From: Nitrosopumilus sp.
GTDB lineage: Archaea > Thermoproteota > Nitrososphaeria > Nitrososphaerales > Nitrosopumilaceae
Direction: 5' to 3'
Assembly (NCBI GenBank): GCA_965205675.1
Contig: OZ242186.1
Span: forward strand, 960,001-1,024,000
DNA: 64,000 nt
Shown here: positions 1 through 64,000 of the stretch, one piece after another
Layout: every line of letters begins with the position of its first letter
How positions within the stretch are numbered: position 1 is the stretch's first letter
The notes under the pieces: generated by a model
Database searches by the model: none
Told to the model about the DNA's origin: nothing
What the model saw: the letters and a program-made list of their open reading frames with translations, nothing else
Translations under genes and position numbers: made by a program

Positions 1-616
1 CTGTAATTTACGAGATTGACAAATCACGTTCAATGGATGTTCCCAAGAGAATTCTCAAGGGATATGATGGCAACATTACAAGTGATTCGTACCCTGCATG
101 GAACCATGTTGGAAGCACTCACCAGAAATGTCACATCCATTATCTCAGAGAGGTTAATGATACCATTAATCACAAGAATCCCGGACCAGAATTTGCACCA
201 TTTGCCAAGAATCTCAAGAAAATAATTTATGACTCTCATGGTGTGGCAAAAATAAAATCAGAATCAGAAAGAATCCATGCAAAAAAGAATCTTGAAAGGA
301 GAATTAATCACATCATATCAAAAAAATACACAGAGAAAAACTGTATCAGGTTTGTAAAAAGATTGAAACGTGAGAGAAAAATGCTTTTTACATTCCTAAT
401 TACTGGAACTGATTCACACAATAACACAGCAGAGAGGGCAATCAGACCAAATGTGATAATTCGTAAAATTACAAACGGTCATAGAACCATTCATGGTGCT
501 GATTCTCATAAGATACTGATGAGTATAAAGGAGACATGCAGATTACGAGGATTAAACTTTCATGATTATTCTTTAGAATATCTTGGAGATTTTACTTCAA
601 AACTCTAGACAGTTAC
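1..616 (+). mobile_element. IS66-family element, 3' part (copy 1, cut by window edge)
   Basis: Same sequence as the 3' half of the full copies; ends in TIR ...CAAAACTCTAGACAGTTAC at 616 (GTAA-type end typical of IS66). Confidence 0.95.
3..608 (+). CDS. IS66 transposase, C-terminal part
   Basis: SDSYPAW, QKCHIHYLRE and HNNTAERAIRPNV motifs of IS66 TnpC. Confidence 0.93.
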   Translation, partial: VIYEIDKSRSMDVPKRILKGYDGNITSDSYPAWNHVGSTHQKCHIHYLREVNDTINHKNPGPEFAPFAKNLKKIIYDSHGVAKIKSESERIHAKKNLERRINHIISKKYTEKNCIRFVKRLKRERKMLFTFLITGTDSHNNTAERAIRPNVIIRKITNGHRTIHGADSHKILMSIKETCRLRGLNFHDYSLEYLGDFTSKL

Positions 617-882
617 TGAAAAACCTATTTTGTCCTTAGAACAGCAGTTGGAAAAAGAAATACGTGAAAAAAAAGTTAGAAACAAAAATTATTCTAGAAT
701 TTCACCTTGGATTGATCAATTCAGACATCTAAACTTGATGATGGTTACAGAAAAAACCCCCGTTAGAAACTTGTTAAAATCTAAACATGCGCAAGATACC
801 GTTTATGAAGCATGGATGTTTTTCGAGTTCTTTGACTACTGTCATGACCAAGGAATGTATCCGAGATTAAAGATTGACACTA

Positions 883-2028
883 TAGTTTAGGCATATAAAT
901 TTTGAACGAATTATCAACTATTTTAACCCAAAAGATCTAGATCATAGTTTATACTTACAGAATCATGTCAAAACAAACTAAAGCATTAATGGTATCTTCA
1001 GGAAGCCATTTCATGAAAGGAACAAGCATTAATTTTTTAAGAAAAACATGCAAGAATGAAAAAAATGCAAAAGCAAAGATAAGATTAAAGGCTGCAATAC
1101 TAAGAAAACAAGATATTCCATATTCTGTGATATGTGCCAGTTTGGATGTCATACCATCAACTCTGTCCTACTGGCTAAATCGAATGGATAAAGAGGGAAT
1201 AACTGCATCACACCGTAAGGAATATTCTGGCTCTAGATGTTTCTTAAATAAAAAACAACTAGTGTCATTAAGAGATGATCTAATTTCAGGTCCAGAAAAG
1301 TTTGGATTCAATCAATTCATGTGGAGTACAAGAATGGTAATTACACATGTGAATAAAAAATACAACACGCTATACTCTGCAAGAGGAATGCGTGAATTGC
1401 TGCACAGAATCGGATTCTCATCTAAAAAACCAAGACAGACTCATCACAAATCAGCCTCAAAAGAGGAACAAACCCGTTTTAAAAAAACGCAAAAAGGAGT
1501 ATCAAAAAATATTCCAAATTGGGACATATCACGCTATGTCTGGATGAGTCAACAAATAAAGTAGCACCCAACATAAAGCGCAGATGGTATCTTGCAGGCA
1601 ATAACATTACCACACCAATTAATTACACTCGAGAAAAATTTCAATCATTTGGTGCATTGGGCAATAACGGTGTATTTTTTTGCAGGTTCTATGATAAATC
1701 AAACACAGACTCATTTCTTGATTTTTTAGAATCACTGCAAAAACAATTTGGTAAGAAATTGTTACTGTTTGCAGATAATGCATCATACCACAAAAGTGTC
1801 CGAGTAAAAGAATTTCTCAAAGCACCAAAAAATAAAGTAATAATTAGATATTTTCCTGCATACACTCCAGAACTCAATCCAATTGAGATACAGTGGAGAG
1901 AAGAGAAAAATGATAATGCCAATACATTCTTTGCAAATGGAACTGAAATGAGAAAACACATGCAGAAGAGACTAGATAATGGAGCGGTTCGAGTTGTTAA
2001 AGTGTTCAAATATTTAATGCCTTAACTA
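883..2028 (+). mobile_element. IS630-family element type A (copy 1)
   Basis: TIR TAGTTTAGGCAT / ATGCCTTAACTA, TA duplication at 881-882 and 2029-2030; near-identical copy at 56973-58118. Confidence 0.95.
965..2025 (+). CDS. IS630 transposase (orfA 965-1564 + orfB 1519-2025, probable -1 frameshift)
   Basis: HTH orfA; orfB with LDES, DNASYH, PAYTPELNPIE; slippery TTTTAAAAAAAC near 1477-1489. Confidence 0.9.
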
Positions 2029-2447
2029 TAAACCGTATTGTTTTGAATTTGAATATGATGGAAAAGAAATTATCTTTTGGTATGATAAGCAATACAATCC
2101 TCCAAGACCCCATGCATGGGCAGTTCAGCAGAGACCTGATTTCACTGTAATGGTAAATGGAAAAATTGTAGGGGTGTTTGATGCAAAGAATTTCTCTCAA
2201 GGACAAGAAACATCTCCTGCAAGAGTTAAGATGCTGTCTTACATGAGTAACTTTAATTCTGATTTTGGAGTGTTGTTTTTTCCATTTGTGCCTGAGTTTT
2301 GGGATGAGATGAATAAAAAACAGAAAAGAAAGGCATTGTTGTCGCATTATTCAAAACGATTTTCTAAAAAATCTGAAGATGAACTACTTGTATTAGATGT
2401 GGTGGGTTTGAAAAGAATTTGTTTTTAATTTATTCAAATAAATAATT

Positions 2448-3677
2448 TCAATTAAGTGAATATTCTGATTCTCCACTAGTGTTAATTTCCCAGTTGACTA
2501 GTCTTAATTCTGATATTCTGCCCATGGTTGCAACTCTCCATCCAACTATTCTCTTTTTGGTAGTCTCGTCTGCCAGCGTTTCAAGATTATTCAATTCGTA
2601 ATCTTTAACCATTTTTGGATTTTTAGCCTTGAATTTCTTGAATGTCTTGAGGAATTCTTCATCTAAACTATCTGTGATTTTTGAATTTTTTGGAGGATTT
2701 TTAATTACTTTGAGTGCAGTGTCTATGAATAATTTTTCTAATTCTAAATCTGGAATCAATTCATCTAAGATAAATTCTGATTCTTCTTTGGTTAATGCAT
2801 TTTCTTTATAATTTCCAGCAATTACTGGATTATGTTTCAAGCTGAAATCTTTTCCTTTTTCTGTTAATGAAACAAACATTTCTCCATTCTCTTCAAAAAT
2901 ATAAATTAATCCTAATGCAATCGGTGCACCTTCGGCATATTCTTCCTTTGTTTCTCTATCTTTACGAAGTTTACCGATGTATTGGTCTTTGTATCTTTTT
3001 TGAGACTGTGCAATTTTTGTAATATCTTCTCTGTCTTTTCCTTTTTTAGGAAGGCCCGTCGATATTTTTTTGTTTCTTGGCACATTATCTGATTTTTCAA
3101 TTTCTGTTAGGTGATTTGAAATTTCTTCAGAAATATCATATGCTTCTGTTCTAAAATCTGAATATTTTATTTTAGTGACTTTTTTTTCATATAACATATT
3201 TGATAAAACAGCAATTACAATTTTTACTGGAAAGAATCTACTGTAGAATCTAAATAATAATGGATAACCATCATATTCATACACACAATCTGGTTTTTTG
3301 ATTTCTAATTGTGAAATATATTTTAAAGTTTCATCAAGATTATGTTGTAATCTTATGTGATCATGGTCTGAAATTTCATGTTCTTTTTGTTTTTTATATT
3401 CTTCATCTGCTTTTTCTTGTTCTCCTTTTCCAAAGTGTCTTTCCCTTTCTGCTTCTTTTACAAATCCTAACATGAATTTTTCTTGTTCAGTAGTAAATGG
3501 CATCATGGATTGCATGATTTTGATTGAATCTTCGGGATGTTCACTTTCCCATGTAAGTAAAATATTGACTGCAGTATCTATGAAAATATCTGAATTTCTG
3601 TATCTTTCCTTATCTACAAGTTCCTTGATTTTGGATGCATGTTTGTCCATTATTTCGTATTGAACTCTATTTCCCAT
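2448..3677 (-). CDS. Uncharacterised 409-aa protein, probable N-terminal ribbon-helix-helix and winged-helix-like C-terminal region
   Basis: Long intact ORF; N-term KIKELVDKERYRNSDIFIDTAVNILL resembles CopG/RHH; LTEKGKDF resembles a wHTH wing. Confidence 0.6.
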   Translation of the reverse strand: MGNRVQYEIMDKHASKIKELVDKERYRNSDIFIDTAVNILLTWESEHPEDSIKIMQSMMPFTTEQEKFMLGFVKEAERERHFGKGEQEKADEEYKKQKEHEISDHDHIRLQHNLDETLKYISQLEIKKPDCVYEYDGYPLLFRFYSRFFPVKIVIAVLSNMLYEKKVTKIKYSDFRTEAYDISEEISNHLTEIEKSDNVPRNKKISTGLPKKGKDREDITKIAQSQKRYKDQYIGKLRKDRETKEEYAEGAPIALGLIYIFEENGEMFVSLTEKGKDFSLKHNPVIAGNYKENALTKEESEFILDELIPDLELEKLFIDTALKVIKNPPKNSKITDSLDEEFLKTFKKFKAKNPKMVKDYELNNLETLADETTKKRIVGWRVATMGRISELRLVNWEINTSGESEYSLN

Positions 3678-3869
3678 ACCCTTTATGTGAGAAATATACT
3701 ATATAATGCTGTGTATATGTGGAATAATCTCACTTATGTTGTACGATCGCATTATTGTATGAATTTAGGCATGGAAATTAGTTATTCCGATCAACTTTAT
3801 TTTTGATATAATGATCCTTATGTTGTAGATAAAGTATATACTTATATATCGTACTACCTATTACTTAGT

Positions 3870-4427
3870 ATGGAAAACGGGTCAAACAAACATAACTACA
3901 CACTAGATACATGCGTAGGTATCAAGATTTGTGAAAATGCAAATGTTGGTGATCTACTATCTTGTAGAATTGACTTTGAATCCTCAACAATTCATATCTC
4001 TTCACAAACCGTTTTGGAGGCAACTAGATTAGGATATGATGTAGATTACATTTCAAAACAAATCAAAAAATCAATTGAAGTTAAGGTCATTTTTGGTTCT
4101 ATTACAAATTCAATGATTCAAGATGCAAAATATCTTGAAACAAAATGTCCAACATTACATGATGGGGATTCTAAGATTTTGGCCTATGCCAGGGCAACTG
4201 GTACTACCTTGGTAACTTGTGATAAAGGATTAGCAGAGGCTGCAATATTATCTGGAACTAAAATTGTTAATCCAGATCTATTACCTTGTGATAAAATTGG
4301 ACTAGGAAAATCCAAGATGCAAAAAATTGTTGATAAAGCAATTAGAAAACCATCTGAGGCAAAACAAAAAGTAAAATCGTTTGTACTTAAACCAGGACAA
4401 AAAATCGTTTGGAGGTCATTCCAATGA
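3870..4427 (+). CDS. PIN-domain ribonuclease with basic C-terminal extension
   Basis: YTLDTCV...ISSQTVLEA...LHDGDSKILAYA...LVTCDKGL: acidic catalytic tetrad of PIN. Confidence 0.85.
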   Translation: MENGSNKHNYTLDTCVGIKICENANVGDLLSCRIDFESSTIHISSQTVLEATRLGYDVDYISKQIKKSIEVKVIFGSITNSMIQDAKYLETKCPTLHDGDSKILAYARATGTTLVTCDKGLAEAAILSGTKIVNPDLLPCDKIGLGKSKMQKIVDKAIRKPSEAKQKVKSFVLKPGQKIVWRSFQ

Positions 4428-4636
4428 TAAATTTTGATGAAAATGGAAAACGTCTTAGAAGCGTATGCGTTACATATCGTACTCATTATACTCATGATGT
4501 AGTAGAAGAGGATCTAAGTTCTAAATTTGATGGATTATCTGATAAATCAATTGAAATTGTACGTGGAATGGTAAGTTCTGAGAAAGTTGAAAAATTAGAT
4601 GCTTTATTAGTTACATTGGGAACTATTTTAAAATAA
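4424..4636 (+). CDS. Small hypothetical protein, translationally coupled to the PIN gene
   Basis: ATGA overlap with PIN stop; 70 aa. Confidence 0.55.
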   Translation: MINFDENGKRLRSVCVTYRTHYTHDVVEEDLSSKFDGLSDKSIEIVRGMVSSEKVEKLDALLVTLGTILK

Positions 4637-4689
4637 TTTTAAATAATGACAATCTTTAATTCATACTCTCATATGATAGTCTATTAATT

Positions 4690-7600
4690 ATGATAAGAAG
4701 TCACCTTGTTAAGGCGTTATATCAGAATCTTTTAGGACCATTATACGGTCCTAAAGAAATTATTGAGGAACCTTTCTTAAAATATGAATTAGGTATTCTA
4801 AATTCATCTTATTCAATTGATGATGATATTGCTCAAAACCAATCATCTACAAATGCTGAAATAAATCCAAATGTTGCTGAAATTAAGCAAGAAATTCATG
4901 AATTAAATAATTCTGAAAATACTCAGGGCTCTGAAAATCTACGACAGGAAGTAGATACAGAATTAAACCTAAAATCTGGTGCGTTATCTCTTGGACTATC
5001 TTTTGTATTGGAAGGTGCTCACCCTAAATTTCAAATTTGTTTAACTTGGGCTAGATATGTTAAGACTGTAGAATTTGGTTCTGTTCCTAATTTATTTATG
5101 AGGAAACCCAATTTTTTTGTCACTGATTGGATTGACGCTAGCAAAAAATTTGATTCTGTAAAATTGAGTAATGATGTCAATGGAAGTATAGTTACACATT
5201 CTGGTGTTTTTCTTCATGTTATAACAAAAAAGATAGAACATTTTGATAAATGGACTGTTCAAATATTTTTGGAAAACAAATCTGAATATGATGTAACAAA
5301 AAGTCAATCCGAAGTTACTAGAATTTTTCAACCTCAAATTAGAGTAAAATCTGAAAACGAACTTTTAGATTTAGATTCTAGTCATAATCAACATACCACA
5401 TACAATGATGATTTACTTTACCATAATTTGAGAACTAAAGCAAGAGGTTACTTGTGTGCTGCAGTATGGAATGATGTTGATCCTGAAAAAAATTCTGACG
5501 GTGATATTGGAAAAATCTCTTGGCCTGATTCAGAAATTGTACCTGAAAAAATTAAATCATTTTTTACATGTCCTGATGTACGAACTGAATATCTTCCACT
5601 TTATTCTATTTTACAACCAGATCAATCTGATAAACCTATTTTCAATGCAAATACACTTTCACAAACATGGAAATCAACTGATATTAAATCCCAACTAAGT
5701 TCAATAGAAAAAAATTATACAAATTGGATTGATGATCGAAAAAAAACTCTTGACAATGAAGTACAAAATAAAATCATTGAACCCCAACTTAAAGAAAAAG
5801 GTGAGTCAAATCTTAGAGATTGTTATAGTTCTAGGGACCGAATCAAACATGGTATTGATTTTTTAATTGAAAACAAAAAGGCTCGGGCTGCATTTTGCTT
5901 TATGAATGCTGTCATGAATGATAAACGAGTAAATGAAACAAAAAATAACGCAAATCCTGATGGTGCAGATTTGGAATGGAGGGAATTTCAAATGGCATTT
6001 ATTTTACAAAGTCTTAAGGGCGTTAGTGGAGAATCTAAAGATGAACGTGATTTATCTGATGTATTGTGGTTTCCTACTGGTGGTGGAAAAACAGAAGCTT
6101 ATCTTGGAATCGTAATTTTCACTCTAGCATTTAGAAGATTATCTATTGATGAAAACCAAAGTAATGAAGGAGGGGTAAATGTAATTTCCAGATACACTCT
6201 GAGATTGTTAACTATTCAACAATTCCAACGTGCACTTGGAGCAATTGTTGCAGCAGACCTTAGACGAGTAAGGAATTGGCTTCCTTCTGAGGCAATTGAA
6301 GGAGAAGAAAAAATTTCTGATCCTGTTTTAATAAAAAAAAGAGATGATTGTTCCTTTTGGGGAAATCATAGATTTTCAATTGGAATGTGGATTGGAAGTG
6401 GTATAACTCCTAAAGATTTTGCAATAACTACTGGCCCTGAAGGTAAAAAATTTCTTAATTGTGAGGGTGCATTACGTCCACAATGGCATAAAGATAGAAG
6501 AAATTCTGATGAAGATAGTGGCCCTGATCCTGCGCAAGTCCAAAACTGTCCTGTCTGTAAAAATATACTATGTATCCCACGAGAACAAAAAGAATACGGT
6601 TCTCCTAAAAAACTCACTTGGATTATTTGTTCTCCTCATTCTTTAGAGATTCTTCAAAAAATTACTAAAGAAGATATTGAATCTCAAAATCAAATTGCTC
6701 TTAGAGAAAACCCTGAATTTGAATTACTTTCAAAATCTACTGATGGCTTTTCGTATTATCGTTTAACCATGGAGCTTTTACCAGTTCGAAAAAATCAAGT
6801 TCTTGATAGAACATTGATTGATAGTTGGTGGAATTCCCATGTGAAAGGTAGATTGGATCCTGATGACGACCGTGACCCTCTTGAATCAACCAGTCCTTCT
6901 ATGCCTGGATATTTTTTCCTTCATCATGGTCATCCACGACCTCATGACTTTGCAATTTTTTGTACCAACAAATCTTGTGAACTCAATAAAAAAATACAAT
7001 GGTTTGAAAAATTAGAAAATCAAGTTGACACTTTAGTTCCAAAACCTTTTCAAATTCCTGATTCTCCTCACCTTTCAATCTCTGTCCCAATTTCTGCATA
7101 TGTTTCAGATGAACAAGTTTATGCAAAATGTCCTAGTTTTCTAATTGCTACAGCAGACAAATTTGCAAATCTTCCTTTTGAACCTCGATGTGCATCTTTA
7201 TTTGGAAATGTCGATGTTCTTCATCGAAGTTTTGGATATGGTCGAAGAATTGCATTTACTGCTCCTCTTCAAAATAGAAGTGGAAATCAAAGAATTCAAG
7301 TTCCTCCAGAAAAACTTATTGATGTACGTGGATTTAATCCCCCTTCTTTGATACTACAAGATGAATTACATCTTATCGAAGGACCATTGGGAAGCATGGT
7401 TGGAATTTATGAAATGGCTGTAGATGTATTATCTAACAATGGATCTAGACCAAAATATATTGCTTCAAGTGCAACAATTAAGGAAGCAGAAACTCAAGTT
7501 GGAACAATTTTCAGACGAAAAATTTCTATTTTCCCTCCTCCTGGAATCGATTCTTTTGATAATTATTTTTCAAAAATTGAAGAAGATATTCCATGTACTG

Positions 7601-10600
7601 CAGAAAAATTTGGAAGACTTTACCTTGGAATCTCATCGACTAAATCAACTGTGTATCTTCCAATAAAGGCTCAATCCATTATAATGAGTGAAATTTTTAA
7701 AATTAGAAATAATCCTGATAATTATGATTTAAATGAAATTGAAAGAAATGATCTTCAGTCATCAATAGATCCTTATTGGACATTTGTTTCTTATTTTACA
7801 GATTTACAATTATTATCAAAATTCACTGACTATTACCCTGAAAATATTATAGAAAATGTATCTAATTGGAGTAATACCCGAGTATCTAATTCTTTAACTC
7901 GTTTACCTAACAAGCCTATTGATTCTGGTTTGAAATTATTTCCTTTAATTTCTGATAGAGAACTTGAAGTTTCAAGTATTTCTATTTTTTGTGCTAATAA
8001 AATTGGGAAAATAAAAATTGCATTATATCGAAGTGACAACCCTGTTGGAAAATTAATTTATTCTTCTGAATTTCAGGATTGTAGATTAAATGAAAATATT
8101 TTTGATTTAGCTGTTGGTGATTTTCCTAAAATCAATAAAGGTGAAAAAATTTGGGTTTCGGTGATTAGTACTGATCCAAAAACCATTTTTCAATTAGTTG
8201 AAATAACTGAAGATTCATTAGAAGACAAAACTTTTGAACCCACTACAGAAAACTTCCCTACTGATTTTAAGGAACTTTCCTCTATTGAAGAAAATTTTTC
8301 TATAAAATTCACTCTCAATTCATCATTTCGATTATTAACTGATGAAAAAAATATTCAACTTTCTAGTGAAACTAAACCTGAAGATCTTACAAAAAATCTA
8401 GAACAATTACAGTCAAAATTCTTAATTGATTCACTTCAAACCTCACCTGTTTTTGGAACTGGTATTGATGTTGATCGACTTGGTGTGATGCAAATTATGA
8501 ATCAACCAAAAACAAATTCGGGATATATCCAATCTTCTGGTCGTGTAGGTAGATCAAATCCCGGTCTTGTTATAAGCTGGCTTCGTGCAGGACGTGCAAG
8601 AGATCTTAATCATTATGAAAATTTCATAGGTTATCATAGAATGCTTCACAAGTTTGTAGAGCCTGTAACTGCTTCTCCTTTTTCTGATGAGGCAATGAGA
8701 TTGTGTTTGGGTCCTATACTGGTTGCAATTTTGATTAACGCACGTAATGTTTCAGGCGTTTCTGTTAGTAATAGGTGGGTATTGGATTCTGGGCCTGATA
8801 GGATGAGGGAACATCACAATGACCCTGATGTGGAATCTGTAAAAAATGCATTATCTGAAATTTCTAAATCAAACACTATTGCTGATTATAGAAAAATGCC
8901 TCCTGAAAGATTTGAACATCTTTTCAACGAACTCAAAGGACTATGGCACAAAATTGCAAAAGATTTGGCTGATGATAAAACTAGACCGTTTACTTATCAT
9001 GAGAGAAGACCTAACATTGTTCCTGAGAATAACGTTGTGCTTGGTACGCCCAATCATAAAGATCTTGGATTGGATTATGTGTATGATGATACCCCTAATT
9101 CTCTAAGACAAACTGAATCCAGTTCTGTTTTTTATGGTCCGAAAAATGATATTACTCAAATCAGACCATCTCAATTCACTACCCGTTATGGGCCAGGTAC
9201 ATTGATTTCTGGAAAAAAATCTACTTGGGTGATTCCTCCAATTCAAGAAATTGTTTCAGATCTGAAAGACACTGGAAATTTTGAAGCACCAAGTACCTCG
9301 GGGTATAAAAGATTATACAAATATGAAATTAATGATTCTAGAATGAAACGTCTTTTACATCGATTCAATTCTGATATTGATTGGCAAAAATTAAAACTTT
9401 TTTCATTACCTACAAATTCTTCATTAACTGTTAAAGAATTCCAACCTCTTTACCGTTGTAATCAATTTCCTAGGTGGGCGGTTTGTCATAATAAAGTTCA
9501 TCCTTCCCGAAGAATATTAGCTGAGATGACTCCTGCTCAAAAAGGAATTGTTATCAAATGTCCTGCATGTCAAGAACATTCTGATATTGATGATGAAAAA
9601 AGTACTCAATTTTTTAATGCTCGATATGTTTTAGCTTGTTGCAATGGTCATTTAGATGATGTAAATTGGCAATATGAAATTCACCGCTCTGGTGTAAAAT
9701 GTGGAGGAAATGTTTTCGAATGGGTTTCATCTGGAAGTAATGATGATGCAGAAATTGTTTGTTTAGGACATTGGGATTGTAATGACCCAAATAGATTCAT
9801 TAAAAGTACTTGTAAGTCTAGTGCCACATATTTAGAATTAAAAGGAAGATCTAAACTTGGTCAAATGGATTGTTCTGCAAAGTTTGCTGAAACAGGACTG
9901 ACTGATCCTGATGGATGTCCACGTCCAATTGATAATATGTCTCAAGCAAAGATGATCAGTAAAACCCAGATGAGTTTACGAATGCCTATTGTTGCAACAA
10001 CGATGGAAATTCAAAAACATAAAGGAATTTTATATGAAATGTATGAGCCCTTGGCCTCATCAATTGTTATGGGAATTTCAATGTTGGAAAAAATTAATCC
10101 AAATTGGACTAAAAATGATTTTCTTGAAACCGTTCTACGTAATAATAGAGGCAGTATTAGAGGAATAACTAATCAAATTTTAAGGCAGACAGAAAATGCG
10201 TCAGAAAATATGTTTAGAGAGGTCATAGAAGCTGTTAAAAAATTTGCAAAAACTTTGGACAACCGTTCTGAGTCTTTATCTGAATACGATTCATTAAATG
10301 AAGAATTAATCAGTCTTGAGAATCTGACCCTTGATAATGGAACTGGTGCCCAAATCAGTCCTGATGATCCTGAACCTGATATGCGTTTTCCAATTCAATT
10401 CGAAACTAGTATCGATTTAAATTTTGAAGCAATGCCTTTTGGTGACATTAAAGTAACTCAAGTACAAACTGGATATACTAGGGAAATATCTCCTCCAACA
10501 TTACGTGGTTCTCTTTCTCAAGATGATACCAATGATGGTGTAAGGATTGGTAAAGTTATTTCTTCAAACGAAAAATTTGTTGATGAAAATGATGGTAGGT

Positions 10601-11235
10601 GGTATCTTGGAAATCAATCCAGAGGTGAAGGAATTTTTATACATTTAGATCCAAAAGTCCACGAAGATTCTATGGATGTCTTTAATGGTAATACTTTTGA
10701 TGATCTTAAAATTTGGGAATCTATTCATCAGAAAATTTTGGAGAAAAATACACCTCTTCTTGAAAAATTAAAACAAGAAGAAAGCAATGAACAACAGATT
10801 GATGCATTAGAAAAAGAAAATATGCAAAGCAATCCTCTTTTTGTTTGGTGGCATTCCTTTGCTCATGAACTAATTAATCAATTATCCATTGATTCAGGAT
10901 TTATGGGTGTTTCACTTGGAGAGCGAATTTATTGTATTGAAAAACAAAATGGTACATTTGGTTCTGGAATTTTCATATATGTTTCAAGTCCAGGTGCAGA
11001 TGGAACTCTTGGCGGTCTCACAAGTTTAGTTAATTTGAAAGTACTTCAAGAAATTATTGAAAAAACTTTACAGAAAATTTCTACTTGTTCTAATGATCCT
11101 GTATGTTCTGAAAGGAAAATTAATCTTAAACGTAGAACTGGTGCTGCTTGTCATATTTGTTTGATGAATTCAGAAACATCTTGTGCCTACCAAAACAAGT
11201 TTCTAGATAGAAATTTGATTAGAGGGACTTTATGA
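4690..11235 (+). CDS. DISARM-like DrmA helicase-DrmB (DUF1998) fusion protein, 2181 aa
   Basis: DrmA motifs LWFPTGGGKTEAYLG, SRYTLRLLTIQQFQR, ATADKFA, QDELHLIEGPLGSMVG, ASSATI, GIDVDRLG, YIQSSGRVGR; DrmB motifs IRPSQFTTRYGPG, CCNGHLDD, HSFAHELI, SLGERIY, GTLGGL, CSNDPVC...AACHIC...SETSC...NKFLDR. Confidence 0.9.
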   Translation: MIRSHLVKALYQNLLGPLYGPKEIIEEPFLKYELGILNSSYSIDDDIAQNQSSTNAEINPNVAEIKQEIHELNNSENTQGSENLRQEVDTELNLKSGALSLGLSFVLEGAHPKFQICLTWARYVKTVEFGSVPNLFMRKPNFFVTDWIDASKKFDSVKLSNDVNGSIVTHSGVFLHVITKKIEHFDKWTVQIFLENKSEYDVTKSQSEVTRIFQPQIRVKSENELLDLDSSHNQHTTYNDDLLYHNLRTKARGYLCAAVWNDVDPEKNSDGDIGKISWPDSEIVPEKIKSFFTCPDVRTEYLPLYSILQPDQSDKPIFNANTLSQTWKSTDIKSQLSSIEKNYTNWIDDRKKTLDNEVQNKIIEPQLKEKGESNLRDCYSSRDRIKHGIDFLIENKKARAAFCFMNAVMNDKRVNETKNNANPDGADLEWREFQMAFILQSLKGVSGESKDERDLSDVLWFPTGGGKTEAYLGIVIFTLAFRRLSIDENQSNEGGVNVISRYTLRLLTIQQFQRALGAIVAADLRRVRNWLPSEAIEGEEKISDPVLIKKRDDCSFWGNHRFSIGMWIGSGITPKDFAITTGPEGKKFLNCEGALRPQWHKDRRNSDEDSGPDPAQVQNCPVCKNILCIPREQKEYGSPKKLTWIICSPHSLEILQKITKEDIESQNQIALRENPEFELLSKSTDGFSYYRLTMELLPVRKNQVLDRTLIDSWWNSHVKGRLDPDDDRDPLESTSPSMPGYFFLHHGHPRPHDFAIFCTNKSCELNKKIQWFEKLENQVDTLVPKPFQIPDSPHLSISVPISAYVSDEQVYAKCPSFLIATADKFANLPFEPRCASLFGNVDVLHRSFGYGRRIAFTAPLQNRSGNQRIQVPPEKLIDVRGFNPPSLILQDELHLIEGPLGSMVGIYEMAVDVLSNNGSRPKYIASSATIKEAETQVGTIFRRKISIFPPPGIDSFDNYFSKIEEDIPCTAEKFGRLYLGISSTKSTVYLPIKAQSIIMSEIFKIRNNPDNYDLNEIERNDLQSSIDPYWTFVSYFTDLQLLSKFTDYYPENIIENVSNWSNTRVSNSLTRLPNKPIDSGLKLFPLISDRELEVSSISIFCANKIGKIKIALYRSDNPVGKLIYSSEFQDCRLNENIFDLAVGDFPKINKGEKIWVSVISTDPKTIFQLVEITEDSLEDKTFEPTTENFPTDFKELSSIEENFSIKFTLNSSFRLLTDEKNIQLSSETKPEDLTKNLEQLQSKFLIDSLQTSPVFGTGIDVDRLGVMQIMNQPKTNSGYIQSSGRVGRSNPGLVISWLRAGRARDLNHYENFIGYHRMLHKFVEPVTASPFSDEAMRLCLGPILVAILINARNVSGVSVSNRWVLDSGPDRMREHHNDPDVESVKNALSEISKSNTIADYRKMPPERFEHLFNELKGLWHKIAKDLADDKTRPFTYHERRPNIVPENNVVLGTPNHKDLGLDYVYDDTPNSLRQTESSSVFYGPKNDITQIRPSQFTTRYGPGTLISGKKSTWVIPPIQEIVSDLKDTGNFEAPSTSGYKRLYKYEINDSRMKRLLHRFNSDIDWQKLKLFSLPTNSSLTVKEFQPLYRCNQFPRWAVCHNKVHPSRRILAEMTPAQKGIVIKCPACQEHSDIDDEKSTQFFNARYVLACCNGHLDDVNWQYEIHRSGVKCGGNVFEWVSSGSNDDAEIVCLGHWDCNDPNRFIKSTCKSSATYLELKGRSKLGQMDCSAKFAETGLTDPDGCPRPIDNMSQAKMISKTQMSLRMPIVATTMEIQKHKGILYEMYEPLASSIVMGISMLEKINPNWTKNDFLETVLRNNRGSIRGITNQILRQTENASENMFREVIEAVKKFAKTLDNRSESLSEYDSLNEELISLENLTLDNGTGAQISPDDPEPDMRFPIQFETSIDLNFEAMPFGDIKVTQVQTGYTREISPPTLRGSLSQDDTNDGVRIGKVISSNEKFVDENDGRWYLGNQSRGEGIFIHLDPKVHEDSMDVFNGNTFDDLKIWESIHQKILEKNTPLLEKLKQEESNEQQIDALEKENMQSNPLFVWWHSFAHELINQLSIDSGFMGVSLGERIYCIEKQNGTFGSGIFIYVSSPGADGTLGGLTSLVNLKVLQEIIEKTLQKISTCSNDPVCSERKINLKRRTGAACHICLMNSETSCAYQNKFLDRNLIRGTL

Positions 11236-11777
11236 GCGGGTATTCTATTGGAAATATAGAGTCTATTGGAGCTTCTGGTAAGGCATGGGTTGGATTTCAT
11301 GCCGTTGATATTGCTGACCTTTTCTTTTCTGAATTAAAAAATGCAAACAGGTCCATACAAATTTCTTCTTTTTCTACAGGTTACGAAAGCTCTGAAATGG
11401 TGAATTTTTTTAATATTCTTGAGGAACATCTTGAGAATCCACGAATGAAGATTAGTATTATTATCAATGATGATGGAAAAGAAAAAACAATTACTCCATA
11501 TGCGCGAAAAAAATTAGGAAAATTACAAAATGATTTTCCTACACAATTTTTTCCACAATATTTTAAACAGACAAAAGTAAAAAATCTAAATAAAATATTA
11601 CATGCAAAACTTACGGTAATTGATGGAACTACTGCTTTAATTGGCTCTGCTAACATTTCAAAAGGTGCATTAGAATCAAATTATGAAATAATGTTAAAAG
11701 TAACTGGACAAGTAGCAGTTGATTTTTCAAAAATGCTTTCAGAACTATCTAAACAAATAAGGTTGAATACAGCATGA
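11232..11777 (+). CDS. drmC: Phospholipase D-family nuclease (DrmC-like)
   Basis: Single HKD motif LHAKLTVID...IGSANIS...NYE; ATGA overlap with the DrmA-B fusion. Confidence 0.8.
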   Translation: MSGYSIGNIESIGASGKAWVGFHAVDIADLFFSELKNANRSIQISSFSTGYESSEMVNFFNILEEHLENPRMKISIIINDDGKEKTITPYARKKLGKLQNDFPTQFFPQYFKQTKVKNLNKILHAKLTVIDGTTALIGSANISKGALESNYEIMLKVTGQVAVDFSKMLSELSKQIRLNTA

Positions 11778-13273
11778 CTCAAAGAAGATTTGATCCTGAA
11801 AAAGCAGATGTTAAACGAGAAAATAATTTCAATATTAATTTATTTGAGAAATTAATTCCCAAGTTTGACACTATCTACAAGAAAGATCTCAAGACTAGTA
11901 TGATTCGTGATTGTGAATCTATAATTCAAAGTGTTGAAAGATTATCATTTAAAATACCTTCTAAAAAAAGAGATGATTCTAATTTGATAAATCCTTGGAC
12001 TATTCAAGGAGAATTTGGAGATTATGCTTACTTTACAATAAAATTACCAATGCCCATTATCCACTATATTCATCCTATATTCAATCGTCTTCATTTTCAA
12101 ATTGGATATTATGAAATGAGAAAGGATGTTGAATTCATTCCATGCTATTTGATGAATTTTAATCATGTTTCTCTTTCAAAAATAGAAAAACCCCGTCATT
12201 CTCCTTTAATTTTTAGTTCAATTAATGATGGATTATACACGAAATTTAGTCATCAAAATGGGAAATACATGAATTTTTCATCATCAAATATAGTACAATT
12301 TGGTGCAACAAATGAAAATATTCAGATTTCAGAAAGAGAAAGTATTGCCAAATGTTTTGAATATGCATATTGGTGTTTACCTGCTCCTAAACGAATAACC
12401 AATTTTTCATCTATTCATAATCTGATTTATCATTCGTATAGTGAAATTAAACGAGGTGGATTTATTCAGTTGAATAAAACTTTATTAAAAATTCTAAAAA
12501 TAAACAGAAAAGAAACTTTGCGAATTTTACCTACAGCAAAAACTATCAACTGTTATTTTGCTGATGTTGTATTGCTTGTAGATGATGGTGAAAAAATATC
12601 TTCTGAAAGACGTCCACTATTGTTAGCGGACAGTATTGTAAATTCATTTAAAGAAGGAGATATGTTTAATGCACTAATTATAACACAAAACGTTTCTACT
12701 CCAAAATATTCCCTTGTAGTTGGAAGTATTGGTAAGGTAATAGAATTGAATAATATTATTCCTCTATTAAGTATTATAATGTGGAAAGAGCTCCAGTATT
12801 TGGAAGAAAATTCTAGTATTACACGTGTAAATAAAATAAGTAAATTAACAAATAATATTCTAAAATTTATTGAACATAATTCTGGAGAAGTAGGAATAAT
12901 GAATCCTTCTTTAGAATGGAATTCAAATATTGGAAAAAAAATTGAAAAAGCGATTAATGATCTTTTCCCATTGTATTTTATTGATGATGATACTATCCAT
13001 CAATTATCTCCAACAATCATTTCTTTTCTTTTAAGTTATGATCCAAAAATTTTACGAAACAGAGATGCATTAACAACAATTATAAAAATTCTTAATTTGA
13101 TTAGCGTTAATTCAGAACAATGGGAAGAATCTACACGTTCACAATTAGAAATATCAAATAACCAAAATAATCATCTTACTTCTTCTACAATAAATCTACT
13201 CCTTGATAATTTACCTATTCTAGTAAACATGATGATGTATTCTAGAATCTTTTCGCAACACTATTTGGACTGA
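11774..13273 (+). CDS. Uncharacterised 499-aa protein in the DISARM-like operon
   Basis: Intact ORF, ATGA-coupled to the PLD gene; no confident motif. Confidence 0.75.
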   Translation: MTQRRFDPEKADVKRENNFNINLFEKLIPKFDTIYKKDLKTSMIRDCESIIQSVERLSFKIPSKKRDDSNLINPWTIQGEFGDYAYFTIKLPMPIIHYIHPIFNRLHFQIGYYEMRKDVEFIPCYLMNFNHVSLSKIEKPRHSPLIFSSINDGLYTKFSHQNGKYMNFSSSNIVQFGATNENIQISERESIAKCFEYAYWCLPAPKRITNFSSIHNLIYHSYSEIKRGGFIQLNKTLLKILKINRKETLRILPTAKTINCYFADVVLLVDDGEKISSERRPLLLADSIVNSFKEGDMFNALIITQNVSTPKYSLVVGSIGKVIELNNIIPLLSIIMWKELQYLEENSSITRVNKISKLTNNILKFIEHNSGEVGIMNPSLEWNSNIGKKIEKAINDLFPLYFIDDDTIHQLSPTIISFLLSYDPKILRNRDALTTIIKILNLISVNSEQWEESTRSQLEISNNQNNHLTSSTINLLLDNLPILVNMMMYSRIFSQHYLD

Positions 13274-13288
13274 TGAGGATGTTTATTC

Positions 13289-14026
13289 TTGATTAAAATC
13301 AACAAAGAAAATGATATTACAATACTAACTGCATCAGTTACTGATTTTGCAGATTCTTTAGGATATTGTGAATACAAAATTCCATTATCTATTCAGGGAG
13401 TAAAGCCCAAACCCTCACAATCCTTGATTCTAGGCACAAAAGCTCATCATGCAGAGGAAAAATACGAGCAAGAGCATGTGGAATTAGAGCCTGTATCAGT
13501 TGAGCAAATCGAAGACAAACAGGAAGACATTGAGTTTGCCCGAGAAAACATTCATTCTACTTTGATGATGCCGTTTGAATTTCCATCCGAACATGTTCTA
13601 GTTACCCTCTCAGGAAGGATTGACAAAATTCTAAGAGTTGATGAAACCCTGATAGTTCAGGATGACAAGTTTGCAGGGCGGCCGCAAACCTATGACAACA
13701 AAACACAGCCATATCCAAGCCAGCTGTTGCAAGTATTAGCATATCTTAACTCCAGTTTTTCTGCAAAGAGAAGCAAAGACCCGGAGGATTTCTTTGAGAT
13801 GCCACACACACAAAAGAAATGGCAGATTAGAATCTGTGACAGGAAAACTAGGGAGCCCTATAAAATATTCTCAGAAATTCAAGATGCTTTTTCACTCCAT
13901 TATTTGCATACATCATTAAAAAAATTTGCAACAATATCTCTTGGAATTAAAAATCCTGAACATCATAACAGTGTAAACAAATGCAACGCATGCAATTTGA
14001 AAACTTTATGTGATTATAAAATATAG
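13289..14026 (+). CDS. Cas4-like PD-(D/E)xK nuclease with 1+3 cysteine Fe-S motif (no CRISPR array seen)
   Basis: GYCEYK...GTKAH...LSGRIDK...VQDDK...QVLAY...KCNACNLKTLC. Confidence 0.85.
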   Translation: MIKINKENDITILTASVTDFADSLGYCEYKIPLSIQGVKPKPSQSLILGTKAHHAEEKYEQEHVELEPVSVEQIEDKQEDIEFARENIHSTLMMPFEFPSEHVLVTLSGRIDKILRVDETLIVQDDKFAGRPQTYDNKTQPYPSQLLQVLAYLNSSFSAKRSKDPEDFFEMPHTQKKWQIRICDRKTREPYKIFSEIQDAFSLHYLHTSLKKFATISLGIKNPEHHNSVNKCNACNLKTLCDYKI

Positions 14027-14039
14027 ATTTTGTGACATC

Positions 14040-14253
14040 ATGGCTAAACTAATTTGCAATTCAAAAGAATTCACATATTTCATCGAGCCTAGAATACGAA
14101 ACAATGTTGCCACAATGACAAAAAAATCAAAAAATAAAGTAGATTCTAGGTGTCAAAAATGTAACCAGAAAAAAGAACTAGATGCCGCCCATAAACATGG
14201 AAGTTCTAGAAAAGAGATCATCAAGATGGTTCTAAGTGATTATGAAACAGATG
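14040..14253 (+). pseudogene. Probable HNH-type nuclease, N-terminal part, truncated by IS66
   Basis: RCQKCNQKKELDAAH motif; ORF runs into the IS66 TIR at 14254. Confidence 0.55.
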
Positions 14254-15643
14254 GTAACTGTCTAGAGTTTTGAAGTAAAATCTCCAAGATATTCTAAAGA
14301 ATAATCATGAAAGTTTAATCCTCGTAATCTGCATGTCTCCTTTATACTCATCAGTATCTTATGAGAATCAGCACCATGAATGGTTCTATGACCGTTTGTA
14401 ATTTTACGAATTATCACATTTGGTCTGATTGCCCTCTCTGCTGTGTTATTGTGTGAATCAGTTCCAGTAATTAGGAATGTAAAAAGCATTTCTCTCTCAC
14501 GTTTCAATCTTTTTACAAACCTGATACAGTTTTTCTCTGTGTATTTTTTTGATATGATGTGATTAATTCTCCTTTCAAGATTCTTTTTTGCATGGATTCT
14601 TTCTGATTCTGATTTTATTTTTGCCACACCATGAGAGTCATAAATTATTTTCTTGAGATTCTTGGCAAATGGTGCAAATTCTGGTCCGGGATTCTTGTGA
14701 TTAATGGTATCATTAACCTCTCTGAGATAATGGATGTGACATTTCTGGTGAGTGCTTCCAACATGGTTCCATGCAGGGTACGAATCACTTGTAATGTTGC
14801 CATCATATCCCTTGAGAATTCTCTTGGGAACATCCATTGAACGTGATTTGTCAATCTCGTAAATTACAGTCCATTTACTCACAAATGCCCACAACCAGTG
14901 GTTCTGGCCATCTACCCTCCAACTTGTCTCATCACCATGTATGTTTAGATCTTCTTTTAACTCCACAATCATTGTATCATATCTGCTCCCAAATGCTTTT
15001 GATACTATTGATACTGCATGATTAATTGCAGATTCTGTAATGTGCAGTGAGAAGAGCATCTGCAAAAGATGAGATATTTTACCATACGATAATCCGATAG
15101 TTTTCAGTGATATGATTAGCACCATGAGCCTAATCCCAAATCTCTCATTGGGTAGCGCAGTGTGAATGTTACCCGAGATTTGTTTTTTGCAGTTTGTGCA
15201 GTATCGTCTAACTATCGTATATTTTGTCACAACTGCTTTTGCAGGAATGATGTCTTCTACTATTCTGGTGTATGAATCAGTTGGTTCTGAGAGTGATTTG
15301 CCACATGTGTTGCACTCTTTTTGGTCAACTGTAATGGCATCATCAATGTGTGCCCGTCTGCTTCTGCTTTTTCTAGGATGTCTTGATGTTTTCTTCTTTT
15401 TTGCAGTTTCAGTCTTGTTTGGTTTTGCTTTGATATTTCTTGCAACAAGTGTAGACACTGTTTGTTTTAGTTCTGCAATTTCTCTGTGTAACTGACGGTT
15501 TTCTTGCTCCAACGAGTGACATCTGTTACGATAATATTCCAGCTCATCATATACTGACAATTGTATATTGTAATTTGTCACTGATCAGAAAAGATATAGA
15601 TAAAAAATATTAAAGAAAGTACTTCAAAACTCTAGACAGTTAC
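14254..15643 (-). mobile_element. IS66-family element (copy 2), no target duplication
   Basis: TIR GTAACTGTCTAGAGTTTTGAAGTA at both ends; flanks AACAGATG and TATTTTTG do not match. Confidence 0.95.
14262..15581 (-). CDS. IS66 transposase (439-aa variant)
   Basis: Coiled coil, CxxC zinc finger, HGDETSW, NNTAERAIR. Confidence 0.95.
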   Translation of the reverse strand: MTNYNIQLSVYDELEYYRNRCHSLEQENRQLHREIAELKQTVSTLVARNIKAKPNKTETAKKKKTSRHPRKSRSRRAHIDDAITVDQKECNTCGKSLSEPTDSYTRIVEDIIPAKAVVTKYTIVRRYCTNCKKQISGNIHTALPNERFGIRLMVLIISLKTIGLSYGKISHLLQMLFSLHITESAINHAVSIVSKAFGSRYDTMIVELKEDLNIHGDETSWRVDGQNHWLWAFVSKWTVIYEIDKSRSMDVPKRILKGYDGNITSDSYPAWNHVGSTHQKCHIHYLREVNDTINHKNPGPEFAPFAKNLKKIIYDSHGVAKIKSESERIHAKKNLERRINHIISKKYTEKNCIRFVKRLKREREMLFTFLITGTDSHNNTAERAIRPNVIIRKITNGHRTIHGADSHKILMSIKETCRLRGLNFHDYSLEYLGDFTSKL

Positions 15644-16726
15644 TATTTTTGTTATTTCTAAAATAATGAATAATTATCTTTACAAAGAAATATTTGAGAA
15701 TTTCAATTGATATTATTGGTTTGTGATTTTGTACATTAGTTTCTTCTGAGATAATCAAATTAGCAATTATCCATGCATTGTACAAAATCAATGAATAGTA
15801 AAAATACAACAATCTTATGGATTGGTTTGAACTGGTGGTTTTTGGTCTGAACCTTCCCACACATGCATAGCCTGTTTCAATCCCCCAACGTTTCTTGTAA
15901 TCAGTTGGAATGTTTTGTATGTTATATGATATTTCTTTTGGTGAAACGTTTGTTGCAAACACAACATACTGATCAATAATATCTGATTTTTTTCTTGCAT
16001 TTTTGTTTGGTAGAATAACTAGATTAAATGATTCTACATGTCCTGATGATGATTTTATTGTGTATGGCGAGATTGACTTTCTATCTCCATTAACGTATTG
16101 TACAATTGCATCTTTGATTCGAGAATTCTTTTTTGCAGGCATTAGAAATTTCAGATTCTTTTGTTTTATTTCTGAAATTGTTCCAGCTGTGAAAAACTCC
16201 CTATCCACTAGCAATAGTTTAATCTTGATTCCATTATTGATGCCATCAGAGAGTAATTTACGCACAAAATCGGCATTTGATTTGTTGTCATACAAAGGAT
16301 AACAACCTAATTGAGCCCTGATTCTTTTTTCAACGCACTGCATGGTGCAGTAACTCTCAAAATGAGTAGTACTGTTTTTTGATTTTGATTTTATTAAAGA
16401 ATGGTTTGGCAATTTGTCATATCTTGGGATTAGATGTTTGTCAATTGCTACAGTAACTGGTTGTTCCAATACTCCCAGTTCTCGTAATTTTGATACTGTA
16501 CTATCTAGTGACTGATGTAATTGAATTTGCATTGTTTTTTGTGATATTTTTGATATGATTTTTCTCAACCATGAAGAGAAGCATTATCTGATTCCATTGC
16601 CAGTCTCTTTAATCCAGATTCAGAATATGAATTTCCCAAACACAATGACATGACAGAATTGTGTGCATCTGCATTGTGGAACCGTGAGTTATTTTTACTA
16701 GAGCATGGAAACAACAAGATATTGTA

Positions 16727-17824
16727 TACTTCCTAACATAAGTTCGTCAACCATCCTCTCGTTGCATATACTTGAGAATGTCTAAATTGAATCGTCTGGT
16801 TCTGTAATATTTGGAGATGTTATTTTTCAGATTACTTAGAGATGGTTGATACTGTGACACCAACAAATTGTATTTTCCTTGCTTCCATACTTCCTCAACT
16901 GCATTGAACTGTGGTGAGCCTTTTGGAAACCAATTCAATAGAACATCATCTGCATTCTCATCAAGATATTTTTGCACTAGTTTTGATCTGTGTTGTGGTG
17001 CTCGGTCTACATAGACTAGAATCTTGCCAAACTTTCTGTGCAATTCCTTTAGATAATCCAAAAAACAGTACTGATCAAATTTTTCATATTGTCTGAATAA
17101 TTGCCTGCCGTCATGAGTCAGTGCACCAAAAATGATTGTTTTTTGATGTGACCCGTTTACTAGAATAATTGGACGGGTTCCTTTCTTTACCCACATCTTT
17201 TTTCTAAATATCGCATCAGCAGTAAAGATGGACTCATCTTGTGCAAGAACTGTAAAGCCTTTTGCTATTTTTGAGGCTATTTGTTCTTTGGAGTTTTTTT
17301 AAACCAGAGTTTTTCCTCAACACTAGCTGAATTTACAAATCTCTTTGCTGCAACCTTTGGAACAAATCCCCATTTGTGTAATAATCTGTACACATGAACC
17401 TCATGATATTTTACACCTGATTTTTGATAAATCAGATTCATCACTTGCTTTGCACTCCAGCCGGATTGTTTTTCTGCAATTTGTAGTTGAATGCTGACTA
17501 GTTTCTTTTTTGGTATACTAGTTGGTCTGCCAGTTCTAGGCAAGTCTTGCAGTCCTGCAATTCCATATTCTGCAAATCTATCTAACCATTTGTATGCCCA
17601 TGAACGTACACGTCCAAGATTCTTTGCAACATGTGATGCAATTTGGTTCTCAAGTAATACTCGCTTTATCAAAAATAGCCTTTCTTTTACCTTGACGTTC
17701 TTTTCATCTTTGTATGCTTGAATTAATTTTTGATTATTCATGGTTTGATGTGTAATGTTTTGATCAATATGGCATTTGGTAAAATAAATCAGATCAATAG
17801 ATCATAAAATTTTGTTAGAGAGTA
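16727..17824 (-). mobile_element. IS630-family element type B, nested in ISH3-like element
   Basis: TIR TACTTCCTAACA / TGTTAGAGAGTA with TA duplication; excision restores the sequence of the ISH3 copy near 29400. Confidence 0.92.
16747..17741 (-). CDS. IS630 transposase (two ORFs, probable -1 frameshift)
   Basis: orfA HTH (LPRTGRP); downstream frame QDES, DRAPQH, PKGSPQFNAVE; slippery TTTAAAAAAAC near 17294-17304 (minus strand). Confidence 0.88.
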
Positions 17825-18010
17825 TACATTATTTTAGTGATAATCTCAAATGCTTTAGATAGTATCACGCCTTGGTGTGTCATGGTATCAAATGAAGTAC
17901 AATGCATATCTGATGGAGTGACATACTTCCATCAAGCTTTTTCTATCTGAATAGATTGATTGAATAATTGATAGTTTTTGATCTAAATTGAGTTACTTTC
18001 CCATCTACTG

Positions 18011-18028
18011 AATTACGCAAGATGTCTA
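18011..18028. repeat. Solo terminal repeat of the IS5/ISL2-like family
   Basis: AATTACGCAAGATGTCTA matches ends at 33180-33197, 47885, 48009-48026 and 54725. Confidence 0.7.
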
Positions 18029-18176
18029 TAGATTCGGGCATTAAAAGGAATAAAAAAATTACGAACAAGAAAAAACAGGCAAGAAAAATGAGATTTTAAT
18101 CTAGACTAAAAAAATAGAGTAAAGGTCAGATTTTTGTAAATTCGGTATGGAAATAAGAATTATTTTTATATTCAAT

Positions 18177-18443
18177 ATGGATTGGGTTGAAACATTATTG
18201 CAAAAATCATGTGATAGAACACTTACAAAAAGCGAAGTTTTGCACAGTCTTTTTCACATGATAGAAGTAAATGAAGGTGTACTAAATCACATTAAAACAA
18301 ACAAAACAGATTTTGGTCCAGAACTAGAAGAATTAAAACAAACCGAAATCAGAGACTTGAATTTTCATTTGAAATACTATAGAAGTTTAGTAAATTATAT
18401 TAATTTAGTACCAAAAAATAAGATTGTTGAACATAGAACATGA
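18177..18443 (+). CDS. Hypothetical protein
   Basis: 88-aa helical ORF, no motif recognised. Confidence 0.6.
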   Translation: MDWVETLLQKSCDRTLTKSEVLHSLFHMIEVNEGVLNHIKTNKTDFGPELEELKQTEIRDLNFHLKYYRSLVNYINLVPKNKIVEHRT

Positions 18444-18461
18444 TCATCAATTATAACATAA

Positions 18462-19010
18462 TTACGATTGTAGTGATTTAAAAAGAGAATCATATTTAGA
18501 TTGCTCTTTAATATTTTGACCATAATTAGTCTCAATTTGATAGTTTGAGGATTTTTCATCAAAAAGTTTTTGTAATTTTTCTACTTCTTTATGAATCATT
18601 TTTCCAGAATCTTCTTTGGCAAATTGTTTACGTTGATCTTCATTCTGACCTCGGGTTGGAAAAGATTTATTGTAAAATTTTTGTTGCAAATAAGATATAT
18701 TTTTACGTTTTATTAGCTCGGCTAGATCAAAATGTCCTTGCTCATGATTAAGCAAAGAATCATTGGCCTCAGATGTTCGTACCCAAGAAAGCAATGGATG
18801 AAATTCTACAAAAAGAGAAATATCTTCAATCAAGAAAACAATTTGTTCATTAACTCTATCTGAATTCACAGTCCAAGTAAAACTATATTTGATGATGCTG
18901 TGGCTGTCTTCAAATACAGCAGGGTTGAATTCTGCTTGAAAGTCACTCCATTTAAGAAAAATACCAGACCTCCATTCCAAGAGGGTTTTTTTACTCATAA
19001 CAGATAGCAT
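18462..19010 (-). CDS. DUF922-family putative zinc metalloprotease
   Basis: LKWSDFQ...SWV...LLNHEQGHFDLAEL...ETNYG. Confidence 0.8.
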   Translation of the reverse strand: MLSVMSKKTLLEWRSGIFLKWSDFQAEFNPAVFEDSHSIIKYSFTWTVNSDRVNEQIVFLIEDISLFVEFHPLLSWVRTSEANDSLLNHEQGHFDLAELIKRKNISYLQQKFYNKSFPTRGQNEDQRKQFAKEDSGKMIHKEVEKLQKLFDEKSSNYQIETNYGQNIKEQSKYDSLFKSLQS

Positions 19011-19378
19011 TTTTACGATAATAAAATTATTTTTTATTTTTACTAATTAACATGAGACATGGGCATAATTAATTCTAATTTTTGAGTTAATTCTCAAATT
19101 ATTCAAATCAAAAAAGCTAAAGGTCTTATCATGTTTTGTTCATTGGAATGTCAAAACAAATGAAAATCCCTAGGCAAGATTCTATCAGGATCATTTCTTA
19201 TTGGTGTGTTATATTTGGTGGGGATGTTGTCTTTGCATGAGAAAGTATTCAGAGCCTACAGGCATAATTCACAGCAAAACCACTTGTGAACGTGACAATT
19301 TGTTTTCTTTGGACTGGCAGTATTACTGTTACAGTTTGGACAAAAGTTAATTGCCTTTTCAGATCTTTTTCCTGAATA

Positions 19379-20474
19379 TACCCCAGATCATAAGTCTTTT
19401 CAATTTACTGTTCTTGCAAAATACTGATACATATTCAAATTAAATTTGTGGGTTCTAAAATATTCCATAACTGTATGCCTCATTTCATGAATAGATTCAT
19501 AAAATTCTGATTCAACATTAACATGTTTGCACTGTCTCCAAATCTCTTCAATCATACTCAAATGCGGAGAACCTCTTGGAAGATATGCCAGTTCAACATC
19601 TTCGTTTTTACGCAGATATTCTTTTACATCATTAGCTTTGTGTTGTGACGCTCTATCGACGATAACAAATATTTTCCCGAATTTTTTACGAGCTGCCTCC
19701 AAATAATCCATAAATGCAATGGAGTTAAATTTTTCATACGATCTAAAAAAACTTTGATTATCATCAGTCATCATTCCATAAACCAAAAATCTTTGGTGCG
19801 ATCCTCTCCAACGTACAATCATTCGTTGGTGTACATCTGTCCAGTATTTTTTACCAAGACGTACATCGTCTACAAATACAGACTCGTCTTGGATGAATAC
19901 TATAAAACCTTTCTTTTTTGCCTTTTTTATGCGTGAAATGATGCGGTTTTTCCACTTGCGGCATGTATCCTTGGATGCTGCTCGCACATGTAGTTTTTGT
20001 GGAACCTTTGGTTTTAGATTCCATTTGTGCATCAAACGACGCACGTGAGTGATATGATATGTAATGCGTGTTCTGTAAAATATGAATTGTATCAGTTTTT
20101 TTGGAGTCATTCCATCTGAAATTCTCTTAAATGTACGCTCTATTTTTTGTAATTTTTTGTGTGCGATTAATGGCGGACGGCCAGAACGAGGGAGGTCCTC
20201 CAGACCCTCCAATCCATATTTTTCAAATGAATCAAGGCAGTTCCTTACAGAATTGTATGTACAAAATATTTGGCTTGCAGTTTCAGCAATTGTAGATTTG
20301 TTGATCTTAATTATACACATTGCATGCAGTCTTTCCTTTTTCTTACCGTACTTTTCTTTTTTGTAGGCCTGGAGTAACTCGTCATTTGTGATGTCCATGA
20401 AATTATTTCTAACTACTGATCAAAAAGTATTGCTATTTGTTTTGAAAAATTGCAAAGAATTATGCTCCGAGGTA
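19379..20474 (-). mobile_element. IS630-family element type C (copy 1)
   Basis: TIR TACCCCAGATCATAAG / ATTATGCTCCGAGGTA, TA on both sides; the two flanks belong to different genes (adjacent deletion inferred). Confidence 0.93.
19400..20398 (-). CDS. IS630 transposase, single ORF (332 aa)
   Basis: PRSGRPP, IQDESVF, VDRASQH, LPRGSPHLSMIE. Confidence 0.92.
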   Translation of the reverse strand: MDITNDELLQAYKKEKYGKKKERLHAMCIIKINKSTIAETASQIFCTYNSVRNCLDSFEKYGLEGLEDLPRSGRPPLIAHKKLQKIERTFKRISDGMTPKKLIQFIFYRTRITYHITHVRRLMHKWNLKPKVPQKLHVRAASKDTCRKWKNRIISRIKKAKKKGFIVFIQDESVFVDDVRLGKKYWTDVHQRMIVRWRGSHQRFLVYGMMTDDNQSFFRSYEKFNSIAFMDYLEAARKKFGKIFVIVDRASQHKANDVKEYLRKNEDVELAYLPRGSPHLSMIEEIWRQCKHVNVESEFYESIHEMRHTVMEYFRTHKFNLNMYQYFARTVN

Positions 20475-21547
20475 TATGTACTGATATCAGTTGCAAATAT
20501 AGAGTCCAAAGTATCAGTAGAGCAAACAATAGGTAGGATACTGCGATTATCAAAACAAAAAGAAAAGAAAAACCAAGAATTAAACTGCTCTTATGTGTAT
20601 ACATCATCACGAATCTTTGAGGAATCAGCTAAAGCATTAGAGAAAGGATTACTACAAAACGGATACTCTAAAAAAGATTTCAAGCAATTAACTGAAAAAA
20701 TACAAAGCAGGGAAATCTACAAGAGAGCAATTACTGATAAGGATATAAAAATTCCATGTATTGGAATAAATGATAAAAAACTACGAAGAATAAACTTTCA
20801 TGATGATTTTTTGGGTTCTGACTTTACATTAAGCAAACAAAAACCTCCTGAGAAATATCTTCTATACTTTGATGAAAATAAAACAAAGAAAGTTGACATA
20901 GAATATGGAGATAAGTTGAGTAGTTCTGTGCAAACATCACTTGATGTTACATATCAAAACAAGGATTTTGATGAAACTCGCCTGTTAAATTGGCTTGATA
21001 AAAAAATAAAACGCATAGAATATTCTCAAACAGACAAAAGAGAATATTTAGCAAAAATCATTAATCATGCGACAAAAAAAGAAAATATCTCACTATCTGA
21101 ATTATCAATTAATTGCTACACTTTACGTAACATCATAAACAGACAGATTGACAAACTAGAGCAGACAAAAGCAGAAAAAACATTCCTACATCTTGAAGAA
21201 TCAAATAAACTGATAATGGATAAAATACAATATTCCCCAGAACAAACACTTGAGATTAGCAATGTTTCTGAGGAACCATTTAAACTGCATCTCTTTGAGC
21301 GGGCAGGAATAATGAATAGAGAAGAATTAAATCTTGCCTTGAAAATTGATGGACTAAAAAACATAAAGTGGTGGTATAGGAATATGGATAAAAATGATTT
21401 CTACATACAAGGATGGCAAAAATTCAGATTCAATCCTGATTTTATAATAAAGACTAAATCTGGTAAATATGTCATTACAGAGTACAAAGGGGAAAATTTA
21501 CTTAGCAATGATGATACAAAGTACAAGGAAAAACTAGGTAAAAAGTG

Positions 21548-21625
21548 TACACTGTTCAATCTTAGTGTCATTTCTCGATTTTCACCCGAGTGTTCAATCA
21601 GGGTGACGGGTGTTAAGTTAGGGTG
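21548..21625 (+). repeat. Left 78-bp TIR with three internal ~16-bp subrepeats
   Basis: Exact reverse complement of 25883-25960; subrepeats CTGTTCAATCTTAGTG, GTGTTCAATCAGGGTG, GTGTTAAGTTAGGGTG. Confidence 0.95.
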
Positions 21626-21628
21626 CTA

Positions 21629-21758
21629 TAGCGAGAAGCATATGTTCATGAACTATTTTCATGGTATTTCAGATCGTTTATTCGTATTTACCTAGGTAAA
21701 ATCATCTAATCTCTAGTTTTTTGATGATTTTTAGTTCACGAACTTTATCTTTTCGCTA
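21629..21758. mobile_element. 130-bp MITE (IS630-related), copy 1
   Basis: Imperfect TIR TAGCGAGAAG...GTTCATGAACTA / TAGTTCACGAAC...CTTTTCGCTA, TA duplication; homologous inverted copy at 58748-58876. Confidence 0.85.
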
Positions 21759-22024
21759 TAGTCATTAACTGTAAATTCAAACAGTCCTTTTTTACCCGTG
21801 ATTATTTTAAGTTCATCATCTTCTGTAAATGAATGCTTTTCATATAACTGGGTCAACATAATGCAATTTTTGTTATTTACTCTCATATTGTAAATTTTCC
21901 CCATGAATTTTACCTTAAAAATTTCATCTTTTGGTGGAAATTCTTCTCTAATTATTTTTGGTAATCCTACATACTTGTATTTAGCTTCACTTGCAGACAA
22001 GCTCTTTACAAAATTAACAACCAT
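21731..22024 (-). CDS. Small putative B3/EcoRII-N-like DNA-binding protein (stop codon hit by MITE)
   Basis: Start coupled to the REase stop (TAATG); FVKSLSASEAKYKYVGLP resembles the B3 pseudobarrel KxLtxSD motif; MITE removal restores FTVND*. Confidence 0.5.
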   Translation of the reverse strand: MVVNFVKSLSASEAKYKYVGLPKIIREEFPPKDEIFKVKFMGKIYNMRVNNKNCIMLTQLYEKHSFTEDDELKIITGKKGLFEFTVNDYSEKIKFVN

Positions 22025-22737
22025 TACCCCATCACCTTTTCTCTGTTTGAGAAACATAAATCAAGATTGTCTGGAAATACTCTAAACCCAGTTCCATGAT
22101 CATGAGGTCTACCATCTGGATATTGTCCAATTCTTATGTCAACTAGAATTTTACCTTCTTTGAGTAATTTTATAAAATTATCAAAATCAAATCCGTTCAT
22201 CAGCCATGCCTCATTGTAATGAAATTCTTCATTTTTGCCCCTACCTTTAGAATCAGCTTTGACATACAAAAGGTTCTGTGGATATTTGCGATTAAATTGA
22301 GTTTCAAGTTCTTGTTTTTCCCAATATGGGGTTTCCATGTCGCCATAATCACAATGATCAATTTCTATTCTGGAATCATTGATAGTTAGAATAAATCCAT
22401 CATTTCCGTAAAGAGTATTTCTTGAAACTGCATCAAAGGTTGTATGTAATTTCTTTCTACCATTATCTGCTTTACGACCAAACCGTTCAAGCAGTTTGAC
22501 ATTTATTTTTTCAGGCATTGGTGCTTTTGTGAATAGTGTAAGCATACTTGGCGAACCTTTTCTTGCTGATTTTAATTCTGTAAAATGTCCGTTAGGTCCT
22601 GGAATATTATTTTCCTCAATGCCCAACAAATCCTCTAATGTTTTGCCAATACCTGTGTTTCCAGATCTATGGGTTGTTACAAATCCTGATTCACTGACTT
22701 TTTTTAGATCTACAAGAAGCTCATCATATCTTTTCAC
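22024..22737 (-). CDS. MvaI/BcnI-family type II restriction endonuclease
   Basis: HRSGNTGIGKTLEDLLGIEENN, ELKSAR, LTLFTKAP, DHGTGFR; 237 aa. Confidence 0.92.
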   Translation of the reverse strand: MKRYDELLVDLKKVSESGFVTTHRSGNTGIGKTLEDLLGIEENNIPGPNGHFTELKSARKGSPSMLTLFTKAPMPEKINVKLLERFGRKADNGRKKLHTTFDAVSRNTLYGNDGFILTINDSRIEIDHCDYGDMETPYWEKQELETQFNRKYPQNLLYVKADSKGRGKNEEFHYNEAWLMNGFDFDNFIKLLKEGKILVDIRIGQYPDGRPHDHGTGFRVFPDNLDLCFSNREKVMG

Positions 22738-22745
22738 AAATCAAC

Positions 22746-24065
22746 TCAATATTTCATAATAATAACACTTTCTCGGGTCATGGTTTTGCCTGTCTCTTTT
22801 GTGATGTTCTCAGGTGCATTCTTTGAGGGCATTGATTTGTTTGGTATGTTTCTCTGAATTATCTTATCCACCTTGAACCCATATTTCATCCCTAATTCAA
22901 TGGTGATTAAGTCAGTTGGTATGACTACACGCCTTACTGTCCTGTTTGCCACAACAAAACAGCAATAACTTTTCTTAGGAACTAGATTCTGAGATATTTC
23001 ATCTAGACACTTGTCTAAATCATAAAAGAATGAATATACTGCCTCTGTTCTGCATGGTTTCTTATTTTTTGTCATTGCAATGTCATTTTTTCTAACTTTA
23101 TCTAGTGTCGTGTTTAGTATTCCAGAACCCAAATCTCCACCTATTCTGTATTGACCACCCAAGCCAACAGAATCAACAGTTAGTGCTTTTTCTTCTTGTA
23201 ATTCTAACCAAAGGCTAGAATGCTTTGAGAATTGACCATAAGCTACAGTGGTTCCATGATCACCATAAGGCGGTGAGGTTACTACAAGATGAACTTTTTT
23301 GTCTTGTAGTATGTTGTTGTTAATTTTTTTAAAATTACCTGTAATGTCTCTTGAATCTCCCAACAATATGTGAGCTTTACCTTTAGGCATTGCATCAACC
23401 ATCTCAGTCATTTTGATTATGTTGTTTTCTGCAATCTGTTTGAACATATCCATTGGTTGTGGGTTAAATTCTATCTTGTCTGAATCTGAAATTCTATGAA
23501 TTTTCCAAGCACCGTTACGCTGATAGCTTGATTTCCTAACCGTCAAAGAGAAACATATTTTGAAAAAATCCCTTACGTCTTCATCACGAATCTTAAAGAC
23601 ATTGTGTTTTAGAGTAGTGAGTATTTTTATTGTATCTGGTTTGTACCAATTTTCAACATCTAGTTTGTTTGGAAGACATTCTAAATGATATTCTCGGTTA
23701 AGATAATCTCTAGCTGAATTTGAAAGTATTCTTGTCAGTGTTGGATTCAAGTCTTTGTGTATTGGAGTTGTTTTTACCTTTGAAAGTAATGTGGCAAAGG
23801 GGTTTATGTCAATTCCAATAGTTTGGTTTCCGTGCATCATTGCTTCAAGCAATACGCCACCTGAACCCATAAACGGGTCAAGAACAACATCTGTTTTATC
23901 TTTGGAATATTTTTCAATTACTTGTTTGGCAATTTCTGGATGCATCCTTGCGGGGTACAAATGCAAGGCATGAGTATATTTTTTGGTGCTTACATCTGCA
24001 AACGTCCATTCCATTTTTTGCAATTGTGATTTGTACAGAAATTCAGTATTTGTAATTTGTGCCAT
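22746..24065 (-). CDS. N4-cytosine DNA methyltransferase, alpha class (M.MvaI-like)
   Basis: THALHLYPARMHP, VLDPFMGSG (motif I) N-terminal to VTSPPY (motif IV). Confidence 0.9.
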   Translation of the reverse strand: MAQITNTEFLYKSQLQKMEWTFADVSTKKYTHALHLYPARMHPEIAKQVIEKYSKDKTDVVLDPFMGSGGVLLEAMMHGNQTIGIDINPFATLLSKVKTTPIHKDLNPTLTRILSNSARDYLNREYHLECLPNKLDVENWYKPDTIKILTTLKHNVFKIRDEDVRDFFKICFSLTVRKSSYQRNGAWKIHRISDSDKIEFNPQPMDMFKQIAENNIIKMTEMVDAMPKGKAHILLGDSRDITGNFKKINNNILQDKKVHLVVTSPPYGDHGTTVAYGQFSKHSSLWLELQEEKALTVDSVGLGGQYRIGGDLGSGILNTTLDKVRKNDIAMTKNKKPCRTEAVYSFFYDLDKCLDEISQNLVPKKSYCCFVVANRTVRRVVIPTDLITIELGMKYGFKVDKIIQRNIPNKSMPSKNAPENITKETGKTMTRESVIIMKY

Positions 24066-24072
24066 CAGTCGA

Positions 24073-24246
24073 TCACTTTTTTATCGGCTTGACATTGATT
24101 ATAAGATTACTTTTCTCAGCTTTAATCTCCCATTCCAACTGATCCTTTTCTTTTAGATCAAAATGGGTTATGATGCTTTGAGGTATTGTTGTTCTCAAGC
24201 TCATAGAAGTAGTGGTAGCTTTGTTAATCGATGTCTTTTCTCCCAT
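24073..24246 (-). CDS. AbrB/MazE-like DNA-binding protein
   Basis: SLRTTIPQSIITHFDLKEKDQLEW swapped-hairpin pattern; first gene of the R-M operon. Confidence 0.8.
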   Translation of the reverse strand: MGEKTSINKATTTSMSLRTTIPQSIITHFDLKEKDQLEWEIKAEKSNLIINVKPIKK

Positions 24247-24331
24247 AGGTAACAAGATAAGGCATTGTCTATTATAGTTACCTATTACCTATAACGTTAC
24301 CTTTATATCAATGGGTAACAGTATAGGTAAC
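24245..24331. promoter_or_regulatory. Divergent promoter with repeated GTTACCT/AGGTAAC operator-like boxes
   Basis: ATAGGTAAC 24245-24253, GTTACCTAT 24277-24285, GTTACCT 24296-24302, GGGTAAC 24313-24319, ATAGGTAAC 24323-24331 around TATA-like TTTATAT 24302-24308. Confidence 0.65.
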
Positions 24332-25666
24332 ATGAATAGAAAACAAAAAGCAAATCAAATATTCTCAAAAGCAAATAAGATTAGAAAAATTTCAAAGAAT
24401 CATTACGCTGTAGATTCTCAAAACTCAGACAAATCATACAATGTTAGAAAATTACCAAAATCGGATGTATGGACTTGTGAGTGCAAGGATTTTCATTTCA
24501 GATTACGAAAACTAGATGATAAACATTGTAAGCACATTAAATCATGTATCCTATTACAAGATAGTATAAACACAGAAAACAAAATAGAGCAAGTATCACA
24601 ACCCAAAGTTTGTCCTAAATGTCAATCATCATGTATTGTAAAAAATGGATTTAGAAAGCTAAAGAATGGAGGACAGAGACAAAAGCACAGGTGCAACCAA
24701 TGCAAGTACAGATTCATTTTAGGTGAAAATGGATTTTCCAAAGTTTCATCTGATCCTAAAATAATCTCTGAATCATTGAATCTGGTTATGAGTGGAATGT
24801 CATATCGTAACATTGCACGACACATTGAGACAGTACACCAAATCAAGATTAGTCATGTATCTGTGAATAACTGGATTAGTAAATACACACAACTAATCAA
24901 AGATTATGTTGATACTCTAAACCCTGAGTTGTCTGATGTGTGGAGCTTGGATGAAATGTATCTCAATGTCAAAAATACAAAAAAGACTGGAAAGGGATTT
25001 CATGATTGGTTATGGAGTATCATTGATCCTAAAACTAGATTTCTTATTGCTACAGAAGTATCAAAGAAAAGGGAAATTTCTGATGCAAGAAAGATTATTT
25101 CAAGTGGCAAGAAGATAATATCTAAAAATCCAAATTATGTATTAACTGACTGTCTAAATTCATATCAAGAAGCAATAAGAAAAGAGTTTGAAAATAAGAC
25201 TGCACATATCAAGACAAAGTCCCTCAAAGAAGGATTTGTGAACAGACCTATAGAACGGTATCATAATGAAATTAGAGAAAGACTCAAAGCTAGACGTGGA
25301 TTAGGCAATGATGAATCTGCACAGATGTTTTCAGAGTTGTTAAAGATAAATCATAACTTTGTCAAGCCACATCAAGGGTTAGATGGACAAACACCAGCTC
25401 AAGCTGCAAATATTGATCTAAATCTAGGTGATAACAAATATCTAGATTTGATAAAACTGTCTGGAACTAAAGTGAACTTTGTAAACAATTTAGGAAAGAG
25501 AATTAAAAAAGTTACAATAGTTAATGAGGGTGATTCCATTAAAGTTACTCCTACAGGATGGATTGATAAAAAAATATGGAGGGAGATAAACGATATTTTG
25601 AAACTTCATAAATTTAGTTGGTTATCAAATGGAAAAGATAGCTGTTGGCTGAAGATAATTTCCTGA
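24332..25666 (+). CDS. DDE transposase (IS6/IS240-like core) with N-terminal SWIM finger, zinc ribbon, HTH and extra C-terminal domain
   Basis: WTCECKDF...HCKH (SWIM); CPKC...CNQC; WSLDE, LTD, IERYHNEIRER, HNFVKPH; alternative start 24311. Confidence 0.88.
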   Translation: MNRKQKANQIFSKANKIRKISKNHYAVDSQNSDKSYNVRKLPKSDVWTCECKDFHFRLRKLDDKHCKHIKSCILLQDSINTENKIEQVSQPKVCPKCQSSCIVKNGFRKLKNGGQRQKHRCNQCKYRFILGENGFSKVSSDPKIISESLNLVMSGMSYRNIARHIETVHQIKISHVSVNNWISKYTQLIKDYVDTLNPELSDVWSLDEMYLNVKNTKKTGKGFHDWLWSIIDPKTRFLIATEVSKKREISDARKIISSGKKIISKNPNYVLTDCLNSYQEAIRKEFENKTAHIKTKSLKEGFVNRPIERYHNEIRERLKARRGLGNDESAQMFSELLKINHNFVKPHQGLDGQTPAQAANIDLNLGDNKYLDLIKLSGTKVNFVNNLGKRIKKVTIVNEGDSIKVTPTGWIDKKIWREINDILKLHKFSWLSNGKDSCWLKIIS

Positions 25667-25840
25667 TTTTCTCATTTCTTGCACTTTGTTAATTGCGTTT
25701 AGTGTATGATTTGTTATGACCTCAATGATTTCATTTTGAGAAACATCATAATCCATTTCATCATCTACAAACATGAATAATATTTCATCTAATTTTTCTT
25801 CATATTGGTTTTTAGTTTCTGTCTTCCTATTTTTTGACAT
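25625..25840 (-). CDS. Small hypothetical passenger protein of the transposon
   Basis: 71-aa ORF inside the right TIR, overlapping the transposase 3' end. Confidence 0.5.
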   Translation of the reverse strand: MSKNRKTETKNQYEEKLDEILFMFVDDEMDYDVSQNEIIEVITNHTLNAINKVQEMRKSGNYLQPTAIFSI

Positions 25841-25882
25841 ACTCTTGATGTATCTCAGTATCTAATATGTTGTAACTACGAT

Positions 25883-25960
25883 CACCCTAACTTAACACCC
25901 GTCACCCTGATTGAACACTCGGGTGAAAATCGAGAAATGACACTAAGATTGAACAGTGTA
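25883..25960 (-). repeat. Right 78-bp TIR
   Basis: Exact reverse complement of 21548-21625. Confidence 0.95.
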
Positions 25961-26102
25961 AAAAAGTGGGCAGAATTGGCAGGAGGTAATTATTTCTTTT
26001 ATCTCGTTAACAAAAACAGTGTCGAACAATTTATGACAGATATTGGAAAATTATGATTTGTAAATAGTTTAGTGCATTAATATCGTAATTGTTCTAATCC
26101 AT

Positions 26103-26189
26103 CACACCAATTTAACACTCATCACCCTAATTGAACACTCAGTTGAAAATCGTGAAATTGATAAAATGATACTAAGATTGAACAGTGGA
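26103..26189 (-). repeat. Diverged right TIR of an older related transposon
   Basis: CACACCAATTTAACACTCATCACCCTAATTGAACACTC...ACTAAGATTGAACAGTGGA is colinear with 25883-25960, with substitutions and a short insertion. Confidence 0.85.
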
Positions 26190-26204
26190 CTATTTTACAT
26201 AAAT

Positions 26205-26702
26205 TCATTGTATCAATTCAGGATATAATGAAATTGCACCTTTTGCAGTGATTATTCCCATCTCTGAGAGATAGTATTTTCTCCCTTTTCTAATTACATG
26301 TTCTGCTGATACCAATTCATCTAAAATTGCATTGGAATTCATATGTATTGCAGATGATGATGTAATTGCATGATTTTGTAATAGATACACAAGAACTTCT
26401 TCATTTCTATCAGGTGTAGGATAGTATGTTGTACGCATTAACATTTTTTGTACATGTATTGGCATTGATGTTATTCCATTTTTTGATTTCATCTGAATAT
26501 GAGTTGCCTGCTCCAAATGTGTTATGTTAATCTTTTTTGATTCTAATTGTTTTTGGCATGCTTCAATCAAAGCAAGTGCTTTTTGTACTGTTCTAAAATT
26601 TAATTCTGTTTTTTCACTTAATTTGTTTAATGTGTATGGCTTTCCATTTGCAATAGTTTTCATTATTTGTAGAGTTGCACTGGTAAGATCTGTTCTAGAC
26701 AT
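26205..26702 (-). CDS. Putative winged-helix DNA-binding protein
   Basis: YTLNKLSEKTELNFRTVQKAL HTH; C-term YYLSEMG wing. Confidence 0.65.
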   Translation of the reverse strand: MSRTDLTSATLQIMKTIANGKPYTLNKLSEKTELNFRTVQKALALIEACQKQLESKKINITHLEQATHIQMKSKNGITSMPIHVQKMLMRTTYYPTPDRNEEVLVYLLQNHAITSSSAIHMNSNAILDELVSAEHVIRKGRKYYLSEMGIITAKGAISLYPELIQ

Positions 26703-26755
26703 TATGTATAATTATACAATATCATTATATAATACTTGTTGTATAATTATACAGT

Positions 26756-27058
26756 ATGGATGACTATGAGATTGCGATATTATTGCAGGCATACAACAAG
26801 GGAATAATTGGAATGCGAAATTATGTTGCCATAGAAAAATTCTCAAAAATGATTAATTGGAAAAAGATATCCTCAGTATACAGAATAAAAAAAAGATTCA
26901 AGTCAGTTGTCCAAAAACTAGTCAAACATAAACTACTTTCAGATGATGGTAAAAGTATGGCAGTATTGTATCTTGACAAACTTGGGGTATCATACATTAT
27001 TGGTATGATTGAGAATGAACCTGAACACATATCAAAAATTTCATCAAAGATAGAGTGA
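26756..27058 (+). CDS. Small hypothetical protein, possible winged helix
   Basis: VQKLVKHKLL...LYLDKLG; divergent from the previous gene. Confidence 0.55.
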   Translation: MDDYEIAILLQAYNKGIIGMRNYVAIEKFSKMINWKKISSVYRIKKRFKSVVQKLVKHKLLSDDGKSMAVLYLDKLGVSYIIGMIENEPEHISKISSKIE

Positions 27059-28024
27059 GATTACAATTCAATATTTTATAAATTTAGATTTTGATAATAC
27101 AAATTTGATTCTTTAGATATTTCCTCACTGGTGCTGAGATTTTTATTTTGAATTTTTTCCAACACATCAACTCTTTTTTGAAAGTTTTCTCTGATGTTGC
27201 TAATACCTGACACACTGCTTACATCATTTAATTTTGTGCTTTTCTCTAATAATTCGTATGTATCAAGCTTCACACATAAATCAATACCATTACACAAAAA
27301 GATCTAAGATCAGCTAAATCATTCTACAATACATGTCAGAGTGTGGTCATGAGAAAATCATTTTACAATTACAAGAGGAGATACGACAACTCAAAGCAAT
27401 CATAGAGAAATTAGTAGAATCAAACAAAGATTTGCAAAAAAGATTATCATACTATGAAAATCCACACTCACCACCATCAAAAAATTCACTTGAATGGAGA
27501 AAACAGAAACAAGATGCAAAGAAAAACAGAGATTCTGATTCTGGCAAATCAAAACGTGGTGGCATACCAGGTCACAAGGGCACAACACAGAAATTCACCC
27601 CAACCAGTACCATACATCACAAATGTTTAGAATGTCCCAAATGTGGAAGTGAAGATATCCTTCAAATCAAGACTGCCAAAAGAATAATGGTTGAAATCCC
27701 TCCACCAACTCAATACATTGCAACTGAGCATGTCTTGTATCAATACAATTGTAAGAACAGCTCTGATAGTTTCAAGACAGATGGAAATCTTCCACCATGT
27801 GGATGCTTTGATGCTTCTGCAATACGTGAGGCAGTCTCATTATTCTCAAAGAGAATGCCATACGATACCATTAGAGTAACTCTTCAAGAAAGATATGGAT
27901 TGAAAATTAGTTGCACTACAGTACAATCTATTCTTCGCACTGGCAGTATTATGTTAGAACCATTGGAGTGGACTCCTGTTTTTAGTACCACTTTTTGCAT
28001 AATCTTACATACAGTCTGATTCAT

Positions 28025-28846
28025 TTATGTTTTCATCTCCCATAACTCCATGAATTCATCAGGAGTAAGGTATCCTAACGCTGAATGAATCCTGGAACCA
28101 TTGTAATCGATTCGTGCTTTCTCTAGAGCAACTTCGGCTTCCTGATAGTTTGCAAACTCGTACCTCCACAAGTATTCCTTCTTGAGTGTCTTGTGGAATG
28201 ATTCGACATGTCCGTTTTGTTCTGGCGTGTGGTGCCAGATGAATTCGTGTCTTATTCCAAGTAGAACAACTGCTTTTCTGAAATCTCGGCTGTTGTATTG
28301 CGAACCGTTGTCAGTTCTGAGAATCAGTTTTGTGCAATCAGGCTTTGCAGTAGCTACTGCATTAATGATGCTGTTAATTGCAGTGCTCTTTGGAGCTGCC
28401 ACATCAAATGAATGCCAAATCCATTTCCTGCTAAATGCATCAATCACGTTAAAGCAGTAGCACCATCTGTCAACCCCACACCAGACATATGTGATGTCTG
28501 TCTGCCACAACTGGTTTGGTGCATCAGGCTTGAATAATGTTCTGGCAGATTTGATGATGTCATTTTTGGTCTTTTTAGGCCCAATCCAGCCCAATTTGTG
28601 AAATATTCTTCTGATTTGTTTTCTGTTTACAGGCTTGTTCAGTTCCCTTGAGACTTGGGATGCCATGCGTCTGGTTCCATAAGTTGGCCTTTGTTTTCCA
28701 ATCTTTTGAACTACATCAGTTACTGCAGGATCTGTCTGAATCCTTCTTGGTGACTTTGAGTAATACCATTTGGATTTTGAGACTCCAATTAATAACAATG
28801 ACTTGTTCAAACTGATGTGTTTGTTCAGTTGATTCACTGCAGTCAT
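28025..28846 (-). CDS. IS3 transposase OrfB (integrase core)
   Basis: YGTRR, WQTDITY, RTDNGSQY, TPEQNGHVESFH, YN..RIHSALGYLTP. Confidence 0.93.
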   Translation of the reverse strand: MTAVNQLNKHISLNKSLLLIGVSKSKWYYSKSPRRIQTDPAVTDVVQKIGKQRPTYGTRRMASQVSRELNKPVNRKQIRRIFHKLGWIGPKKTKNDIIKSARTLFKPDAPNQLWQTDITYVWCGVDRWCYCFNVIDAFSRKWIWHSFDVAAPKSTAINSIINAVATAKPDCTKLILRTDNGSQYNSRDFRKAVVLLGIRHEFIWHHTPEQNGHVESFHKTLKKEYLWRYEFANYQEAEVALEKARIDYNGSRIHSALGYLTPDEFMELWEMKT

Positions 28847-29133
28847 CTTTTCTGGTTCTCCAACGTTTTTTTTAAAATGTCATTGGCAATTGTGATCTCG
28901 CCGATTAGTTTTTTGAGGGAATCATTTTCCTTTTGCAGATTCTTGCAGACATCTCCGTTTGGTGTGCCATTTAATGATGCCTTGCCACCTTCTACAAATC
29001 GTTCCCTCCATTGGTAGAATGTCTGTGGATGAATATTGTACTTTCTGCACAACTCTGCAGTTGCAATGTTTGTGTTTAGTGACTCTAAAACCCCTCTTGA
29101 CTTTTCTGCTGATGTGAATTTGCTCTTTACCAT
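28843..29133 (-). CDS. IS3 transposase OrfA
   Basis: HTH AELCRKYNIHPQTFYQWR plus leucine zipper; ATGA overlap with orfB. Confidence 0.92.
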   Translation of the reverse strand: MVKSKFTSAEKSRGVLESLNTNIATAELCRKYNIHPQTFYQWRERFVEGGKASLNGTPNGDVCKNLQKENDSLKKLIGEITIANDILKKTLENQKR

Positions 29134-30100
29134 GAGGGTAAGCCTCCCAAGTTATCTGAAAAGTGTATGTATGCTACTGGTCCTACTCTAGAGGGGACCA
29201 GACCACCATTGTACCACAGTAGATGGGAAAGTAACTCAATTTAGATCAAAAACTATCAATCACTCAATCAATCTATTCAGATAGAAAAAGCTTGATGGAA
29301 GTATGTCACTCCATCAAATATGCATTGTACTTCATTTGATACCATGACACACCAAGGCGTGATACTATCTAAAGCATTTGAGATTATCACTAAAATAATG
29401 TACAATATCTTGTTGTTTCCATGCTCTAGTAAAAATAACTCACGGTTCCACAATGCAGATGCACATAATTCTGTCATGTCATTGTGTTTGGGAAATTCAT
29501 ATTCTGAATCTGGATTAAAGAGACTGGCGATGGAATCAGATAATGCTTCTCCAACTGGTTTCATGGTTGAGAAAAATCATATCAAAAATATCACAAAAAA
29601 CAATGCAAATTCAATTACATCGTTCACTGGATAGTACAGTATCAAAATTACAAGAACTGGGAGTATTGGAACAACCAGTTACTGTAGCAATTGACAAACA
29701 TCTAATCCCAAGATATGACAAATTGCCAAACCATTCTTTAATAAAATCAAAATCTAAAAACAGTACTACTCATTTTGAGAGTTACTGCACCATGCAGTGC
29801 GTTGAAAAAAGAATCAGGGCTCAATTAGGTTGTTATCCTTTGTATGACAACAAATCAAATGCCGATTTTGTGCGTAAATTACTCTCTGATGGCATCAATA
29901 ATGGAATCAAGATTAAACTATTGCTAGTGGATAGGGAGTTTTTCACAGCTGGAACAATTTCAGAAATAAAACAAAAGAATCTGAAATTTCTAATGCCTGC
30001 ATAAAAGAATTCTCGAATCAAAGATGCAATTGTACAATACGTTAATGGAGATAGAAAGTCAATCTCGCCATACACAATAAAATCATCATCAGGACATGTA

Positions 30101-31190
30101 TACCTCGGAGCATAATTCTTTGCAATTTTTCAAAACAAATAGTAATACTTTTTGATCAGTAGTTAGAAATAATTTCATGGACATCACAAATGACGAGTTA
30201 CTCCAGGCCTACAAAAAAGAAAAGTACGGTAAGAAAAAGGAAAGACTGCATGCAATGTGTATAATTAAGATCAACAAATCTACAATTGCTGAAACTGCAA
30301 GCCAAATGTTTTGTACATACAATTCTGTAAGGAACTGCCTTGATTCATTTGAAAAATATGGATTGGGGGGTCTGGAGGACCTCCCTCGTTCTGGCCGTCC
30401 GCCATTAATTTCACACAAAAAATTACAAAAAATAGAGCGTACATTTAAGAGAATTTCAGATGGAATGACTTCAAAAAAACTGATACAATTCATATTTTAC
30501 AGAACACGCATTACATATCATATCACTCATGTGCGTCGTTTGATGCACAAATGGAATCTAAAACCAAAGGTTCCACAAAAGGTACATGTGCGAGCAGCAT
30601 CCAAGGATGTGTGCCGCAAGTGGAAAAACCGCATCATTTCACGCATAGAAAAGGCAAAAAAGAAAGGTTTTACAGTATTTATCCAAGACGAGTCTGTATT
30701 TGTAGACGATGTACGTCTTGGCAAAAAATACTGGACAGATGCACACCAACGAATGATTGTACGTTGGAGAGGATCACATCAAAGATTTTTGGTTTATGGA
30801 AATGATGATAATCAAAGTTTTTTTAGATCGTATGAAAAATTTAATTCAATTGCATTTATAGATTATTTGGAGGCAGCTCGTAGAAAATTTGGAAAAATAT
30901 TTGTTATCGTCGATAGAGCACCACAACACAAAGCTAATGATGTAAAAAAATATCTGCACAAAAACAAAGATGTCAAACTGGCATATCTTCTGAGAGGCTC
31001 CCCGCATTTGAGTATGATTGAAGAGATTTGGAGACAGTGCAAACATGTTAATGTTGAATCAGATTTTTATGAATCTATTCATGAAATGAGGCATACAGTT
31101 ATGGAATATTTTAGAACCCATAAATTTGATTTGAATATGTATCAGTATTTTGCAAGAACAGTGAATTGAAAAGACTTATGATCTGGGGTA
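30101..31190 (+). mobile_element. IS630-family element type C (copy 2)
   Basis: Same TIRs as 19379-20474, TA duplication; excision restores GHVESF of the ISH3 transposase. Confidence 0.93.
30177..31169 (+). CDS. IS630 transposase (330 aa)
   Basis: Close paralogue of 19400-20398. Confidence 0.9.
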   Translation: MDITNDELLQAYKKEKYGKKKERLHAMCIIKINKSTIAETASQMFCTYNSVRNCLDSFEKYGLGGLEDLPRSGRPPLISHKKLQKIERTFKRISDGMTSKKLIQFIFYRTRITYHITHVRRLMHKWNLKPKVPQKVHVRAASKDVCRKWKNRIISRIEKAKKKGFTVFIQDESVFVDDVRLGKKYWTDAHQRMIVRWRGSHQRFLVYGNDDNQSFFRSYEKFNSIAFIDYLEAARRKFGKIFVIVDRAPQHKANDVKKYLHKNKDVKLAYLLRGSPHLSMIEEIWRQCKHVNVESDFYESIHEMRHTVMEYFRTHKFDLNMYQYFARTVN

Positions 31191-31583
31191 TAGAATCATT
31201 TAATCTAGTTATTCTGCCAAACAAAAATGCAAGAAAAAAATCAGATATTATTGATCAGTATGTTGTGTTTGCAACAAATATTTCACCAAAAGAAATATCA
31301 TATAACATACAAAACATTCCAACTGACTACAAGAAACGTTGGGGGATTGAAACAGGCTATGCATGTGTGGGAAGGTTCAGACCAAAAACCACCAGTTCAA
31401 ACCAATCCATAAGATTGTTGTATTTCTACTATTCATTGATTTTGTACAATGCATGGATAATTGCTAATTTGATTATCTCAGAAGAAACTAATGTACAAAA
31501 TCACAAACCAATAATATCAATTGAAATTCTCAAATATTTCTTTGTAAAGATAATTATTCATTACTTTAGAAATAACAAAAATA

Positions 31584-32994
31584 GTAACTGTCTAGAGTTT
31601 TGAAGTACTTTCTTTAATATTTTTTATCTATATCTTTTCTGATCAGTGACAAATTACAATATACAATTGTCAGTATATGATGAGCTGGAATATTATCGTA
31701 ACAGATGTCACTCGCTGGAGCAAGAAAACCGTCAGTTACGCAAAGATATTGAATCACTACACAGAGAAATTGCAGAACTAAAACAAACAGTGTCTACACT
31801 TGTTGCAAGAAATATCAAAGCAAAACCAAACAAGACTGAAACTGCAAAAAAGAAGAAAACATCAAGACATCCTAGAAAAAGCAGAAGCAGACGGGCACAC
31901 ATTGATGATGCCATTACAGTTGACCAAAAAGAGTGCAACACATGTGGCAAATCACTCTCAGAACCAACTGATTCATACACCAGAATAGTAGAAGACATCA
32001 TTCCTGCAAAAGCAGTTGTGACAAAATATACGATAGTTAGACGATACTGCACAAACTGCAAAAAACAAATCTCGGGTAACATTCACACTGTACTGTCAAA
32101 TGAAAGGTTTGGAATTAGGCTCATGGTGCTAATCACATCACTAAAAACTATCGGATTATCGTATGGTAAAATATCTCATCTTTTGCAGATGCTCTTCTCA
32201 CTGCACATTACAGAATCTGCAATTAATCATGCAGTATCAATAGTATCAAAAGCATTTGGGAGCAGATATGATACAATGATTGTGGAGTTAAAAGAAGATC
32301 TAAACATACATGGTGATGAGACAAGTTGGAGGGTAGATGGCCAGAACCACTGGTTGTGGGCATTTGTGAGTAAATGGACTGTAATTTACGAGATTGACAA
32401 ATCACGTTCAATGGATGTTCCCAAGAGAATTCTCAAGGGATATGATGGCAACATTACAAGTGATTCGTACCCTGCATGGAACCATGTTGGAAGCACTCAC
32501 CAGAAATGTCACATCCATTATCTCAGAGAGGTTAATGATACCATTAATCACAAGAATCCCGGACCAGAATTTGCACCATTTGCCAAGAATCTCAAGAAAA
32601 TAATTTATGACTCTCATGGTGTGGCAAAAATAAAATCAGAATCAGAAAGAATCCATGCAAAAAAGAATCTTGAAAGGAGAATTAATCACATCATATCAAA
32701 AAAATACACAGAGAAAAACTGTATCAGGTTTGTAAAAAGATTGAAACGTGAGAGAAAAATGCTTTTTACATTCCTAATTACTGGAACTGATTCACACAAT
32801 AACACAGCAGAGAGGGCAATCAGACCAAATGTGATAATTCGTAAAATTACAAACGGTCATAGAACCATTCATGGTGCTGATTCTCATAAGATACTGATGA
32901 GTATAAAGGAGACATGCAGATTACGAGGATTAAACTTTCATGATTATTCTTTAGAATATCTTGGAGATTTTACTTCAAAACTCTAGACAGTTAC
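31584..32994 (+). mobile_element. IS66-family element (copy 3)
   Basis: TIRs; 8-bp TSD CAAAAATA at 31576-31583 and 32995-33002. Confidence 0.96.
31646..32986 (+). CDS. IS66 transposase (446-aa variant)
   Basis: As the other copies, plus the RKDIESL segment. Confidence 0.95.
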   Translation: MTNYNIQLSVYDELEYYRNRCHSLEQENRQLRKDIESLHREIAELKQTVSTLVARNIKAKPNKTETAKKKKTSRHPRKSRSRRAHIDDAITVDQKECNTCGKSLSEPTDSYTRIVEDIIPAKAVVTKYTIVRRYCTNCKKQISGNIHTVLSNERFGIRLMVLITSLKTIGLSYGKISHLLQMLFSLHITESAINHAVSIVSKAFGSRYDTMIVELKEDLNIHGDETSWRVDGQNHWLWAFVSKWTVIYEIDKSRSMDVPKRILKGYDGNITSDSYPAWNHVGSTHQKCHIHYLREVNDTINHKNPGPEFAPFAKNLKKIIYDSHGVAKIKSESERIHAKKNLERRINHIISKKYTEKNCIRFVKRLKRERKMLFTFLITGTDSHNNTAERAIRPNVIIRKITNGHRTIHGADSHKILMSIKETCRLRGLNFHDYSLEYLGDFTSKL

Positions 32995-33047
32995 CAAAAA
33001 TAATTATTTCCTAGAATGTGTAACTTGAGTTACTTTCCCATCTACTG

Positions 33048-33197
33048 GTTATTGAGAGTAGTGATAAAGGTGATTTGTATGGAATTGTCAACTTTAAGAC
33101 AAGATAGAAACAAGAGTTTGTTGTGGTATCTCAGAAATTATTTGAAATTAAATTCAATGAAAGATAAGATTTTGTTTGTAATTACGCAAGACGTCTA
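33048..33197 (+). mobile_element. Right-end remnant of an IS5/ISL2-like element
   Basis: GIVNFKTR* tail followed by TIR AATTACGCAAGACGTCTA. Confidence 0.65.
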
Positions 33198-34047
33198 GTG
33201 TTACCAATTGCTTTGCAGTCATACTGTAGGTGTCCATGATATGCTCCATCAAGGAAAGTATCTACAGAATCTTCATTATGATATTTCTGTACACCATAGA
33301 TATTGTAGACGGTTTCATCAGAACTGACCTCAAAATAGACATTTCCATGTTGAACTGTATTGGTTAAACATATTTTGGATTCAAAAAGCATGTCTCCATT
33401 CACAGGTACAAACCATACTTCTACATGAGATGTTCCAGGACCATATGTAAGATGCCCAACAGGACAACGTATAGGAACGTCAAATGGACTTGGAACGCAT
33501 GGAAATAATTTCCAGCTTGGTTTGATAAACTGATGTCGTCTGTATGAACATCAGTTATTGAAACTGGGTGTCCTTGTTCCTCAAAATGCTTTATTGATTG
33601 ATGATATTTGTTAAAATAATATCCAGAATCTTCAAAGGTTTTATCTTGTGGTCCTACACCAAATTCTTCTAATTGACTTAGAATCTCGTCATATTGTATT
33701 TTGAGTTCTTCCAATTGTTGCTCATCAGTAGTTAATTTGATTTGTATTGTTAGTTGACTTGCTTCAATTAGCAGTTGGTTTCTGGCCAATTCGTATGCGT
33801 TTTGAGCAGTGATAAACTCATTTGTATTTTGGATGTATGTTTCCTGTTCAGTAGATGTCATGTTTTGGTAACTAGATTCTAGTTTTAACAAGTCGATATA
33901 TGCATCATTATTGCCTACTGCACCTATTTCACCATTAAATTCTTCTTCACCTGGTATTTGTGCAAATACCGATCCTCCTGGAATCAATAAGACTGCCATC
34001 AGGACAGGTATTGCGTATTGAATTTTTTGCATAGTTCTCGTGATCAC
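33198..34047 (-). pseudogene. Secreted/surface protein, broken into two ORFs and truncated by an IS end
   Basis: Signal-peptide-like YAIPVLMAVLLIPGGSVFA; ORFs 33421-34047 and 33182-33403. Confidence 0.6.
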
Positions 34048-34474
34048 GATCTTAGGCTTTGTTAATAAATCGGATCATGATTTTGTGATCAAAAAATTAA
34101 TCTCTTTTTGGCACGGATGTGGTAAATTCTAGTGATCTGTGTAACATAACGTGAAATATGGATCTTCTCCAAATTGGACTTGATAATTTCTATAGATAAT
34201 TTGGAAGAAATTATCTAAATAGAACCCTGCTGGTAAATTTTGGTGATCCTTGGAATAAGTTGAATCTGAAAAATAATTTGCTTATACTTTTTTCAAAAAA
34301 TCTTCTTTCTTGATTTCTGCAAGTGATTAAATACCAAAAATGGTTCCAATCTTCACATCTTTGTGCAACGGAATTACTGTAACTATTTTTCTACCGTTTA
34401 GAAATCTATGCAGAACAACATGACTTCCTCTCTGACGAGAGACTTGAAAATCAAAGTTGTCGACAAGAATTTTT

Positions 34475-35885
34475 GTAACTGTCTAGAGTTTTGAAGTACT
34501 TTCTTTAATATTTTTTATCTATATCTTTTCTGATCAGTGACAAATTACAATATACAATTGTCAGTATATGATGAGCTGGAATATTATCGTAACAGATGTC
34601 ACTCGCTGGAGCAAGAAAACCGTCAGTTACGCAAAGATATTGAATCACTACACAGAGAAATTGCAGAACTAAAACAAACAGTGTCTACACTTGTTGCAAG
34701 AAATATCAAAGCAAAACCAAACAAGACTGAAACTGCAAAAAAGAAGAAAACATCAAGACATCCTAGAAAAAGCAGAAGCAGACGGGCACACATTGATGAT
34801 GCCATTACAGTTGACCAAAAAGAGTGCAACACATGTGGCAAATCACTCTCAGAACCAACTGATTCATACACCAGAATAGTAGAAGACATCATTCCTGCAA
34901 AAGCAGTTGTGACAAAATATACGATAGTTAGACGATACTGCACAAACTGCAAAAAACAAATCTCGGGTAACATTCACACTGTACTGTCAAATGAAAGGTT
35001 TGGAATTAGGCTCATGGTGCTAATCACATCACTAAAAACTATCGGATTATCGTATGGTAAAATATCTCATCTTTTGCAGATGCTCTTCTCACTGCACATT
35101 ACAGAATCTGCAATTAATCATGCAGTATCAATAGTATCAAAAGCATTTGGGAGCAGATATGATACAATGATTGTGGAGTTAAAAGAAGATCTAAACATAC
35201 ATGGTGATGAGACAAGTTGGAGGGTAGATGGCCAGAACCACTGGTTGTGGGCATTTGTGAGTAAATGGACTGTAATTTACGAGATTGACAAATTACGTTC
35301 AATGGATGTTCCCAAGAGAATTCTCAAGGGATATGATGGCAACATTACAAGTGATTCGTACCCTGCATGGAACCATGTTGGAAGCACTCACCAGAAATGT
35401 CACATCCATTATCTCAGAGAGGTTAATGATACCATTAATCACAAGAATCCCGGACCAGAATTTGCACCATTTGCCAAGAATCTCAAGAAAATAATTTATG
35501 ACTCTCATGGTGTGGCAAAAATAAAATCAGAATCAGAAAGAATCCATGCAAAAAAGAATCTTGAAAGGAGAATTAATCACATCATATCAAAAAAATACAC
35601 AGAGAAAAACTGTATCAGGTTTGTAAAAAGATTGAAACGTGAGAGAAAAATGCTTTTTACATTCCTAATTACTGGAACTGATTCACACAATAACACAGCA
35701 GAGAGGGCAATCAGACCAAATGTGATAATTCGTAAAATTACAAACGGTCATAGAACCATTCATGGTGCTGATTCTCATAAGATACTGATGAGTATAAAGG
35801 AGACATGCAGATTACGAGGATTAAACTTTCATGATTATTCTTTAGAATATCTTGGAGATTTTACTTCAAAACTCTAGACAGTTAC
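34475..35885 (+). mobile_element. IS66-family element (copy 4)
   Basis: TIRs; 8-bp TSD GAATTTTT. Confidence 0.96.
34537..35877 (+). CDS. IS66 transposase (446 aa)
   Basis: One residue different from copy 3. Confidence 0.95.
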   Translation: MTNYNIQLSVYDELEYYRNRCHSLEQENRQLRKDIESLHREIAELKQTVSTLVARNIKAKPNKTETAKKKKTSRHPRKSRSRRAHIDDAITVDQKECNTCGKSLSEPTDSYTRIVEDIIPAKAVVTKYTIVRRYCTNCKKQISGNIHTVLSNERFGIRLMVLITSLKTIGLSYGKISHLLQMLFSLHITESAINHAVSIVSKAFGSRYDTMIVELKEDLNIHGDETSWRVDGQNHWLWAFVSKWTVIYEIDKLRSMDVPKRILKGYDGNITSDSYPAWNHVGSTHQKCHIHYLREVNDTINHKNPGPEFAPFAKNLKKIIYDSHGVAKIKSESERIHAKKNLERRINHIISKKYTEKNCIRFVKRLKRERKMLFTFLITGTDSHNNTAERAIRPNVIIRKITNGHRTIHGADSHKILMSIKETCRLRGLNFHDYSLEYLGDFTSKL

Positions 35886-35914
35886 GAATTTTTACTATTT
35901 TATTTCCTGCAAGT

Positions 35915-36124
35915 CTAGGGAATTTCGACACTGGACATCCCAACCATATCCATATTTTGTATGGTATTTTTTACATCTGGCATTTCTTCAAGATAAAGGC
36001 CTACTGCCTCTTTGATGTTTGTTAATGCTTCTTCTATGGTGGAACCCTGTGTAGTCACTCCTGTGGACGCTTCCTTTATCACGTACGTGTCATCTTCTCT
36101 CCAAAATATTGTCTGTAATTTCAT
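35915..36124 (-). CDS. hicB: HicB-family antitoxin
   Basis: GVTTQGSTIEEALTNIKEAVGLYLE; overlaps the hicA start. Confidence 0.88.
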   Translation of the reverse strand: MKLQTIFWREDDTYVIKEASTGVTTQGSTIEEALTNIKEAVGLYLEEMPDVKNTIQNMDMVGMSSVEIP

Positions 36125-36457
36125 ATCTTTTTTTAGAAGTCAAATGATTTTAATCTTTTTGGTTTGATTGTTCATGCTCTATTATCCTCAAATTAGTTCA
36201 CCCCATCATTTCCAGACTAAAGTCAAGATACGTTTGGAAAAGAGGAAAGAATCACAAGATTATGCAAAAGTTAGATCCAATCCAGATATCCTGGATAATC
36301 AAGTCAAAAGAGGATGGTGCCAAGAACGCAGACGTAGCCTCATCCATGAAGATATCTGTTCGGTGGGTGCAGAAACTCTACTCACGGTATCGCCGTACTG
36401 GTGCAATTCCGATTCTAGGCAAGCCTGGAAGGCCAAAGGGAATAACTATAACCATAT

Positions 36458-37550
36458 GTGCCAAAATCAGCTAGGAAATTAGATGGTACTTGCATTCGTA
36501 TCAAGAAAGTAAGAAATGCAAACAAACACACTACCCTTCCTGAAAAAAAATATTTGATGTTTGTAGGATTGGATGTTCACAAGAACTCTGTACAGGTGGC
36601 AGCAGTAGATGAGATTGGCAAATTATTATTTAACAAAAAGATTTCCAGTGATTTTTCTGCTATTAGCAAAATTACATCCAAAATTCCAAAGAACGCAAAA
36701 TATGTTTTAGAGTCATCATCTGTCTGGTATGGCCTTTATAGACACATGACAGACAAATTACATCTTGATGTTATACTATCTAATCCATACAACACAAAGA
36801 TAATAGCATCATCACTCAAAAAGACTGATAAAATTGATGCGTACCATCTTGCAAATTTGCTACGAGGAGGGATACATTGCAGAATCATTTGTGCCAGATC
36901 ACACAATTGTGCAATACAGACAGCTTGTAAGACATCGACACAAGATTGTGCGCATCATTGTAAAGATGAAGAATTCCATACATGGTATTACACTACAGGA
37001 GGGAATCCATATCAAAGCAACACCATTTTCCTCAGAACACATACGTGCACTTGGAAAATTGGAGAGTTATAGAATAGATTCGTACCTACAAAGCATAAAA
37101 TTTCACAAAAAGGAGGTTGCAAAGATAGATTCCATGATACGTCGCATGGTAAATGATAATTCTGATGTGTGTATTTTGACATCAATACCTGGAGTTGGAC
37201 CATACACTGCATTGAGCATATTCTCAGAAATTGCAGAGATTAGTAGATTTTCAAATTCTCACAAGTTATGTGCATATGCAGGGATTGTTCCATCGGTGAG
37301 AAATTCTGCAGATACAATACATCACGGAAGAATTACAAAGAGAGGAAGCACCATGCTAAGATGGTTGCTAGTGGAGGCAATTCATGCACATGTTAGATAC
37401 GCACCAGATAGCGACATTACAAAATTTTATAATCGCATTAAGAAAAAGAGAGGGACCTCAAAGGCAGCAGTTGCTGCTGCATCAAAGTTATTGCGTGTCA
37501 TATATTGGATGCTAAAAGAGAGGAGAGAATTTGTTCAATGTCATCAATAA
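36458..37550 (+). pseudogene. IS110 DEDD recombinase, frameshifted near 36870
   Basis: FVGLDVHK, LESS, KKTDKIDA; then SIPGVG, AYAGIVPSVRNSA, GRITKRG, LRWLLVEA in another frame. Confidence 0.9.
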
Positions 37551-37565
37551 TTTGTAAAACATTAC

Positions 37566-37781
37566 AGTTAGGAGTTTGGCCGCGTTTTCACATTGAGGAT
37601 GCATAATACCTCGAAACTATAACCGCGGTTTCACCTAATAAATGGATGAAGATGGTACTGGGGGAGAACCCCGAATGGATATGTGTCTGGTTTCATCTGT
37701 GATTGAAAGTATGAGTGTATTAGCGTAAGCTGTAATTAATATGGCAAAAATACCGACAATAGTTAAAAGGGATTCACATGG
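37566..37781 (+). ncRNA. Candidate IS110 bridge/seekRNA 1
   Basis: Nested stems (TTAGG/CCTAA, CCGCG/CGCGG, GAGG/CCTC; GATGAA/TTCATC, GGGG/CCCC; AGC-GTAA-GCT) conserved with 38894-39100; short matches to flank and junction. Confidence 0.65.
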
Positions 37782-37785
37782 ATAT

Positions 37786-38899
37786 GTGAATAAGAAAGCA
37801 AGGAAATCAGATAGCATAAAAAATGAATCTAGTTCCAAGGTTCGTAAATACTCGGCTCCAAAAAAGATTACAAACAAACAGATTAGAAAAAATCCAAAGA
37901 AAGGCATGTTTGTGGGCATTGACCTGCACAAGAAGTTTCTTCAAGTAATAAATGGATGATGCAGGCAAAGTATTACAAAATGACAAAGTGGATAACACGC
38001 ATGAATCCATAAAAAAGCATTTTGCAAAAATACCAATTTCTGCAAATATTGTAATGGAATCCTCATCAGTCTGGTATGACACGTATCGATTTCTCACAGA
38101 TACTTTGGGATACAAAAACGTCACACTCTCAAACCCATATTTGACAAAGGCAATTGCTACATCAAAAAAGAAAACAGACAAGATTGATGCCAAGATATTG
38201 GCAGATCTTTTACGAGGAGGATACATTGCCACATGTTATGTTCCAGACAAAAAGATTGTACAACAAAGACAGCTTGTAAGATATAGGAAAAAACTAATCC
38301 AATGGAGAACATCTGTCAAGAATTCAGTTCATGGAATATTGTTACAAGAAGGAATCAAGATTCCAGGAGTTACATTCACTGAAACATACAACAGAAGACT
38401 CAAGGCACTAGGAGATTACAGAATAGACGGATTCTTGCAACAAATCAGCCACCTTAATTTACAGATTGCAGAGATTAATTCCAAAGTGTATGCTGCTGTA
38501 AAAGTTAATCCTGATGCAATTTTGATAAACTCGATTCCAAGAATTGGGCATTATTCTTCGCTTGTCATTGCATCAGAGATTGCAGATATTGAAAGATTCA
38601 ATGATTCCCACAAACTGTGTGCATATGCAGGAGTTGTACCATCAGTTAGAAACTCTGCAGATACAATACACCATGGCAGAATAACAAAAAGGGGAAGCAT
38701 GACATTGAGATGGGTTCTAACAGAATGCATACACACTCATGCAATTCATGCCAAAGACAGTGACATTACAAAATTTTACAATCGCATTAAAAAGAAAAGA
38801 GGATCATCCAAAGCTGCAGTAGCTGGTGCATCAAAGATCCTGAGGGTGATTTATTGGATGTTAAAGGAGAGGAGAGAATTTGTACAAAATTATAGTTAG
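37786..38899 (+). pseudogene. IS110 DEDD recombinase, frameshifted near 37950
   Basis: GTG start; FVGIDLHK in the first frame, MESS, KKTDKIDA, AYAGVVPSVRNSA in the second. Confidence 0.9.
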
Positions 38900-39100
38900 G
38901 ACTGCAAGTCGCGTTGTAATTATTGAGGGACAAGGCCTCGTCTAATAACTGCGAACAATCCTAACTAGGATGAAGATAGCATTGAGAGAATAGTCTCGTA
39001 TGGATACATGTCTGCCATCTTTTGATTGAAACCATTCTCTAGCGAAAGCCATGCCCTGATGTATGGAAAGAAAGGAAATGTATAAAAACAATTCACATGG
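38894..39100 (+). ncRNA. Candidate IS110 bridge/seekRNA 2
   Basis: Same scaffold as RNA 1 with compensatory stem changes (GAGA/TCTC for GGGG/CCCC; GAAA for GTAA tetraloop) and different loop sequences. Confidence 0.65.
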
Positions 39101-39537
39101 ATAATTACATAAAATTAGTTTGGGGGTAATAGGTTTACAATCACCTAAAATAAAACTCTAAATTTTATGCGCCAGTTCTGTACAAAGTTACCATACAATA
39201 TGCTATTTCTTCAACAAAACGTTCATCTTCACTAACTGAAGCATATTTTGTAGCATTATTCCAAAAAGATGGTTTTTTAGTATGATTTTCTATGAATAGT
39301 TCGCTCAATACTTTTCATCATACTTTGATCGGATAATCATTCACCTCAATCAAAATTAACCTATTGCTAAAACAGATACACTTTACTTTGTTTTCAGCAT
39401 TGTTTATTTGAGATACAGGCAGAATGATTCACAAAGATGAAGGTTTGGATTATAATTTCCAGGACGCCCAAAAATTAGGATTAATTATGCCCAAGTCTCA
39501 ATTATTTACGAAAAATCCAACATTGCATCATTTTATT

Positions 39538-40722
39538 CTAGTCGTATTTGTTCAGATAATTTTGTACTTCTTCAATGTCTTTATCTCCTCGCCCTGAAAG
39601 AGTTACAACTATGTTTTCTGATCTTTTACTCTTTCTTGCAACTTTAATTGCTTCTGCAATTGCATGTGATGATTCTAAAGCTGGAATGATTCCTTCTGTC
39701 TTTGTTAATATTAAAAATGCATCAATCACTTCTGCATCTGTTGCTGCATGATATTTTACTCGTTTAGTATCTTTATAGTATGAATGCTCTGGACCGACTC
39801 CGGGATAATCTAATCCTGCTGAAATACTATGCGTCTCTGTAACTTGTCCTTCTTTATCTTGAAGTAGATATGTCATCATGCCGTGTAATACCCCTTTACT
39901 TCCAGATGACAGTGTAGCTGAATGCATCTTGGATTTTAATCCATGACCTGCAGCTTCTACGCCAATAATTTCAGAATTTGAATCAATTAATGGATAAAAC
40001 GTGCCGATCGCATTTGACCCTCCGCCAACACATGCAATTACTGTATCTGGTGTTTTATTGTTAATTTGTTTCATCTGTATCTTTATCTCATTTCCAATTA
40101 CACTCTGGAAATCTCTGACCATTACTGGATATGGATGAGGGCCTACTGCTGATCCTAACAAATAGTATGTATTCTCCACATTTGTTATCCAATCTCGAAT
40201 TGCCTCATTAATTGCATCTTTGAGTGTTTTTGAGCCGGATTTTACTGGATGTACCTTACACCCAAGCACATTCATTCGAAATACATTTTGTTTTTGTCTT
40301 ACTGTGTCTCTATATCCCATGTATACTTCGGCCTTTAGACCTAATGCGGCACAGGCCATGGCAGTTGCAACACCATGTTGCCCCGCACCTGTTTCTGCAA
40401 TGATTCTTTTTTTGTTCATTTTTTTTGCAAGTAATGCTTGACCTAGGGTATTGTTAATTTTATGAGCTCCTCCGTGTAGCAGATCTTCTCGTTTAAGGTA
40501 AATTTTAGCACCGCCTAATTTCTTAGAAAGATTTTCTGCATAGTATAATGGTGTTGGTCTTCCTGCATAGATTTTAAGATAATACTCTAACTCTTTTTTG
40601 AATTTCTCATTGTTTTTAATCTTGAGATAATTTTCTTCTAATTCTTCAATTGCTGGCATTAGTGTTTCAGGAATGTATCTTCCGCCAAATTCTCCAAATC
40701 TGCCATTTTTAGGATATTTCAA
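39538..40722 (-). CDS. trpB: Tryptophan synthase beta chain
   Basis: [51 protein letters not shown]. Confidence 0.98.
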
Positions 40723-41498
40723 TACGCATTCACCATTTTTTTTACTTGTTCTTCAATGTTGTCACTTTGCATTATACTTGAACCTATCAAAAAAGCATCA
40801 GCTCCGCATTTTTTTAAATATTGTATGTCTTCTGGCGTATTAATTCCACTTTCGGATATTATGGGTCTTGATTTAGTTGTTTTAGAAAGTATGGCTTTTG
40901 TGGTTTTAAGATCAATCTCTAACGTGTCCAGATCTCTATTATTTATCCCAATCAAATCGGCTTTTGTTTCTAATGCATTTTTTAATTCTTGTTTTGTATG
41001 TACTTCAAGTAAAATCCGTAACCCTTGTTTGTGACCATATTCTATGAATTCATCAATATCTGCAAGAAATTTCTGATCATACAATGACTGAATCACTAGC
41101 ATATAGTCTGCGCCCATTTTTTTTGCAGCGTCAATTTGGATTTTATCAATCATGATGTCTTTCATTAACATTGGAATATCGACTGCCATCCTTACCTTCA
41201 TAAAATACTCTGGCGAGCCATAAAATAGATGGGGTTGAGTCAAAACTGAGAGTGCTTTTGAACCTCCCAGAATCATCTGATTTGCAATGCTAACTGGATC
41301 TGTTAATGTTCTAATCTTGCCTAGTGATGGGGATGCAAATTTTATTTCTGTAAGTAGTGTTGCATGAGGATTTGTTTTAATGATATGAAGAAAGTCTCTG
41401 CTTGATTTTTGTAGATTTGCTTTAATTTCATACACTCCGTCGTCTATTGCTATTTGTGAATTGTTTACAAGTTTTCGTAGAATATTTTCAGCCATCAT
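40719..41498 (-). CDS. trpC: Indole-3-glycerol phosphate synthase
   Basis: [34 protein letters not shown]. Confidence 0.96.
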
Positions 41499-42534
41499 TG
41501 ATCTCCTTTAACTTTGAAATGTTTCCTGTGTCTTGTATGAATTTTTCCAACAATGAAAATGCCTTACCGCTTTTTATTGTCTCTAGTGCAAGTTCAACTG
41601 CCTCTTCAAAGTTTTTAGAGATATTTGCAACAATTAATCCTCCTGCTGCATTTAATGCAGTCGTTTCAATCATTGCTCTATTTGCAGTATTATTTAGTAC
41701 TCTTACAAATGATTTTACTGCTTCTTCTTTTGTCTTTATTTGAATTTCTTGCAGTGTTGATTTGTGTAATCCTATCACTTCTGGATCAATTGCGTTTGTC
41801 AATACTTTGTCTTTTTTTAAGATACATACGCGATTAACTGCGCTGGTAGAGAATTCATCCATTCCATTATCAGAACGAACTGTCATGATATTTTCAGCAC
41901 CTCTTCTTTTTAGAATTTGTGGCAATCTATCTAAATATTCAACTGAAAATACACCCACTAGTTGGTTTTTTACATTTGCGGGATTTGATAGTGGTCCTAG
42001 TAGATTAAATGCAGTTCTCTTTCCTAATTGTTTTCTTGCATTTGATACGTGTTTCATTGCCGGATGAAACTTTTGTGCAAACATGAAACAAATGTTGTGT
42101 TTTTGCAGAATTTCTGAAATTCTTACAGGCTCTGAATTCAAATCATATCCAAAATATTCAAAGATATCTGAACTGCCTGAAACCCCTGAACTTGAACGAT
42201 TTCCATGTTTTGCCACAGTTCCTCCTGCTGCTGCTACTACAAATGAGGCAGTAGTGGATATGTTAAATGTCTGAAGTCCGTCTCCTCCTGTACCACACAT
42301 GTCAATTATCATTCCTTGATTTTCAGCCTCAATTTTGAGTGAAAGATCTTGCATTTTATTTAGCATTCCTAGTAATTCATCGTCAGTTTCTCCTTTGTTT
42401 GCAAGATTTGCCAGAAAATCGGCATTTTCTACATCATTTGTTTTGCCAGATAATATCTCTATCATAACTTTATTCATCTCATCATATGTCAGGTCTGTCT
42501 TTTCTTGTAATTTTGAGATAACTTTTGAAATCAT
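41488..42534 (-). CDS. trpD: Anthranilate phosphoribosyltransferase
   Basis: DMCGTGGDG, FNISTT, KHGNRS, FNLLGPLSNP. Confidence 0.97.
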   Translation of the reverse strand: MISKVISKLQEKTDLTYDEMNKVMIEILSGKTNDVENADFLANLANKGETDDELLGMLNKMQDLSLKIEAENQGMIIDMCGTGGDGLQTFNISTTASFVVAAAGGTVAKHGNRSSSGVSGSSDIFEYFGYDLNSEPVRISEILQKHNICFMFAQKFHPAMKHVSNARKQLGKRTAFNLLGPLSNPANVKNQLVGVFSVEYLDRLPQILKRRGAENIMTVRSDNGMDEFSTSAVNRVCILKKDKVLTNAIDPEVIGLHKSTLQEIQIKTKEEAVKSFVRVLNNTANRAMIETTALNAAGGLIVANISKNFEEAVELALETIKSGKAFSLLEKFIQDTGNISKLKEINDG

Positions 42535-43127
42535 TGCCTCTTCTCCTTGACTTGATTGATGAAATTGCCTAGAATTTTTTTTCCATCTTCTGTCATTATT
42601 GATTCAGGGTGAAATTGTACTCCTTGAATCAGATATTCTTTATGTTCAATTGCCATAATTTCCCCATCATCAGATGCAGTAGCTGTAACTTGGAGCATAT
42701 CTGGAATTATTGTCTTGTCCCCTACCAAACTATGATATCTTGTAGCTCTGAATGGGTTTTTTACATTTGTAAATAATTTTGATTCTGCATGATCAACAAG
42801 ACTTGTTTTTCCATGCCTTACACATCCTGCGTTAGTTACTTTGCCTCCAAATGCATCAATGATTCCCTGATGTCCCAGACAGACTCCTAAAATAGGAGTC
42901 TCAAACCCCATGTCTTTGATGACGTTTGAACATATTCCAAAGTATTTTTTATCTTCTGGAGTTCCCGGACCTGGTGAAATTATTATAGCATCATAGTTTT
43001 TTTCTTTGATTTGAGATATTGTAATTTTGTTATTTCTGATAACATCGCAATCTACTCCTAATTCTCCAAGATACTGTGCGATATTATACACAAATGAGTC
43101 ATAATTATCAATGATTAGAAATTTCAT
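42531..43127 (-). CDS. trpG: Anthranilate synthase component II
   Basis: IDNYDSF, ISPGPG, GVCLGHQ, QFHPES. Confidence 0.97.
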   Translation of the reverse strand: MKFLIIDNYDSFVYNIAQYLGELGVDCDVIRNNKITISQIKEKNYDAIIISPGPGTPEDKKYFGICSNVIKDMGFETPILGVCLGHQGIIDAFGGKVTNAGCVRHGKTSLVDHAESKLFTNVKNPFRATRYHSLVGDKTIIPDMLQVTATASDDGEIMAIEHKEYLIQGVQFHPESIMTEDGKKILGNFINQVKEKRQ

Positions 43128-44473
43128 TTTGATGTCTCTTTTAATGCTTGAAGCATAGCTCTTGCCTTGTGTTCTGTCTCTTTGAATTCATTTTTTGCAA
43201 TGGAATCTGACACTATGCCTGCCCCTGACTGCACAAATCCTTTATTGTTTTCTATGAATATGCTTCTAATTGCAATTGCAAAATCACAGCATCCATTATA
43301 TGAGAAATATCCCACTGCCCCCGCATATGGTCCTCTGGACTCTGTTTCTAATTCGTCAATAATCTCCATTGCTCTGACTTTTGGTGCGCCAGATACTGTT
43401 CCTGCAGGAAATACTGCCTGAAACGCATCAAACATATCTTTTTCAGGCGCTAAATTGCCTACAATATGGCTTACTATGTGCTGTACATGACTAAACTGCT
43501 TTATCCGCATCAGAGATTCGGGATGAACTGATCCATATCTGCACACCCTTCCAATATCATTTCTGCCTAAATCTACAAGCATTGTGTGTTCAGCTAGTTC
43601 TTTCTCGTCCTGGATTAGTTCTTTAGATAAGGCCTTGTTCTTTTCCTCATCATCTGTGATCTTTCTTGTTCCTGCAATGGGAAATGTTTCTACCTTGTCC
43701 CCTGTAATTCTAACCAACATTTCAGGCGATGCCCCAATAATTGTTTTGTTTTCTTGTTTTAAATGATACATGTAAGGGGATGGATTTAATTTTCTTAATG
43801 TTTTGTAAAGTGTAAGATTATCTCCTTTTGTATCAAAAGTAAATTTTCTTGATAATACTGCTTGAAAAATATCTCCATCACAAATGTATTTTTTTGCTTT
43901 ATTTACAATTTCAGAATATTTTGTTTCATTCATGTTTGGCGTAACACTACTTGCGTAAAATTCTCCAAATGAATCTTCCCCCATTATGAGTTTATCAAAT
44001 CTATTCTCACCATGATAAAAATAAAATAACTTTTCATGTATTTTATCATATAAAATCCCGTCATCATAAATTCCAAATTCTATTAATGGCTGTGTGGAAT
44101 TGTGTGAATCGTTGATATTTTCCATTATCCTTATTGCATCATAGTTGACTACCCCTACTGCACCTCCGAGATATCTATAACTTTGATCATCTGATTTCCT
44201 TAGTAGTTTTTTTAATTCTTCAAACGGATTTGTAGTTTGGATTGTTGTAATTTTTTTATTTTCAATAATATCTACTTTGTCTGAATATCCTTTGAGGATT
44301 ATTTTTGGATCAAAACCCATAACGGATGTTTCAGCTAGAACTTCAGGTCCAGTTAGAGATTCAAATAGAAATGAATGTGAATAGTTTCTAGAGATTCTAT
44401 TATAAATTTGAAATTGATTTTCAGATAAATCTAGTGGCATTACTTTTGCTTGTGTTCTTCCAAATGTGTCCAC
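43124..44473 (-). CDS. trpE: Anthranilate synthase component I
   Basis: FLFES, NPSPYM, SPEML, PIAGT, EHTMLVDLGRND, GTVSGAPK; GTG start at 44473 preferred over 44560. Confidence 0.96.
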   Translation of the reverse strand: MDTFGRTQAKVMPLDLSENQFQIYNRISRNYSHSFLFESLTGPEVLAETSVMGFDPKIILKGYSDKVDIIENKKITTIQTTNPFEELKKLLRKSDDQSYRYLGGAVGVVNYDAIRIMENINDSHNSTQPLIEFGIYDDGILYDKIHEKLFYFYHGENRFDKLIMGEDSFGEFYASSVTPNMNETKYSEIVNKAKKYICDGDIFQAVLSRKFTFDTKGDNLTLYKTLRKLNPSPYMYHLKQENKTIIGASPEMLVRITGDKVETFPIAGTRKITDDEEKNKALSKELIQDEKELAEHTMLVDLGRNDIGRVCRYGSVHPESLMRIKQFSHVQHIVSHIVGNLAPEKDMFDAFQAVFPAGTVSGAPKVRAMEIIDELETESRGPYAGAVGYFSYNGCCDFAIAIRSIFIENNKGFVQSGAGIVSDSIAKNEFKETEHKARAMLQALKETSK

Positions 44474-44618
44474 CCATAAACAAGATTTTGATGGTTTATT
44501 ATTTAAATTGATAAGATGGCACTGTCTTGATTTGGTTAAAATAATTGATTTGTTAGGCACACAGTATTACGGTATAGTACGGTACCTTTATAATCTAATT
44601 GGTAATAGTATTCTCATC

Positions 44619-44804
44619 ATGCAAAAGGCAAATCAAACAGTAATGCAAGAAGCACATGTCAAGTCACAGACGCTCTCTACGACTGTAAGTAAAGTAGAGT
44701 GCTATATTTGTGGAAAAGGACTATCTGATGGTCATTCTATTACTGCAAAAACACTGCCTAATGGCATCGTGCTATTTTGCGATGTTCATTATCCCTTACA
44801 GTAA
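44619..44804 (+). CDS. Small zinc-finger-like protein
   Basis: CYICG...FCDVH; TATA-like TTTATAA about 30 bp upstream. Confidence 0.65.
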   Translation: MQKANQTVMQEAHVKSQTLSTTVSKVECYICGKGLSDGHSITAKTLPNGIVLFCDVHYPLQ

Positions 44805-44990
44805 TTCTACGATTTAAGATTCTATTTTGAAATATTAATTTTATTTTAAATTCTATCTTCATTTACTATTTTCTTTTATTGCATATTTAGGATATGATAC
44901 ATCCCTCATTGTAAAATCTAGTTGTGTAACAATGGATTTCCAAGTCGTCATGGTAAAACAATACATGCATCTAAGAGACCAATCTCAGCA

Positions 44991-47624
44991 TTACCATAAT
45001 TGAAATGCAGAAAAGAATTCTTTTGCACCTTTTTTAGATAATTCTTTGTTTTTTGTTTGACAATAGTTGGTAGTAAATGTACATTTTGGACACCCTCCGA
45101 AATCTTCTTTTCTTTGATCCTTATCTGTTGTACAATCACAATTATTTACCATAGAAGATCCTATGGCAAGCATCTTTTCAAATTCATCATAGATGATTTT
45201 ACTACATCCATTAAATCCATCTGATGTATTATCGTAAATGTAAATCACACCTTTTTCATAATACACATCAATATCACTTGATTCTGATTTTGTCAAAATC
45301 TTACTTGCATTAACTAGAACATGGGAAATTGTATGGACTTTGGGATCATTAGCTATGGGGCTTTTTGAATCTGAAATATGTTTTGAGATAAATTCCACAG
45401 GAAGTGTTATGCTAACTGCTGAGTGTTTTGACTTCCAATGAAAGTTTCGCCATAATGAGGTTTGAGCTCCATTGTGTAGCTGATACTTGTCTGCAGATTC
45501 GTTATAGTTTCCTTTCATGTATCCTGTAATTGTTCTATCTAGTGAAATTATCCCATAACGCAAGGCCATCTTCTTTTCTTTGATCTTGACATCTCTGTGA
45601 ATTGCTTTTCCTTCTGATGTTGGGATAATTGTTGTTTTTACAATTGGGATTGTTCTTTTTTGTTTTTCATACGATCTTATCAGATATGCTCTAGCACCAT
45701 TTGGGGATTTAATTAAAGCGTTTACTTCATAGTTTTGCTTGTTAAAATGATAGAGAGCCTTTTGATGTAATTGATAGTACCCTACAGGTACTCCCCTGGT
45801 TCCTATTTTTCTTGAGTTATAGTATATTGAAATTTCTTCTGATGCCCCTCGTAAATTTACACTGTTTGCAAAATCAAAGAACTGTGCCTTGTTTGAATCG
45901 TCTGCGGCTTGGTCCTCGATTTCTACTGATTCTTCATGTTTCTTAGATATGATTTGATTTTCTTTGTTAATTGAAATGATGTGGTTCTGTGAAAGATATT
46001 CATCAATGTGACGTGCAAAATAATGACACGCCGCATCTTCTGGATCAAATACGCAAATGGCATATGATTTCTGCCCTCTTCTGCCGGCCCTGCCGATTCT
46101 TTGAATAAAAGAATCAAACTCATTTTTGAATGCAGAAATGACTACATCTACGTGCCCAATATCAATGCCTAGTTCTAGTGTCGGGGTACATGATAAGACA
46201 TCTAGTTCTCCTGCCTTCATTTGAGATTCATACAATTTCCTATCATTTTGATCTAATCCTCCTCTGTGAATCTGTATTCTAATTCCATCATTTGCATCCT
46301 CCACATTGGATGCAAAAAATTCTGCATCATTATGGGAGTTGCTAAAGACTAGTTGTGTTGACTTGTTCTTGTAACAAATTGAGGATAACATTTCCATTGT
46401 TGTTCTTTGTTTGAATTTCCTTGGCATGATAAAAAACATGTGCATGTTTTGTTTTCGTCCAAGTTTACTCTTGATATATGCAAATGAATTTTCTGGCAAA
46501 TCAAACATGTTTGAAAAAAACTCTTTTGAATTATCTAATGTTGCAGAAGAACCTACAAATTGAACCTTGCCCATATATCGTTTCATCCTTTTTAATACAT
46601 GATACACGTTGGATCCATGAAAGCTAGTGTAGGAATGTGCTTCATCCATCACTATGATTTTTGCATTTTTGAATAATTCATTCCATTTCTTATCTTGTAA
46701 AATTAAATGATAGTTAATAAAATCAAAATTAGTTGCAATGATTAAAGACTTTTGACTGGAATCTGAAATTATCATATCTTTGTAATCTGGACTTTGTCCT
46801 CCGTGAATGGAGTATGCTGTTATTTTGTCATTTAACTTGCATTTTTGAACCAGATCTGAAATTTTGGCTACTTGGTCATCAATTAGTGCATTTAGTGGAT
46901 ACACAAGCAATGCAAAAACTCCAGGAGTTTGATGCTTTGAAATTTTCTCCAAAATTGGAATTGTAAATGCTTCGGTTTTTCCAGACCCTGTTGGTGCTGA
47001 AATTATAGTGTTTTCTCCTTTTAGAATTGCTCGGACGGATTCTTCTTGAAATGGTAACAGTCCTATAACTCCATATTTTTCTAATCCTTTGATGATGTTC
47101 TCAGATAGTACATCTTTTAGAGTTTGAATTGGGATTTTTTCAGCTTCTGGTACGATTAATCTTTCATAATGAACTAGTGCAAGGGATTCTTCTTTATGTC
47201 CTTGAATTATTTCTCTAATCACAGAATCATTTTCAATTAGTGATTTTGGAATTTTAGAAATATCATACAGTATGCTTTGTGGTAGTGAGATCTTATTTTC
47301 TGGGCTTTTTGGTTTTAGATATTTTTTGATTTCATCTGGATAATAAGATATACCTGATTCTGTTGGTTCTTTACATCTGTGTGGTTCATCTGTTCTTGAA
47401 TCAATGGGTATGAATTTTCCACTATCGGACTTGAATCTTTCATCCCAGTAAATATCCACACCGCATCCTTTGGAGCATCGCTTTGTTTTTCCTGAATAGT
47501 TCACACCATATGTTGTTGTTTTTATCATGACCTTCTCTGGATTACACTTGGGGCAAACCTGCGGGCCTCCTACATCATCATAGCTTTGGACCATCCTAGA
47601 ATCACAATTAGGGCAAAATTTCAT
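44991..47624 (-). CDS. DEAD/DEAH helicase with C-terminal DUF1998 (Hrq1/MrfA-like) and N-terminal zinc ribbons
   Basis: APTGSGKT, YPLNALIDDQ, DEAH, SAT, LELGIDIG, QRIGRAGR, CDC...GCPKC...C. Confidence 0.93.
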   Translation of the reverse strand: MKFCPNCDSRMVQSYDDVGGPQVCPKCNPEKVMIKTTTYGVNYSGKTKRCSKGCGVDIYWDERFKSDSGKFIPIDSRTDEPHRCKEPTESGISYYPDEIKKYLKPKSPENKISLPQSILYDISKIPKSLIENDSVIREIIQGHKEESLALVHYERLIVPEAEKIPIQTLKDVLSENIIKGLEKYGVIGLLPFQEESVRAILKGENTIISAPTGSGKTEAFTIPILEKISKHQTPGVFALLVYPLNALIDDQVAKISDLVQKCKLNDKITAYSIHGGQSPDYKDMIISDSSQKSLIIATNFDFINYHLILQDKKWNELFKNAKIIVMDEAHSYTSFHGSNVYHVLKRMKRYMGKVQFVGSSATLDNSKEFFSNMFDLPENSFAYIKSKLGRKQNMHMFFIMPRKFKQRTTMEMLSSICYKNKSTQLVFSNSHNDAEFFASNVEDANDGIRIQIHRGGLDQNDRKLYESQMKAGELDVLSCTPTLELGIDIGHVDVVISAFKNEFDSFIQRIGRAGRRGQKSYAICVFDPEDAACHYFARHIDEYLSQNHIISINKENQIISKKHEESVEIEDQAADDSNKAQFFDFANSVNLRGASEEISIYYNSRKIGTRGVPVGYYQLHQKALYHFNKQNYEVNALIKSPNGARAYLIRSYEKQKRTIPIVKTTIIPTSEGKAIHRDVKIKEKKMALRYGIISLDRTITGYMKGNYNESADKYQLHNGAQTSLWRNFHWKSKHSAVSITLPVEFISKHISDSKSPIANDPKVHTISHVLVNASKILTKSESSDIDVYYEKGVIYIYDNTSDGFNGCSKIIYDEFEKMLAIGSSMVNNCDCTTDKDQRKEDFGGCPKCTFTTNYCQTKNKELSKKGAKEFFSAFQLW

Positions 47625-47884
47625 GAATGAATTTCAAGACTAAATTACTATTAATGAACCGATAAGAATGAAAAATTTTATATTAATTTTAAAATTTGAC
47701 AGATTTTTCATATTCCCAAAGATACACAAACATAAGAAGACATTGCAGCAAAAAGACGATTCGTTTTGGATATTTGACTGGGAATGAACCACACAAACAT
47801 CCGGAGAATTATCTGGGACTTGTTTATCTTGCATCAATTCTGATGTATTGGAGAGTATTGAAATGAATTGAATATGATACTGAT

Positions 47885-48026
47885 TAGACGTCTTGCGTAA
47901 TTATTTCTAGGCGTGAATTTTGCTGCAGGATTTTTCAAATTGGTTGAGAAATTTGAATTTTCAGGTATGAATTCTGTTAAAATACAAAATTTGAGAAAAA
48001 ATCTCTATAATTACGCAAGAGGTCTA
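47885..48026. mobile_element. 142-bp MITE with IS5/ISL2-type ends
   Basis: TAGACGTCTTGCGTAATTA...TAATTACGCAAGAGGTCTA; same end as the IS at 54725. Confidence 0.85.
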
Positions 48027-48029
48027 TTA

Positions 48030-48221
48030 TTAGTCAGGATTAATGAAAACTTTTGAATTTGATGTTGTTATCGTTTTTACCATATTAATTGATATTTTTT
48101 CTTTTTTTGATATCTCTAAAATTTCTGTTTGGTGTTTTTCATCTAGATGTTTTAAAAATTCCTTCTCTTCAATGTTATTATGTTTAAAATCACAAGATGT
48201 GAAAATGCAGTTAAAATTCAT
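48030..48221 (-). CDS. Small hypothetical protein with C2H2-like motif
   Basis: CIFTSC...FLKHLDEKH. Confidence 0.6.
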   Translation of the reverse strand: MNFNCIFTSCDFKHNNIEEKEFLKHLDEKHQTEILEISKKEKISINMVKTITTSNSKVFINPD

Positions 48222-48454
48222 TGTTGTTATTTTAATTCCCTGCTACAAAAATCAATACGCTTAAGTTCATCATTTTCATAAAAAATCTATGAGTGTTAGA
48301 ACAGGCGTCTTTTCAACAAAAGAACTGGCAATAATTATAGGGATTTCCGTTGTTGTATCCATAGCATTGTACGTCATTTATGTTATAGGTAGATGATAGA
48401 ATTCCATCCTCAAGTTATCAATACGCTTAAGTTATTAGATTTTCAATTATAAAT

Positions 48455-48652
48455 ATGGCTAATTTGGATAATGCAAAACATGATCATCAAAAAAATAAAT
48501 CAAATATTGTAAATTTAGTAAAACAAATGTTTTCTTTGGATAAATGGGGTGATGAGGAATATCGTAGAGAATTACAGGAACTGGTAAAAAAAGATGAGGA
48601 TTTAGTTAGAGAAATTACTAGAATTATCAAACTAAAACACAATGCAAAATAA
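48455..48652 (+). CDS. Hypothetical protein
   Basis: 65-aa helical ORF. Confidence 0.55.
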   Translation: MANLDNAKHDHQKNKSNIVNLVKQMFSLDKWGDEEYRRELQELVKKDEDLVREITRIIKLKHNAK

Positions 48653-48843
48653 AGTTTGCATGGTCATTTTGATAATCTAAACGTATAAGACTATGTTTTT
48701 TATATCATAATTATGGGATGGAAAAAAACCTTGGGAAAATTTTGTATTATGAAAAAGGTGCGAGACAAAGCAAACGAACCTGAAGAAGATTAGTTTTACA
48801 ATTTATTTAAAAAGTTATTAATCAAATTATTTGAATTTTACAC

Positions 48844-49248
48844 ATGCCTTTAGATAAGATGCTTGATCCTGACGAATTTATTCTCACACATAATTCCAAA
48901 GTATTACACGTAAAGGGAACTCCTGCAGCGTGCATTATTGACACTCAAAATGATCTGCAACATGCCTTACATGATGATCCTTCGTTGAGGGCCAGTTTAG
49001 TCGGATTCTTAAACAAGCATGATGATCTAGGCTTGTTGTTTGGTTTCAAATTAAAAATCCAGACCAATAGTGAATTTTTTGAATACACCGCATATCCTGA
49101 TGAAGAGTTTATCGATACTGTGATATTTGATGAAACGATTCATATCATAAATGATTCTATGGAAAATATGCTCTCATTACGAAAAATTGTAACAGACCAG
49201 TTTGTAAAAACAAGATCAGAGTTTGAAAAATTCAAAAAAATGATATAA
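48844..49248 (+). CDS. Hypothetical protein
   Basis: 134-aa intact ORF. Confidence 0.75.
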   Translation: MPLDKMLDPDEFILTHNSKVLHVKGTPAACIIDTQNDLQHALHDDPSLRASLVGFLNKHDDLGLLFGFKLKIQTNSEFFEYTAYPDEEFIDTVIFDETIHIINDSMENMLSLRKIVTDQFVKTRSEFEKFKKMI

Positions 49249-49289
49249 TATCCAAATCATTCAATAGTTGTCATTGTAGGAAATTTTTA

Positions 49290-49955
49290 ATGGCAAGTTT
49301 TACACAAATGATAAAGGCTCGAGAACCAGTATTGTTGGATCAAGAAGACGGGCATTGGTATCAAACCAAATTTGGTAAAACATATCCTTCAATTAGCACC
49401 ATATTGTCTGCCACTGCTTCAGAAGACAAGAAAAAGAGCCTAATATCTTGGAAAGAAAATGAACCTGCTCACAAATACATTACAAAACAAGCTCAAGATA
49501 CCGGTACTCAATCTCACAAGATTATTGAGGATTATTTGAGTAATAATTTAGAATTCAGTGAATTTGACTTGCTACCGATTGCACATTTTAATAATTTGAA
49601 ACCGTTTCTTGAAAATATTTCAAATGTCATATGTGTAGAACAACGGATGTATTCAGATAAACTTCGGGTTGCAGGTACCAGTGACTTGATTGCAGAATAT
49701 AATGGGGAATTATCCATTATAGATTACAAAACAAAAAGAAAACCTCAAATTGATGAATATATGTATGAGTATTATCTTCAAACTACATGTTATGCTCACA
49801 TGTTTGAGGAGACAACTGGTCACAAAATTAACCAAATAGTAATACTAGTTAGCAGTGAAAAAAATACACGACAAGAATTTATCAAAACATGCAGTGATTA
49901 TGCAGACCCCATGATCAAAAGAGTTGAAAAATACTATCTTGATAATTTAAAATAA
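49290..49955 (+). CDS. PD-(D/E)xK exonuclease (RecB/MGME1-like)
   Basis: YPSISTILS, GTQSH, AGTSDL, IIDYKT, YLQTTCYA. Confidence 0.88.
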   Translation: MASFTQMIKAREPVLLDQEDGHWYQTKFGKTYPSISTILSATASEDKKKSLISWKENEPAHKYITKQAQDTGTQSHKIIEDYLSNNLEFSEFDLLPIAHFNNLKPFLENISNVICVEQRMYSDKLRVAGTSDLIAEYNGELSIIDYKTKRKPQIDEYMYEYYLQTTCYAHMFEETTGHKINQIVILVSSEKNTRQEFIKTCSDYADPMIKRVEKYYLDNLK

Positions 49956-50230
49956 GACAATTTTTACTCTTTTGAAACATATTTTACAAACATTTTTGTC
50001 AATATTTCAAAGACATTCTCATCTCGGTTGTCGAATCAAAACTCTACACTTTTTAGCAGGATTTTATTATCTCTCATTCTAATTTTATTAAAGATAATTA
50101 ACTGTACATTTTTCTTATTTTGATTTATTAAAATCATCTTATTTTGTCCTCAATCTTCTCTTAAGATAATCCGATGATGTGACATGTCTGGCCAGGATCC
50201 AGCTAGGGATTCATTTTGAATATTACTTTT

Positions 50231-50716
50231 TTAATTCTGAGAGTTTGCTGTTTTTTCATAATAGTATTCTTGTTTCTTTAACTCTTTTTCAGACACTATT
50301 CTACATTTTCTCATTGGTACTAGGCGCGAGATTTGTTCATATGTGTTCATATCTCTAACGTCTGCGGCATATGCAATTTGTAATAACGGGGATTTTTCTT
50401 TAATCATGGGTTTTGCTTGATCATACCCCCCGCTTTGTCTCATTCCTGTTCGGAATAATCCCAAATGATTGTTTTTCTTTGCAATCTGAGGGTCCTGATA
50501 ACAGCAAATTGCAAACTCGTCATTTTCTTTTTCAATTATAGTCAATCTTGTAAATTTATCACTCCAATCTTCAATTTCTCTGGCAATGGTAATTGCTTCT
50601 TTTTTATCCTCAAATACTGTAGATACTACCAATCGGTCTTTTTCATAAGCCCAGGATATTCCATAAAAATTATTTTTCCAGTTTATATCCAAAGACATGA
50701 TTTTATTTAGATGCAA
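50231..50716 (-). CDS. Hypothetical protein
   Basis: About 155-aa intact ORF. Confidence 0.7.
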   Translation of the reverse strand: MHLNKIMSLDINWKNNFYGISWAYEKDRLVVSTVFEDKKEAITIAREIEDWSDKFTRLTIIEKENDEFAICCYQDPQIAKKNNHLGLFRTGMRQSGGYDQAKPMIKEKSPLLQIAYAADVRDMNTYEQISRLVPMRKCRIVSEKELKKQEYYYEKTANSQN

Positions 50717-50893
50717 TCAAATTAATGCTTTCTAATTCCCAATATGCCTCTGCACTCTGTGTCATGATTTCTTCTATGATACATTTCTAAATCCCATTTA
50801 CAGTTGTTTTTTAGGCTACATGAAAATCATCAATATTTTACCTGATGACTCATTAAACTACTCATTCGTCAATTATCAGATATTCATCATTTT

Positions 50894-51222
50894 ATGAAAA
50901 ACAGATACCACTGTATGATTTCTCTCATGCTACAAATTTTAAAGAAAATAAATGTTCCGCGGGTTTTTCATTTCAAATCAAAACATACATTTTCAATACA
51001 CCAACACATCATACTGCTAGTTTAAACAGTACGAGTCAAAAAATTATGAGAGTTTTGCTGTATGGTTAAAAGTTACAACAGAAATTGTCATCCAGTTACA
51101 ACTCAAGACCATTTTACAACATTTCAAAGGGTAGCAGCTAGATTAAGTGACGTTTTACTGGATGTTGCAAATTATATCTTTAGAAATCCTGCAAAGATGT
51201 TCACAAACTTTTGATCGTTGCC
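50894..51222 (+). pseudogene. Degenerate IS5-like transposase N-terminus followed by an IS630 right-end remnant
   Basis: FKSKHTFSIHQHIILLV...FTTFQRVAARL with frameshifts; 51160-51222 resembles the reverse complement of 58598-58661. Confidence 0.55.
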
Positions 51223-51584
51223 ATGTGATGATTTTAACAAGTAAAAATGCCAGAAACAAATAATTAAATCTAGATTTAATTTAATTTAGCATGCATTGTG
51301 ATGATAAACGAACATTATTTGTATTAAAAGAAGAGATTGAGAAAAAATGGTTAGAATTAAAAGAATCAAATTTTGATGAAAAAAAATTAAAAAAATTTAG
51401 CGATGCATTGACTGAGTATTTTGAGTTAAAACAATCATCAGAATAACAAGTAACATAAAAATTATCAATGTCAGACATGGAACACACCAAAGAATGTAAA
51501 TATCGCATGAATAATGATATGCCTCATATGAACTGCTATTGTCCATGTCACAAAATTATAGTGTTTGAATCCATGAAATTAGAG

Positions 51585-51815
51585 TCAAGGACTTTTTGAT
51601 TCAGGCTCAAAATTATCTATAATTTCAGTGATATTTGCAAGCAGGGTCTCTTTGATTCGCACAGAAGACATTCCGGATTTGTGCATCAATTTCATTTGAT
51701 CCATAAGAGCAAAATGAACCCGACCTTGTAAATAATCAACAATTCCAAATCCTTTTTTTGGAAAGTCTGTTACAAACACATTATGTTCTGAAAAATCCTC
51801 AGAATCTTCACTCAT
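51585..51815 (-). CDS. Hypothetical protein
   Basis: 76-aa ORF. Confidence 0.6.
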   Translation of the reverse strand: MSEDSEDFSEHNVFVTDFPKKGFGIVDYLQGRVHFALMDQMKLMHKSGMSSVRIKETLLANITEIIDNFEPESKSP

Positions 51816-51886
51816 AACTCAGGCTTGGAAAAAACCCATTATAAAATTTCCAAAATATTTTTTAAACCAAACACGAGATAAAAGTT

Positions 51887-52237
51887 ATGACTGAATTTGT
51901 TTACAAACCATATGATAAAATATATGTTCGAGATATGATAAAGTTGAATTTAGATGATCTTATTGGCATGATGTCATCTTTAGAAGCTGCTAATGCATAT
52001 TGGGTAGATGGGGTATTATTTGCTAGTTTTGCAATGACAGAGTCCGAAGAGTTGGCAAAAAAAGAAATGCAAAATGAAATGTTTCTAGATAAAATAATTT
52101 TCGCAGTATATGAAAAGTATACAAAGACGGTAAAATCATCCACCAATCTAGAAATAGGAGTATTAAACATGCAAAAAAGTAAGCTTTGCAAAGATTTGAT
52201 CACTTGGCTTAAAACTCAAGCCACGTGGACTGAATGA
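51887..52237 (+). CDS. Hypothetical archaeal protein
   Basis: 116-aa ORF with YWVDGVLF motif. Confidence 0.75.
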   Translation: MTEFVYKPYDKIYVRDMIKLNLDDLIGMMSSLEAANAYWVDGVLFASFAMTESEELAKKEMQNEMFLDKIIFAVYEKYTKTVKSSTNLEIGVLNMQKSKLCKDLITWLKTQATWTE

Positions 52238-52620
52238 AAAGTAAATCCATAGACAGAATTAATTTACAAAGGGATTTGAAGAGTCGACAGAATTAGACAC
52301 AGAAGAGTGGAAAGGATTTATTGATATTTTAGCTAATTGTGGCAGAAAAACTCTATTGTTTGTTATTGAGGCAAAAAGAGACCGAGTAAAGATTGCTCAA
52401 AGATATAAGAACCAAGCTATCGACTATGGAAAAAGCTAAAAGTGTCTTTTTGCGGCCATTACTAACGGAAAACAATTTGAGATTCTCAACACAACAACTG
52501 AAAGACCAATTAAATTAAACGGTAACGCATACAACAAAATACCAAACAAAAGGGATTTGATGAAAATTTTTATTCCTCAAATAAAAAGAGAATCCAAACT
52601 AGAAAACATCTCTACTCTTG
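52234..52620 (+). pseudogene. HsdR-N-like restriction nuclease fragment (type I/IIG), degenerate
   Basis: GKGFIDIL...FVIEAKRD...NQAIDYG...ITNGKQF with stops. Confidence 0.65.
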
Positions 52621-52919
52621 ACTATAAGCAAATCCCTTTTTGGTGTCTGGGTTGTCGGCAAGCTAAATCATCTTTTTAAAAAAATCCAAGTATCATACAT
52701 GTCAGCACCTAATGATTTTACCAGCATGCAGTCTATTCCAAGAGTCATATATGCTCAAATTCAATTTTATGGGGATTGTACCGGATATTCCTCAACGCAG
52801 ACAAATTTTCCAATATCTGCATCATCTGTTTTGATGTAAATTACCACATCAGATAACTGGAACAAACAGTCATTGTATATTTCCAGATGGTGCAATTACT
52901 TATCATAAAATCTTGGATG

Positions 52920-54309
52920 GTAACTGTCTAGAGTTTTGAAGTAAAATCTCCAAGATATTCTAAAGAATAATCATGAAAGTTTAATCCTCGTAATCTGCAT
53001 GTCACCTTTATACTCATCAGTATCTTATGAGAATCAGCACCATGAATGGTTCTATGACCGTTTGTAATTTTACGAATTATCACATTTGGTCTGATTGCCC
53101 TCTCTGCTGTGTTATTGTGTGAATCAGTTCCAGTAATTAGGAATATAAAAAGCATTTTTCTCTCACGTTTCAATCTTTTTACAAACCTGATACAGTTTTT
53201 CTCTGTGTATTTTTTTGATATGATGTGATTAATTCTCCTTTCAAGATTCTTTTTTGCATGGATTCTTTCTGATTCTGATTTTATTTTTGCCACACCATGA
53301 GAGTCATAAATTATTTTCTTGAGATTCTTGGCAAATGGTGCAAATTCTGGTCCGGGATTCTTGTGATTAATGGTATCATTAACCTCTCTGAGATAATGGA
53401 TGTGACATTTCTGGTGAGTGCTTCCAACATGGTTCCATGCAGGGTACGAATCACTTGTAATGTTGCCATCATATCCCTTGAGAATTCTCTTGGGAACATC
53501 CATTGAACGTGATTTGTCAATCTCGTAAATTACAGTCCATTTACTCACAAATGCCCACAACCAGTGGTTCTGGCCATCTATCCTCCAACTTGTCTCATCA
53601 CCATGTATGTTTAGATCTTCTTTTAACTCTACAATCATTGTATCATATCTGCTCCCAAATGCTTTTGATACTATTGATACTGCATGATTAATTGCAGATT
53701 CTGTAATGTGCAGTGAGAAGAGCATCTGCAAAAGATGAGATATTTTACCATACGATAATCCGATAGTTTTCAGTGATATGATTAGCACCATGAGCCTAAT
53801 CCCAAATCTCTCATTGGGTAGCGCAGTGTGAATGTTACCCGAGATTTGTTTTTTGCAGTTTGTGCAGTATCGTCTAACTATCGTATATTTTGTCACAACT
53901 GCTTTTGCAGGAATGATGTCTTCTACTATTCTGGTGTATGAATCAGTTGGTTCTGAGAGTGATTTGCCACATGTGTTGCACTCTTTTTGGTCAACTGTAA
54001 TGGCATCATCAATGTGTGCCCGTCTGCTTCTGCTTTTTCTAGGATGTCTTGATGTTTTCTTCTTTTTTGCAGTTTCAGTCTTGTTTGGTTTTGCTTTGAT
54101 ATTTCTTGCAACAAGTGTAGACACTGTTTGTTTTAGTTCTGCAATTTCTCTGTGTAACTGACGGTTTTCTTGCTCCAGCGAGCGACATCTGTTACGATAA
54201 TATTCCAGCTCATCATATACTGACAATTGTATATTGTAATTTGTCACTGATCAGAAAAGATATAGATAAAAAATATTAAAGAAAGTACTTCAAAACTCTA
54301 GACAGTTAC
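52920..54309 (-). mobile_element. IS66-family element (copy 5)
   Basis: TIRs; 8-bp TSD CTTGGATG. Confidence 0.96.
52928..54247 (-). CDS. IS66 transposase (439-aa variant)
   Basis: Same variant as copy 2. Confidence 0.95.
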   Translation of the reverse strand: MTNYNIQLSVYDELEYYRNRCRSLEQENRQLHREIAELKQTVSTLVARNIKAKPNKTETAKKKKTSRHPRKSRSRRAHIDDAITVDQKECNTCGKSLSEPTDSYTRIVEDIIPAKAVVTKYTIVRRYCTNCKKQISGNIHTALPNERFGIRLMVLIISLKTIGLSYGKISHLLQMLFSLHITESAINHAVSIVSKAFGSRYDTMIVELKEDLNIHGDETSWRIDGQNHWLWAFVSKWTVIYEIDKSRSMDVPKRILKGYDGNITSDSYPAWNHVGSTHQKCHIHYLREVNDTINHKNPGPEFAPFAKNLKKIIYDSHGVAKIKSESERIHAKKNLERRINHIISKKYTEKNCIRFVKRLKRERKMLFIFLITGTDSHNNTAERAIRPNVIIRKITNGHRTIHGADSHKILMSIKVTCRLRGLNFHDYSLEYLGDFTSKL

Positions 54310-54359
54310 CTTGGATGAGGATTCCAAGCAACAATACGTTTCATTATTTTCTTTTGACT

Positions 54360-54724
54360 AAGGGTACCGATGATAAATTATTCAAGGTTTACAGACTAAC
54401 TCGGAATTCCAAACAGAAGAACCATTGACAGACGATTTCAAGTTCTGCCAATTGGCGATATCGTTAGGACAATGGAAAGTTGGTTTGTATTAGAGAAACT
54501 AGTCGATGACGTATCTGCATCAGTGGATAGTTCCATGCTAAAAGCTGCAGGATTCAGTATGGCACAAATCAGATATGAAAAAGAATAAAATTCCAATCTC
54601 AGGAATTGACACTGATTGTTCAATGGGGTTTTTCAAAATCAAAGGGTCAGATATTTGGGTACAAACTATACATGAGTTGTAGTACTGGCAAACTAGTTGT
54701 TCCTTTATCTGTTGATGTCTCAAC
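54360..54724 (+). pseudogene. Degenerate DDE transposase fragment (IS5/IS982-like)
   Basis: IPNRRTIDRRF...SVDSSMLKA...WHKSDMKK...GIDTD...FGYKL across frameshifts. Confidence 0.55.
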
Positions 54725-55639
54725 TAGACCTCTTGCGTAATTAGACATATTTTACCATATTACACAAATTCCTTCACAGCAAGATCCAAAGCTAAGAACA
54801 ACTTAACACATTTCATGTTAACATACAAGCAACTCTCAAAAAAGCCAAAATCCCTTCTCTCTTTTACTGGAGTGACCAGGCAGCACTTTGATGTGATTCT
54901 AAAGGATGTCAGAAAGAATCACCGTATAGAAGAAAAGAAGAGACTATCCAAAGCAAAGAGAAAAAGAAGTATCGGAGCTGGGCGAAAGTTTGATTTGAGT
55001 CTTGAAGACCAGCTTGTAATGTTGTTTGTTTACTATCGGATGTACCTGACATGTGAATTGACAGGATATATGTTTGGATTAGACCAGAGCAACGTCTACA
55101 GAAACATCAGATATTTAGAGCCTGCAGTAAGAAAAACAGTTCCTATTCCTGCAAAACTATACTCTGATTCTAAAAAGATAAATGATGTACAGCAACTCCA
55201 ACTGTTCTTTCCTGAATTAATTGCAATGACTGATGGTACTGAACAACCAATCCCAAGACCCCAGAACAAAAAGAAAAGAAAGACTCACTATTCAGGCAAA
55301 AAGAAAAAACACACAATAAAAAACCAAATCACCATAAACCAGAAAGGTGAGATAATCCACAAACCCCCACATTCTCCAGGTAAAAAACATGATTATGCCA
55401 TACTGAAAATCAGACATCCAGAACTGCCCGAAGATGTGATGATATCTTATGACCTTGGGTATTTGGGAGTGGAAAAAGATTTCCCAGAACAGACAAGCAT
55501 TCTACCATACAAGAAAAAGAAAGGAAAAAAACTGACCATACATCAAAAGGAATGGAACAAGATACAGTCAAGAATCCGAATAAAAGTAGAACATATTATC
55601 TCTCAAATCAAAAAGTTTAGGATTAATTCTGAGACATTT
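54725..55639 (+). mobile_element. IS5-family (ISL2-like) element, 3' end truncated by IS3
   Basis: Left TIR TAGACCTCTTGCGTAATT; ORF 54815-55657 with FTGVT, DGTEQPIPRP, YSGKKKKHT, DLGYLG, RIKVEH. Confidence 0.85.
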
Positions 55640-56360
55640 TGGTCTGGTCCCCTCTAGAGTAGGACCGGTAGCATACATACACTTTTCAGATAACTTGGGA
55701 GGCTTACCCTCATGGTAAAGAGCAAATTCACATCAGCAGAAAAGTCAAGAGTGGTTTTAGAGTCACTAAACACAAACATTGCAACTGCAGAGTTGTGCAG
55801 AAAGTACAATATTCATCCACAGACATTCTACCAATGGAGGGAACGATTTGTAGAAGGTGGCAAGGCATCATTAAATGGCACACCAAACGGAGATGTCTGC
55901 AAGAATCTGCAAAAGGAAAATGATTCCCCCAAAAAACTAATCGGCGAGATCACAATTGCCAATGACATTTTAAAAAAAACGTTGGAGAACCAGAAAAGAT
56001 GACTGCAGTGAATCAACTGAACAAACACATCAGTTTGAACAAGTCATTGTTATTAATTGGAGTCTCAAAATCCAAATGGTATTACTCAAAGTCACCAAGA
56101 AGGATTCAGACAGATCCTGCAGTAACTGATGTAGTTCAAAAGATTGGAAAACAAAGGCCAACTTATGGAACCAGACGCATGGCATCCCAAGTCTCAAGGG
56201 AACTGAACAAGCCTGTAAACAGAAAACAAATCAGAAGAATATTTCACAAATTGGGCTGGATTGAGCCTAAAAAGACCAAAAATGACATCATCAAATCTGC
56301 CAGAACATTATTCAAGCCTGATGCACCAAACCAGTTGTGGCAGACAGACATCACATATGT
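55640..56360 (+). mobile_element. IS3 element copy 2, truncated in orfB
   Basis: Left end TGGTCTGGTCCCCTCTAGAG; orfA 55712-56002; orfB homology stops after WQTDITYV. Confidence 0.9.
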
Positions 56361-56614
56361 TGGTCTGGACCCCTCTAGAGTAGGACCGGTAGCATACATA
56401 CACTTTTCAGATAACTTGGGAGGTTTACTTTCAGGGTAAAGAGCAAGTTTACATCAGCAGAGAAATCAAGAATTGTATTAGAATCCCTCAACACCAACAT
56501 CAGTACTGCAGAATTATGCAGAAAGTACAACATCCATCCACAGACATTTTACCAGTGGAAAGAACGATTTGTAGAAGGCATCATTAAATGGCACACCAAA
56601 TGATGATGTTTGTA
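56361..56614 (+). mobile_element. IS3 left-end/orfA remnant (diverged)
   Basis: TGGTCTGGACCCCTCTAGAGTAGGACC followed by degenerate orfA lacking ATG. Confidence 0.8.
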
Positions 56615-56972
56615 ATTTTGAAAGAGGTAATTCATATACACTCTCAGCAACTTCCATACGTTTGATTTTCTAGTTGTATATTTAATATTTTTTTGTTCTA
56701 TATTTTTTATAGTAAAAAATCATACACTGAAATTCTGTCCAATCAGGATTATTGTTTTGTAGAGTTTTACCGTTGTCAACCTAGGTTGTTTATTTCAGAG
56801 AAGAGGATAGTTATTGATTGAAATTAGTGAGGGTTTAGAACTTCGAGTTTACAAAAAATGGAATCAGAAGATTCATCATAAACCATACGTAAAAGTTTGT
56901 TTTTAGGTTTAATTGGAAATATTCTTTCTTGTGATGGCACATGACCTGAATTAGTTGCTTTTCTCTGAATTA

Positions 56973-58118
56973 TAGTTAAGGCATTAAATATTTGAACACT
57001 TTAACAACTCGAACCGCTCCATTGTCTAGTCTCTTCTGCATGTGTTTTCTCATTTCAGTTCCATTTGCAAAGAATGTATTGGCATTACCATTTTTCTCTT
57101 CTCTCCACTGTATCTCAATTGGATTGAGTTCTGGAGTGTATGCAGGAAAATATCTAATTATTACTTTATTTTTTGGTGCTTTGAGAAATTCTTTTACTCG
57201 GACACTTTTGTGGTATGATGCATTATCTGCAAACAGTAACAATTTCTTACCAAATTGTTTTTGCAGTGATTCTAAAAAATCAAGAAATGAGTCTGTGTTT
57301 GATTTATCATAGAACCTGCAAAAAAATACACCGTTATTGCCCAATGCACCAAATGATTGAAATTTTTCTCGAGTGTAATTAATTGGTGTGGTAATGTTAT
57401 TGCCTGCAAGATACCATCCGCGCTTTATGTTGGGTGCTACTTTATTTGTTGACTCGTCCAGACATAGTGTGGTGTATCCCAATTTGGAATATTTTTTGAT
57501 ACTCCTTTTTGCGTTTTTTTAAAACGGGTTTGTTCCTCTTTTGAGGCTGATTTGTGATGAGTCTGTCTTGGTTTTTTAGATGAGAATCCGATTCTGTGCA
57601 GCAATTCACGCATTCCTCTTGCAGAGTATAGCGTGTTGTATTTTTTATTCACATGTGTAATTACCATTCTTGTACTCCACATGAATTGATTGAATCCAAA
57701 CTTTTCTGGACCTGAAATTAGATCACCTCTTAATGACACTAGTTGTTTTTTATTTAAGAAACATCTAGAGCCAGAATATTTCTTGCGGCGTGATGCAGTT
57801 ATTCCCTCTTTATCCATTCGATTTAGCCAGTAGGACAGAGTTGATGGTATGACATCCAAACTGGCACATATCACAGAATACGGAATATCTTGTTTTCTTA
57901 GTATTGCAGCCTTTAATCTTATCTTCGCTTTTGCATTTTTTTCATTCTGGCATGTTTTTCTTAAAAAATTAATGCTTGTTCCTTTCATGAAATGGCTTCC
58001 TGAAGATACCATTAATGCTTTAGTTTGTTTTGACATGATTCTGTAAGTATAAACTATGATCTAGATCTTTTGGGTTAAAATAGTTGATAATTCGTTCAAA
58101 ATTTATATGCCTAAACTA
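56973..58118 (-). mobile_element. IS630-family element type A (copy 2)
   Basis: Same TIRs and TA duplication as 883-2028; ORFs 57437-58036 and 56976-57482. Confidence 0.95.
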
Positions 58119-58384
58119 TATGTGTTGCCAAAAAGAATCCATTTGAACATGAGCAGAATAATAAAGTAAAGTGCCTATTTTTTGTAAGGCACGTTCATCT
58201 GATGCACTAATTGATATGCTTGTCAACGTTATCTAATAAATCTGAAAAACAATCTCCCTTTATTAGATCTTCTTGCTTTACAAATTGCTCCTTTAGTTTT
58301 TCTACTTCTTCTTGTGATAACAGTTTGGTTTGTGATAGAATATCATCCATATGATTTACACAAAATATTTAGTTATTAAATCTA

Positions 58385-58597
58385 TGGTCTAGACCACTCT
58401 AGAGTAGGACCAGTCCCACACATACACTTTTCAGATAACTTGGGAGGTTTACTTTCATGGTAAAGAGCAAGTTTACATCAGCAGAAAAGTCAGGAGGGGT
58501 TTTAGAGTCACTAAACACCAACATCAGTATTGCAGAATTATGCAGAAAGTACAACATCCATCCACAGACATTTTACCAATGGAAAGAACGATTTGTA
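58385..58597 (+). mobile_element. IS3 left-end/orfA remnant
   Basis: TGGTCTAGACCACTCTAGAGTAGGACC plus MVKSKFTSAEK fragment cut at TA. Confidence 0.8.
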
Positions 58598-58745
58598 TAG
58601 CGACGATCAAAAGTTCGTGAACATTTTTGCAGGATTTCCAAAGATATAATTTGTAACATCAAGCTTGAATCTTGCTACTCTAAAATATTTTGACACTGCA
58701 TCATTTATCGTAAACATTGCATAATATTCTGATACCAACAACGCA
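58598..58745 (-). mobile_element. IS630 3'-end remnant (fourth type), TIR related to the 130-bp MITE
   Basis: Reverse strand reads KYFRVARFKLDVTNYIF, like other IS630 C-termini; end TAGCGACGATCAAAAGTTCGTGAAC. Confidence 0.6.
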
Positions 58746-58747
58746 TA

Positions 58748-58876
58748 TAGCGAAAAGACAAGTTCGTGAACTAAATAATTTCAAAAACTAGAAATTAGTT
58801 GATCTTACCTATAGGTAAATACGAATAAACAAATTGAAACACCTAAAAACAACTCATGAACTCATGCTTCTCGCTA
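58748..58876. mobile_element. 130-bp MITE, copy 2
   Basis: Diverged inverted copy of 21629-21758, TA on both sides. Confidence 0.85.
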
Positions 58877-59154
58877 TATATGCTAGATGAGTGCGTAATA
58901 ATATCTAGGCACAGATTTTATAGTTGGTTTTTTAAAATATTCCTAATAATTTAGATTTTCAAGCATGAATTTTGATAAAATCAAAAATATTGCAAAAAAT
59001 ATCTAATTCCACAACTTGTCTGCTCTCTAGTAAAATTAATGTCGAAATCAGTTTCATCTGTTTTGTAACATATTATTTTCGCAAGAACTGTGTATTTGAA
59101 ACAATACTATTTTGTTTTGTCAATCTAAATAAATGGGTCAGATTAATCTACAAT

Positions 59155-60207
59155 ATGAAGAAAGTTTTTGTTAATGGCTATGGCTCTATTGGAAGTAGAA
59201 TTGTTTCATTTCTAAAAGACGATCCTGAAATTACAATTATTGGAATTGGCAAATATTCTCCAGACGAGAAAGTCAGTGAAGCAATCTCTAAAAAACTAGA
59301 CGTATATGTTCCAGAATCAAAACTAAATGCTTTTTCAGATTATAAAATTGCAGGATCTATTGAATTTGCATTAGACAGTTCAGATTTAGTCATTGATGCT
59401 TCTCCTGGAGGATGTGGTTACAAAAATAAAAAAAATCTTTATGAACCAAAAAACATTCCTGCAATTTACCAGGGTGGAGAATCTATAACGGACTCTAAAT
59501 CAGTTTCTGACTTGTTGTTTAATTCTAGAGCAAATTATGATCAGGCATTAGGAAAACATCATGTCATGCAAGGCAGCTGTAATGTAACAGGCATGGGTAG
59601 AATTTTAGAGCCGTTACGTGATCATTTCGGCGATCAACTAGCTAGATTTGATGTAACTCTAGTAAGGCGTTGGGCAGATATTGACCAAACAGAAAAAAAA
59701 CTTTCAGACACTATCGAAATGACTGAAAAACCTCATCATGGTGATGATGTCAAACTATACTTTGGAAAAGATGTGCCCCTTTATGTACGTGCAATCAAAG
59801 TTCCTACAAGACAAATGCATTTACACATTATGGATATAAGATTCAAAGATATTGCTCCAAAACCTTCAGAAATTCACGACATCTTTACAAATGAATTCGG
59901 TGTTGCAACTCTGTGGACTTGTAAAGGAACCAAAGATGTGAGAGATTATGCTCAAAATATGGGATTTAATTTTACTGATACTAACATGATCCACATTCAT
60001 GCAAACATGACTACATCCATCGGAGATACTGTCCAGATGATGTATTCTGATGATCAGACAGGAATTGTGATTCCTGAAAATCACATGCTAATGCAAGCAA
60101 TGCTGTTTAAAAAATCTTACAAAGATGCATTTACTCATACTGAATCAATATTTCACATGATTGAGAAAAAACAAAAAATACAAGAGCACTTTGCCAGATC
60201 TAATTAA
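59155..60207 (+). CDS. gap: Glyceraldehyde-3-phosphate dehydrogenase, archaeal type II
   Basis: VFVNGYGSIG, YQGGE, GSCNVTG, VRRWAD, HHGDDV, IVIPEN; ATG at 59155. Confidence 0.93.
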   Translation: MKKVFVNGYGSIGSRIVSFLKDDPEITIIGIGKYSPDEKVSEAISKKLDVYVPESKLNAFSDYKIAGSIEFALDSSDLVIDASPGGCGYKNKKNLYEPKNIPAIYQGGESITDSKSVSDLLFNSRANYDQALGKHHVMQGSCNVTGMGRILEPLRDHFGDQLARFDVTLVRRWADIDQTEKKLSDTIEMTEKPHHGDDVKLYFGKDVPLYVRAIKVPTRQMHLHIMDIRFKDIAPKPSEIHDIFTNEFGVATLWTCKGTKDVRDYAQNMGFNFTDTNMIHIHANMTTSIGDTVQMMYSDDQTGIVIPENHMLMQAMLFKKSYKDAFTHTESIFHMIEKKQKIQEHFARSN

Positions 60208-61457
60208 TTTTTTATTTTTTCAATTCTAATTTTTCTTGGGATGTTTTTTATAACTTTTTCCACAATTATTCGTAATTCATCCACTTCTACTTTATCTCCT
60301 TCCTGCGGTATGTCTTGTAATCTCTCATGTAACAATCCATTTAGTGATGCATAATCATCCCCTTCTGGAACTCTTGTTTTAAAAATTTCATTGATTTTAT
60401 CTATCTCGATATCGCCATTTGTGATGATTGTGTTCTGATCAATTTTTTCATATCCTGCATGTCTTGTCAAATCTGTTTCATCTTCAATCTCTCCAACTAT
60501 TTCTTCTAAAAGATCTTCTAATGTCACTAATCCTTCTACTCCCCCATGTTCATCTACCACTATGGCCATGTGTGTTTTTCTTCCTTTCATTTCTTTTAAC
60601 AGTGCACTGACCATTTTCTCTTGAGATGCAAAGACGGGGTTTCTTGCAATTTTCTCAAGACTGGTCATTTTGTTGTCTTTTTCTAATTCTTTGAGAACGT
60701 CTCGGACATGAATAAATCCAACAATATCGTCACTAGTTTGTCCATAAATTGGAATTCTTGAATGTCCGCTTTGATTGATTTGAGGCAGTGCCTCAAAAAG
60801 TAACATTTTGGAATTTAATGAGAACATTTTTGTTCTTGGAGTCATGACTGAACGAATTACTGTGTCATCAAATTTTAAAGCACCATGGACTAACTCCATC
60901 TCATCTTTTTCTAACGCTTTTTCCTCTAATCCTTGATCAATAACTCCTTTGATCTCTTCTTCTGTAATTGGCGGTGGTGTAGAACTGCTTCCAGTTATTT
61001 TGACGACGCCTTTGGTAATAATTTCAAAAAATTTCACTACTGGATAAAATGCATAACTAAACCCAAGTAATACTGGAGCATATCTTAATGCAATTTTTGT
61101 TGAATTTGCATTACAGTATGTTTTTGGAGTAATTTCACCAAACACTAGAATCAAAAATGTCATGATTCCTATTGCAATCCCTAATCCATCATCACCAAAT
61201 AATCTGATTGCTAAACTTGTTGCAAGAGCTGATGCGCCAACATTTACCAAGTTATTGCCCAGATTTACACTTGACATCATCCAACTTGGATTCATTTTTA
61301 ATTTGTGTAATGCCTTAGAACCTTTTTTACCATCATTAAATAGCTGAACGACTTTAGATTTTCTTACTCCTACTAGTGCAACTTCTAATCCACTGAAAAA
61401 TCCAGATAATCCAATAAGTACAGATAAAGAGGCAATCTCAATCCATAAATCTACCAT
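60204..61457 (-). CDS. CNNM/HlyC-CorC family membrane protein (DUF21-CBS-CorC)
   Basis: LSGFFSGLEVAL, GNNLVN, FGEITPK, VMTPR, HSRIP, VVDEHGGVEGLVTLEDLLEEIVGEI. Confidence 0.95.
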   Translation of the reverse strand: MVDLWIEIASLSVLIGLSGFFSGLEVALVGVRKSKVVQLFNDGKKGSKALHKLKMNPSWMMSSVNLGNNLVNVGASALATSLAIRLFGDDGLGIAIGIMTFLILVFGEITPKTYCNANSTKIALRYAPVLLGFSYAFYPVVKFFEIITKGVVKITGSSSTPPPITEEEIKGVIDQGLEEKALEKDEMELVHGALKFDDTVIRSVMTPRTKMFSLNSKMLLFEALPQINQSGHSRIPIYGQTSDDIVGFIHVRDVLKELEKDNKMTSLEKIARNPVFASQEKMVSALLKEMKGRKTHMAIVVDEHGGVEGLVTLEDLLEEIVGEIEDETDLTRHAGYEKIDQNTIITNGDIEIDKINEIFKTRVPEGDDYASLNGLLHERLQDIPQEGDKVEVDELRIIVEKVIKNIPRKIRIEKIKN

Positions 61458-61597
61458 GATTTTCTCCCAGAAAATTTCTTAGAACAACTGTAACAATTAC
61501 TCATTTAGCTTTTTTGCACCATCTTTTGGTTGCATTTGTTTTGCAAAACATGGATTTAACTCTTAAGATAGAAAATCCCCAAGAGCCTAAATTAAGG

Positions 61598-62935
61598 CTA
61601 ATTTTTAGGTGGAATTGCAAATTTATTCTCAGAATTTCGATGATAATCTACGGGTATCATTGCATCTTTTTGTCTACCTGTAAGTATTCCTACAACAACA
61701 TCATCTTTTTTGATAATACCTTCACTTACTAATTTTTTAATACCCACAACTGATGCGCCTGATGCCATTTCACAGTCAAATCCATTTAGGCCTACAACAG
61801 ACATTCCATCTAACATTTCAGAATCAGACACTGTTGTTGCCACTCCATTTGTAAATTCTAATGCACGTAAACCTTTTAAAATATTTGCAGGCCTGCCAAT
61901 CTGTATTGCAGTAGCTTTAGTTTTTGGTCTTAATCTTTCTTTGTCTAAATGATCATAATATCTAGAAATTAATTCGGTGTTTGGATTACCTTTATTCCAT
62001 CGCAATTCCTCATTTTCAAATTCGCCATTATACAAATCAGATAACGTACTTGCTCCTTCTGAATTAATTACTGCAATTCTTGGAATTTTTTTAATCCATC
62101 CCCATTCATACAATTCCATTAATGCTTTACCGCAGCTTGATGTATTTCCTAAAGCTCCTCCAGGATAGACAATCCAGTCGGGCACTTCCCAATCCAAATA
62201 TTCTAATGCCCTAAACGGAATTGTTTTTTGTCCTTCAATTCGGAATGGATTAACAGAGTTTACGGTATATCCATCATGATTTTGTGCATCATCTAATGAT
62301 TGTTCTAATGCATCATCAAAATTACCGTCCACTTCTATAATTTGTGCACCAAATTGATATGCTTGACTAAGTTTTCCGGGAGCTATCTGACCTGCTGGAA
62401 TATACACATCACAATTAATTCCATCATTTGCTGCAAACATACCTGCTGATGCAGATGTATTTCCAGTTGATGCACAAACAATTTTTTTTGCACCTACCAT
62501 CTTTGCATGAGTTACAGCAGTTGCCATCCCATTATCTTTGAATGAACCACTAGGATTGTATCCTTCTGGTTGTAACCACAAATTATTATTTGAAATATTG
62601 ATAAATTCTGCAACCTTTGACATTTGATATGGTTTTGATTGTCTTCCTTCTGCGCCATCCAAAGAAACTAAATTCTTCGAACACTCTTCAAGATTTTCAG
62701 TATCTATTTGACAGAAATTTAACAATTCCCTAAATCGCCATACCCCACTTTCATTGAATATGCTGCCTTCAGAATTTCGTCTTTTGTAAAAGACGTCTTT
62801 AAGCGATGTTGATGGTTTATTCTTATATTTTACATCTAATAGATGGCCTCTCTTGCATTGTACAATTGTCTTCTCAATTGGGTATTCTAATCCACATTGT
62901 GAATCAACACATTTGAGATAAGCATCTCCTTGCAT
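61598..62935 (-). CDS. thrC: Threonine synthase
   Basis: GVWRF, NPSGSFKDNG, CASTGNTSAS, NSVNPFRIEGQKT. Confidence 0.95.
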   Translation of the reverse strand: MQGDAYLKCVDSQCGLEYPIEKTIVQCKRGHLLDVKYKNKPSTSLKDVFYKRRNSEGSIFNESGVWRFRELLNFCQIDTENLEECSKNLVSLDGAEGRQSKPYQMSKVAEFINISNNNLWLQPEGYNPSGSFKDNGMATAVTHAKMVGAKKIVCASTGNTSASAGMFAANDGINCDVYIPAGQIAPGKLSQAYQFGAQIIEVDGNFDDALEQSLDDAQNHDGYTVNSVNPFRIEGQKTIPFRALEYLDWEVPDWIVYPGGALGNTSSCGKALMELYEWGWIKKIPRIAVINSEGASTLSDLYNGEFENEELRWNKGNPNTELISRYYDHLDKERLRPKTKATAIQIGRPANILKGLRALEFTNGVATTVSDSEMLDGMSVVGLNGFDCEMASGASVVGIKKLVSEGIIKKDDVVVGILTGRQKDAMIPVDYHRNSENKFAIPPKN

Positions 62936-63040
62936 CGTAATTACAGATAATTGGTGATAATTTAAAGGAAATACTGTAAAAATTGTTCGAGTTTAGATGT
63001 TTTTGCTAAACTTTAGATTAGATGTATGTAAATTGTATCT

Positions 63041-63415
63041 GTGGTCACATATAATGAACATCTACAGAAAATTCTTTCCCAAACTCTTGATTCATACAAC
63101 AATCTTAAAGAAATTCAAGGTAAGCCCGAAGATCTTAATACAATCAAGTTAGAAATGCTGAAAATTAATGGCTTTCTTAAAGTAATCACTAACAATATTG
63201 ATGAATACAAAATTACATTGTCGGACTTTAAAAAATTAAAATCTAAATTTAATCATTATTTAGAAAATTATTTTTTTGAAAAAGAGATTGAGACGATGGC
63301 TCCATTGTATGCAAATGATATGCACCGAATAAAAAATATAAAATTTAAAATTATTGAGGCCCTAGAAGATAAAAAAATGATTGAGGATATTGAGGATTTA
63401 ATAGAAAAACTATGA
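63041..63415 (+). CDS. Hypothetical protein
   Basis: 124-aa helical ORF. Confidence 0.7.
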   Translation: MVTYNEHLQKILSQTLDSYNNLKEIQGKPEDLNTIKLEMLKINGFLKVITNNIDEYKITLSDFKKLKSKFNHYLENYFFEKEIETMAPLYANDMHRIKNIKFKIIEALEDKKMIEDIEDLIEKL

Positions 63416-63527
63416 CGGATAAAAAATGTATTATTTGTGGATGTCATGATCATAAATTTTTTGGCTGTAATCGACACATGTCAAAAAAATGTAGTTGTTA
63501 TGACAATGATAATTAATTTTAAAAATA

Positions 63528-63644
63528 TTATTTGCGCTTAGGCCCTGATCTTTCGTGGAAATTTAAACAACATTTGCATTCTTTTTCTCGACATTCTGTT
63601 TCACTATGGTGTCCGCATATACCACATTCGCAGCTGTTTGACAT
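63528..63644 (-). CDS. 38-aa Cys/His-rich peptide (metallothionein-like)
   Basis: Manual translation MSNSCECGICGHHSETECREKECKCCLNFHERSGPKRK*; below the ORF-track cut-off. Confidence 0.6.
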   Translation of the reverse strand: MSNSCECGICGHHSETECREKECKCCLNFHERSGPKRK

Positions 63645-63712
63645 GATATTGATTAATTGATTCAGAATATAATTTATTCACCAATTTTTTATGAGTTTAA
63701 GGTCAAAATGGA

Positions 63713-64000
63713 ATTATTTTTTAGATTTTGATTTTTTTACAGGTTTTTCTTCTAATTCTTTTTTGATTTCATCTGCCTTGTTATCTACTGCTTTGATGAT
63801 CTCTTGAATAAGTCCATCCAAATCACTATCTTCGGCGTTTGGCTCTATGGTACTTGCAATTTCAGTAATTGTTGATGATATTTCAGAACTTACATCTTCA
63901 AAACTTTCAGGATCTTCATATGCTGCGTCATAGAGGTTTTTTAGATTATTGACATGGCCTATTACTTGTTCTGTTAGTACAATTCTATAATCAGTTCCAT
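63713..64000 (-). CDS. Hypothetical protein, 3' part (cut by window edge)
   Basis: Open frame GTDYRIVLTEQVIGHVNNLK...KPVKKSKSKK*. Confidence 0.6.

Follow-up and report, generated by a model that had tools for sequence, protein, structure and literature searches.

The locus lies on a contig of Nitrosopumilus sp. (OZ242186.1, positions 960,001 to 1,024,000), and this whole stretch of 64,000 nucleotides is called here the window. Its centrepiece is a gene encoding DrmA and DrmB in one protein, DrmAB, followed by drmC and by a gene for a protein of 499 residues, U499. The features are as follows, with positions in the window unless otherwise stated.

Within 1..2032: IS66-like copy, ending at 623 (Pfam DDE_Tnp_IS66, repeat blocks)
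877-2032: IS630-like copy (repeat blocks; Pfam HTH_33/DDE_3)
2448-3677, reverse strand: 409-aa gene of a neighbouring module, not part of the system
3870-4427, forward strand: gene of the same module for a weakly PIN-like protein of 185 aa (PIN and DUF5615 matches below threshold only)
4409-4636, forward strand: small ORF, also of this module, conserved in L090, L096, L092, L019 and L099
4690..11235, forward strand: fused drmA-drmB, 2181 aa, with DrmA at about residues 1-1480 and DrmB (OB-CON-DUF1998) at about 1487-2181
4810..4974, forward strand: variable acidic segment of DrmAB, residues ~41-95, candidate trigger-loop equivalent
9094..9177, forward strand: fusion junction, residues 1469-1496 (end of DrmA homology, linker of 7-10 residues, start of DrmB homology)
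11232..11777, forward strand: drmC, 181 aa, putative small single-HKD PLD nuclease
11774..13273, forward strand: U499, 499 aa, conserved third gene of the cassette
13289..14026, forward strand: Cas4-like PD-(D/E)XK gene, 245 aa, TTG start, four Cys
14010..14253, forward strand: truncated ORF of no assigned family (87-aa ORF 14010-14273, cut by the IS)
14254..15643, reverse strand: IS66-like insertion sequence (Pfam DDE_Tnp_IS66 and zf-IS66)
44991-47624: MrfA/YprA-type helicase gene, 877 aa
-3948..-2230 relative to the window and outside it (G000:C1:956052-957770): C5 methylase and Vsr remnant (tblastn, Pfam, PADLOC)

The initial annotation described one ORF of 2181 aa carrying DrmA and then DrmB, and this was borne out: the ORF coordinates proved exact on re-checking and the protein is matched end to end. 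As had been expected, the PADLOC models for both proteins fall on the same chain, the DrmA model PDLC02571 at residues 2-1063 and onward (E 2.7e-298) and the DrmB model PDLC02583 at residues 1487-2179 (E 3.6e-107). Twelve DrmA/DrmB models match in all, and every PADLOC match is to one or the other. The only solved chains matching DrmAB are Serratia DrmA (7s9v_A) and DrmB (7s9v_B), with E values of 4.3e-87 and 3.5e-29 for the single protein and of 4.5e-151 and 4.9e-53 for the family profile. The sequence contains FPTGGGKTEAY, QDELH and QSSGRVGR, which we take to be the Walker A, DExH and VI motifs, respectively. The C-terminal Cys cluster (C2133, C2139, C2154, C2157, C2165) is invariant across 20 fused homologues, and the protein stops 16 residues past it, with no C-terminal Vsr nuclease. 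Near the N terminus, the acidic segment is poorly conserved in alignment A1 and aligns with residues 178-237 of Serratia DrmA in a profile alignment. Passages of PMC9142583 place the trigger loop of that protein at residues 176-232, and this positional agreement makes the segment a candidate equivalent of the loop.

The junction between the two parts lies where the initial annotation had put it, as seen from a comparison of fused with split relatives. In the latter, DrmA ends about 10 residues past an SLRxxE motif and DrmB begins at M..IRPSQF; in the fused protein, residues 1469-1496 read ...NSLRQTESSSVFYGPKNDITQIRPSQF..., and S1471, R1473, E1476, R1492, P1493, Y1500 and G1501 are invariant in the 20 fused proteins. 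Sequencing data also cover the junction: Logan contigs from runs X1 and X2 cross 8400-9900 with no difference and pieces from run X3 cover 8587-9257, each of which runs may be the source sample. A search for further fusions returned full-length proteins in 70 of 120 homologue clusters among the matches listed, with lengths of 2108-2255 aa, coverage of at least 98% and identities of 36-79%. In DrmA trees rooted on canonical split DISARM, the fused clade had 100% support with both FastTree (18 rows) and IQ-TREE in quick mode (14 rows). It is nested inside a clade whose other DrmA members are mostly split, and the split genes around it have DrmB, DrmC and C5 methylase neighbours. These sequence comparisons indicate that the DrmA-DrmB fusion is real and heritable.

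The ATGA coupling reported earlier from drmAB to the PLD gene and on to the 499-aa gene is present at both overlaps. The drmC product matches PLDc_2 (E 8e-16, residues 33-161) and the DrmC model PDLC02614 (E 5.8e-19), and its residues H124, K126, D131, G138, S139 and N141 are invariant across 20 homologues. At 181 aa it is too short for the N-terminal four-helix bundle; DrmC of the canonical branch measures 233-274 aa, whereas that of the window's branch measures 159-200 aa, about 70-90 residues less. A small PLD gene and then U499 follow in all nine loci having the fused gene and downstream DNA (the window, L013, L090, L091, L092, L093, L095, L096, L097). With the family HMM, U499 was located immediately behind drmC in 18 distinct loci, in agreement with a co-occurrence of this gene with the fusion. 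The cassettes of L096 and L013 are 87/86/72% identical between different flanks, while the window and L096 share flanks of 83-89% identity around cassettes of only 44/49/30%. The inherited unit is probably a translationally coupled cassette of three genes, fused DrmA-DrmB, small DrmC and U499.

U499 gave no match in Pfam or PADLOC even at E 1-5, and none of the cassette proteins, U499 included, matched a DrmE model of PADLOC. Its family comprises 60 representative clusters among 1.84 billion proteins. The AF2 model (pLDDT 86.4, pTM 0.89) retrieved with Foldseek dsDNA-binding HIN domains at the top and RPA70, LEF-3 and POT1 lower, with E values from 1.6e-4. With VIA-align, residues 199-330 aligned with OB folds (Z 7.8 for PriB, 7.3 for RPA) and residues 323-417 with winged helices (Z 6-7.3). 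These matches are middling (Z at most 8.3, TM by query about 0.19), a level at which, by the fold tool's own warning, values may reflect merely a common arrangement. The homologue in L100 has an inserted cold-shock domain. On the basis of the model, U499 is predicted to be a DNA-binding OB/winged-helix protein, and the role that it may play in the complex is proposed below.

The cassette had been described as devoid of a methylase, which holds only inside the window: an intact C5 methylase is found with the Vsr remnant 7.3 kb upstream of drmAB. It matches PF00145 (E 2.4e-63), PADLOC MTase_II (299.5 bits) and DrmMII PDLC02650 (255.8 bits), and its ORF contains GGPPCQSFS, ENV and QNRKR, presumably the motifs of a C5 methylase. 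Vsr is truncated, and the EcoO109I-like restriction gene beside the methylase is a remnant of 61 aa. In L090, a methylase orthologue with Vsr lies 3.5 kb upstream of the cassette beside an intact EcoO109I-like gene; in L013, a methylase orthologue and Vsr are immediate neighbours of the cassette, and an EcoO109I-like gene was not found; in L091, a C5 methylase stands directly 3′ of U499. Among more distant split loci (60 of 154 candidate ORFs, nearest neighbours), 13 of the 14 scanned have a C5 methylase, accompanied in 7 by an HhH-GPD glycosylase. In L096 the 2.3 kb upstream and the 10 kb downstream of the cassette show no methylase, nor do the 3.2 kb upstream in L092.

Three IS copies, of the Pfam families DDE_Tnp_IS66, HTH_33/DDE_3 and DDE_Tnp_1, separate the cassette from the methylase and Vsr; the IS66-like and IS630-like copies at the start of the window are two of them. 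The initial annotation had considered that a cognate methylase might have been deleted by the IS66 event at 14254, and the situation found comes close to this: the methylase was displaced by upstream IS and not deleted. The IS66-like element has about 25 full or partial copies in the genome (93.7-99.8% identity). Repeats make up 13% of the genome in 169 blocks, 14 of which lie within ~68 kb around the locus. An intact core among ruined neighbours had been taken as a sign of selection. The argument has little force: of the genome's 8584-bp windows, 45.5% are repeat-free, and since an IS-free stretch of such size is not unusual, the intactness of the cassette decides neither way.

We consider it probable, though well short of certain, that the locus is a class-2-type DISARM of a Nitrosopumilus-like archaeon in which DrmA and DrmB are fused, DrmC is small, U499 is an accessory and the C5 methylase has been displaced. 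From the archaeal DISARM variant with covalent sensor and different effectors proposed at the outset, the covalent DrmA-DrmB and the archaeal host are retained and the Cas4-like/HNH effector set is given up. Counting against this reading, the methylase does not share an operon with the cassette and scores best with the generic PADLOC model MTase_II and not with DrmMII, L096 and L092 have no methylase in view, DrmE models give no match, the fold matches of U499 are middling, and passages of the 2025 YprA survey describe the separation of DrmA and DrmB as consistent for DISARM (10.1101/2025.09.15.676423). The upstream methylase would belong to the cassette, but it may instead be part of an ordinary type II R-M system, because an EcoO109I-like gene adjoins it in L090 and a remnant does so here. 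The cassette would then be self-sufficient and methylation-independent, sharing the island with a decayed R-M system and telling self from non-self through free 5′ ssDNA ends and U499. The restriction genes and the MTase_II score fit this proposal, as do the swapping of the three-gene unit between conserved flanks without the methylase and the lack of any methylase in view in L096 or L092. In class 1 DISARM, moreover, methylase loss gave no autoimmunity, according to a passage of 10.1101/2021.12.28.474362. We nevertheless find it unlikely, if worth keeping in mind. In 13 of 14 distant loci the C5 methylase adjoins DrmA/B/C, usually with a T:G repair enzyme and without a recognisable restriction gene; the arrangements in L013 and L091 point the same way; and methylase divergence roughly follows cassette divergence (75% versus 58-71% and 50% versus 44-48% identity, only two comparisons).

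That the cassette is instead a non-working relic, uncoupled from its methylase by the IS expansion that broke Vsr and neighbouring genes, and now drifting, seems improbable. The repeat load, the truncation of Vsr, the restriction gene and the 87-aa ORF, the broken fused gene in L093 and a decayed copy in a related genome (G009/L019; an N-terminal piece containing a TGA, plus what is left of U499) are in its favour. However, none of the three cassette ORFs is truncated, nor is the methylase, and the window's proteins keep the catalytic positions invariant in the family alignments, which shows only unbroken columns because the window's own rows are in these alignments. Very improbable is a methylase-less DISARM with a Cas4-like Fe-S nuclease and an HNH nuclease among its effectors, as first proposed. 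The Cas4-like gene does start 16 bp past U499 here and 8 bp past it in L096, on the same strand, and its product has the four-Cys pattern C27 ... C232xxC235x5C241; it is a PD-(D/E)XK_1 protein (27.8 bits versus a cut-off of 22) with sub-threshold Cas4 matches. Its distribution contradicts a partnership: five of the six carriers among 60 related genomes (G010, G016, G017, G022, G032) have no DrmAB match, G036 has the fused cassette without it, and in L091 it was not found within 3.4 kb downstream of U499. Furthermore, it is far better conserved than the cassette, with identities of 84-89% to its counterparts in L090 and L096 against 44-58% for DrmAB of these loci, and in L090 and L159 it forms a pair with a DUF7662 gene. 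The Cas4-like gene is an island neighbour, not an obligate partner. The supposed HNH gene is the 87-aa ORF, cut at its 3′ end at 14253/14254 by the IS66-like element; no HNH or other family match was obtained for it, none of the loci has a homologue, and it does not resemble the L013 HNH gene (E 0.16). The existence of the upstream methylase also speaks against this model. On the other side of the cassette, the pair of 409-aa and 185-aa genes recurs in G017 and G014, both without a DrmAB match. We give still less credence to another YprA-family system with a normally unsplit helicase (ARMADA type I, Dpd, BRIGADE), although passages of the YprA survey make unsplit helicases the rule outside DISARM and pair that of Dpd with a PLD nuclease lacking the four-helix bundle, as here (10.1101/2025.09.15.676423). 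DrmAB has no Vsr nuclease at its end, BrxHII-like and PglX-like neighbours and 7-deazaguanine genes were not found among the ORFs scanned, the four-Cys cluster described there as lost in Dpd is kept, all PADLOC matches are to DrmA or DrmB, and the clade is nested among split DrmA with DISARM neighbours. The trees contained no Dpd or ARMADA sequence, so it is by such features, not by a joint phylogeny, that these systems are set aside.

For a class-2-type DISARM, we infer every enzymatic or defence activity by analogy, and the mechanism proposed here draws on the homologous systems of Serratia and Bacillus, with the Serratia part following passages of PMC9142583. Single-chain DrmAB would act as an ATP-driven SF2 helicase whose OB-CON-DUF1998 canopy is covalently part of the same chain and not a separate 1:1 subunit. 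The acidic N-terminal loop would hold it off DNA until a free single-stranded 5′ end of the invader displaces the loop, and DrmAB would then move along the invader DNA and block its replication. The single-HKD PLD protein, as a dimer, would be a likely nuclease and is possibly dispensable. U499 may be a DNA-binding accessory that holds or recognises DNA for the complex, filling the slot held by DrmE in some class 2 systems. The C5 cytosine methylase would mark self DNA, the resulting T:G mismatch damage normally being repaired by Vsr; here the methylase is intact but shifted 7.3 kb by three IS insertions, and Vsr and the EcoO109I-like gene are broken.

Among other YprA-family systems, the MrfA/YprA repair helicases likewise join helicase and OB-CON-DUF1998 (MZB) module in one chain, which is the ancestral architecture. 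The 877-aa paralogue in the window is only remotely similar to DrmAB (hhalign, 49 columns around helicase motif VI) and is without PLD, U499 or methylase partners. In ARMADA type I, too, a defence island contains a very large YprA-family helicase made as one chain, in archaea as well. What sets ARMADA apart is a C-terminal Vsr-type nuclease domain, a BrxA-like insert and partner genes resembling BrxHII and PglX; neither the nuclease domain nor the partner genes were seen here. Dpd (DpdJ/DpdK) and BRIGADE resemble the locus, in passages of Bell et al. 2025 (10.1101/2025.09.15.676423), in that a DISARM-like YprA helicase, not split in two, precedes a small PLD nuclease without the four-helix bundle. 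The locus differs from them in the Cys4 cluster kept, in the C5 methylase, and in having no ALBA domain or deazaguanine modification genes among the ORFs scanned. The only solved relative, the class 1 DrmAB of Serratia sp. (7s9v, 7s9w; passages of PMC9142583), has the same RecA core and DUF1998 region, and the acidic segment aligns at its trigger-loop position. However, it is a 1:1 heterodimer of two chains and belongs to a system that also comprises SNF2 DrmD and the N6 methylase DrmMI; neither turned up at the present locus. Class 2 DISARM of Bacillus paralicheniformis (Ofir et al. 2018) consists of drmA, drmB, drmC, drmMII and sometimes drmE, as described in parts of 10.1101/2021.12.28.474362 and PMC11529989, the former defining the class by the core triplet with a pfam00145 methylase and "on occasion" drmE. 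The order of DrmA helicase, DrmB DUF1998 module and PLD DrmC is the same here, with a pfam00145 C5 methylase in the neighbourhood, also in relatives. By contrast, the host here is an archaeon, DrmA and DrmB form one polypeptide with a DrmA about 400 residues longer, the OB/winged-helix gene U499 follows drmC with no DrmE match, and the methylase is not operonic and is accompanied by Vsr or, in relatives, by an HhH-GPD repair gene. The locus would be a variant of this known type of system, with DrmA-DrmB as one chain, a small DrmC and the new accessory protein U499.

The source genome is a single contig of 2.01 Mb, and the open reading frames listed for the window in the initial annotation were recovered exactly on re-derivation. 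The genes at issue are the following:

4690-11235 (+): fused DrmA-DrmB protein of 2181 aa (DrmAB)
11232-11777: small PLD nuclease (DrmC)
11774-13273 (+): accessory protein of 499 aa (U499)
13289-14026 (+): Cas4-like gene, 245 aa

As the initial annotation had expected, models of both DrmA and DrmB matched a single protein. In PADLOC, the DrmA models extended over the first two thirds of the protein, PDLC02571 being the strongest (E 2.7e-298), and DrmB was placed on residues 1487-2179 (PDLC02583, E 3.6e-107). Pfam returned Helicase_C alone. Among 177,635 distinct sequences of solved chains, DrmAB matched only DrmA and DrmB of the Serratia structures 7s9v and 7s9w, with E values of 4.3e-87 (DrmA) and 3.5e-29 (DrmB) for the 2181-aa protein as a single query; a profile of 20 family sequences gave 4.5e-151 for 7s9v_A and 4.9e-53 for 7s9v_B. 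The protein has the features of a YprA-family SF2 helicase of the DISARM branch (DrmA), followed by those of DrmB, a DUF1998/OB-CON region with a Cys4 zinc cluster in which C2133, C2139, C2154 and C2157 are invariant. Instead of separate adjacent drmA and drmB genes, there is one stop-free ORF with a clean end-to-end join. These data confirm that an archaeal DISARM-type locus carries a fused DrmA-DrmB.

A search of 5.8 billion proteins with DrmAB yielded 894 matches. Among the 120 matches listed, 70 were 2108-2255 aa long with at least 98% query coverage and 36-79% identity, and after the fused proteins came split DrmA, roughly 1450-1650 aa long and 35-42% identical. Residues S1471, R1473, E1476, R1492, P1493, Y1500 and G1501 were invariant across the junction in 20 fused members. 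In the split relatives, DrmA ends around 10 residues past an SLRxxE motif and DrmB begins with M..IRPSQF; the fused form consists of the DrmA end, a linker of 7-10 residues and the DrmB start. The junction described in the initial annotation was intact in read-derived data, since Logan contigs of three runs, which may represent the source culture, showed no difference. The two runs among them with full-length contigs are near-identical, come perhaps from the source sample and do not count as independent support for the junction; run X4 contained a 151-base piece only. Judged from the sequences compared, the fusion of DrmA and DrmB is real and inherited.

The direction of change was evaluated with trees of the DrmA part, built with FastTree (71 rows) and with a quick IQ-TREE run (LG+G4, 46 rows, with five canonical split DrmA as the root). 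The main fused clade was monophyletic, its sister was a split-gene group, and both fell inside a clade of otherwise mostly split genes; the fused clade and the enclosing clade each had 100% support, a value that is optimistic in both programs as run. Other fused proteins were placed elsewhere on the tree (P0078, P0080 and P0121-P0124, about 1900 aa). The minimum number of changes between the fused and split states on the 46-row tree was five; gene calling may have created some of the metagenomic "fusions". The nesting of the fused clade among split genes, together with at least five changes, indicates that the fusion is derived and recurrent in the long-DrmA branch. A scan of IMG/VR with the fused-family alignment found 23 loci, all at 24-35% identity, and none of these viral loci is closely related to the fused clade.

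Broken copies were also found. In L019, a locus of a related genome (G009:C1:1824143-1825971), only the N-terminal part of a decayed fused copy is left, containing an in-frame TGA, together with a U499 remnant that was recognized by the family HMM, and at L093:231-6655 the fused gene is broken into ORFs of 351 aa and 1764 aa. The initial annotation had argued for selection from an intact core lying amid ruined genes. This argument is weak: 13% of the genome consists of repeats (≥400 bp, ≥93% identity; 169 blocks), and 45.5% of all its 8584-bp windows are repeat-free. The better argument for selection would be made at the level of the family, in which many divergent full-length ORFs of 2100-2250 aa retain invariant catalytic residues.

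The limits of the cassette were mapped by comparing identities locus to locus between the window, the locus L096 and L013, the same stretch of G036, which is one of the same-genus relatives.

Protein identity between the window and L096
409-aa gene (flank): 88.5%
185-aa gene (flank): 83.2%
DrmAB: 44.2%
DrmC: 49.4%
U499: 30.2%
Cas4-like gene (flank): 89.0%

The L096 cassette was 87, 86 and 72% identical to that of L013 (DrmAB, DrmC and U499, respectively), and the flanks of L013 are entirely different. Divergent cassettes between conserved flanks in one pair of loci, and like cassettes between unlike flanks in the other, indicate that the three-gene DrmAB-DrmC-U499 cassette is replaced as one unit, and that the flanking genes are part of the chromosomal island, not of the cassette.

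The two genes proposed in the initial annotation as Cas4-like and HNH partners did not fare well. The Cas4-like gene occurs in six of 60 related genomes (G010, G015, G016, G017, G022 and G032) and any DrmAB match in four (G009, G015, G036 and G039); the two sets overlap in G015 alone, where the genes lie on different contigs. With a distribution separate from that of DrmAB and conservation as a flank, the gene is not borne out as an effector partner. Its product matched PDDEXK_1 at 27.8 bits (cut-off 22) and Cas_Cas4 at 17.6 bits, below the cut-off of 22.7; PADLOC Cas4 matches had E values of 4.8e-5 to 7e-3, and the four-Cys pattern is present. A DUF7662 gene lies directly 5′ of the Cas4-like gene in L090:16689-18370 and L159:532-2238, which suggests that these two genes form a separate two-gene module. 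In G017, the 189-aa gene and the Cas4-like gene are separated by a serpin. A second PD-(D/E)XK_1 gene of the window, at 49290-49955 (+), is unrelated to the Cas4-like gene. The putative HNH gene, an ORF of 87 aa, showed no match to any HNH family with E values up to 5 allowed and gave E 0.16 in BLASTP against the HNH gene of L013; its 3′ end is cut by an IS66-like element with about 25 full or partial copies in the genome.

Upstream of the cassette, at 2448-4636, lies a module made of the divergent 409-aa/185-aa pair, the latter weakly PIN-like, and a conserved ORF of about 70 aa. The module recurs at L090:4144-6320, L096:101-2280, L166 and L167, and the pair is present in G017 and G014, both devoid of a DrmAB match; no family assignment was obtained for it. 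The 185-aa gene has a 25%-identical paralogue elsewhere in the genome, adjoining a CARF/HFX_2341-like gene. An IS66-like element occupies 14254-15643 and an IS4-like element, with about 15 genome copies, 15631-16726. A composite transposon formed by inverted IS66 copies around 624-14253 was considered and rejected as uninformative, as the genome has about 25 such copies. In the same island, the Res subunit of a type III restriction system is present as a C-terminal fragment (20388-21695; PADLOC REase_III, E 3e-16). At 44991-47624 (-), the window encodes an 877-aa DEAD/Helicase_C protein with a fused MrfA Zn-binding (MZB/DUF1998) domain, a repair-type YprA paralogue only remotely similar to DrmAB.

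Within the cassette, the drmAB/drmC and drmC/U499 boundaries are both ATGA overlaps. The gene downstream of the DrmB part encodes a single-HKD PLD protein (PLDc_2, E 8.1e-16; best DrmC model, 5.8e-19), as expected for drmC, and its HxKxxxxD...GSxN residues were invariant in 20 homologues. The protein leaves no room for the four-helix bundle common in most DrmC proteins. DrmC measures 159-200 aa in the long-DrmA branch and 233-274 aa in the canonical branch. Since it is short in split and fused long-DrmA loci alike, the absence of the N-terminal bundle follows the branch and not the fusion.

The link between the 499-aa gene and the fusion, suggested by the initial annotation, was found throughout: in nine of nine fused loci with downstream DNA (the window, L013, L090, L091, L092, L093, L095, L096 and L097), the fused gene is followed by a PLD gene of 174-187 aa and then by a U499 homologue. 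The U499 family HMM also matched after drmC in the split loci L014, L100, L012, L109, L106, L118, L104 and L111, with hhalign probabilities of 99.4 for L109 and 99.2 for L106, and recovered nothing from the Chloroflexota/Streptomyces-type sub-branch. In 1.84 billion proteins the family comprises 60 representative clusters, a small number. A 568-aa gene after drmC in L023 was tried as a U499 relative and rejected as unrelated.

U499 matched nothing in Pfam or PADLOC at any threshold tried, and relaxed thresholds gave only sub-threshold noise for U499, the 409-aa protein and the 87-aa ORF. Its profile found nothing meaningful among PDB sequences (best E 0.59), and no usable match was obtained in the ESM Atlas. 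The AlphaFold2 model, built with 37 sequences, had a pLDDT of 86.4 and a pTM of 0.89. Foldseek ranked dsDNA-binding HIN domains best, with RPA70, LEF-3 and POT1 lower (E from 1.6e-4). VIA-align placed an OB fold at residues ~199-330 (PriB, Z 7.8; RPA core, Z 7.3) and a winged helix at ~323-417 (Z 6-7.3), the top row covering both at Z 8.3; these scores are middling, and a Z below 8 can mean merely a common arrangement. The model supports the view that U499 is probably a DNA-binding OB plus winged-helix protein. The homologue at L100:4858-6483 carries an inserted cold-shock (OB) domain (PADLOC CSD_V, E 1e-4; columns 230-300 of alignment A2), which points the same way as the predicted DNA-binding role.

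The initial annotation had also described the system as lacking a methylase. Searching beyond the window start by tblastn, with neighbours taken from relatives, located the following:

G000:C1:956052-957407 (-): C5 methylase, 451 aa, intact ORF, PF00145
G000:C1:957471-957770 (-): Vsr remnant, 99 aa, by tblastn
near the methylase, beyond the window start: EcoO109I-like endonuclease remnant, 61 aa, cut by an IS630-like copy

The methylase contains PCQ, ENV and QNRKR, which we take to be its characteristic motifs. Its start lies 7,283 bp (7.3 kb) upstream of the drmAB start, outside the window, and three repeat blocks (IS4/5-type, IS66-like and IS630-like) separate the Vsr remnant from the 409-aa gene. 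The statement that there is no methylase is thus not sustained. In L013, the orthologous methylase and Vsr lie directly upstream of the cassette in divergent orientation, and the gene immediately after U499 in L091 encodes a C5 methylase; no methylase was found in the available DNA of L096 and L092.

This C5 methylase may serve the cassette, a decayed type II restriction-modification system, or both, and sequence cannot separate these roles. A restriction-modification role is favoured by L090, in which the methylase lies 3.5 kb upstream of the cassette beside an intact EcoO109I-like gene, the counterpart of the 61-aa remnant in the source genome; a 389-aa gene that L090 has between this methylase and its 409-aa gene is without counterpart there. 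Against a purely restriction-modification role, a PF00145 methylase was found near split DrmA/B/C genes in 13 of the 14 more distant loci, seven of these 13 also having an HhH-GPD glycosylase, in a scan of nearest neighbours that covered 60 of 154 candidate ORFs. Across the long-DrmA branch, the usual companion of the C5 methylase is the HhH-GPD glycosylase (L012, L020, L103, L104, L106, L109 and L147), and in Nitrosopumilus-type loci Vsr takes the place of the glycosylase beside it. The two look like alternative repair partners for 5mC deamination.

A mechanism can be proposed by analogy with the Serratia proteins. In the accessible text of the structural report (PMC9142583), DrmA and DrmB pair 1:1 in a heterodimer that is essential, residues 176-232 make up an unstructured trigger loop that blocks the route of the DNA and is pushed aside by a 5′ ssDNA overhang, and both ATPase activity and DNA binding are required. 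In the profile alignment, an acidic, poorly conserved segment of DrmAB (~41-95) pairs with Serratia residues 178-237, at the position of the trigger loop. This correspondence suggests that DrmAB may likewise be an autoinhibited, DNA-structure-sensing helicase, with the canopy attached covalently. The small DrmC would be a dimeric nuclease, U499 a DNA-binding accessory, and C5 methylation the mark of self. A bolder proposal, which we consider unlikely, is that DrmAB, DrmC and U499 constitute a self-contained, horizontally exchangeable archaeal module, in which U499, as a tandem-OB/winged-helix DNA binder outside any named family, would be a new sensor or specificity subunit replacing DrmE and which would work with any host cytosine methylase or with none. 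If so, the at least five state changes on the tree, with DrmA and DrmB re-fused repeatedly, would be a sign that marine archaea with small genomes are under selection for a single-chain sensor.

The DISARM mechanism is poorly understood with respect to the roles of DrmC and DrmE and the weight of methylation. A natural single-chain DrmAB shows that the two partners of the 1:1 DrmA-DrmB heterodimer can be joined permanently, and it would be handy for structural and biochemical work because a single protein has to be expressed. U499, a conserved partner with a confident model of its fold and no name so far, is a candidate for the missing DNA-handling component. The locus also bears on the antiviral defences of marine ammonia-oxidising archaea, which are abundant organisms and for which our literature search found no relevant DISARM paper.

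With regard to class, neither the cassette proteins nor those of the flanks matched a DrmE model, with E values up to 1 allowed. Neither the class 1 DrmD (SNF2), as the initial annotation had stated for the adjacent genes, nor DrmMI (N6-adenine) was found in the ORFs scanned between 15 kb upstream and position 24065. The sole other methylase in this range is the N4/N6 enzyme at 22024-24065, which forms with an apparently intact MvaI/BcnI-type endonuclease a separate type II restriction-modification system in the same island. Class 2 DISARM is defined, in the accessible text of 10.1101/2021.12.28.474362, by the core triplet and a pfam00145 methylase, with drmE "on occasion". The methylase found in 13 of 14 split loci, and beside the cassette in relatives, indicates that the branch as a whole fits this definition. 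By its gene content, the locus is probably a class-2-type DISARM variant, in which the DrmA-DrmB fusion is derived, DrmC is small and a conserved partner of predicted OB/winged-helix fold has no name yet. The reading of the locus as DISARM with a fused DrmA-DrmB stands; the picture of a system that lacks a methylase and uses Cas4 and HNH effectors does not, and this is not a new kind of system.

Other YprA-based systems differ from it. DrmAB ends at the DUF1998 cluster, and the C-terminal nuclease and partner genes of ARMADA type I were not found among the neighbours scanned. Dpd/BRIGADE helicases are without the Cys4 cluster that DrmAB retains and end in an ALBA domain, and no families for 7-deazaguanine synthesis or insertion were found among the neighbours scanned, an exclusion by features and not by a joint tree. 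Our search of the published literature on DISARM with DrmAB fusion, DrmE/DrmMII and Nitrosopumilus turned up nothing that describes this clade or U499, although supplements may contain such a description. According to the accessible text of the YprA survey of Bell et al. 2025 (10.1101/2025.09.15.676423), most DrmC have an N-terminal four-helix bundle that is possibly tied to the split, the unsplit Dpd helicase goes with a bundle-less PLD protein, and no YprA branch other than DISARM consistently keeps the helicase apart from OB-CON-DUF1998. The small DrmC of both split and fused loci speaks against the suggested link between bundle and split, and the fused clade is an exception to the generalisation of consistent separation in DISARM.

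Follow-up and report, generated by a model that had tools for sequence, protein, structure and literature searches.

The window, a 64,000-nt stretch of a Nitrosopumilus sp. genome, contains a 4,413-bp (about 4.4 kb) unit transposon, here called Tn-A, at 21548–25960. Its TIR arms are 78 nt each and 100% complementary: the left, cargo-side arm (21548–21625, plus strand) matches a profile of family ends with an E value of 2.3e-15 and contains three direct TGTT(C/A)A(A/G)T-type repeats, and the right, transposase-side arm (25883–25960, minus strand) was recognized by TIR pairing, genome blastn and the end profile. The 8-bp direct repeat AAAAAGTG lies on both sides as a target-site duplication, at 21540–21547 and 25961–25968. 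In a 1,279-nt DNA contig of the public run X2, position 21539 is followed directly by 25961 (8 bases can be assigned to either side) and the repeat is present once only, making it the exact empty site of Tn-A; the same run also holds contigs with the occupied form. Tn-A thus has matching TIRs, a flanking duplication and an empty site. Because the empty-site contig exists, the insertion is recent and polymorphic, and that Tn-A represents a real, recent transposition is almost beyond doubt. The empty-site allele fits the ancestral allele and does not separate transposition mechanisms.

The cargo genes of Tn-A all lie on the minus strand. An endonuclease of the MvaI/BcnI family (22024–22737; PF15515, E 9.3e-48) covers model positions 3–227 of 227 and is therefore full length. 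The gene 9 nt upstream on the same strand (22746–24065) encodes a DNA methyltransferase of the N6/N4 class (PF01555, E 2e-14, with weak NCBIfam DNA-methylase matches), presumed to be its partner. With an endonuclease of a known family next to a DNA methylase, the cargo is predicted to be a type II R-M system. At the cargo end, a 108-aa ORF (21731–22057) is without a protein-family match; a decayed homologue occupies the same place in the related locus L029 (tblastn, L029 5089–5347, 56–70% identity).

The transposase (24311–25666, plus strand) is a 451-aa DDE protein that scores 52.1 bits against PF13610 (cut-off 27). It begins with a CxC...CxH zinc finger and a second, four-Cys zinc ribbon, followed by an IS240/IS6-type DDE core and a C-terminal extension of about 90 aa. 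Residues D214, D280, E315 and R322 are invariant in a nine-sequence alignment with relatives down to about 31% identity; judging from spacing, D214, D280 and E315 are the candidate catalytic triad and R322 a further candidate core residue. NCBIfam scores are below cut-off for both IS6 (NF033587, 108.8 bits against 125) and IS1 (72.1 bits against 100), and NCBI labels the relatives either “IS1/IS6 family transposase” or “DDE-type integrase/transposase/recombinase”. Judged by its sequence, Tn-A looks like a functional unit transposon and belongs to a family related to IS6.

The interrupted Res gene and the solitary family end

Tn-A lies within the remnant of a type III-like Res gene on the plus strand. 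The first part (20477–21547) matches residues 380–738 of 766-aa ResIII helicase-nucleases, with 77% identity to P0001 over 100% of the query, and runs from helicase motif VI through a linker to a PD...ExK nuclease motif. The second part (25969–26056) holds the last 28 codons and the stop; the match to P0001 residues 728–766 extends over 25937–26053, with the stop codon TGA at 26054–26056. The PD-(D/E)xK motif is retained upstream of the Tn-A insertion, and its residues P701, D702 ... E716, Y717 and K718 are invariant in 24 Res homologues. The ResIII (SF2 helicase) half is deleted, leaving motif VI (QxxGRxxR) alone at the start of the remnant. Homologues with E ≤ 0.001 numbered 248, with P0001–P0003 at 69–77% identity; among the 120 of these listed, lengths are 635–794 aa and nearly all carry PF04851. 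No sequence relative was found in the PDB. Four full-length relatives (in genomes G161, G474, G112 and G407) all have Mod directly upstream, and the gene therefore probably belonged to a type III system. Mod itself is absent from the window, where the region upstream of the Res remnant is deleted, and no trace of Res residues 1–379 was found in its own genome.

The left edge of the remnant is formed by an IS630-like insertion sequence of about 1.1 kb (19377–20476, minus strand; transposase at 19400–20398, with Pfam DDE_3 and HTH domains). Its ends fall at 19377 and 20476–20480, it has at least 30 copies in the genome at 90–96% identity, and it abuts Res codon ~380. This junction marks the deletion that took away the rest of the older structure. 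Since the empty-site contig begins at 20451, inside the IS630-like end, the truncation of Res is older than Tn-A. ORFs on the far, left side of this insertion sequence have no relatives in any of the transposon-family loci compared. The region of the window is an IS and defence island, and R-M genes are more probable neighbours there than in average sequence.

A solitary, diverged but complete family end, which we refer to as the old TIR, starts 46 nt past the Res stop (26103–26189, minus strand) and was characterized by blastn, block alignment and the end profile. Over stretches of 56 and 36 nt it is 84% and 83% identical, respectively, to the Tn-A TIR; it contains an insertion of 9 nt and retains all three conserved blocks. 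The blastn E value is 2.3e-14 against the whole 2.01-Mb genome, and the family-end profile gives 2.2e-12 with nhmmer. Its tip, mutated at base 2, points outward at 26189 and its interior lies to the left, placing Res on the inner side; it stands in tandem with the right TIR of Tn-A, in the same orientation and 142 nt apart. The octamer immediately outside, CTATTTTA (26190–26197), presumably represents the right-hand target duplication of the old element; its partner was not found. Genome G474 has the same old end and right flank at 96% identity. The G474 copy has a canonical tip, and an IS5-like element cuts it at the equivalent of 26117. That 26103–26189 resembles a family end by coincidence, or is some regulatory or structural repeat with no part in transposition, is effectively refuted: the diverged version is indeed present only once in the genome, but both whole-genome E values, the presence of three blocks and tip motif in order, and the canonical tip in G474 stand against it.

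These features agree in large part with a sequence-only reading of the locus, which had placed a type II R-M transposon 30 codons before the end of a type III Res gene (we find 29: the 28 sense codons that follow the Trp at the junction, and the stop) and a diverged TIR copy 46 bp beyond that gene, now far beyond chance. Its starting position, 20475, misses the edge of the Res remnant by no more than 2 nt, although that edge is the IS630-like end and not the start of a gene. Its description of the locus as an R-M replacement needs the qualifier that Res was already truncated at the IS630-like junction before Tn-A came.

Cargo and layout of the transposon family

A collection of transposase relatives from species-representative genomes comprised 31 loci, all in Nitrosopumilus except for one in Nitrosotalea, one on a Dehalococcoidia-labelled 3.3-kb contig and three labelled only as archaeon or Woesearchaeota. 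TIR pairs were recovered by blastn at 14 loci, of which L022 is a second copy of L021 and L027 of L019, giving 12 distinct elements. DNA methylases with nuclease or helicase partners are present in 10 of the 14 paired relatives. The cargo includes a HaeIII endonuclease with a D12 methylase (L018, with L032 as a decayed version), a type I-like M+S pair (L019/L027), type III Mod+Res (L021/L022 and L034), SNF2, Mrr and MT-A70 proteins (L028), a methylase with an unknown partner (L029), and GmrSD-HNH with an EcoRI methylase (L041). Unknown ORFs fill L020, non-R-M cargo lies in L023, for which the TIR pairing is doubtful, and L031 and L040 are short derivatives without cargo. Paired elements span 1.8–8.0 kb, and the cargo-bearing ones span 3.5–8.0 kb with 2–6 passenger ORFs; 8-bp duplications also occur at L018, L021, L032 and L041. 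Five unpaired loci were examined, and two have R-M cargo, namely HNH with a D12 methylase (L025) and an Eco57I-type methylase with a PLD nuclease (L033); the rest of the cargo is unknown.

Further members reside in the same genome as the window. An intact 5.9-kb element (1827041–1832921) has the order TIR, Res (731 aa, PF04851), 82-aa ORF, Mod (486 aa, PF01555), transposase and TIR, and its transposase is 80% identical to that of Tn-A. Another member is decayed and holds a methylase and a 362-aa ORF. An element of a sister class (923390–926562) has 49-nt TIRs with GG tips, an 8-bp target duplication, TGGTCTTC, and a methylase with a 229-aa ORF as cargo. It is well supported that family relatives in the genomes of ammonia-oxidising archaea, Nitrosopumilus and Nitrosotalea, ferry at least nine kinds of R-M cargo, and the family is very probably dedicated mainly to such cargo. 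In keeping with established R-M biology, a type II passenger would protect its host and exact a cost if the element were lost. In the literature, we came across no cargo-bearing transposons of this type described from Thaumarchaeota.

The layout of these elements is regular. In all 10 intact cargo-bearing members, the cargo genes read away from the transposase and towards the distal TIR, with the last stop –4 to 275 nt from its inner edge. In the type III members (3/3), Res adjoins the transposase-distal TIR, and its stop falls –4 to +5 nt from the inner edge. Family ends also cluster. At seven of the 31 loci (L020, L024, L029, L031, L035, L036 and L040), two ends are no more than 150 nt apart; in L020 and L040 an outer end is followed by an inner one after 18 nt, L035 and L040 have tandem ends of the same orientation 10–14 nt apart, stacks of two or three ends occur in L020, L036 and L034, and L034 is flanked by sister-class ends. 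Family members probably tend to insert in or beside the ends of their relatives.

Each end of about 78 nt has three TGTT(C/A)A(A/G)T-type direct repeats, presumably transposase binding sites, and the outermost, within the tip TA-CACTGTTCAA, resembles an IS26 end. The 451-aa zinc-finger DDE transposase makes 8-bp staggered cuts in the target, as the duplications show, and transposition would probably follow a copy-in route by analogy with IS6/IS26.

Origin of the Res remnant

The window Res was probably cargo of an older member of the same family, a reading that we hold with moderate confidence. The orientation and the 46-nt spacing favour it and agree with intact members that carry type III cargo. 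In the window, Res is read in the direction of the old TIR, on whose inner side it lies. Such an older member would have entered the CTATTTTA target with the order TIR, transposase, Mod, Res and TIR, as in intact relatives. The IS630-like element would then have entered Res near codon 380, and an IS-associated deletion would have removed Res residues 1–379, Mod, the transposase and the far TIR. Lastly, and recently, Tn-A would have inserted into the tail of the by then defunct Res gene, 135 nt inward of the one end still present.

Searches for the remainder of this element found nothing. No partner TIR with the CTATTTTA duplication was detected in the 2.01-Mb genome by blastn, by the end profile or by looking for the octamer beside family tips, and no remnant of Mod or of the older transposase was found near the window Res. 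A missing partner end and transposase are expected after an IS630-associated deletion; their absence lowers the older-member claim without overturning it. None of the 31 transposase loci carries the window type of Res, the only matches being the ~26%-identical Res proteins of L021, L022 and L034. The old TIR belongs to a CTTAGT tip subgroup whose known members carry type II cargo, and the known type III carriers fall outside it.

An alternative that we consider unlikely, though not negligible, is that the old TIR is the leftover of an unrelated insertion downstream of a resident, island-borne type III operon, its body since deleted and Res never cargo. The genome holds six other solo ends (the end of the decayed third copy, four ends forming two duplicated pairs, and a 26-nt tip fragment), and because solo ends are this common, one lying next to any given gene is not rare. 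The distant Res homologues in G161, G474 and G112 (53, 51 and 41% identity) have Mod and neither a family TIR nor a transposase within 8–10 kb; that in G407 (42%) also lacks a family TIR, and the only transposase downstream of it is 31% identical and differently arranged. Likewise, family ends and transposases are absent from all 80 metagenome loci with Res homologues of ≤47% identity. Deletions are evidently common in the window, an IS-dense defence island, and in G474 the IS5-like cut has joined the same end to unrelated DNA, so its interior can be replaced. Against this, the orientation of the TIR puts the lost body exactly where Res now stands. The deletion would need one breakpoint just inside an end that still has all three blocks and the other 46 nt beyond a Res stop codon that is itself intact, and no IS or second end is left at that junction. 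The resulting layout would also match all 10 intact members and all three type III carriers by coincidence. An unrelated leftover thus needs an extra, oddly placed deletion, where Res as cargo needs one IS630-associated deletion.

Much less probable still is that the tandem ends are a by-product of an end-directed transposase reaction, IS26-like targeted or one-ended, with Res never enclosed. Excerpts of PMC8477213 and PMC7986276 describe a targeted, conservative reaction by which IS26 builds cointegrates where a copy already exists, and the closely spaced tandem ends of L035 and L040 and the stacks of L020, L036 and L034 would suit such a process. However, the clean 8-bp duplication of Tn-A and its exact empty-site allele indicate ordinary transposition. 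The old end predates Tn-A, as it and its right flank are common to G474, and it is complete and flanked by an octamer of its own; for this family, one-ended events are undocumented.

The sequence-only reading had held that the type III system was itself cargo of an older relative, and this stands as plausible: orientation and spacing fit, and the partner TIR whose search it proposed, together with Mod and transposase, did not turn up. It had also regarded related genomes with Res but no TIR or transposase nearby as pointing to an unrelated solo insertion, and the more distant, 41–53% identical homologues of G161, G474 and G112 are of that sort, with G407 set apart by its diverged transposase. 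Its broader claims fared better. The cargo survey that it suggested bore out a family repeatedly carrying different R-M systems, including intact type III Mod+Res elements, with L025, L033 and the sister-class element adding to the paired relatives; insertion into or beside relatives was likewise confirmed by the stacked and nested ends.

Comparison with known systems

The relatives of the window Res resemble EcoP15I-like type III systems in their N-terminal ResIII SF2 helicase, their C-terminal PD...ExK nuclease and the beta-class N6/N4 methylase gene directly upstream. Classical type III Res proteins are longer than these ~766-aa relatives, and the window keeps Res residues ~380–766 only, split by Tn-A and without Mod.

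The transposase most resembles IS6/IS26, passing the Pfam DDE_Tnp_IS240 gathering score with IS6 as its best NCBIfam match, and 8-bp target duplications are found in Tn-A, several relatives and the sister-class element. The tip motif CACTGTT..CAA of the Tn-A family fits the conserved cTGTt/caaa end motifs given in excerpts of PMC7986276, and GG tips occur in the sister class only. In the same excerpts (PMC7986276), IS6 members are about 0.7–0.9 kb with 15–20-bp IRs, GG tips and no passengers, and ISDsp3 is recorded as one tIS with a passenger. In contrast to these passenger-free IS of about 0.8 kb, cargo elements of the Tn-A family reach 3.5–8 kb and carry a whole R-M system, and their ends are 55–96 nt, tripartite with three internal repeats, and TA-tipped with the motif CACTGTTCAA. 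The Tn-A transposase, at 451 aa, also differs in its two N-terminal zinc fingers and C-terminal extension, in falling below the NCBIfam IS6 cut-off, and in its additional match to IS1.

Like Tn7-like and other bacterial defence-cargo transposons, as presented in an excerpt of Benler et al. 2021 (PMC8649781), the family has variable defence cargo including R-M that differs between close relatives. However, it has a single IS6-type DDE transposase, with no TnsB/C/D-type machinery and no attachment-site targeting, and its elements are small, with one system each, and archaeal. Kobayashi and Furuta reportedly described bacterial R-M genes flanked by repeats or IS. The Tn-A family is similar to such mobile units, selfish R-M complexes that duplicate their target on insertion and displace each other. 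In Tn-A, however, long TIRs enclose the R-M pair together with a dedicated transposase, and the same family vehicle carries at least nine R-M kinds.

Tn-A and the Res remnant it interrupts

We determined that Tn-A, the R-M unit transposon at 21548-25960, is bounded by 78-nt arms (21548-21625 and 25883-25960) that were 100% complementary in a repeat search, with the 8-bp direct repeat AAAAAGTG on both outer sides. Its minus strand encodes an ORF of 108 aa, an endonuclease matching the full MvaI/BcnI-family model (E 9.3e-48) and a DNA methylase of the N6/N4 class, while a 451-aa DDE transposase (PF13610) on the plus strand reads towards the right arm. The frame entering the left arm corresponds to residues 380-738 of ~766-aa ResIII helicase-nucleases at 77% identity, and the last 39 residues of these proteins match just past the right arm, with the stop codon at 26054-26056. 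The sequence-only reading had described an R-M transposon within a Res gene and a diverged TIR beyond its stop, an arrangement now confirmed by the TIRs, the octamers, the Res matches and a third end.

PF04851 is found in nearly all of the 120 Res homologues listed (635-794 aa). A P-D ... E-x-K nuclease motif near the C-terminus, invariant in a 24-sequence alignment, is present in the Res frame of the window. In all four full-length Res relatives from family genomes (53, 51, 42 and 41% identity), an N6/N4 methylase gene lies directly upstream on the same strand, which marks the window gene as the Res of a type III-like Mod-Res pair. Residues 1-379 were not found anywhere in this genome, and the remnant begins exactly at the end of a 1.1-kb IS630-like element (19377-20476; at least 30 genome copies). 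The simplest account of their loss is an IS-associated deletion. Directly left of this element, at the expected place of the missing half, is a possible MITE, a ~200-bp repeat (19044-19253) that recurs many times in the genome at 88-97% identity. The closest Res homologues, P0001, P0002 and P0003, are 77, 76 and 69% identical. No Res relative was found among species-representative genomes queried with P0001, and searches of the genus (151 genomes) and family (401 genomes) returned only relatives of at most 53% identity. A PDB sequence search found nothing for Res or for the Tn-A transposase.

The Res remnant is also present in three public runs, X1-X3, all from one study. Their contigs were compared over 18800-26700, with no weight given to uncovered regions or depth differences. 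A 1,279-nt contig of X2 runs through 20451-21539 and then 25961-26150, skipping 4,421 nt, and 8 bases at the joint can be assigned to both flanks; it is the empty site with a single octamer copy. The same run contains a 4,221-nt contig of the Tn-A interior, so both forms coexist in the sampled population. Since the empty-site contig starts 26 nt within the IS630-like end, the IS630-Res junction predates Tn-A, and Tn-A killed no working gene. In X3, a fold-back junction that links 21547 with 25960 on opposite strands was rejected as an assembler artefact expected of 78-nt inverted repeats. Tn-A is a real, recent transposition, caught as a polymorphism in a natural population.

The window covers positions 960001-1024000 of a single 2.01-Mb contig, and its 14-38 kb portion is an IS-dense island of IS66-, IS4/5-, IS630-, IS3- and IS110-type transposases, many of them multi-copy in the genome, with dense stretches at 14262-20476 and 27249-38899. 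IS66-type transposases lie at 14262-15581, 31646-32986, 34537-35877 and 52928-54247, IS630-like elements at 16747-17741 (frameshifted), 19400-20398 and 30177-31169, an IS3-type element at 27962-29205 (~15 genome copies), an IS5-like element from 29217 (~20 copies) and IS110-type transposases at 36458-38899. Segments 16135-16726 and 17817-18010 form inverted repeats of 96-99% with 29217-30000 and are one of two IS5-like copies; the IS630-like element at 16747-17741 has inserted into this left copy, so nesting extends to the IS elements themselves. Upstream, a defence-like cluster (4690-14026) contains a 2,181-aa Helicase_C protein, a PLD-family nuclease (11232-11777), a PD-(D/E)xK protein (13289-14026) and a 499-aa ORF without a family match. 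Five flanking ORFs (18147-18443, 18462-19010, 25625-25840, 26205-26702 and 26756-27058) gave no informative match in Pfam or NCBIfam, and none of the family loci contains a counterpart of them.

Cargo and spread of the transposon family

A second intact member lies at 1827041-1832921 of the same genome (locus L014) and consists of an end, Res, an 82-aa ORF, Mod (486 aa), transposase and an end. Its 731-aa Res is only 28% identical to the window-type P0001, and its transposase is 80% identical to that of Tn-A. This copy lacks a matching duplication, with GTTAGCGT on the left versus CAAATCTT on the right; the near-identical element of L021 has CAAATCTT on both sides, and the left end of the L014 copy was likely rearranged after insertion. 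The genome also holds a decayed third member (methylase and 362-aa ORF) and six further single ends.

Scanning species-representative genomes with the transposase gave 31 loci, nearly all labelled Nitrosopumilus, including 14 with TIR pairs of 29-96 nt (blastn), two of which are second copies within one genome. Clear 8-bp duplications flank L018, L021, L032 and L041. By Pfam assignment, the cargo is a HaeIII endonuclease with a D12 methylase in L018 (decayed in L032), type I-like methylase and specificity subunits in L019/L027, type III Mod and Res in L021/L022 and L034, an SNF2 helicase with Mrr nuclease and MT-A70 methylase in L028, GmrSD-HNH with an EcoRI methylase in L041 (a Nitrosotalea MAG), a methylase and an ORF without assigned function in L029, and two ORFs without assigned function in L020. 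L023, where the pairing of ends is doubtful, carries a HYR/fn3 protein with an inserted IS, and L031 and L040 are short derivatives without cargo. Five unpaired loci comprise an HNH nuclease with D12 methylase (L025), an Eco57I-type methylase with PLD nuclease (L033) and, in the others, ORFs without assigned function, including a MazE-like ORF. The cargo survey sets aside 14 of the 31 loci: the second copies L022 and L027, and the loci without a TIR pair L026, L035, L036, L038, L039 and L042-L048.

One transposase lineage thus carries at least nine kinds of R-M system. The proposal that the family repeatedly carries different R-M systems is borne out by this survey of TIR-bounded relatives. 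In all intact cargo-bearing members, the cargo genes point from the transposase side to the far end, and the last cargo stop lies at a distance of -4 to 275 nt from the inner edge of this end; the end-adjacent gene is Res in all three type III members. The lineage occurs in 122 of 401 sampled family genomes (E <= 1e-40), a tally that includes seven unpublished genomes and ~30 close relatives. A search of viral contigs for the transposase found none.

In some members, L018 (9352-9717) and L029 (9346-9708), the stretch from the end of the transposase gene to the right TIR contains, on the opposite strand, a GIY-YIG nuclease ORF of ~120 aa; all that Tn-A has at this position is a 71-aa ORF unrelated to it. 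L026 is a 3.3-kb contig binned as a Dehalococcoidia bacterium, with a family end and a transposase 81% identical to that of Tn-A, and reflects either a binning error or cross-domain transfer.

A more widespread sister class has transposases ~31-38% identical to those of the family. One intact 3.2-kb element (923390-926562; L017 3390-6562) lies 36 kb upstream of the window, with perfect 49-nt TIRs, GG tips, the 8-bp duplication TGGTCTTC, a transposase 31% identical to that of Tn-A, and an N6/N4 methylase and 229-aa ORF that read towards the far end. In several genomes, two or three sister-class transposase genes fall within 8 kb (e.g. G021:C1:1780562-1788388 and G275:C4:294238-301602), which suggests clustering or composite arrangements in this class too.

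Nested ends and the origin of the Res remnant

Using an end profile, we found neighbouring ends no more than 150 nt apart in 7 of the 31 loci, a raw count. L020 and L040, which share a genome and a junction, have an outer end and, 18 nt further on, the tip of a different inner end. Three different ends are stacked in L036, an end abuts a truncated end in L024, an end is repeated exactly in tandem in L035, and a tRNA gene is flanked by two ends in L029. The type III element of L034 lies between sister-class ends, with further sister-class tips alongside. Three of the nested loci are common to one genome, so the independent events are fewer, at least five. These stacked and nested ends support the earlier suggestion that members can insert into their relatives, and the Tn-A insertion point, 135 nt inside the old end, fits the pattern.

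The old end (26103-26189) starts 46 nt past the Res stop and was recovered genome-wide by blastn (E 2.3e-14) and by the end profile (2.2e-12). Aligned with 30 other ends, it retains the tip, middle and inner blocks in order, with a 9-nt insertion and one changed tip base. Of 150 other genus genomes, 14 contain its right flank (26190-27240). G474 joins the same end, with a canonical tip, to the same flank at 96% identity, and therefore the old end is old. There, the end is cut by an IS5-like element at the equivalent of 26117, with unrelated DNA beyond. In G036 the end is missing, yet the DNA to the left consists of a repeat and unmatched sequence, so this is no clean empty site, and G021, G374, G410 and G014 match only from ~26207 onward.

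Contigs of X1 and X2 that span 26117-26620, from the outer portion of the old TIR into its right flank, have a word depth of ~600-1,650 and differ by ~3%, against ~3-10 for unique parts of the window. A much more abundant relative in the same sample shares the old-end junction, and its break at 26117 is that of G474. The two-gene module to the right (26205-27058; a 165-aa weak HTH protein and a 100-aa ORF) recurs at 74-96% identity in differing contexts in 10 of 150 other genus genomes, with short partial matches in four more, and may belong to a mobile or variable region.

The sequence-only reading took the type III system to be cargo of an older family member. Orientation and layout favour this: with its tip on the right, the old end must have bounded an element that extended leftwards over Res, and the spacing and gene direction are those of all intact members. 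No partner end was found by blastn (also with short words), by pattern search, by nhmmer with an end profile or by a regular expression placing CTATTTTA, the octamer at 26190-26197, beside a tip. We consider carriage of Res by an older member probable, though unproven. Type III cargo is documented in the family, and a single IS630-linked deletion would explain all the missing parts, but no other part of the older element survives and this type of Res is in no surveyed member. Family ends are also absent near Res relatives of at most 53% identity, and 80 metagenome Res loci retrieved with the 24-sequence alignment (at most 47% identity) had no family ends and no transposases. The tip subgroup of the old end, moreover, has so far been seen only with type II cargo.

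Solo ends are common, and the old end could be one left by an unrelated insertion beside Res; with its element's side and its distance from the stop both matching the layout of intact members, we judge this unlikely. That it is the product of an end-directed side reaction seems very improbable. On a small scale, the nested locus preserves a fossil record of R-M systems that followed one another at a single site. The general interpretation offered earlier, an R-M-carrying family that nests in itself, agrees with the cargo survey and the stacked ends, and the family itself is a more valuable result than the nested-cargo claim.

Relation to known mobile elements

In a 2019 survey of thaumarchaeal mobile elements, IS-like transposons are described as one- to two-gene elements, and a passage there states that passenger-carrying DNA transposons were undetected in archaea, including thaumarchaea (PMC6563490). 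Our full-text literature search found the family undescribed; the supplementary IS lists of that survey may hold copies under IS1 or IS6. Tentatively, these may be the first DDE unit transposons with cargo to be recognised in Thaumarchaeota, IS6-derived and specialised for transporting entire R-M systems. Their transposase would prefer sites within, or a little inward of, the ends of relatives already present, and nesting, with later deletion or a switch to other ends, would swap cargo between vehicles as a built-in form of R-M shuffling. The family provides a concrete means by which R-M systems turn over in ammonia oxidisers of global importance. In an account of sponge-symbiont ammonia oxidisers, transposases and R-M systems are both enriched and are left unlinked (PMC7848895); the family offers a testable link between the two, and such shuffling, if real, would join them physically. 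Defence cargo on bacterial transposons is well known, for example on Tn7-like elements (PMC8649781).

The IS6 family is medically important as a mover of resistance genes. The Tn-A transposase scores above the Pfam IS240/IS6 model but below the NCBIfam IS6 cut-off (108.8 vs 125) and also matches IS1, and NCBI labels its relatives 'IS1/IS6 family transposase' or generically. Aligned with relatives down to ~31% identity, it keeps a CxC...CxH finger, a four-Cys ribbon and D214/D280/E315/R322. A review describes IS6 members as ~0.8 kb long, with 8-bp duplications, IRs of 15-20 bp, GG tips and cTGTt/caaa motifs, and mentions a passenger in only one member (PMC7986276). Judged on these sequence features, the Tn-A family would work in the manner of an IS6 relative without being a typical member, extending that family by a variant with long multi-site ends. 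It shares with IS6 the duplication length and the tip motif CACTGTTCAA, whereas it differs in its larger size, long tripartite ends and TA tips.

Follow-up and report, generated by a model that had tools for sequence, protein, structure and literature searches.

A putative IS6-related unit transposon with a restriction-modification operon as cargo in Nitrosopumilus

The stretch of DNA analyzed here, a 64-kb window from a Nitrosopumilus sp. genome, contains an element of 4413 bp (E1, positions 21548-25960) enclosed by terminal inverted repeats (TIRs) of 78 bp. The left (21548-21625, plus strand) and right (25883-25960, minus strand) TIRs have the same sequence, with arms 100% complementary in an inverted-repeat search, and the window contains the 27-nt tip 3 times, vs. 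0 times in 100 shuffles. Each end contains three boxes in direct orientation, CTGTTCAAT, GTGTTCAAT and GTGTTAAGT, starting at positions 5, 43 and 63 (21552-21560, 21590-21598 and 21610-21618 in the left end). The same 8 letters, AAAAAGTG, are found on both flanks (21540-21547 and 25961-25968) as a target-site duplication. An earlier, sequence-only reading of this DNA had proposed the size of the element, its identical ends with three subrepeats and the 8-bp duplication, and all of these were confirmed. A solo end in right-end orientation (26103-26189, minus strand) is located 142 bp past E1 and shows 78-84% identity to the E1 ends over the aligned arms; a partner for it was looked for and none was found.

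The transposase gene occupies positions 24332-25666 of the plus strand. Its ORF opens at 24311, and translation probably starts at the second Met (24332), matching homologous proteins and giving a product of 444 amino acids. The protein consists of a CxC..CxH (SWIM-like) motif, a Cys4 zinc ribbon, an HTH, a DD(35)E region and a conserved C-terminal domain of ~65 residues. It matches Pfam DDE_Tnp_IS240 (E-value 1e-13, 52.1 bits vs. a cut-off of 27), and its best NCBIfam family is IS6 (model NF033587, 108.8 bits, under the cut-off of 125), with IS1 at 72 bits. The DD(35)E spacing and an Arg seven residues past the Glu were derived from the invariant columns of a 27-sequence alignment, where C49, C51, C66 and H68 of the SWIM-type signature CxCx(n)CxH are also invariant. 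In the architecture first described for this protein (SWIM, zinc ribbon, HTH, DDE and an extra C-terminal domain), the SWIM part is based on the invariant CxC..CxH residues. The SWIM domain itself (PF04434) gave no Pfam match at E<=10 in residues 1-100; a further lead to SWIM comes from a language model (score 0.88), the nearest named Atlas clusters carrying PF04434 in 11-44% of their members. A search of solved-structure sequences with the 27-sequence profile returned 0 matches at E<=1. The structural model of the transposase (pLDDT 66) had ISCth4 as its best fold-search match (E 1e-8, TM about 0.3), and the matches were generic RNase-H-fold transposases and integrases, TnsB being one of many, which is uninformative on family. 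When the C-terminal domain was modelled by itself (pLDDT 67), its comparison to 48,161 chains gave a best Z of 5.5, with common alpha/beta arrangements, and the Atlas yielded no usable match.

On the minus strand, divergent from the transposase, a gene at 24073-24246 encodes a putative AbrB/MazE-like DNA-binding protein of 57 amino acids from the second Met (the ORF extends to 24255), matching PF04014 at 5.6e-5 and 23.5 bits, just under the cut-off of 24.7. It heads an operon containing an N6/N4 DNA methyltransferase of 439 amino acids (22746-24065, minus strand; PF01555, N6_N4_Mtase, 2e-14) and an MvaI/BcnI-family type II restriction endonuclease of 237 amino acids (22024-22737, minus strand; PF15515, 9.3e-48, profile positions 3-227 of 227). 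The adjacency and common orientation of these two genes are those of a predicted MvaI/BcnI type II restriction-modification (R-M) system. The operon ends with an ORF of 108 amino acids (21731-22057, minus strand), without matches in Pfam or NCBIfam, a frameshifted homologue of which (56%) occupies the same place in the related element L049. Its last ~10 codons are supplied by a nested MITE-like repeat (21626-21761, plus strand; core of 134 bp, TATAGCGAG...CGCTATA) that abuts the inner edge of the left TIR. This repeat, which the sequence-only reading had missed, has its own 30-nt inverted arms. BLAST matches it 32 times in the genome, and 14 of these matches are full length (77-97% identity); a neighbouring IS630-like element was considered as its parent and rejected, since the two have no ends in common. 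In the right-hand bay, a 71-aa ORF (25625-25840, minus strand) may not be a gene: it has no family match and tblastn returns only itself. The region between the divergent genes (24247-24331) contains a TATA-like TTTATATC (24303-24310) and six ATAGGTAAC-like sites, three per strand. These are 6 of the 13 matches in the window, including all three exact ones, concentrated in about 87 bp, and may act as an operator. CCWGG avoidance, which prolonged contact with an MvaI-like enzyme might have produced, was considered and found uninformative, since its observed/expected ratio (0.77) is no lower than those of GATC (0.64) and GAATTC (0.75); that of CCSGG is 0.97.

E1 interrupts a gene encoding the C-terminal half of a DExH-helicase-like protein (plus strand, 20500-21547, the first boundary being approximate, and resuming at 25961-26049). 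The host frame reads ...KYKEKLGKK before the element and continues from the second AAAAAGTG copy as KKWAELAGGNYFFYLV...*, and the rejoined frame fits the C-terminus of a 770-aa homologue from another genome of the genus, bearing out the precise interruption proposed at the outset. The start of this host gene is also cut, by an IS630-like element, and the first ~31-39 residues of the host ORF are repeated at 14 other sites of the genome.

Assembled contigs, as opposed to raw reads, and possibly from the source sample, show both states of the insertion site. In one public run (X1), a 1279-bp contig joins position 21539 to 25961 with E1 absent and a single copy of the duplication; it skips 4421 bp (4413 + 8), the 8 letters fitting either side. 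In a second run from the same sample (X2), a contig crosses the occupied left junction (21000-21577). Since the X1 contig joins both flanks exactly without E1, empty and occupied forms coexist, and since it comes from the same sample, the insertion is recent, as had been suspected. For a related element, L054, whose duplication is CTAGATTT, the genome of the window likewise provides the orthologous empty site (C1:802300-802414), which contains CTAGATTT once. In both cases the passengers move with a single copy of the element, which is the pattern of a unit transposon (tIS). Thus, E1 is a real, recently mobile element. The search for empty sites in related genomes that had been suggested succeeded in this way for L054 in the window's genome; for E1, 121 genomes of the genus yielded no orthologous empty site and only one homologue (38%) of the host gene. 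A joint of 21547 to 25960 on opposite strands in a third run (X3) was considered as an inversion and rejected, being usual assembler behaviour at a 78-bp inverted repeat.

Homologues of the transposase are common in Nitrosopumilus, Nitrosotalea and Nitrososphaera. At 14 of the 25 genome loci and at 14 of the 35 metagenome loci, they are flanked by long inverted pairs. The remaining 11 and 21 loci gave no such pair. Many of these lie on short contigs, yet others come with flanks of 10 kb, which means that some copies cannot be shown to be bounded. We could delimit 22 distinct elements of 2.8-8 kb between long inverted ends, the boundaries of one (L092) being based solely on a 20-bp match. DNA methyltransferase or R-M cargo of many types is present in 18 of the 22, the relatives' bays holding type I/IIG, II, III and IV-like systems; the four with no recognizable R-M cargo are L040, L047, L089 and L119, of which L047 looks chimeric. 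Since pairs enclosing cargo regularly flank homologous transposases, these homologues do not lack TIR-bounded cargo, and the suggestion that such elements spread defence genes is supported. Perfect 8-bp duplications, read by eye, are found in eight elements, E1 included. The boxes are conserved and covary inside an element (L048 has TGGTCA in each of its three boxes, and E1 has TGTTMA). The window's genome has four such elements, namely E1, E2, the remnant E3 and the short-clade S0. E2 and L045/L046 are 99.93% identical and have 20-33 bp of flank in common on each side, and therefore are not independent insertions. Among viral contigs, 89 pattern matches included 0 relatives.

Of the 42 distinct transposase starts examined, 32 are preceded, at a distance of 52-183 bp, by a small gene in divergent orientation. 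By BLASTP the small proteins form clusters of 9 zinc-ribbon, 7 AbrB-like (among them that of E1), 6 'IPKPI', 6+2 RHH-like and 2 long zinc-ribbon sequences, fold assignments that are weak because every Pfam score is below cut-off. The AbrB-like gene of E1 fills this conserved slot, which the sequence-only reading had also missed, and appears to belong to the transposon core. R-M operons are commonly headed by small regulators, and the gene could instead be cargo, controlling the R-M operon in a C-protein role with no function in transposition: it is co-oriented with the methyltransferase gene, ending 8 bp ahead of it, and the two travel together in genome G014 (98% and 93% identity), where the methyltransferase copy adjoins a truncated transposase. 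We regard this as possible but somewhat doubtful, because the slot is filled whatever the cargo, even in minimal elements of 1.6-1.7 kb without any (L024, L025), and because transposases 80-85% identical have small partner proteins that are unrelated to each other, AbrB-like in E1 but a zinc ribbon in E2 and RHH-like in L039. Both roles are compatible, since one repressor at the divergent promoter could run both genes. The position at the head of the methyltransferase-endonuclease operon that had been noted for the AbrB-like gene is correct, but we assign it to the transposon core in preference to the R-M cargo.

Taken together, we consider it probable that E1 inserted recently, remains mobile and is a unit transposon, built from a two-gene core and an R-M bay, that belongs to an IS6-related family of ammonia-oxidising archaea. 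The core would consist of two divergent genes, for the transposase and for a small DNA-binding protein (AbrB-like here) that may bind the six ATAGGTAAC sites and thereby control the transposase and the genes downstream of its own. Several transposase molecules would bind the three boxes of each 78-bp end and pair the ends, and insertion would occur at a target cut with an 8-bp stagger. If IS6/IS26 are a guide, movement would most likely be copy-in (replicative), through a cointegrate resolved by host recombination. The cargo bay extends from the small gene to the left end, and in E1 it houses an intact, presumably active MvaI/BcnI-type R-M operon transcribed behind the small gene. The R-M system gains mobility, and the transposon may become more stable through post-segregational killing and host benefit.

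Cut-and-paste movement, without IS6-type cointegrates, is in our view unlikely. Simple insertions with clean 8-bp duplications are compatible with it (and with copy-in), the transposase has only a distant relationship to IS26, with a score below the IS6 cut-off, and Harmer and Hall argue that long and archaeal 'IS6' elements may not behave like IS26 (available text of PMC6807381). However, the available text of PMC7986276 and PMC6807381 describes cointegrates from every IS6 member tested; duplications are absent in 14 of our 22 elements; and hybrid or abutting copies (L047, L040) are expected from replicative intramolecular events or recombination between copies. In addition, the empty allele has exactly one copy of the duplication, as in an ancestral site, and excision usually leaves a footprint. 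The copies without duplications and the hybrid copies are indirect signs of copy-in.

On sequence grounds, we place the E1 transposase in an IS6-related lineage, not wholly apart from that family. Its nearest annotated bacterial relative is ISCpe7, with 26% identity over residues 89-364, the likeness comprising a zinc-finger/HTH/DDE(IS240) core, and the tip CTGTTCAA fits the cTGTt..caaa motif of IS6 ends (PMC7986276). The 8-bp duplication typical of IS6 is present in E1 and seven further elements. Other properties depart from the family: IS6 elements measure 0.7-1.76 kb with one transposase gene and have ends of 15-20 bp starting with GG, whereas E1 has 4413 bp, five to six ORFs and ends of 78 bp that start with TA and retain only the CTGTTCAA core. 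Short-clade relatives have ends that begin with GG, yet are 49-63 bp long. The distinct archaeal class initially proposed holds as a long-ended cargo family, but one that is IS6-related, its core aligning with the clostridial long IS6 clade. An affiliation with IS1 or IS1595, the IS6 resemblance reflecting only the common RNase-H fold, is improbable. The IS1 match covers residues 101-326, a weak IS1/IS1595 zinc-domain match (19.9 bits) lies over the zinc ribbon, one homologue is annotated at source as 'IS1/IS6 family transposase', and the IS1595 family has 8-bp duplications and passenger genes. Against this, IS6 scores best in both Pfam and NCBIfam, the Pfam IS1595 DDE domain is unmatched, the nearest annotated relatives are IS6-like ISCpe7 elements, and the ends have the IS6-type CTGTT..CAA core, with GG starts in the short clade. 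Finally, a one-off capture of an R-M operon by an ordinary insertion sequence, leaving a unit that is now immobile, is highly improbable: E1 is present in one copy in its genome, contains a nested MITE and sits in a host gene already broken by another IS, but an empty-site allele exists in the same sample, the ends are perfect and every main ORF is intact, and the architecture recurs with other R-M systems in 18 of 22 related elements, four such elements being present in this genome.

An IS6-related E1 shares features with several known systems. With IS26/IS6 it has in common the 8-bp duplication, the CTGTT..CAA end core and a DD(35)E with a basic residue seven past the Glu. IS26-type elements, however, are of about 0.8 kb, with 14-20-bp ends beginning with GG and one transposase of 213-254 aa, and their cargo moves only as a pseudo-compound between two copies, whereas E1 (4.4 kb, TA start) carries its cargo inside one copy. 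Tn3-family elements have a TnpA of about 1000 aa, 38-bp ends, a 5-bp duplication and a resolvase with a res site; E1 has a 444-aa IS6-like transposase, an 8-bp duplication and no recombinase among its ORFs. Tn7-like and Mu-like elements use a TnsB/MuA-type transposase with an AAA+ partner, a pair not found among the E1 genes. The resemblance to these elements that had been seen in the multi-site ends, namely several direct repeats per end of the transposase-binding type, is architectural and not by descent: E1 has no TnsB/TnsC/TnsD or MuB-type partners, its duplication is of 8 and not 5 bp and its transposase is IS6-like. Tn7-like cargo is also rich in defence systems, as in the E1 family, according to the available text of PMC8649781.

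The long clostridial IS6 elements form the ISCpe7 group, clade h (Varani et al. 2021) or clade VII (Harmer and Hall 2019), and in the sections of PMC7986276 and PMC6807381 describing them their transposases are extended N-terminally and have zinc fingers; as described there, these are single-gene elements of 1.2-1.3 kb with short ends, unlike E1. E1 goes beyond them in its CxC..CxH motif, C-terminal domain, 78-bp three-box ends, second core gene, 2.5 kb of cargo and archaeal host. In the same sections, clade i/VIII of IS6 reaches 1.7 kb and has an extra N-terminal domain. The statement in the sequence-only reading that IS6 elements stay under ~1 kb is incorrect, as ISfinder IS6-family elements extend to 1.7 kb (PMC7986276, relevant section). 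The tIS described in that paper's text on passenger genes resemble E1 in having one transposase plus passengers inside one pair of inverted ends, but ISDsp3, the only IS6 tIS named there, is a single copy with a single hypothetical passenger, whereas the E1 family carries multi-gene R-M operons. Like E1, the R-M units of Furuta, Abe and Kobayashi 2010 have long inverted repeats (65 bp in Xanthomonas oryzae, 26 bp in Neisseria) and an 8-bp duplication, and a related genome has the site unoccupied; in the available text of that paper (PMC2853133) these bacterial units are described without a transposase gene and no archaeal case survived the screen, whereas E1 has its own transposase and an archaeal family.

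We read the E1 family as a new IS6-related transposon variant specialized in R-M carriage. We found no published description of it in the literature, ISfinder and TnCentral lying outside the search, and published per-genome IS family tables (PMC6563490, PMC13343696) may already count these transposases under another name. A broader reading, for which we see the chances as evenly divided, is that ammonia-oxidising archaea harbour an undescribed superfamily of autonomous cargo-carrying DDE transposons. Its members would combine a SWIM-like/Zn-ribbon/HTH/DDE transposase, whose C-terminal domain is optional, with a small DNA-binding regulator that can be swapped. Their ends would span 50-100 bp with three boxes each, the duplication would be of 8 bp, and the bay would almost always be filled with R-M or related defence genes, making them the main R-M vehicles in these archaea.

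If true, this would be the first clear archaeal family of passenger-carrying unit transposons, one in which transposon and R-M system stabilize each other. The available text of a 2019 survey of thaumarchaeal mobile elements reports passenger-carrying DNA transposons as undetected in archaea (PMC6563490), a gap that the E1 family would close, and it would show how R-M systems spread among one of Earth's most abundant groups of microbes. The IS6 lineage, known so far for tiny single-gene elements with cargo between two copies, would be extended to self-contained transposons that have several genes, multi-site ends and a regulator slot. In R-M biology, where the idea of selfish mobile R-M units is so far based largely on units without a recognizable transposase (PMC2853133, available text), it would offer a concrete, testable case of an R-M system with an on-board transposase, and the compact ends and single transposase could be turned into a useful genetic tool for archaea in which manipulation is difficult.

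The transposon E1 occupies window 21548-25960, where a repeat finder returned two arms (21548-21625 and 25883-25960) of 78 nt each that are 100% complementary. Because AAAAAGTG, the 8-bp target-site duplication, directly abuts both ends on their outer sides, the length of the element is 4413 bp, and the perfect terminal repeats and duplication proposed by the sequence-only reading are confirmed. The 27-nt tip of the ends occurs three times in the window, at both ends and in a solo relative at 26163-26189, and not once in 100 shuffles. This solo end (26103-26189) lies 142 bp outside E1 in right-end orientation, with 78-84% identity to the E1 ends over the aligned arms; no partner was found for it, and together with the E1 left end it would delimit an alternative 4642-bp unit. 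Left of E1 the host frame terminates in KYKEKLGKK, and it resumes from the second duplication copy as KKWAELAGGNYFFYLVNKNSVEQFMTDIGKL followed by a stop. A search of 121 genomes of the genus found one homologue of the host gene, a 770-aa protein (38% identity) whose sequence shows Walker-A and DExH motifs and whose C-terminus contains YKQKMLDILSTLAGENY. Comparison of the two parts of the frame with this C-terminus shows that E1 cleanly splits one codon series, as the claim of a precise interruption had it. The opening ~31-39 residues of the apparent host ORF are found again at no fewer than 14 other sites in the genome; they belong to a neighbouring IS630-like element, so that the host gene has been broken twice. 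The transposase gene of this element (332 aa) lies at 19400-20500, and the end of the element and the start of the helicase-like host gene overlap. Elsewhere in the window, a 228-aa ORF at 27333-28019 with a coiled-coil N-terminus and CxxC pairs, beside further short ORFs, looks like another broken transposase, and a 2181-aa ORF lies upstream at 4690-11235.

Three public sequencing runs (X1, X2 and X3) contain most of the stretch, and their contigs were aligned to window 21000-26500. A 1279-bp contig of X1 joins 21539 straight to 25961, with 8 letters that fit either side, and omits 4421 bp, which is E1 plus one copy of the duplication. In X2, a run from the same sample, a contig crosses the junction between the left flank and E1 (21000-21577), and both runs contain a 4221-bp contig of the E1 interior. 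Since assemblers work with words much longer than an 8-bp repeat, the joined contig should reflect real empty-site molecules. The single duplication copy is the appearance of the ancestral, uninserted allele, so that the E1 insertion is young and has not reached fixation, in agreement with the recent insertion claimed earlier, on contigs that may derive from the very sample used to assemble the genome. The search for empty sites gave a second case. The transposase of L054, an element from elsewhere, is 84% identical to that of E1 and its duplication is CTAGATTT; at the orthologous site in the window's own genome (contig C1:802300-802414) the flanks are contiguous around one CTAGATTT. The unit within the 78-bp ends, cargo included, is thus either there or missing as a whole, together with its 8-bp duplication.

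The genes inside E1 were examined with Pfam and with an alignment of 27 transposase homologues (57-89% identity to the E1 query), numbered from the second Met (24332), the start shared by most of them. The MvaI-like restriction-modification (R-M) system is borne out by a full-length MvaI_BcnI endonuclease (9.3e-48) and an N6_N4 methyltransferase (2e-14), while the 108-aa ORF and the 71-aa ORF drew no hit in protein-family profile searches including Pfam. The 451-aa ORF matches DDE_Tnp_IS240 (1e-13), and its proposed zinc ribbon and DDE domain correspond to invariant C94/C97/C121/C124 and to D207, D273 and E308, with R315 seven residues later, giving a DD(35)E signature. The proposed SWIM domain stands as a motif (C49/C51/C66/H68, CxC..CxH), invariant in the alignment, but Pfam does not recognise SWIM; a language-model search with the first 90 residues, usable as a lead only, found nearest clusters that partly bear PF04434 (score 0.88). 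The extra C-terminal domain is a well-conserved block of ~65 residues with W416, N420, D421, W430 and W439 invariant, for which structure comparison returned no informative fold match.

Abutting the inner edge of the E1 left end is a 134-bp MITE-like repeat (21626-21761, TATAGCGAGAAGC...TCTTTTCGCTATA) with ~30-nt inverted arms of its own. The repeat supplies the final ~10 codons of the 108-aa ORF and has 14 full-length copies genome-wide (e.g. C1:1063149-1063285). A TA common to both of its ends suggests a TA duplication. Its last ~30 bp only are present at several further sites, joined to a longer common sequence that may be the parent IS, and its summed depth in X1-X3 exceeds that of the flanks by a factor of hundreds to thousands.

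Database relatives of the E1 transposase at E<=1e-3 number 268, of which those that are named come from Nitrosopumilus, Nitrosotalea and Nitrososphaera, and a match at E<=1e-10 occurs in 19 of 61 sampled related whole genomes, the window's own counted. These include many paralogues of ~375-400 aa with 30-40% identity that stop before the C-terminal domain (the short clade). Inverted pairs surround the transposase in 14 of the 25 genome loci with a usable transposase (29-96 bp, BLAST-aligned length) and in 14 of 35 metagenome loci, 13 of these being 27-103 bp long and that of L092 only 20 bp. Loci lacking a pair are mostly short contigs, yet some have 10-kb flanks. Merging duplicates left 22 distinct elements of 2.8-8 kb, counting only those whose ends could be paired, and in all of them the transposase lies close to the right end, with the cargo to its left. 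Homologues therefore do bear cargo within inverted repeats, and the proposal that they spread defence genes agrees with the presence of methyltransferase or R-M cargo in 18 of the 22.

Besides the MvaI-type II system of E1, the cargo comprises type III Res and Mod (E2, counted as one with L045/L046; L053, counted as one with L085; L102; L092), a HaeIII-family endonuclease with a Dam-class methylase (L038 = L082), a decayed copy of that system (L054), fragmented N6_Mtase and S subunit (L039 = L050), a type I/IIG-like fusion with S subunit (L093, L101), an 838-aa type IIG-like fusion (L103), a PLD-type endonuclease with an Eco57I-type methylase (L083 = L084), an EcoRI-like methylase with a GmrSD_N-HNH protein (L056, L100), an MT-A70 methylase with SNF2 helicase, Mrr-type nuclease and two ParB_N-like proteins (L048), an N6_N4 methylase with an unknown partner (L049, L115) and two methylases (L107); for L053, L054, L092 and L100 it was assigned by similarity to tested relatives rather than by their own Pfam run. 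No R-M genes were recognised in the cargo of L040, L089 and L119, and L047, which contains a surface protein together with a further transposase, seems to be a chimera. Most R-M cargo belongs to the clade that is distinguished by the C-terminal domain. Perfect 8-bp duplications, read by eye from flanking sequence, are present in eight of the 22 (E1, L038, L045/46, L054, L056, L100, L101, L102). A second, smaller cargo bay lies right of the transposase in L100, L038 and L049, holding a TIR-domain protein of CAP12/Pycsar-effector type (L100:10176-11306, 1e-17) and GIY-YIG nuclease-domain proteins (L038:11352-11720, L049:11346-11711). A pair of small proteins (~147 and ~110 aa), homologous-looking by eye in long-clade L089:8912-9696 and short-clade L032:2974-3737, could be an uncharacterised two-gene module for defence or toxin-antitoxin.

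Three relatives lie in the window's own genome. E2 (C1:1827040-1832921), which carries a type III R-M system and measures 5.9 kb, matches L045/L046 at 99.93% identity between two Nitrosopumilus genomes; the two share just 20-33 bp of flank per side and, because this flank is common on both sides, represent one insertion lineage. The copy in the window's genome is without 19 bp, left duplication copy included, and the element may sit within a small repeated sequence travelling with it. E3 is a remnant with a methylase and a 362-aa partner. S0 (C1:923391-926562, 3172 bp, outside the window) is a short-clade element with 49-bp perfect ends starting GG, duplication TGGTCTTC, an N6_N4 methylase with a 229-aa partner, and a transposase frame shortened at the N-terminus.

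A survey of 42 distinct transposase starts gave 39 divergent ORFs of <=100 residues located 40-200 bp upstream. BLASTP clusters accommodate 32 of these: 9 CxxC..CPKC zinc-ribbon, 7 AbrB-like (that of E1 among them), 6 with an 'IPKPI' motif, 6+2 RHH-like and 2 long zinc-ribbon proteins, with Pfam scores weak and below cut-offs in every case. The slot is occupied irrespective of cargo, even in minimal 1.6-1.7-kb elements with nothing else (L024, L025), and transposases 80-85% identical pair with unrelated small proteins. The AbrB-like gene of E1, described earlier as heading the R-M operon, therefore keeps its family (a 60-aa MazE/AbrB-type match slightly below the Pfam cut-off) but is read, from this gene arrangement, as the regulator slot of the transposon rather than as part of the R-M cargo, although a single protein could fill the two functions. 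The 85-bp divergent region of E1 carries six ATAGGTAAC-like sites, three per strand, out of 13 in the 64-kb window and including all three exact ones, and a TATA-like TTTATATC lies ~25 bp ahead of the transposase start.

Among the families of NCBIfam the best for the E1 transposase is IS6, at 108.8 bits under its cut-off of 125, followed by IS1 (72 bits). Among the annotated entries of a plasmid collection, the closest relatives are clostridial ISCpe7 elements, with 26% identity across residues 89-364, a span that covers zinc ribbon, HTH and DDE only. According to the sections consulted of two IS6 reviews (PMC7986276, PMC6807381), long clostridial clades have a zinc finger, the 1.7-kb clade a further unknown N-terminal domain, one passenger-carrying member (ISDsp3) carries one gene, and no thaumarchaeal member is listed; IS6 ends are 15-20 bp, whereas those of E1 are 78 bp. 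The E1 tip core CTGTTCAA nonetheless fits the IS6-end consensus cTGTt..caaa as it appears there (PMC7986276), and short-clade ends start GG, like IS6 ends. A thaumarchaeal mobile-element survey (PMC6563490), whose main text lacks the word IS6, treats IS-like transposons, in the portions compared, as 1-2-gene elements and states passenger-carrying DNA transposons to be undetected in archaea. A 2026 archaeal IS survey (PMC13343696) ranks a Nitrosopumilus genome first in its phylum for IS content and, in the portions compared, does not describe the E1-type family. The bacterial units of Furuta et al. 2010 resemble E1 in that long inverted repeats, with 8-bp duplications, enclose R-M genes; the corresponding passages mention no transposase gene, and no archaeal case passed that screen (PMC2853133). 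The full-text literature searched yielded no description of the family.

Three direct boxes recur in each end of the various elements, near positions 5, 34/43 and 55/63, and their sequence varies in step per element (E1 TGTTCA/TGTTAA; L048 TGGTCA in all three; L049 GGTCA/GGTAA), as recognition by the cognate transposase would predict. One Nitrosopumilus genome contig has three neighbouring ends, each from a different family member (L040:7970-8077), in the order E2-like right end, 8 bp, ~98-bp solo E1-like left end and L040 left end. Insertions seem from this site to cluster at resident ends, which recalls the preference of IS26 for existing copies.

We propose that several transposase molecules would bind the three boxes of each end, and that the element may move copy-in through cointegrates, by analogy with those IS6 members that have been tested; such a route agrees with the frequent absence of duplications and with the occurrence of copies that are hybrid or abut one another (L047, L040). 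The small protein would repress the divergent promoters, the R-M operon would be transcribed by read-through from the promoter of the small gene, and R-M addiction may stabilise the element in its host.

Follow-up and report, generated by a model that had tools for sequence, protein, structure and literature searches.

RNA-guided recombination by IS110-family elements is a mechanism already known from bacteria. In the available text of Siddiquee et al. (2024; PMC11187229), IS1111 seekRNAs carry the segment that matches the top strand of the target 5′ of the segment that matches the bottom strand, and a table in PMC13604230 gives 148–172 nt for the long form of these RNAs. The bridge RNA of IS621, as presented in the available parts of Durrant et al. 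(2024; PMC11208160) and Hiraizumi et al. (2024; PMC11208158), has a target loop and a donor loop, an arrangement that recurs in the archaeal locus described here.

We analysed a window of 64,000 nt from Nitrosopumilus sp. (Nitrosopumilaceae; GCA_965205675.1, contig OZ242186.1, positions 960,001–1,024,000, forward strand). It contains two tandem IS110-family elements of IS1111 type, here named ISA and ISB (Table 1). Considering the computed fold, guide–flank tracking, element boundaries and targets, ISA and ISB are very probably IS1111-type IS110 elements, whose right ends encode a two-module guide of bridge/seekRNA type with the targets and donor described below. The original prediction of an IS110-family pair with reprogrammed right-end guides is upheld by the protein domains, the fold and the tracking of flanks by the loops.

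Element boundaries and recombinase genes

Both elements share one plan: AAC(C/T)ATATGTG... at the left end, then the recombinase gene and the guide RNA, and ...CACATGG at the right end. A core (N)T, here AT, borders them on either side. The genome carries eight full copies of ISA plus one copy interrupted by an insertion, and 10 full copies of ISB, five of which are solo. Solo ISB copies read LT-AT-AACTATATGTGAATAAG, and the empty ISB sites read ..TCCAAT/AATTACA.., with four of them (..CCAAT/AATTACA..) in the same genome. Compared with the occupied sites, these four indicate an IS1111-like insertion without target duplication, in which the core is kept on both sides and the ambiguity is limited to ATAA. 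In all 10 ISB copies of the genome, ATAATTA(C/T)A directly follows the element.

A boundary model with AACT outside ISB was rejected, as the corresponding empty site, AATAACT-AT-AATTACA, was absent at ≤1 mismatch; with AACT inside ISB, the four empty sites were found. TA and AA were also dropped as cores, since only (N)T fits ISC, the G044 MITE and the ISB empty sites together. The core AT proposed originally holds. The ISA left boundary had to be corrected: it lies 4 nt further left, with AACC belonging to ISA. As the empty sites show that the elements begin with AAC(C/T), the 10-mer AACTATAACC, present at 37615–37624 and again at 36444–36453, is a true sequence match, but its reading as the left flank does not stand: it is made up of the first 4 nt of ISB, the core AT and the first 4 nt of ISA.

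Table 1. Features of the ISA–ISB tandem (positions in the window)
Feature	Position	Strand	Sequence or basis
ISB left target GGGA + core AT, this site	36438..36443	+	register from empty sites
AACT, first 4 bases of ISB	36444..36447	+	separated by the inserted ISA from the remainder of ISB
ISA core AT, left copy	36448..36449	+	right copy 37782-37783; empty-site logic applied to copy junctions
ISA, IS1111-type element	36450..37781	+	from AACCATATGTGCC... to ...TTCACATGG; tandem versus solo ISB/ISC left junctions, family-wide junctions
ISA recombinase gene	36557..37550	+	split by one extra G in run 36869-36871; Pfam PF01548, PF02371
ISA guide RNA	37562..37709	+	covariance-model match, 108 bits, E 5.3e-20
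ISA target loop	5′ strand 37585-37593; 3′ strand 37614-37624	+	
ISA donor loop	5′ side 37652-37656; 3′ strand 37675-37685	+	5′ side ATGGT; 3′ strand ATGGAT(ATGTG)
Small conserved hairpin, ISA tail (predicted as third module)	37722..37731	+	AGC-GUAA-GCU
ISB remainder	37784..39100	+	from ATGTGAATAAG... to ...TTCACATGG
ISB recombinase gene	37906..38899	+	broken by 2-base deletion around 37946-37953
ISB guide RNA	38890..39032	+	covariance-model match, 162.7 bits
ISB target loop	5′ strand 38914-38923; 3′ strand 38941-38950	+	5′ strand TTGTAATTAT; 3′ strand TCTAATAACT; loops match solo-copy flanks and empty sites
ISB donor loop	5′ side 38976-38979; 3′ strand 39000-39006	+	5′ side ATAG; 3′ strand ATGGATA
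Same small hairpin, ISB tail	39040..39051	+	UAGC-GAAA-GCCA
ISB right subterminal repeat TTCACAT	39092..39098	+	inverted copy of ATGTGAA 37784-37790; conserved in family
ISB core AT + right target AATTACA	39101..39109	+	reverse complement of loop-1 5′ strand 38914-38923

As in the IS1111 group, subterminal inverted repeats of about 7–17 bp are present. The family-wide pair is CCATATGTG and CACAT(G/A)G; in ISB, ATGTGAA lies 6 nt inside the left end and TTCACAT 2 nt inside the right end. The longer noncoding region is located downstream of the gene in both elements, again as in the IS1111 group: ISA has 231 nt past the stop codon (37551–37781) versus 107 nt ahead of the ATG, and ISB 201 nt versus ~130 nt.

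The domains PF01548 and PF02371 were found in both elements, in agreement with the plan of the IS110 family, an N-terminal RuvC-like DEDD domain and a C-terminal Transposase_20 domain with the catalytic Ser, and the NCBIfam model NF033542, "IS110 family RNA-guided transposase", matched with 229 and 251 bits (cut-off 140). Sequence comparison with solved structures places the ISCro4 and IS621 transposases nearest; ISCro4 (PDB 9t56) is the closest, with both domains aligned (E 5.8e-12), a distant relationship at the sequence level only. As noted originally, both recombinase genes of the window are frameshifted, ISA by the extra G and ISB by the 2-base deletion, and intact copies occur elsewhere. 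The ISA gene is split at the same spot in all eight full copies of the genome; a 98.3%-identical copy from another Nitrosopumilus MAG (L164) has GG there and a 365-codon open frame. The ISB deletion affects 8 of 10 copies, and the other two are intact (331 aa from the first ATG); intact recombinases of 331–333 aa are present in the same genome, including an intact ISB copy at genome positions 615809–617129 and an intact ISC copy at 178460–179812. The intact ISB protein carries GIDLHK, MESSS, KTDKIDA and PSVRNSA, which we take to be the catalytic-residue motifs, in part following the available text of PMC11187229.

Fold of the right-end RNA and agreement of its loops with the insertion sites

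Each right end contains a predicted RNA of ~145 nt, composed of two stem/internal-loop/hairpin modules and starting, in the same orientation as the recombinase gene, at its stop codon or just past it. The common scaffold with compensatory changes described in the original prediction holds: the aligned right ends of ISA and ISB have 76% mean column identity, with CCGCG/CGCGG in one versus UCGCG/UGCGA in the other and GGGG/CCCC versus GAGA/UCUC. The covariation of the stems was supported in two sets of homologues. Among 73 distinct homologues, 91.1% of the cells were paired, versus 41–49% when partners were slid, and double changes affected 21 of 31 pairs (227 cells, versus ≤34 slid); in a second set of 55, the values were 95.2% versus 40–53%, with double changes in 15 pairs (2–5 slid) and 56 cells (≤8 slid), both alignments having been fitted to the model structure, which favours that structure. 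Many G-U pairs are invariant (e.g. GU in 70/73 rows at columns 26/94), and this fixes the RNA strand. In helix 5, the changes are almost all one-sided and the helix overlaps the proposed left-end guide, so this part of the fold is uncertain. The single-sequence folding energy was no better than that of shuffles (z 0.25 and −1.01), and a scan against Rfam gave no matching family: the seven weak matches were all far below the gathering scores and none was relevant.

Of the three hairpin-within-loop modules originally described, two were recovered; the third is a short 4-bp hairpin with a GNRA-type loop and no variable internal loop. RNAalifold gave no consensus for the RNA tail, and cognate tails matched neither flank better than permuted ones, whichever strand was compared (permutations reaching the observed value: 22/300, 28/300, 236/300 and 132/300). 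The suggested third guide loop is therefore unsupported.

Loop 1, the target loop, is hypervariable and tracks the insertion site across the family: the 5′ strand is complementary to the core plus right flank, and the 3′ strand repeats the sequence of the left flank and core. Cognate and swapped pairs were compared by permuting guide types rather than single copies, first in a discovery set and again in a hold-out set from other genomes. For the 5′ strand, the mean longest run was 5.39 versus 3.43 in swapped pairs in the discovery set (0/2000; 43 types, 67 pairs) and 6.24 versus 3.78 in the hold-out set (0/2000; 25 types, 53 pairs), while the identity of the 3′ strand was 3.64 of 6 versus 2.25 (0/5000) and 3.72 versus 2.56 (0/5000), respectively, both sets including related elements, which are not independent samples. 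The variable core base was matched in 73% and 87% of the pairs, versus 28% and 32% when swapped. Loops thus track flanks over many insertions, the check proposed with the original prediction, and no permutation in either set reached the observed values. Matches to the left flank span just ~4 nt plus the core, and several copies lack them. In some copies, the flanks fit the guide of another element, which suggests recombination between copies.

In the window itself, all seven strings quoted originally were found at the positions given for them. TTCACAT at 37587–37593 is complementary to ATGTGAA at 37784–37790, and TGTAATTAT at 38915–38923 to ATAATTACA at 39101–39109. In 2000 dinucleotide shuffles of each RNA region, the match length was reached 6 times for the 10-mer, 17 for the 9-mer and 154 for the 7-mer; the TTCACAT match is therefore unremarkable alone. 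This heptamer in ISA loop 1 also copies ISA's own subterminal repeat. In both guides, the segment complementary to the top strand lies 5′ of that complementary to the bottom strand, the IS1111 order.

Loop 2, the donor loop, is conserved and corresponds to the ends of the element that carries it. The 3′ strand is the same as the final 4 nt of the right end followed by the core in 65/71 elements (discovery) and 60/60 (hold-out). The 5′ side (ATGGT(T) or ATAG) is the complement of the first left-end bases (ACCAT or CTAT) and varies with that end: AACT goes with ATAG in 32/33 cases and AACC with ATGG in 32/50. The string ATGGATATGTG, found at 37675–37685 and again at 37778–37788, had been read as the donor junction; this is right only for ATGGAT(A); the final ATGTG corresponds to the right flank and not to the ISA circle junction. 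A right-flank handshake by the donor-loop bases past the core was likewise not established, as the discovery signal (2/5000) was not replicated in the hold-out set (420/5000). In loop 1, the 3′ strand continues after the core with a constant AAC, the same three bases that open the left end of the element itself; this is an identity between two near-constant strings, not covariation, and the left-end anchor demanded at least 3/4 matches to AACC.

The RNA would presumably be transcribed and bound by the recombinase. The 5′ strand of module 1 would base-pair across the core and right flank with their top strand, and the 3′ strand, which has the top-strand sequence, with the bottom strand along ~4 nt of left flank, the core and then AAC, a read-through that recalls the handshake guides of IS621 and could have a handshake role. 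In module 2, the 3′ strand (ATGG/ATAG-AT) copies the last right-end bases plus core, and the 5′ side would pair with the left-end start. The ISB donor junction would read ...CACATGG-AT-AACTATATGTG...

Targets of ISA and ISB and alternative readings

ISB is programmed for ..TCCA-AT-AATTACA, and ISA in fact targets siblings of ISB and ISC type at their left end, AAC(T/C)-AT-ATGTGAATAA. Indeed, ATGTGAATAA follows the ISA right end in 9/9 cases in its own genome and all four complete ISA-like RNAs in other genomes. At every copy in its own genome, ISA sits 6 nt inside the left end of a sibling, which produces head-to-tail tandems; its neighbours include one ISC copy and three short pieces of ISB left ends, which are 118, 252 and 179 nt long. 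The eight full ISA copies, all frameshifted, occupy at least seven different contexts, so ISA would depend on the recombinase of a sibling acting in trans. More speculatively, ISA might be a guide-carrying hyperparasite of its relatives, moved in trans with its own RNA, and the clade as a whole might use an AAC handshake on the strand opposite to that of IS621; we regard this as possible but somewhat doubtful. If true, the opposite-strand read-through of AAC would hint at an order of strand exchange different from that of IS621.

The right-end hairpins could instead act as DNA or protein-binding sites, with the protein picking the target and the loop–flank matches arising as by-products of end repeats. 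This would account for the TTCACAT of ISA loop 1, given its double identity and its frequency in shuffles, but the conserved G-U pairs would turn into A-C mismatches if the opposite strand were the one folded or if the structure were a DNA cruciform, the loop strands differ among elements and follow their own flanks in two data sets, and the protein family is the RNA-guided one (NF033542). We consider this reading very improbable. Even less can be said for shared descent of duplicated segments, rather than guide-directed insertion, as the source of the loop–flank similarity: three tandems do have an identical 30-nt left flank and several relatives lie in repeated host elements, but solo ISB copies are unrelated beyond ~8 nt on each side, empty paralogous sites exist, and the per-type swaps gave the same result on other genomes. 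Such an origin is extremely improbable.

A composite 2.65-kb unit, moving by the ends and guide of ISB without five separate ISA insertions, is unlikely, yet more credible than these two readings. Five tandems lie in ISB-type sites: AT-AATTA(C/T)A follows them on the right, AACT of ISB is kept on the left, and the composite preserves the first six bases of ISB, AACTAT, which face the donor loop of ISB. On the other hand, ISA also adjoins the three ISB fragments and the ISC copy, ATGTGAATAA recurs after ISA-like RNAs in other genomes, and ISA's own loop 1 matches AACT-AT and ATGTGAA. Composite movement and repeated ISA targeting can coexist.

Distribution and comparison with known systems

Homologues of the RNA occur in 16 of 150 other Nitrosopumilaceae genomes and in 8 of 27 genera (the genus count includes the genome of the window). 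A literature search retrieved no paper on these RNAs in Nitrosopumilaceae, and the supplementary tables of Durrant et al. may list related elements. Guided insertion by the two-module RNA would extend RNA-guided (bridge/seekRNA) recombination, by comparative evidence, to ammonia-oxidising archaea, with many natural variants: over 60 reprogrammed target loops whose insertion sites are known form a natural library, from which working rules for the clade can be read (long right guide, short left guide, core NT). As intact recombinases occur in the same genome, tests would require no gene repair. The targeting of siblings explains the head-to-tail pile-up of elements, which matters for assembly and annotation of IS-rich Nitrosopumilus genomes.

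The closest likeness is to the IS1111 seekRNAs of ISEc11, ISPa11, ISKpn4 and ISPst6, as described in the available text of PMC11187229: a noncoding region downstream of the gene, subterminal inverted repeats, a recombinase of ~330–350 aa with the G..P....S motif, and two short RNA segments that match the two strands of the target in the same order. The modelled RNA is comparable in length to the long form tabulated in the accessible part of PMC13604230. Unlike the seekRNAs covered in that text of PMC11187229, those described here belong to an archaeal host, are AT-rich in sequence, and have a very short left-flank match and a constant AAC past the core that equals the element's own left end. 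One known IS1111-type element also has the end of another mobile element as its natural target; unlike in that case, the end targeted by ISA belongs to same-family siblings, hence the tandems.

With IS621, as far as the available parts of PMC11208160 and PMC11208158 describe it, the elements share loops whose two strands address different DNA strands, the bottom strand on the left side of the core and the top strand on the right, as well as the conserved T as second core base and some guide bases that cross the core into the partner DNA. IS621 differs in carrying the RNA in the left end upstream of the gene, with the left guide 5′ of the right guide and a core CT, whereas here the RNA lies in the right end, in the opposite order, and the core is AT/NT. 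Finally, the handshake of IS621 involves top-strand-pairing bases that adjoin the right guides; the AAC found here lies instead on the guide that would pair with the bottom strand.

Element types, ends and recombinase genes

The two adjacent elements, the left one (ISA) and the right one (ISB), each carry both Pfam domains of IS110-family recombinases, and the proteins of intact siblings score 229 and 251 bits against the NCBIfam model NF033542 "IS110 family RNA-guided transposase" (cut-off 140). By sequence, the nearest solved relatives of these sibling proteins are the ISCro4 and IS621 transposases, and the relatives with named records come from Nitrosopumilus, Cenarchaeum, and Nitrosopumilaceae MAGs. 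The genome containing the window (2.01 Mb, one contig) holds eight full copies of ISA plus one interrupted by an insert of ~1.1 kb after ISA base 417, ten full copies of ISB, and three intact copies of a third, related type (ISC) plus one more truncated at its left end. Degenerate and chimeric copies are also present. The chimeras (L052, L155, L158, L185, and L189) fuse the left end and 5′ gene half of ISA to the 3′ half and right end of ISB, as expected from recombination within tandems. This genome has two further abundant repeat families, each in dozens of copies and each terminating in TTCACATGT (..gtattttttaTTCACATGTgtaattacc.. and ..cctgtcaaTTCACATGTcaggtacatcc..).

Coordinates of the elements and of neighboring and related features
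Feature	Location	Coordinates	Strand
IS66-family transposase gene (PF03050, zf-IS66), just upstream of the tandem	window	34537-35877	+
Small helix-turn-helix ORF (HTH_23), its end being the insertion site	window	36262-36443	+
ISB	window	36444-36447 and 37784-39100	
ISA	window	36450-37781	
G run splitting the ISA gene	window	36869-36871	
A/T box of ISA	window	37762-37769	
A/T box of ISB	window	39082-39089	
Interrupted ISA copy	own genome	441792-444218	-
Chimera L052	own genome	754384-755680	-
L106, MITE-like repeat in an IS tail	another genome of the family (G044), C1	338616-340660	

Solo copies of ISB read ...(T)CCA-AT-AACTATATGTGAATAAG ... TTCACATGG-AT-AATTACA, and at four empty paralogous sites of the same genome CCAAT is directly followed by AATTACA; therefore, ISB starts with AACT and finishes with CACATGG. 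Its core is AT, with the placement ambiguity confined to ATAA. The sequence ATGTGAATAA lies directly after the right end of ISA in 9/9 copies; it is the ISB left end in five full tandems and at three fragments, and the ISC left end in one case. Read against the left junctions of solo ISB and ISC, the ISA insertion is AACCATATGTGCC...CACATGG plus AT, so that ISA starts at 36450; a start at 36454 was rejected on this comparison. ISA sits inside the left end of ISB, between AACT-AT and ATGTGAA.

The left junctions of ISA type are AAC(T/C)-AT-AACC in 10/10 cases (T in seven, C in three). Within the core, the T alone is constant, as seen in an empty site of G044 (GTTC-TG-CATT, an unoccupied copy of a repeated host element) and in the ISC left junctions (..GT-AACC). 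The first core base of the target is retained at the left junction. The MITE-like repeat at L106, with inverted ends GGTATGAGGTCA ... TGACCTCATACC, holds an unbroken target (..AAGTTC-TG-CATT..) of G044's commonest IS type. Three of the five tandems are preceded by one and the same 30 nt, yet their right flanks are of two kinds, a pattern pointing to recombination between copies.

Both recombinase genes of the window are broken, as originally predicted. The ISA gene is split at a single G run in all eight full copies of the genome; in another Nitrosopumilus MAG, a copy with 98.3% identity lacks one G of this run and has an open frame of 365 codons. The ISB gene is intact in two of ten copies; the other eight share a 2-base deletion, which splits the first catalytic Asp from the remainder. 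In ISC, the gene is intact in 3/3 full copies. The frameshifted ISA copies occupy at least seven different contexts, pointing to mobilization in trans, to slippage within the G run, or to a mutation that conversion has spread.

Structure of the candidate RNA

The right ends, each with a candidate guide RNA of ~145 nt, have a mean column identity of 76% when aligned, their variable stretches being framed by conserved blocks, in agreement with the shared scaffold of the original prediction. RNAalifold on nine right ends of the genome gives two modules, each made of a stem, an internal loop, and a hairpin. The covariance model built on this structure found homologues in 16/150 other genomes of the family, and matches occur in 8/27 genera, own genome counted in. 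With both homologue alignments fitted to the model, 91.1% of cells are paired in the discovery set (78 matches, 73 distinct), against 41–49% with slid partners, and 95.2% against 40–53% in a second set gathered via the protein (69 matches, 55 distinct). Both-sided changes occur at 21/31 pairs in the former (227 such cells versus at most 34 slid) and at 15 pairs versus 2–5 slid in the latter (56 cells versus at most 8). Covariation supports the two-module fold: helices 1, 2, 3, and 6 are well supported, helix 4 moderately, and the variation in helix 5 is almost wholly one-sided. Near-invariant G-U pairs show that the RNA lies on the same strand as the recombinase gene. Single-sequence folding energies of the RNA are unremarkable, and Rfam contains no family matching it.

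The possible third guide loop was not upheld. In the tail 3′ of module 2, a short hairpin, UAGC-GNRA-GC(U/C)A, is conserved, with 77% of cells paired versus 12–45% slid and only a few double changes across 34 distinct windows; RNAalifold gave no consensus in the tail beyond it, and comparing the tail with either flank gave no cognate excess.

At four loci, right-end pieces or RNA modules are duplicated (L105, L063, L066, and L056, the last with two RNA matches at a distance of 355 nt), including repeated CACATGGATA termini. At the same position, ~12–20 nt short of the right end, nearly all family members have an A/T box that is conserved (TATAAAAA, TTTAAAAA, TTATAAA). It may be an archaeal TATA box driving transcription outward, either over the junction of the circle or into the following tandem element.

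Guide loops and insertion sites

The strands of loop 1, the target loop in module 1, are the most variable portion of the RNA. Cognate guide-flank pairs were compared to pairs swapped between guide types, with anchors set on the discovery set (right CACAT[G/A]G-AT, left AAC[C/T]ATATGTG) and with elements lacking a recognizable anchor excluded from each loop-flank test; 5/69 hold-out rows were dropped as identical to discovery rows, and some genomes are common to both sets. The reverse complement of the 5′ strand was matched to the core and 12 nt of the right flank: the mean longest exact run was 5.39 versus 3.43 swapped (sd 0.14; 43 types, 67 unique pairs) in the discovery set and 6.24 versus 3.78 (25 types, 53 pairs) in the hold-out set, with 0/2000 permutations as high in each. 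For the 3′ strand, the identities out of 6 with the 6 nt preceding AAC (left flank and core) were 3.64 versus 2.25 (26 types, 33 pairs) and 3.72 versus 2.56 (14 types, 31 pairs), respectively, both at 0/5000; in the discovery set, the signal covers positions −2 to −5 and fades by −6. Examples are GCGCAGTATA with AT-ATACTGCGG, TTATGATTGT with AT-ACAATCATAA, and AGTAAATGTA with GCATTTACG versus AGTAAATATA with GTATTTACA. The loop bases, as had been proposed, track the flanks across many copies. In several copies the guide is mismatched to its own flanks, and in one MAG the flanks of two copies match the two guides crosswise, pointing to recombination between copies.

All the strings quoted in the original prediction were found in place on reading 35800-39700. 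Among 2,000 dinucleotide shuffles per RNA region, the 10-mer common to the RNA and the left side of ISA was reached in 6, the 9-mer complementary to the right side of ISB in 17, and the 7-mer TTCACAT, weak alone and also a copy of the element's own subterminal repeat, in 154. The identity of the 10-mer holds, but not its reading as all flank: it consists of AACT target, AT core, and the AACC end of ISA. This is explained by read-through into the element's own left end. The 3′ strand of loop 1 has AAC after the core in nearly all elements, and the post-core triplet equals the first three bases of the own left end in 31/42 and 32/38 unique combinations, versus just 4/42 and 1/38 for the right flank, this match being an identity of two conserved strings with a left anchor that favored AACC. 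By analogy with IS621, the read-through might have a handshake role.

In loop 2, the donor loop of module 2, the 3′ strand (ATGGAT/ATAGAT) reproduces the final four right-end bases followed by the core in 65/71 and 60/60 elements, and the 5′ side (ATGGT(T), ATAG, or ATGA) is complementary to left ends starting with AACCAT, AACTAT, or AATCAT. Left end AACT goes with ATAG in 32/33 cases and AACC with ATGG in 32/50; in six of the exceptions, the left junction is of ISA type and the element resembles an ISA/ISB chimera. The post-core bases ATGTG in the 3′ strand of ISA loop 2 match the right flank; as a family rule, this match was not replicated (2/5000 in discovery, 420/5000 in hold-out).

Comparison with known systems

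Predicted bridge RNAs are reported in the right end of 93% of ISfinder IS1111 elements (Durrant et al., PMC11208160), IS110 recombinases of archaea are already known (bioRxiv 2024.06.21.599552), and high IS loads are noted in Nitrosopumilus MAGs (PMC13343696). No account of these RNAs from Nitrosopumilaceae came up in our literature search, and supplementary material may bear on the point. The IS1111 group features tested were all found (downstream non-coding region, subterminal repeats, guide order, and core-flanked insertion), and the layout is not of IS621 type. IS1111 seekRNAs are reported to share the order of the present guides, in which the bottom-strand match lies 3′ of the top-strand match (PMC11187229), and the guide order of IS621 is the opposite (PMC11208158). 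A frameshifted element with its own guide targeting the left ends of a sibling may be new. The AAC read-through resembles the handshake guides of IS621 but lies on the other guide, and read-through on the bottom-strand guide may likewise be new.
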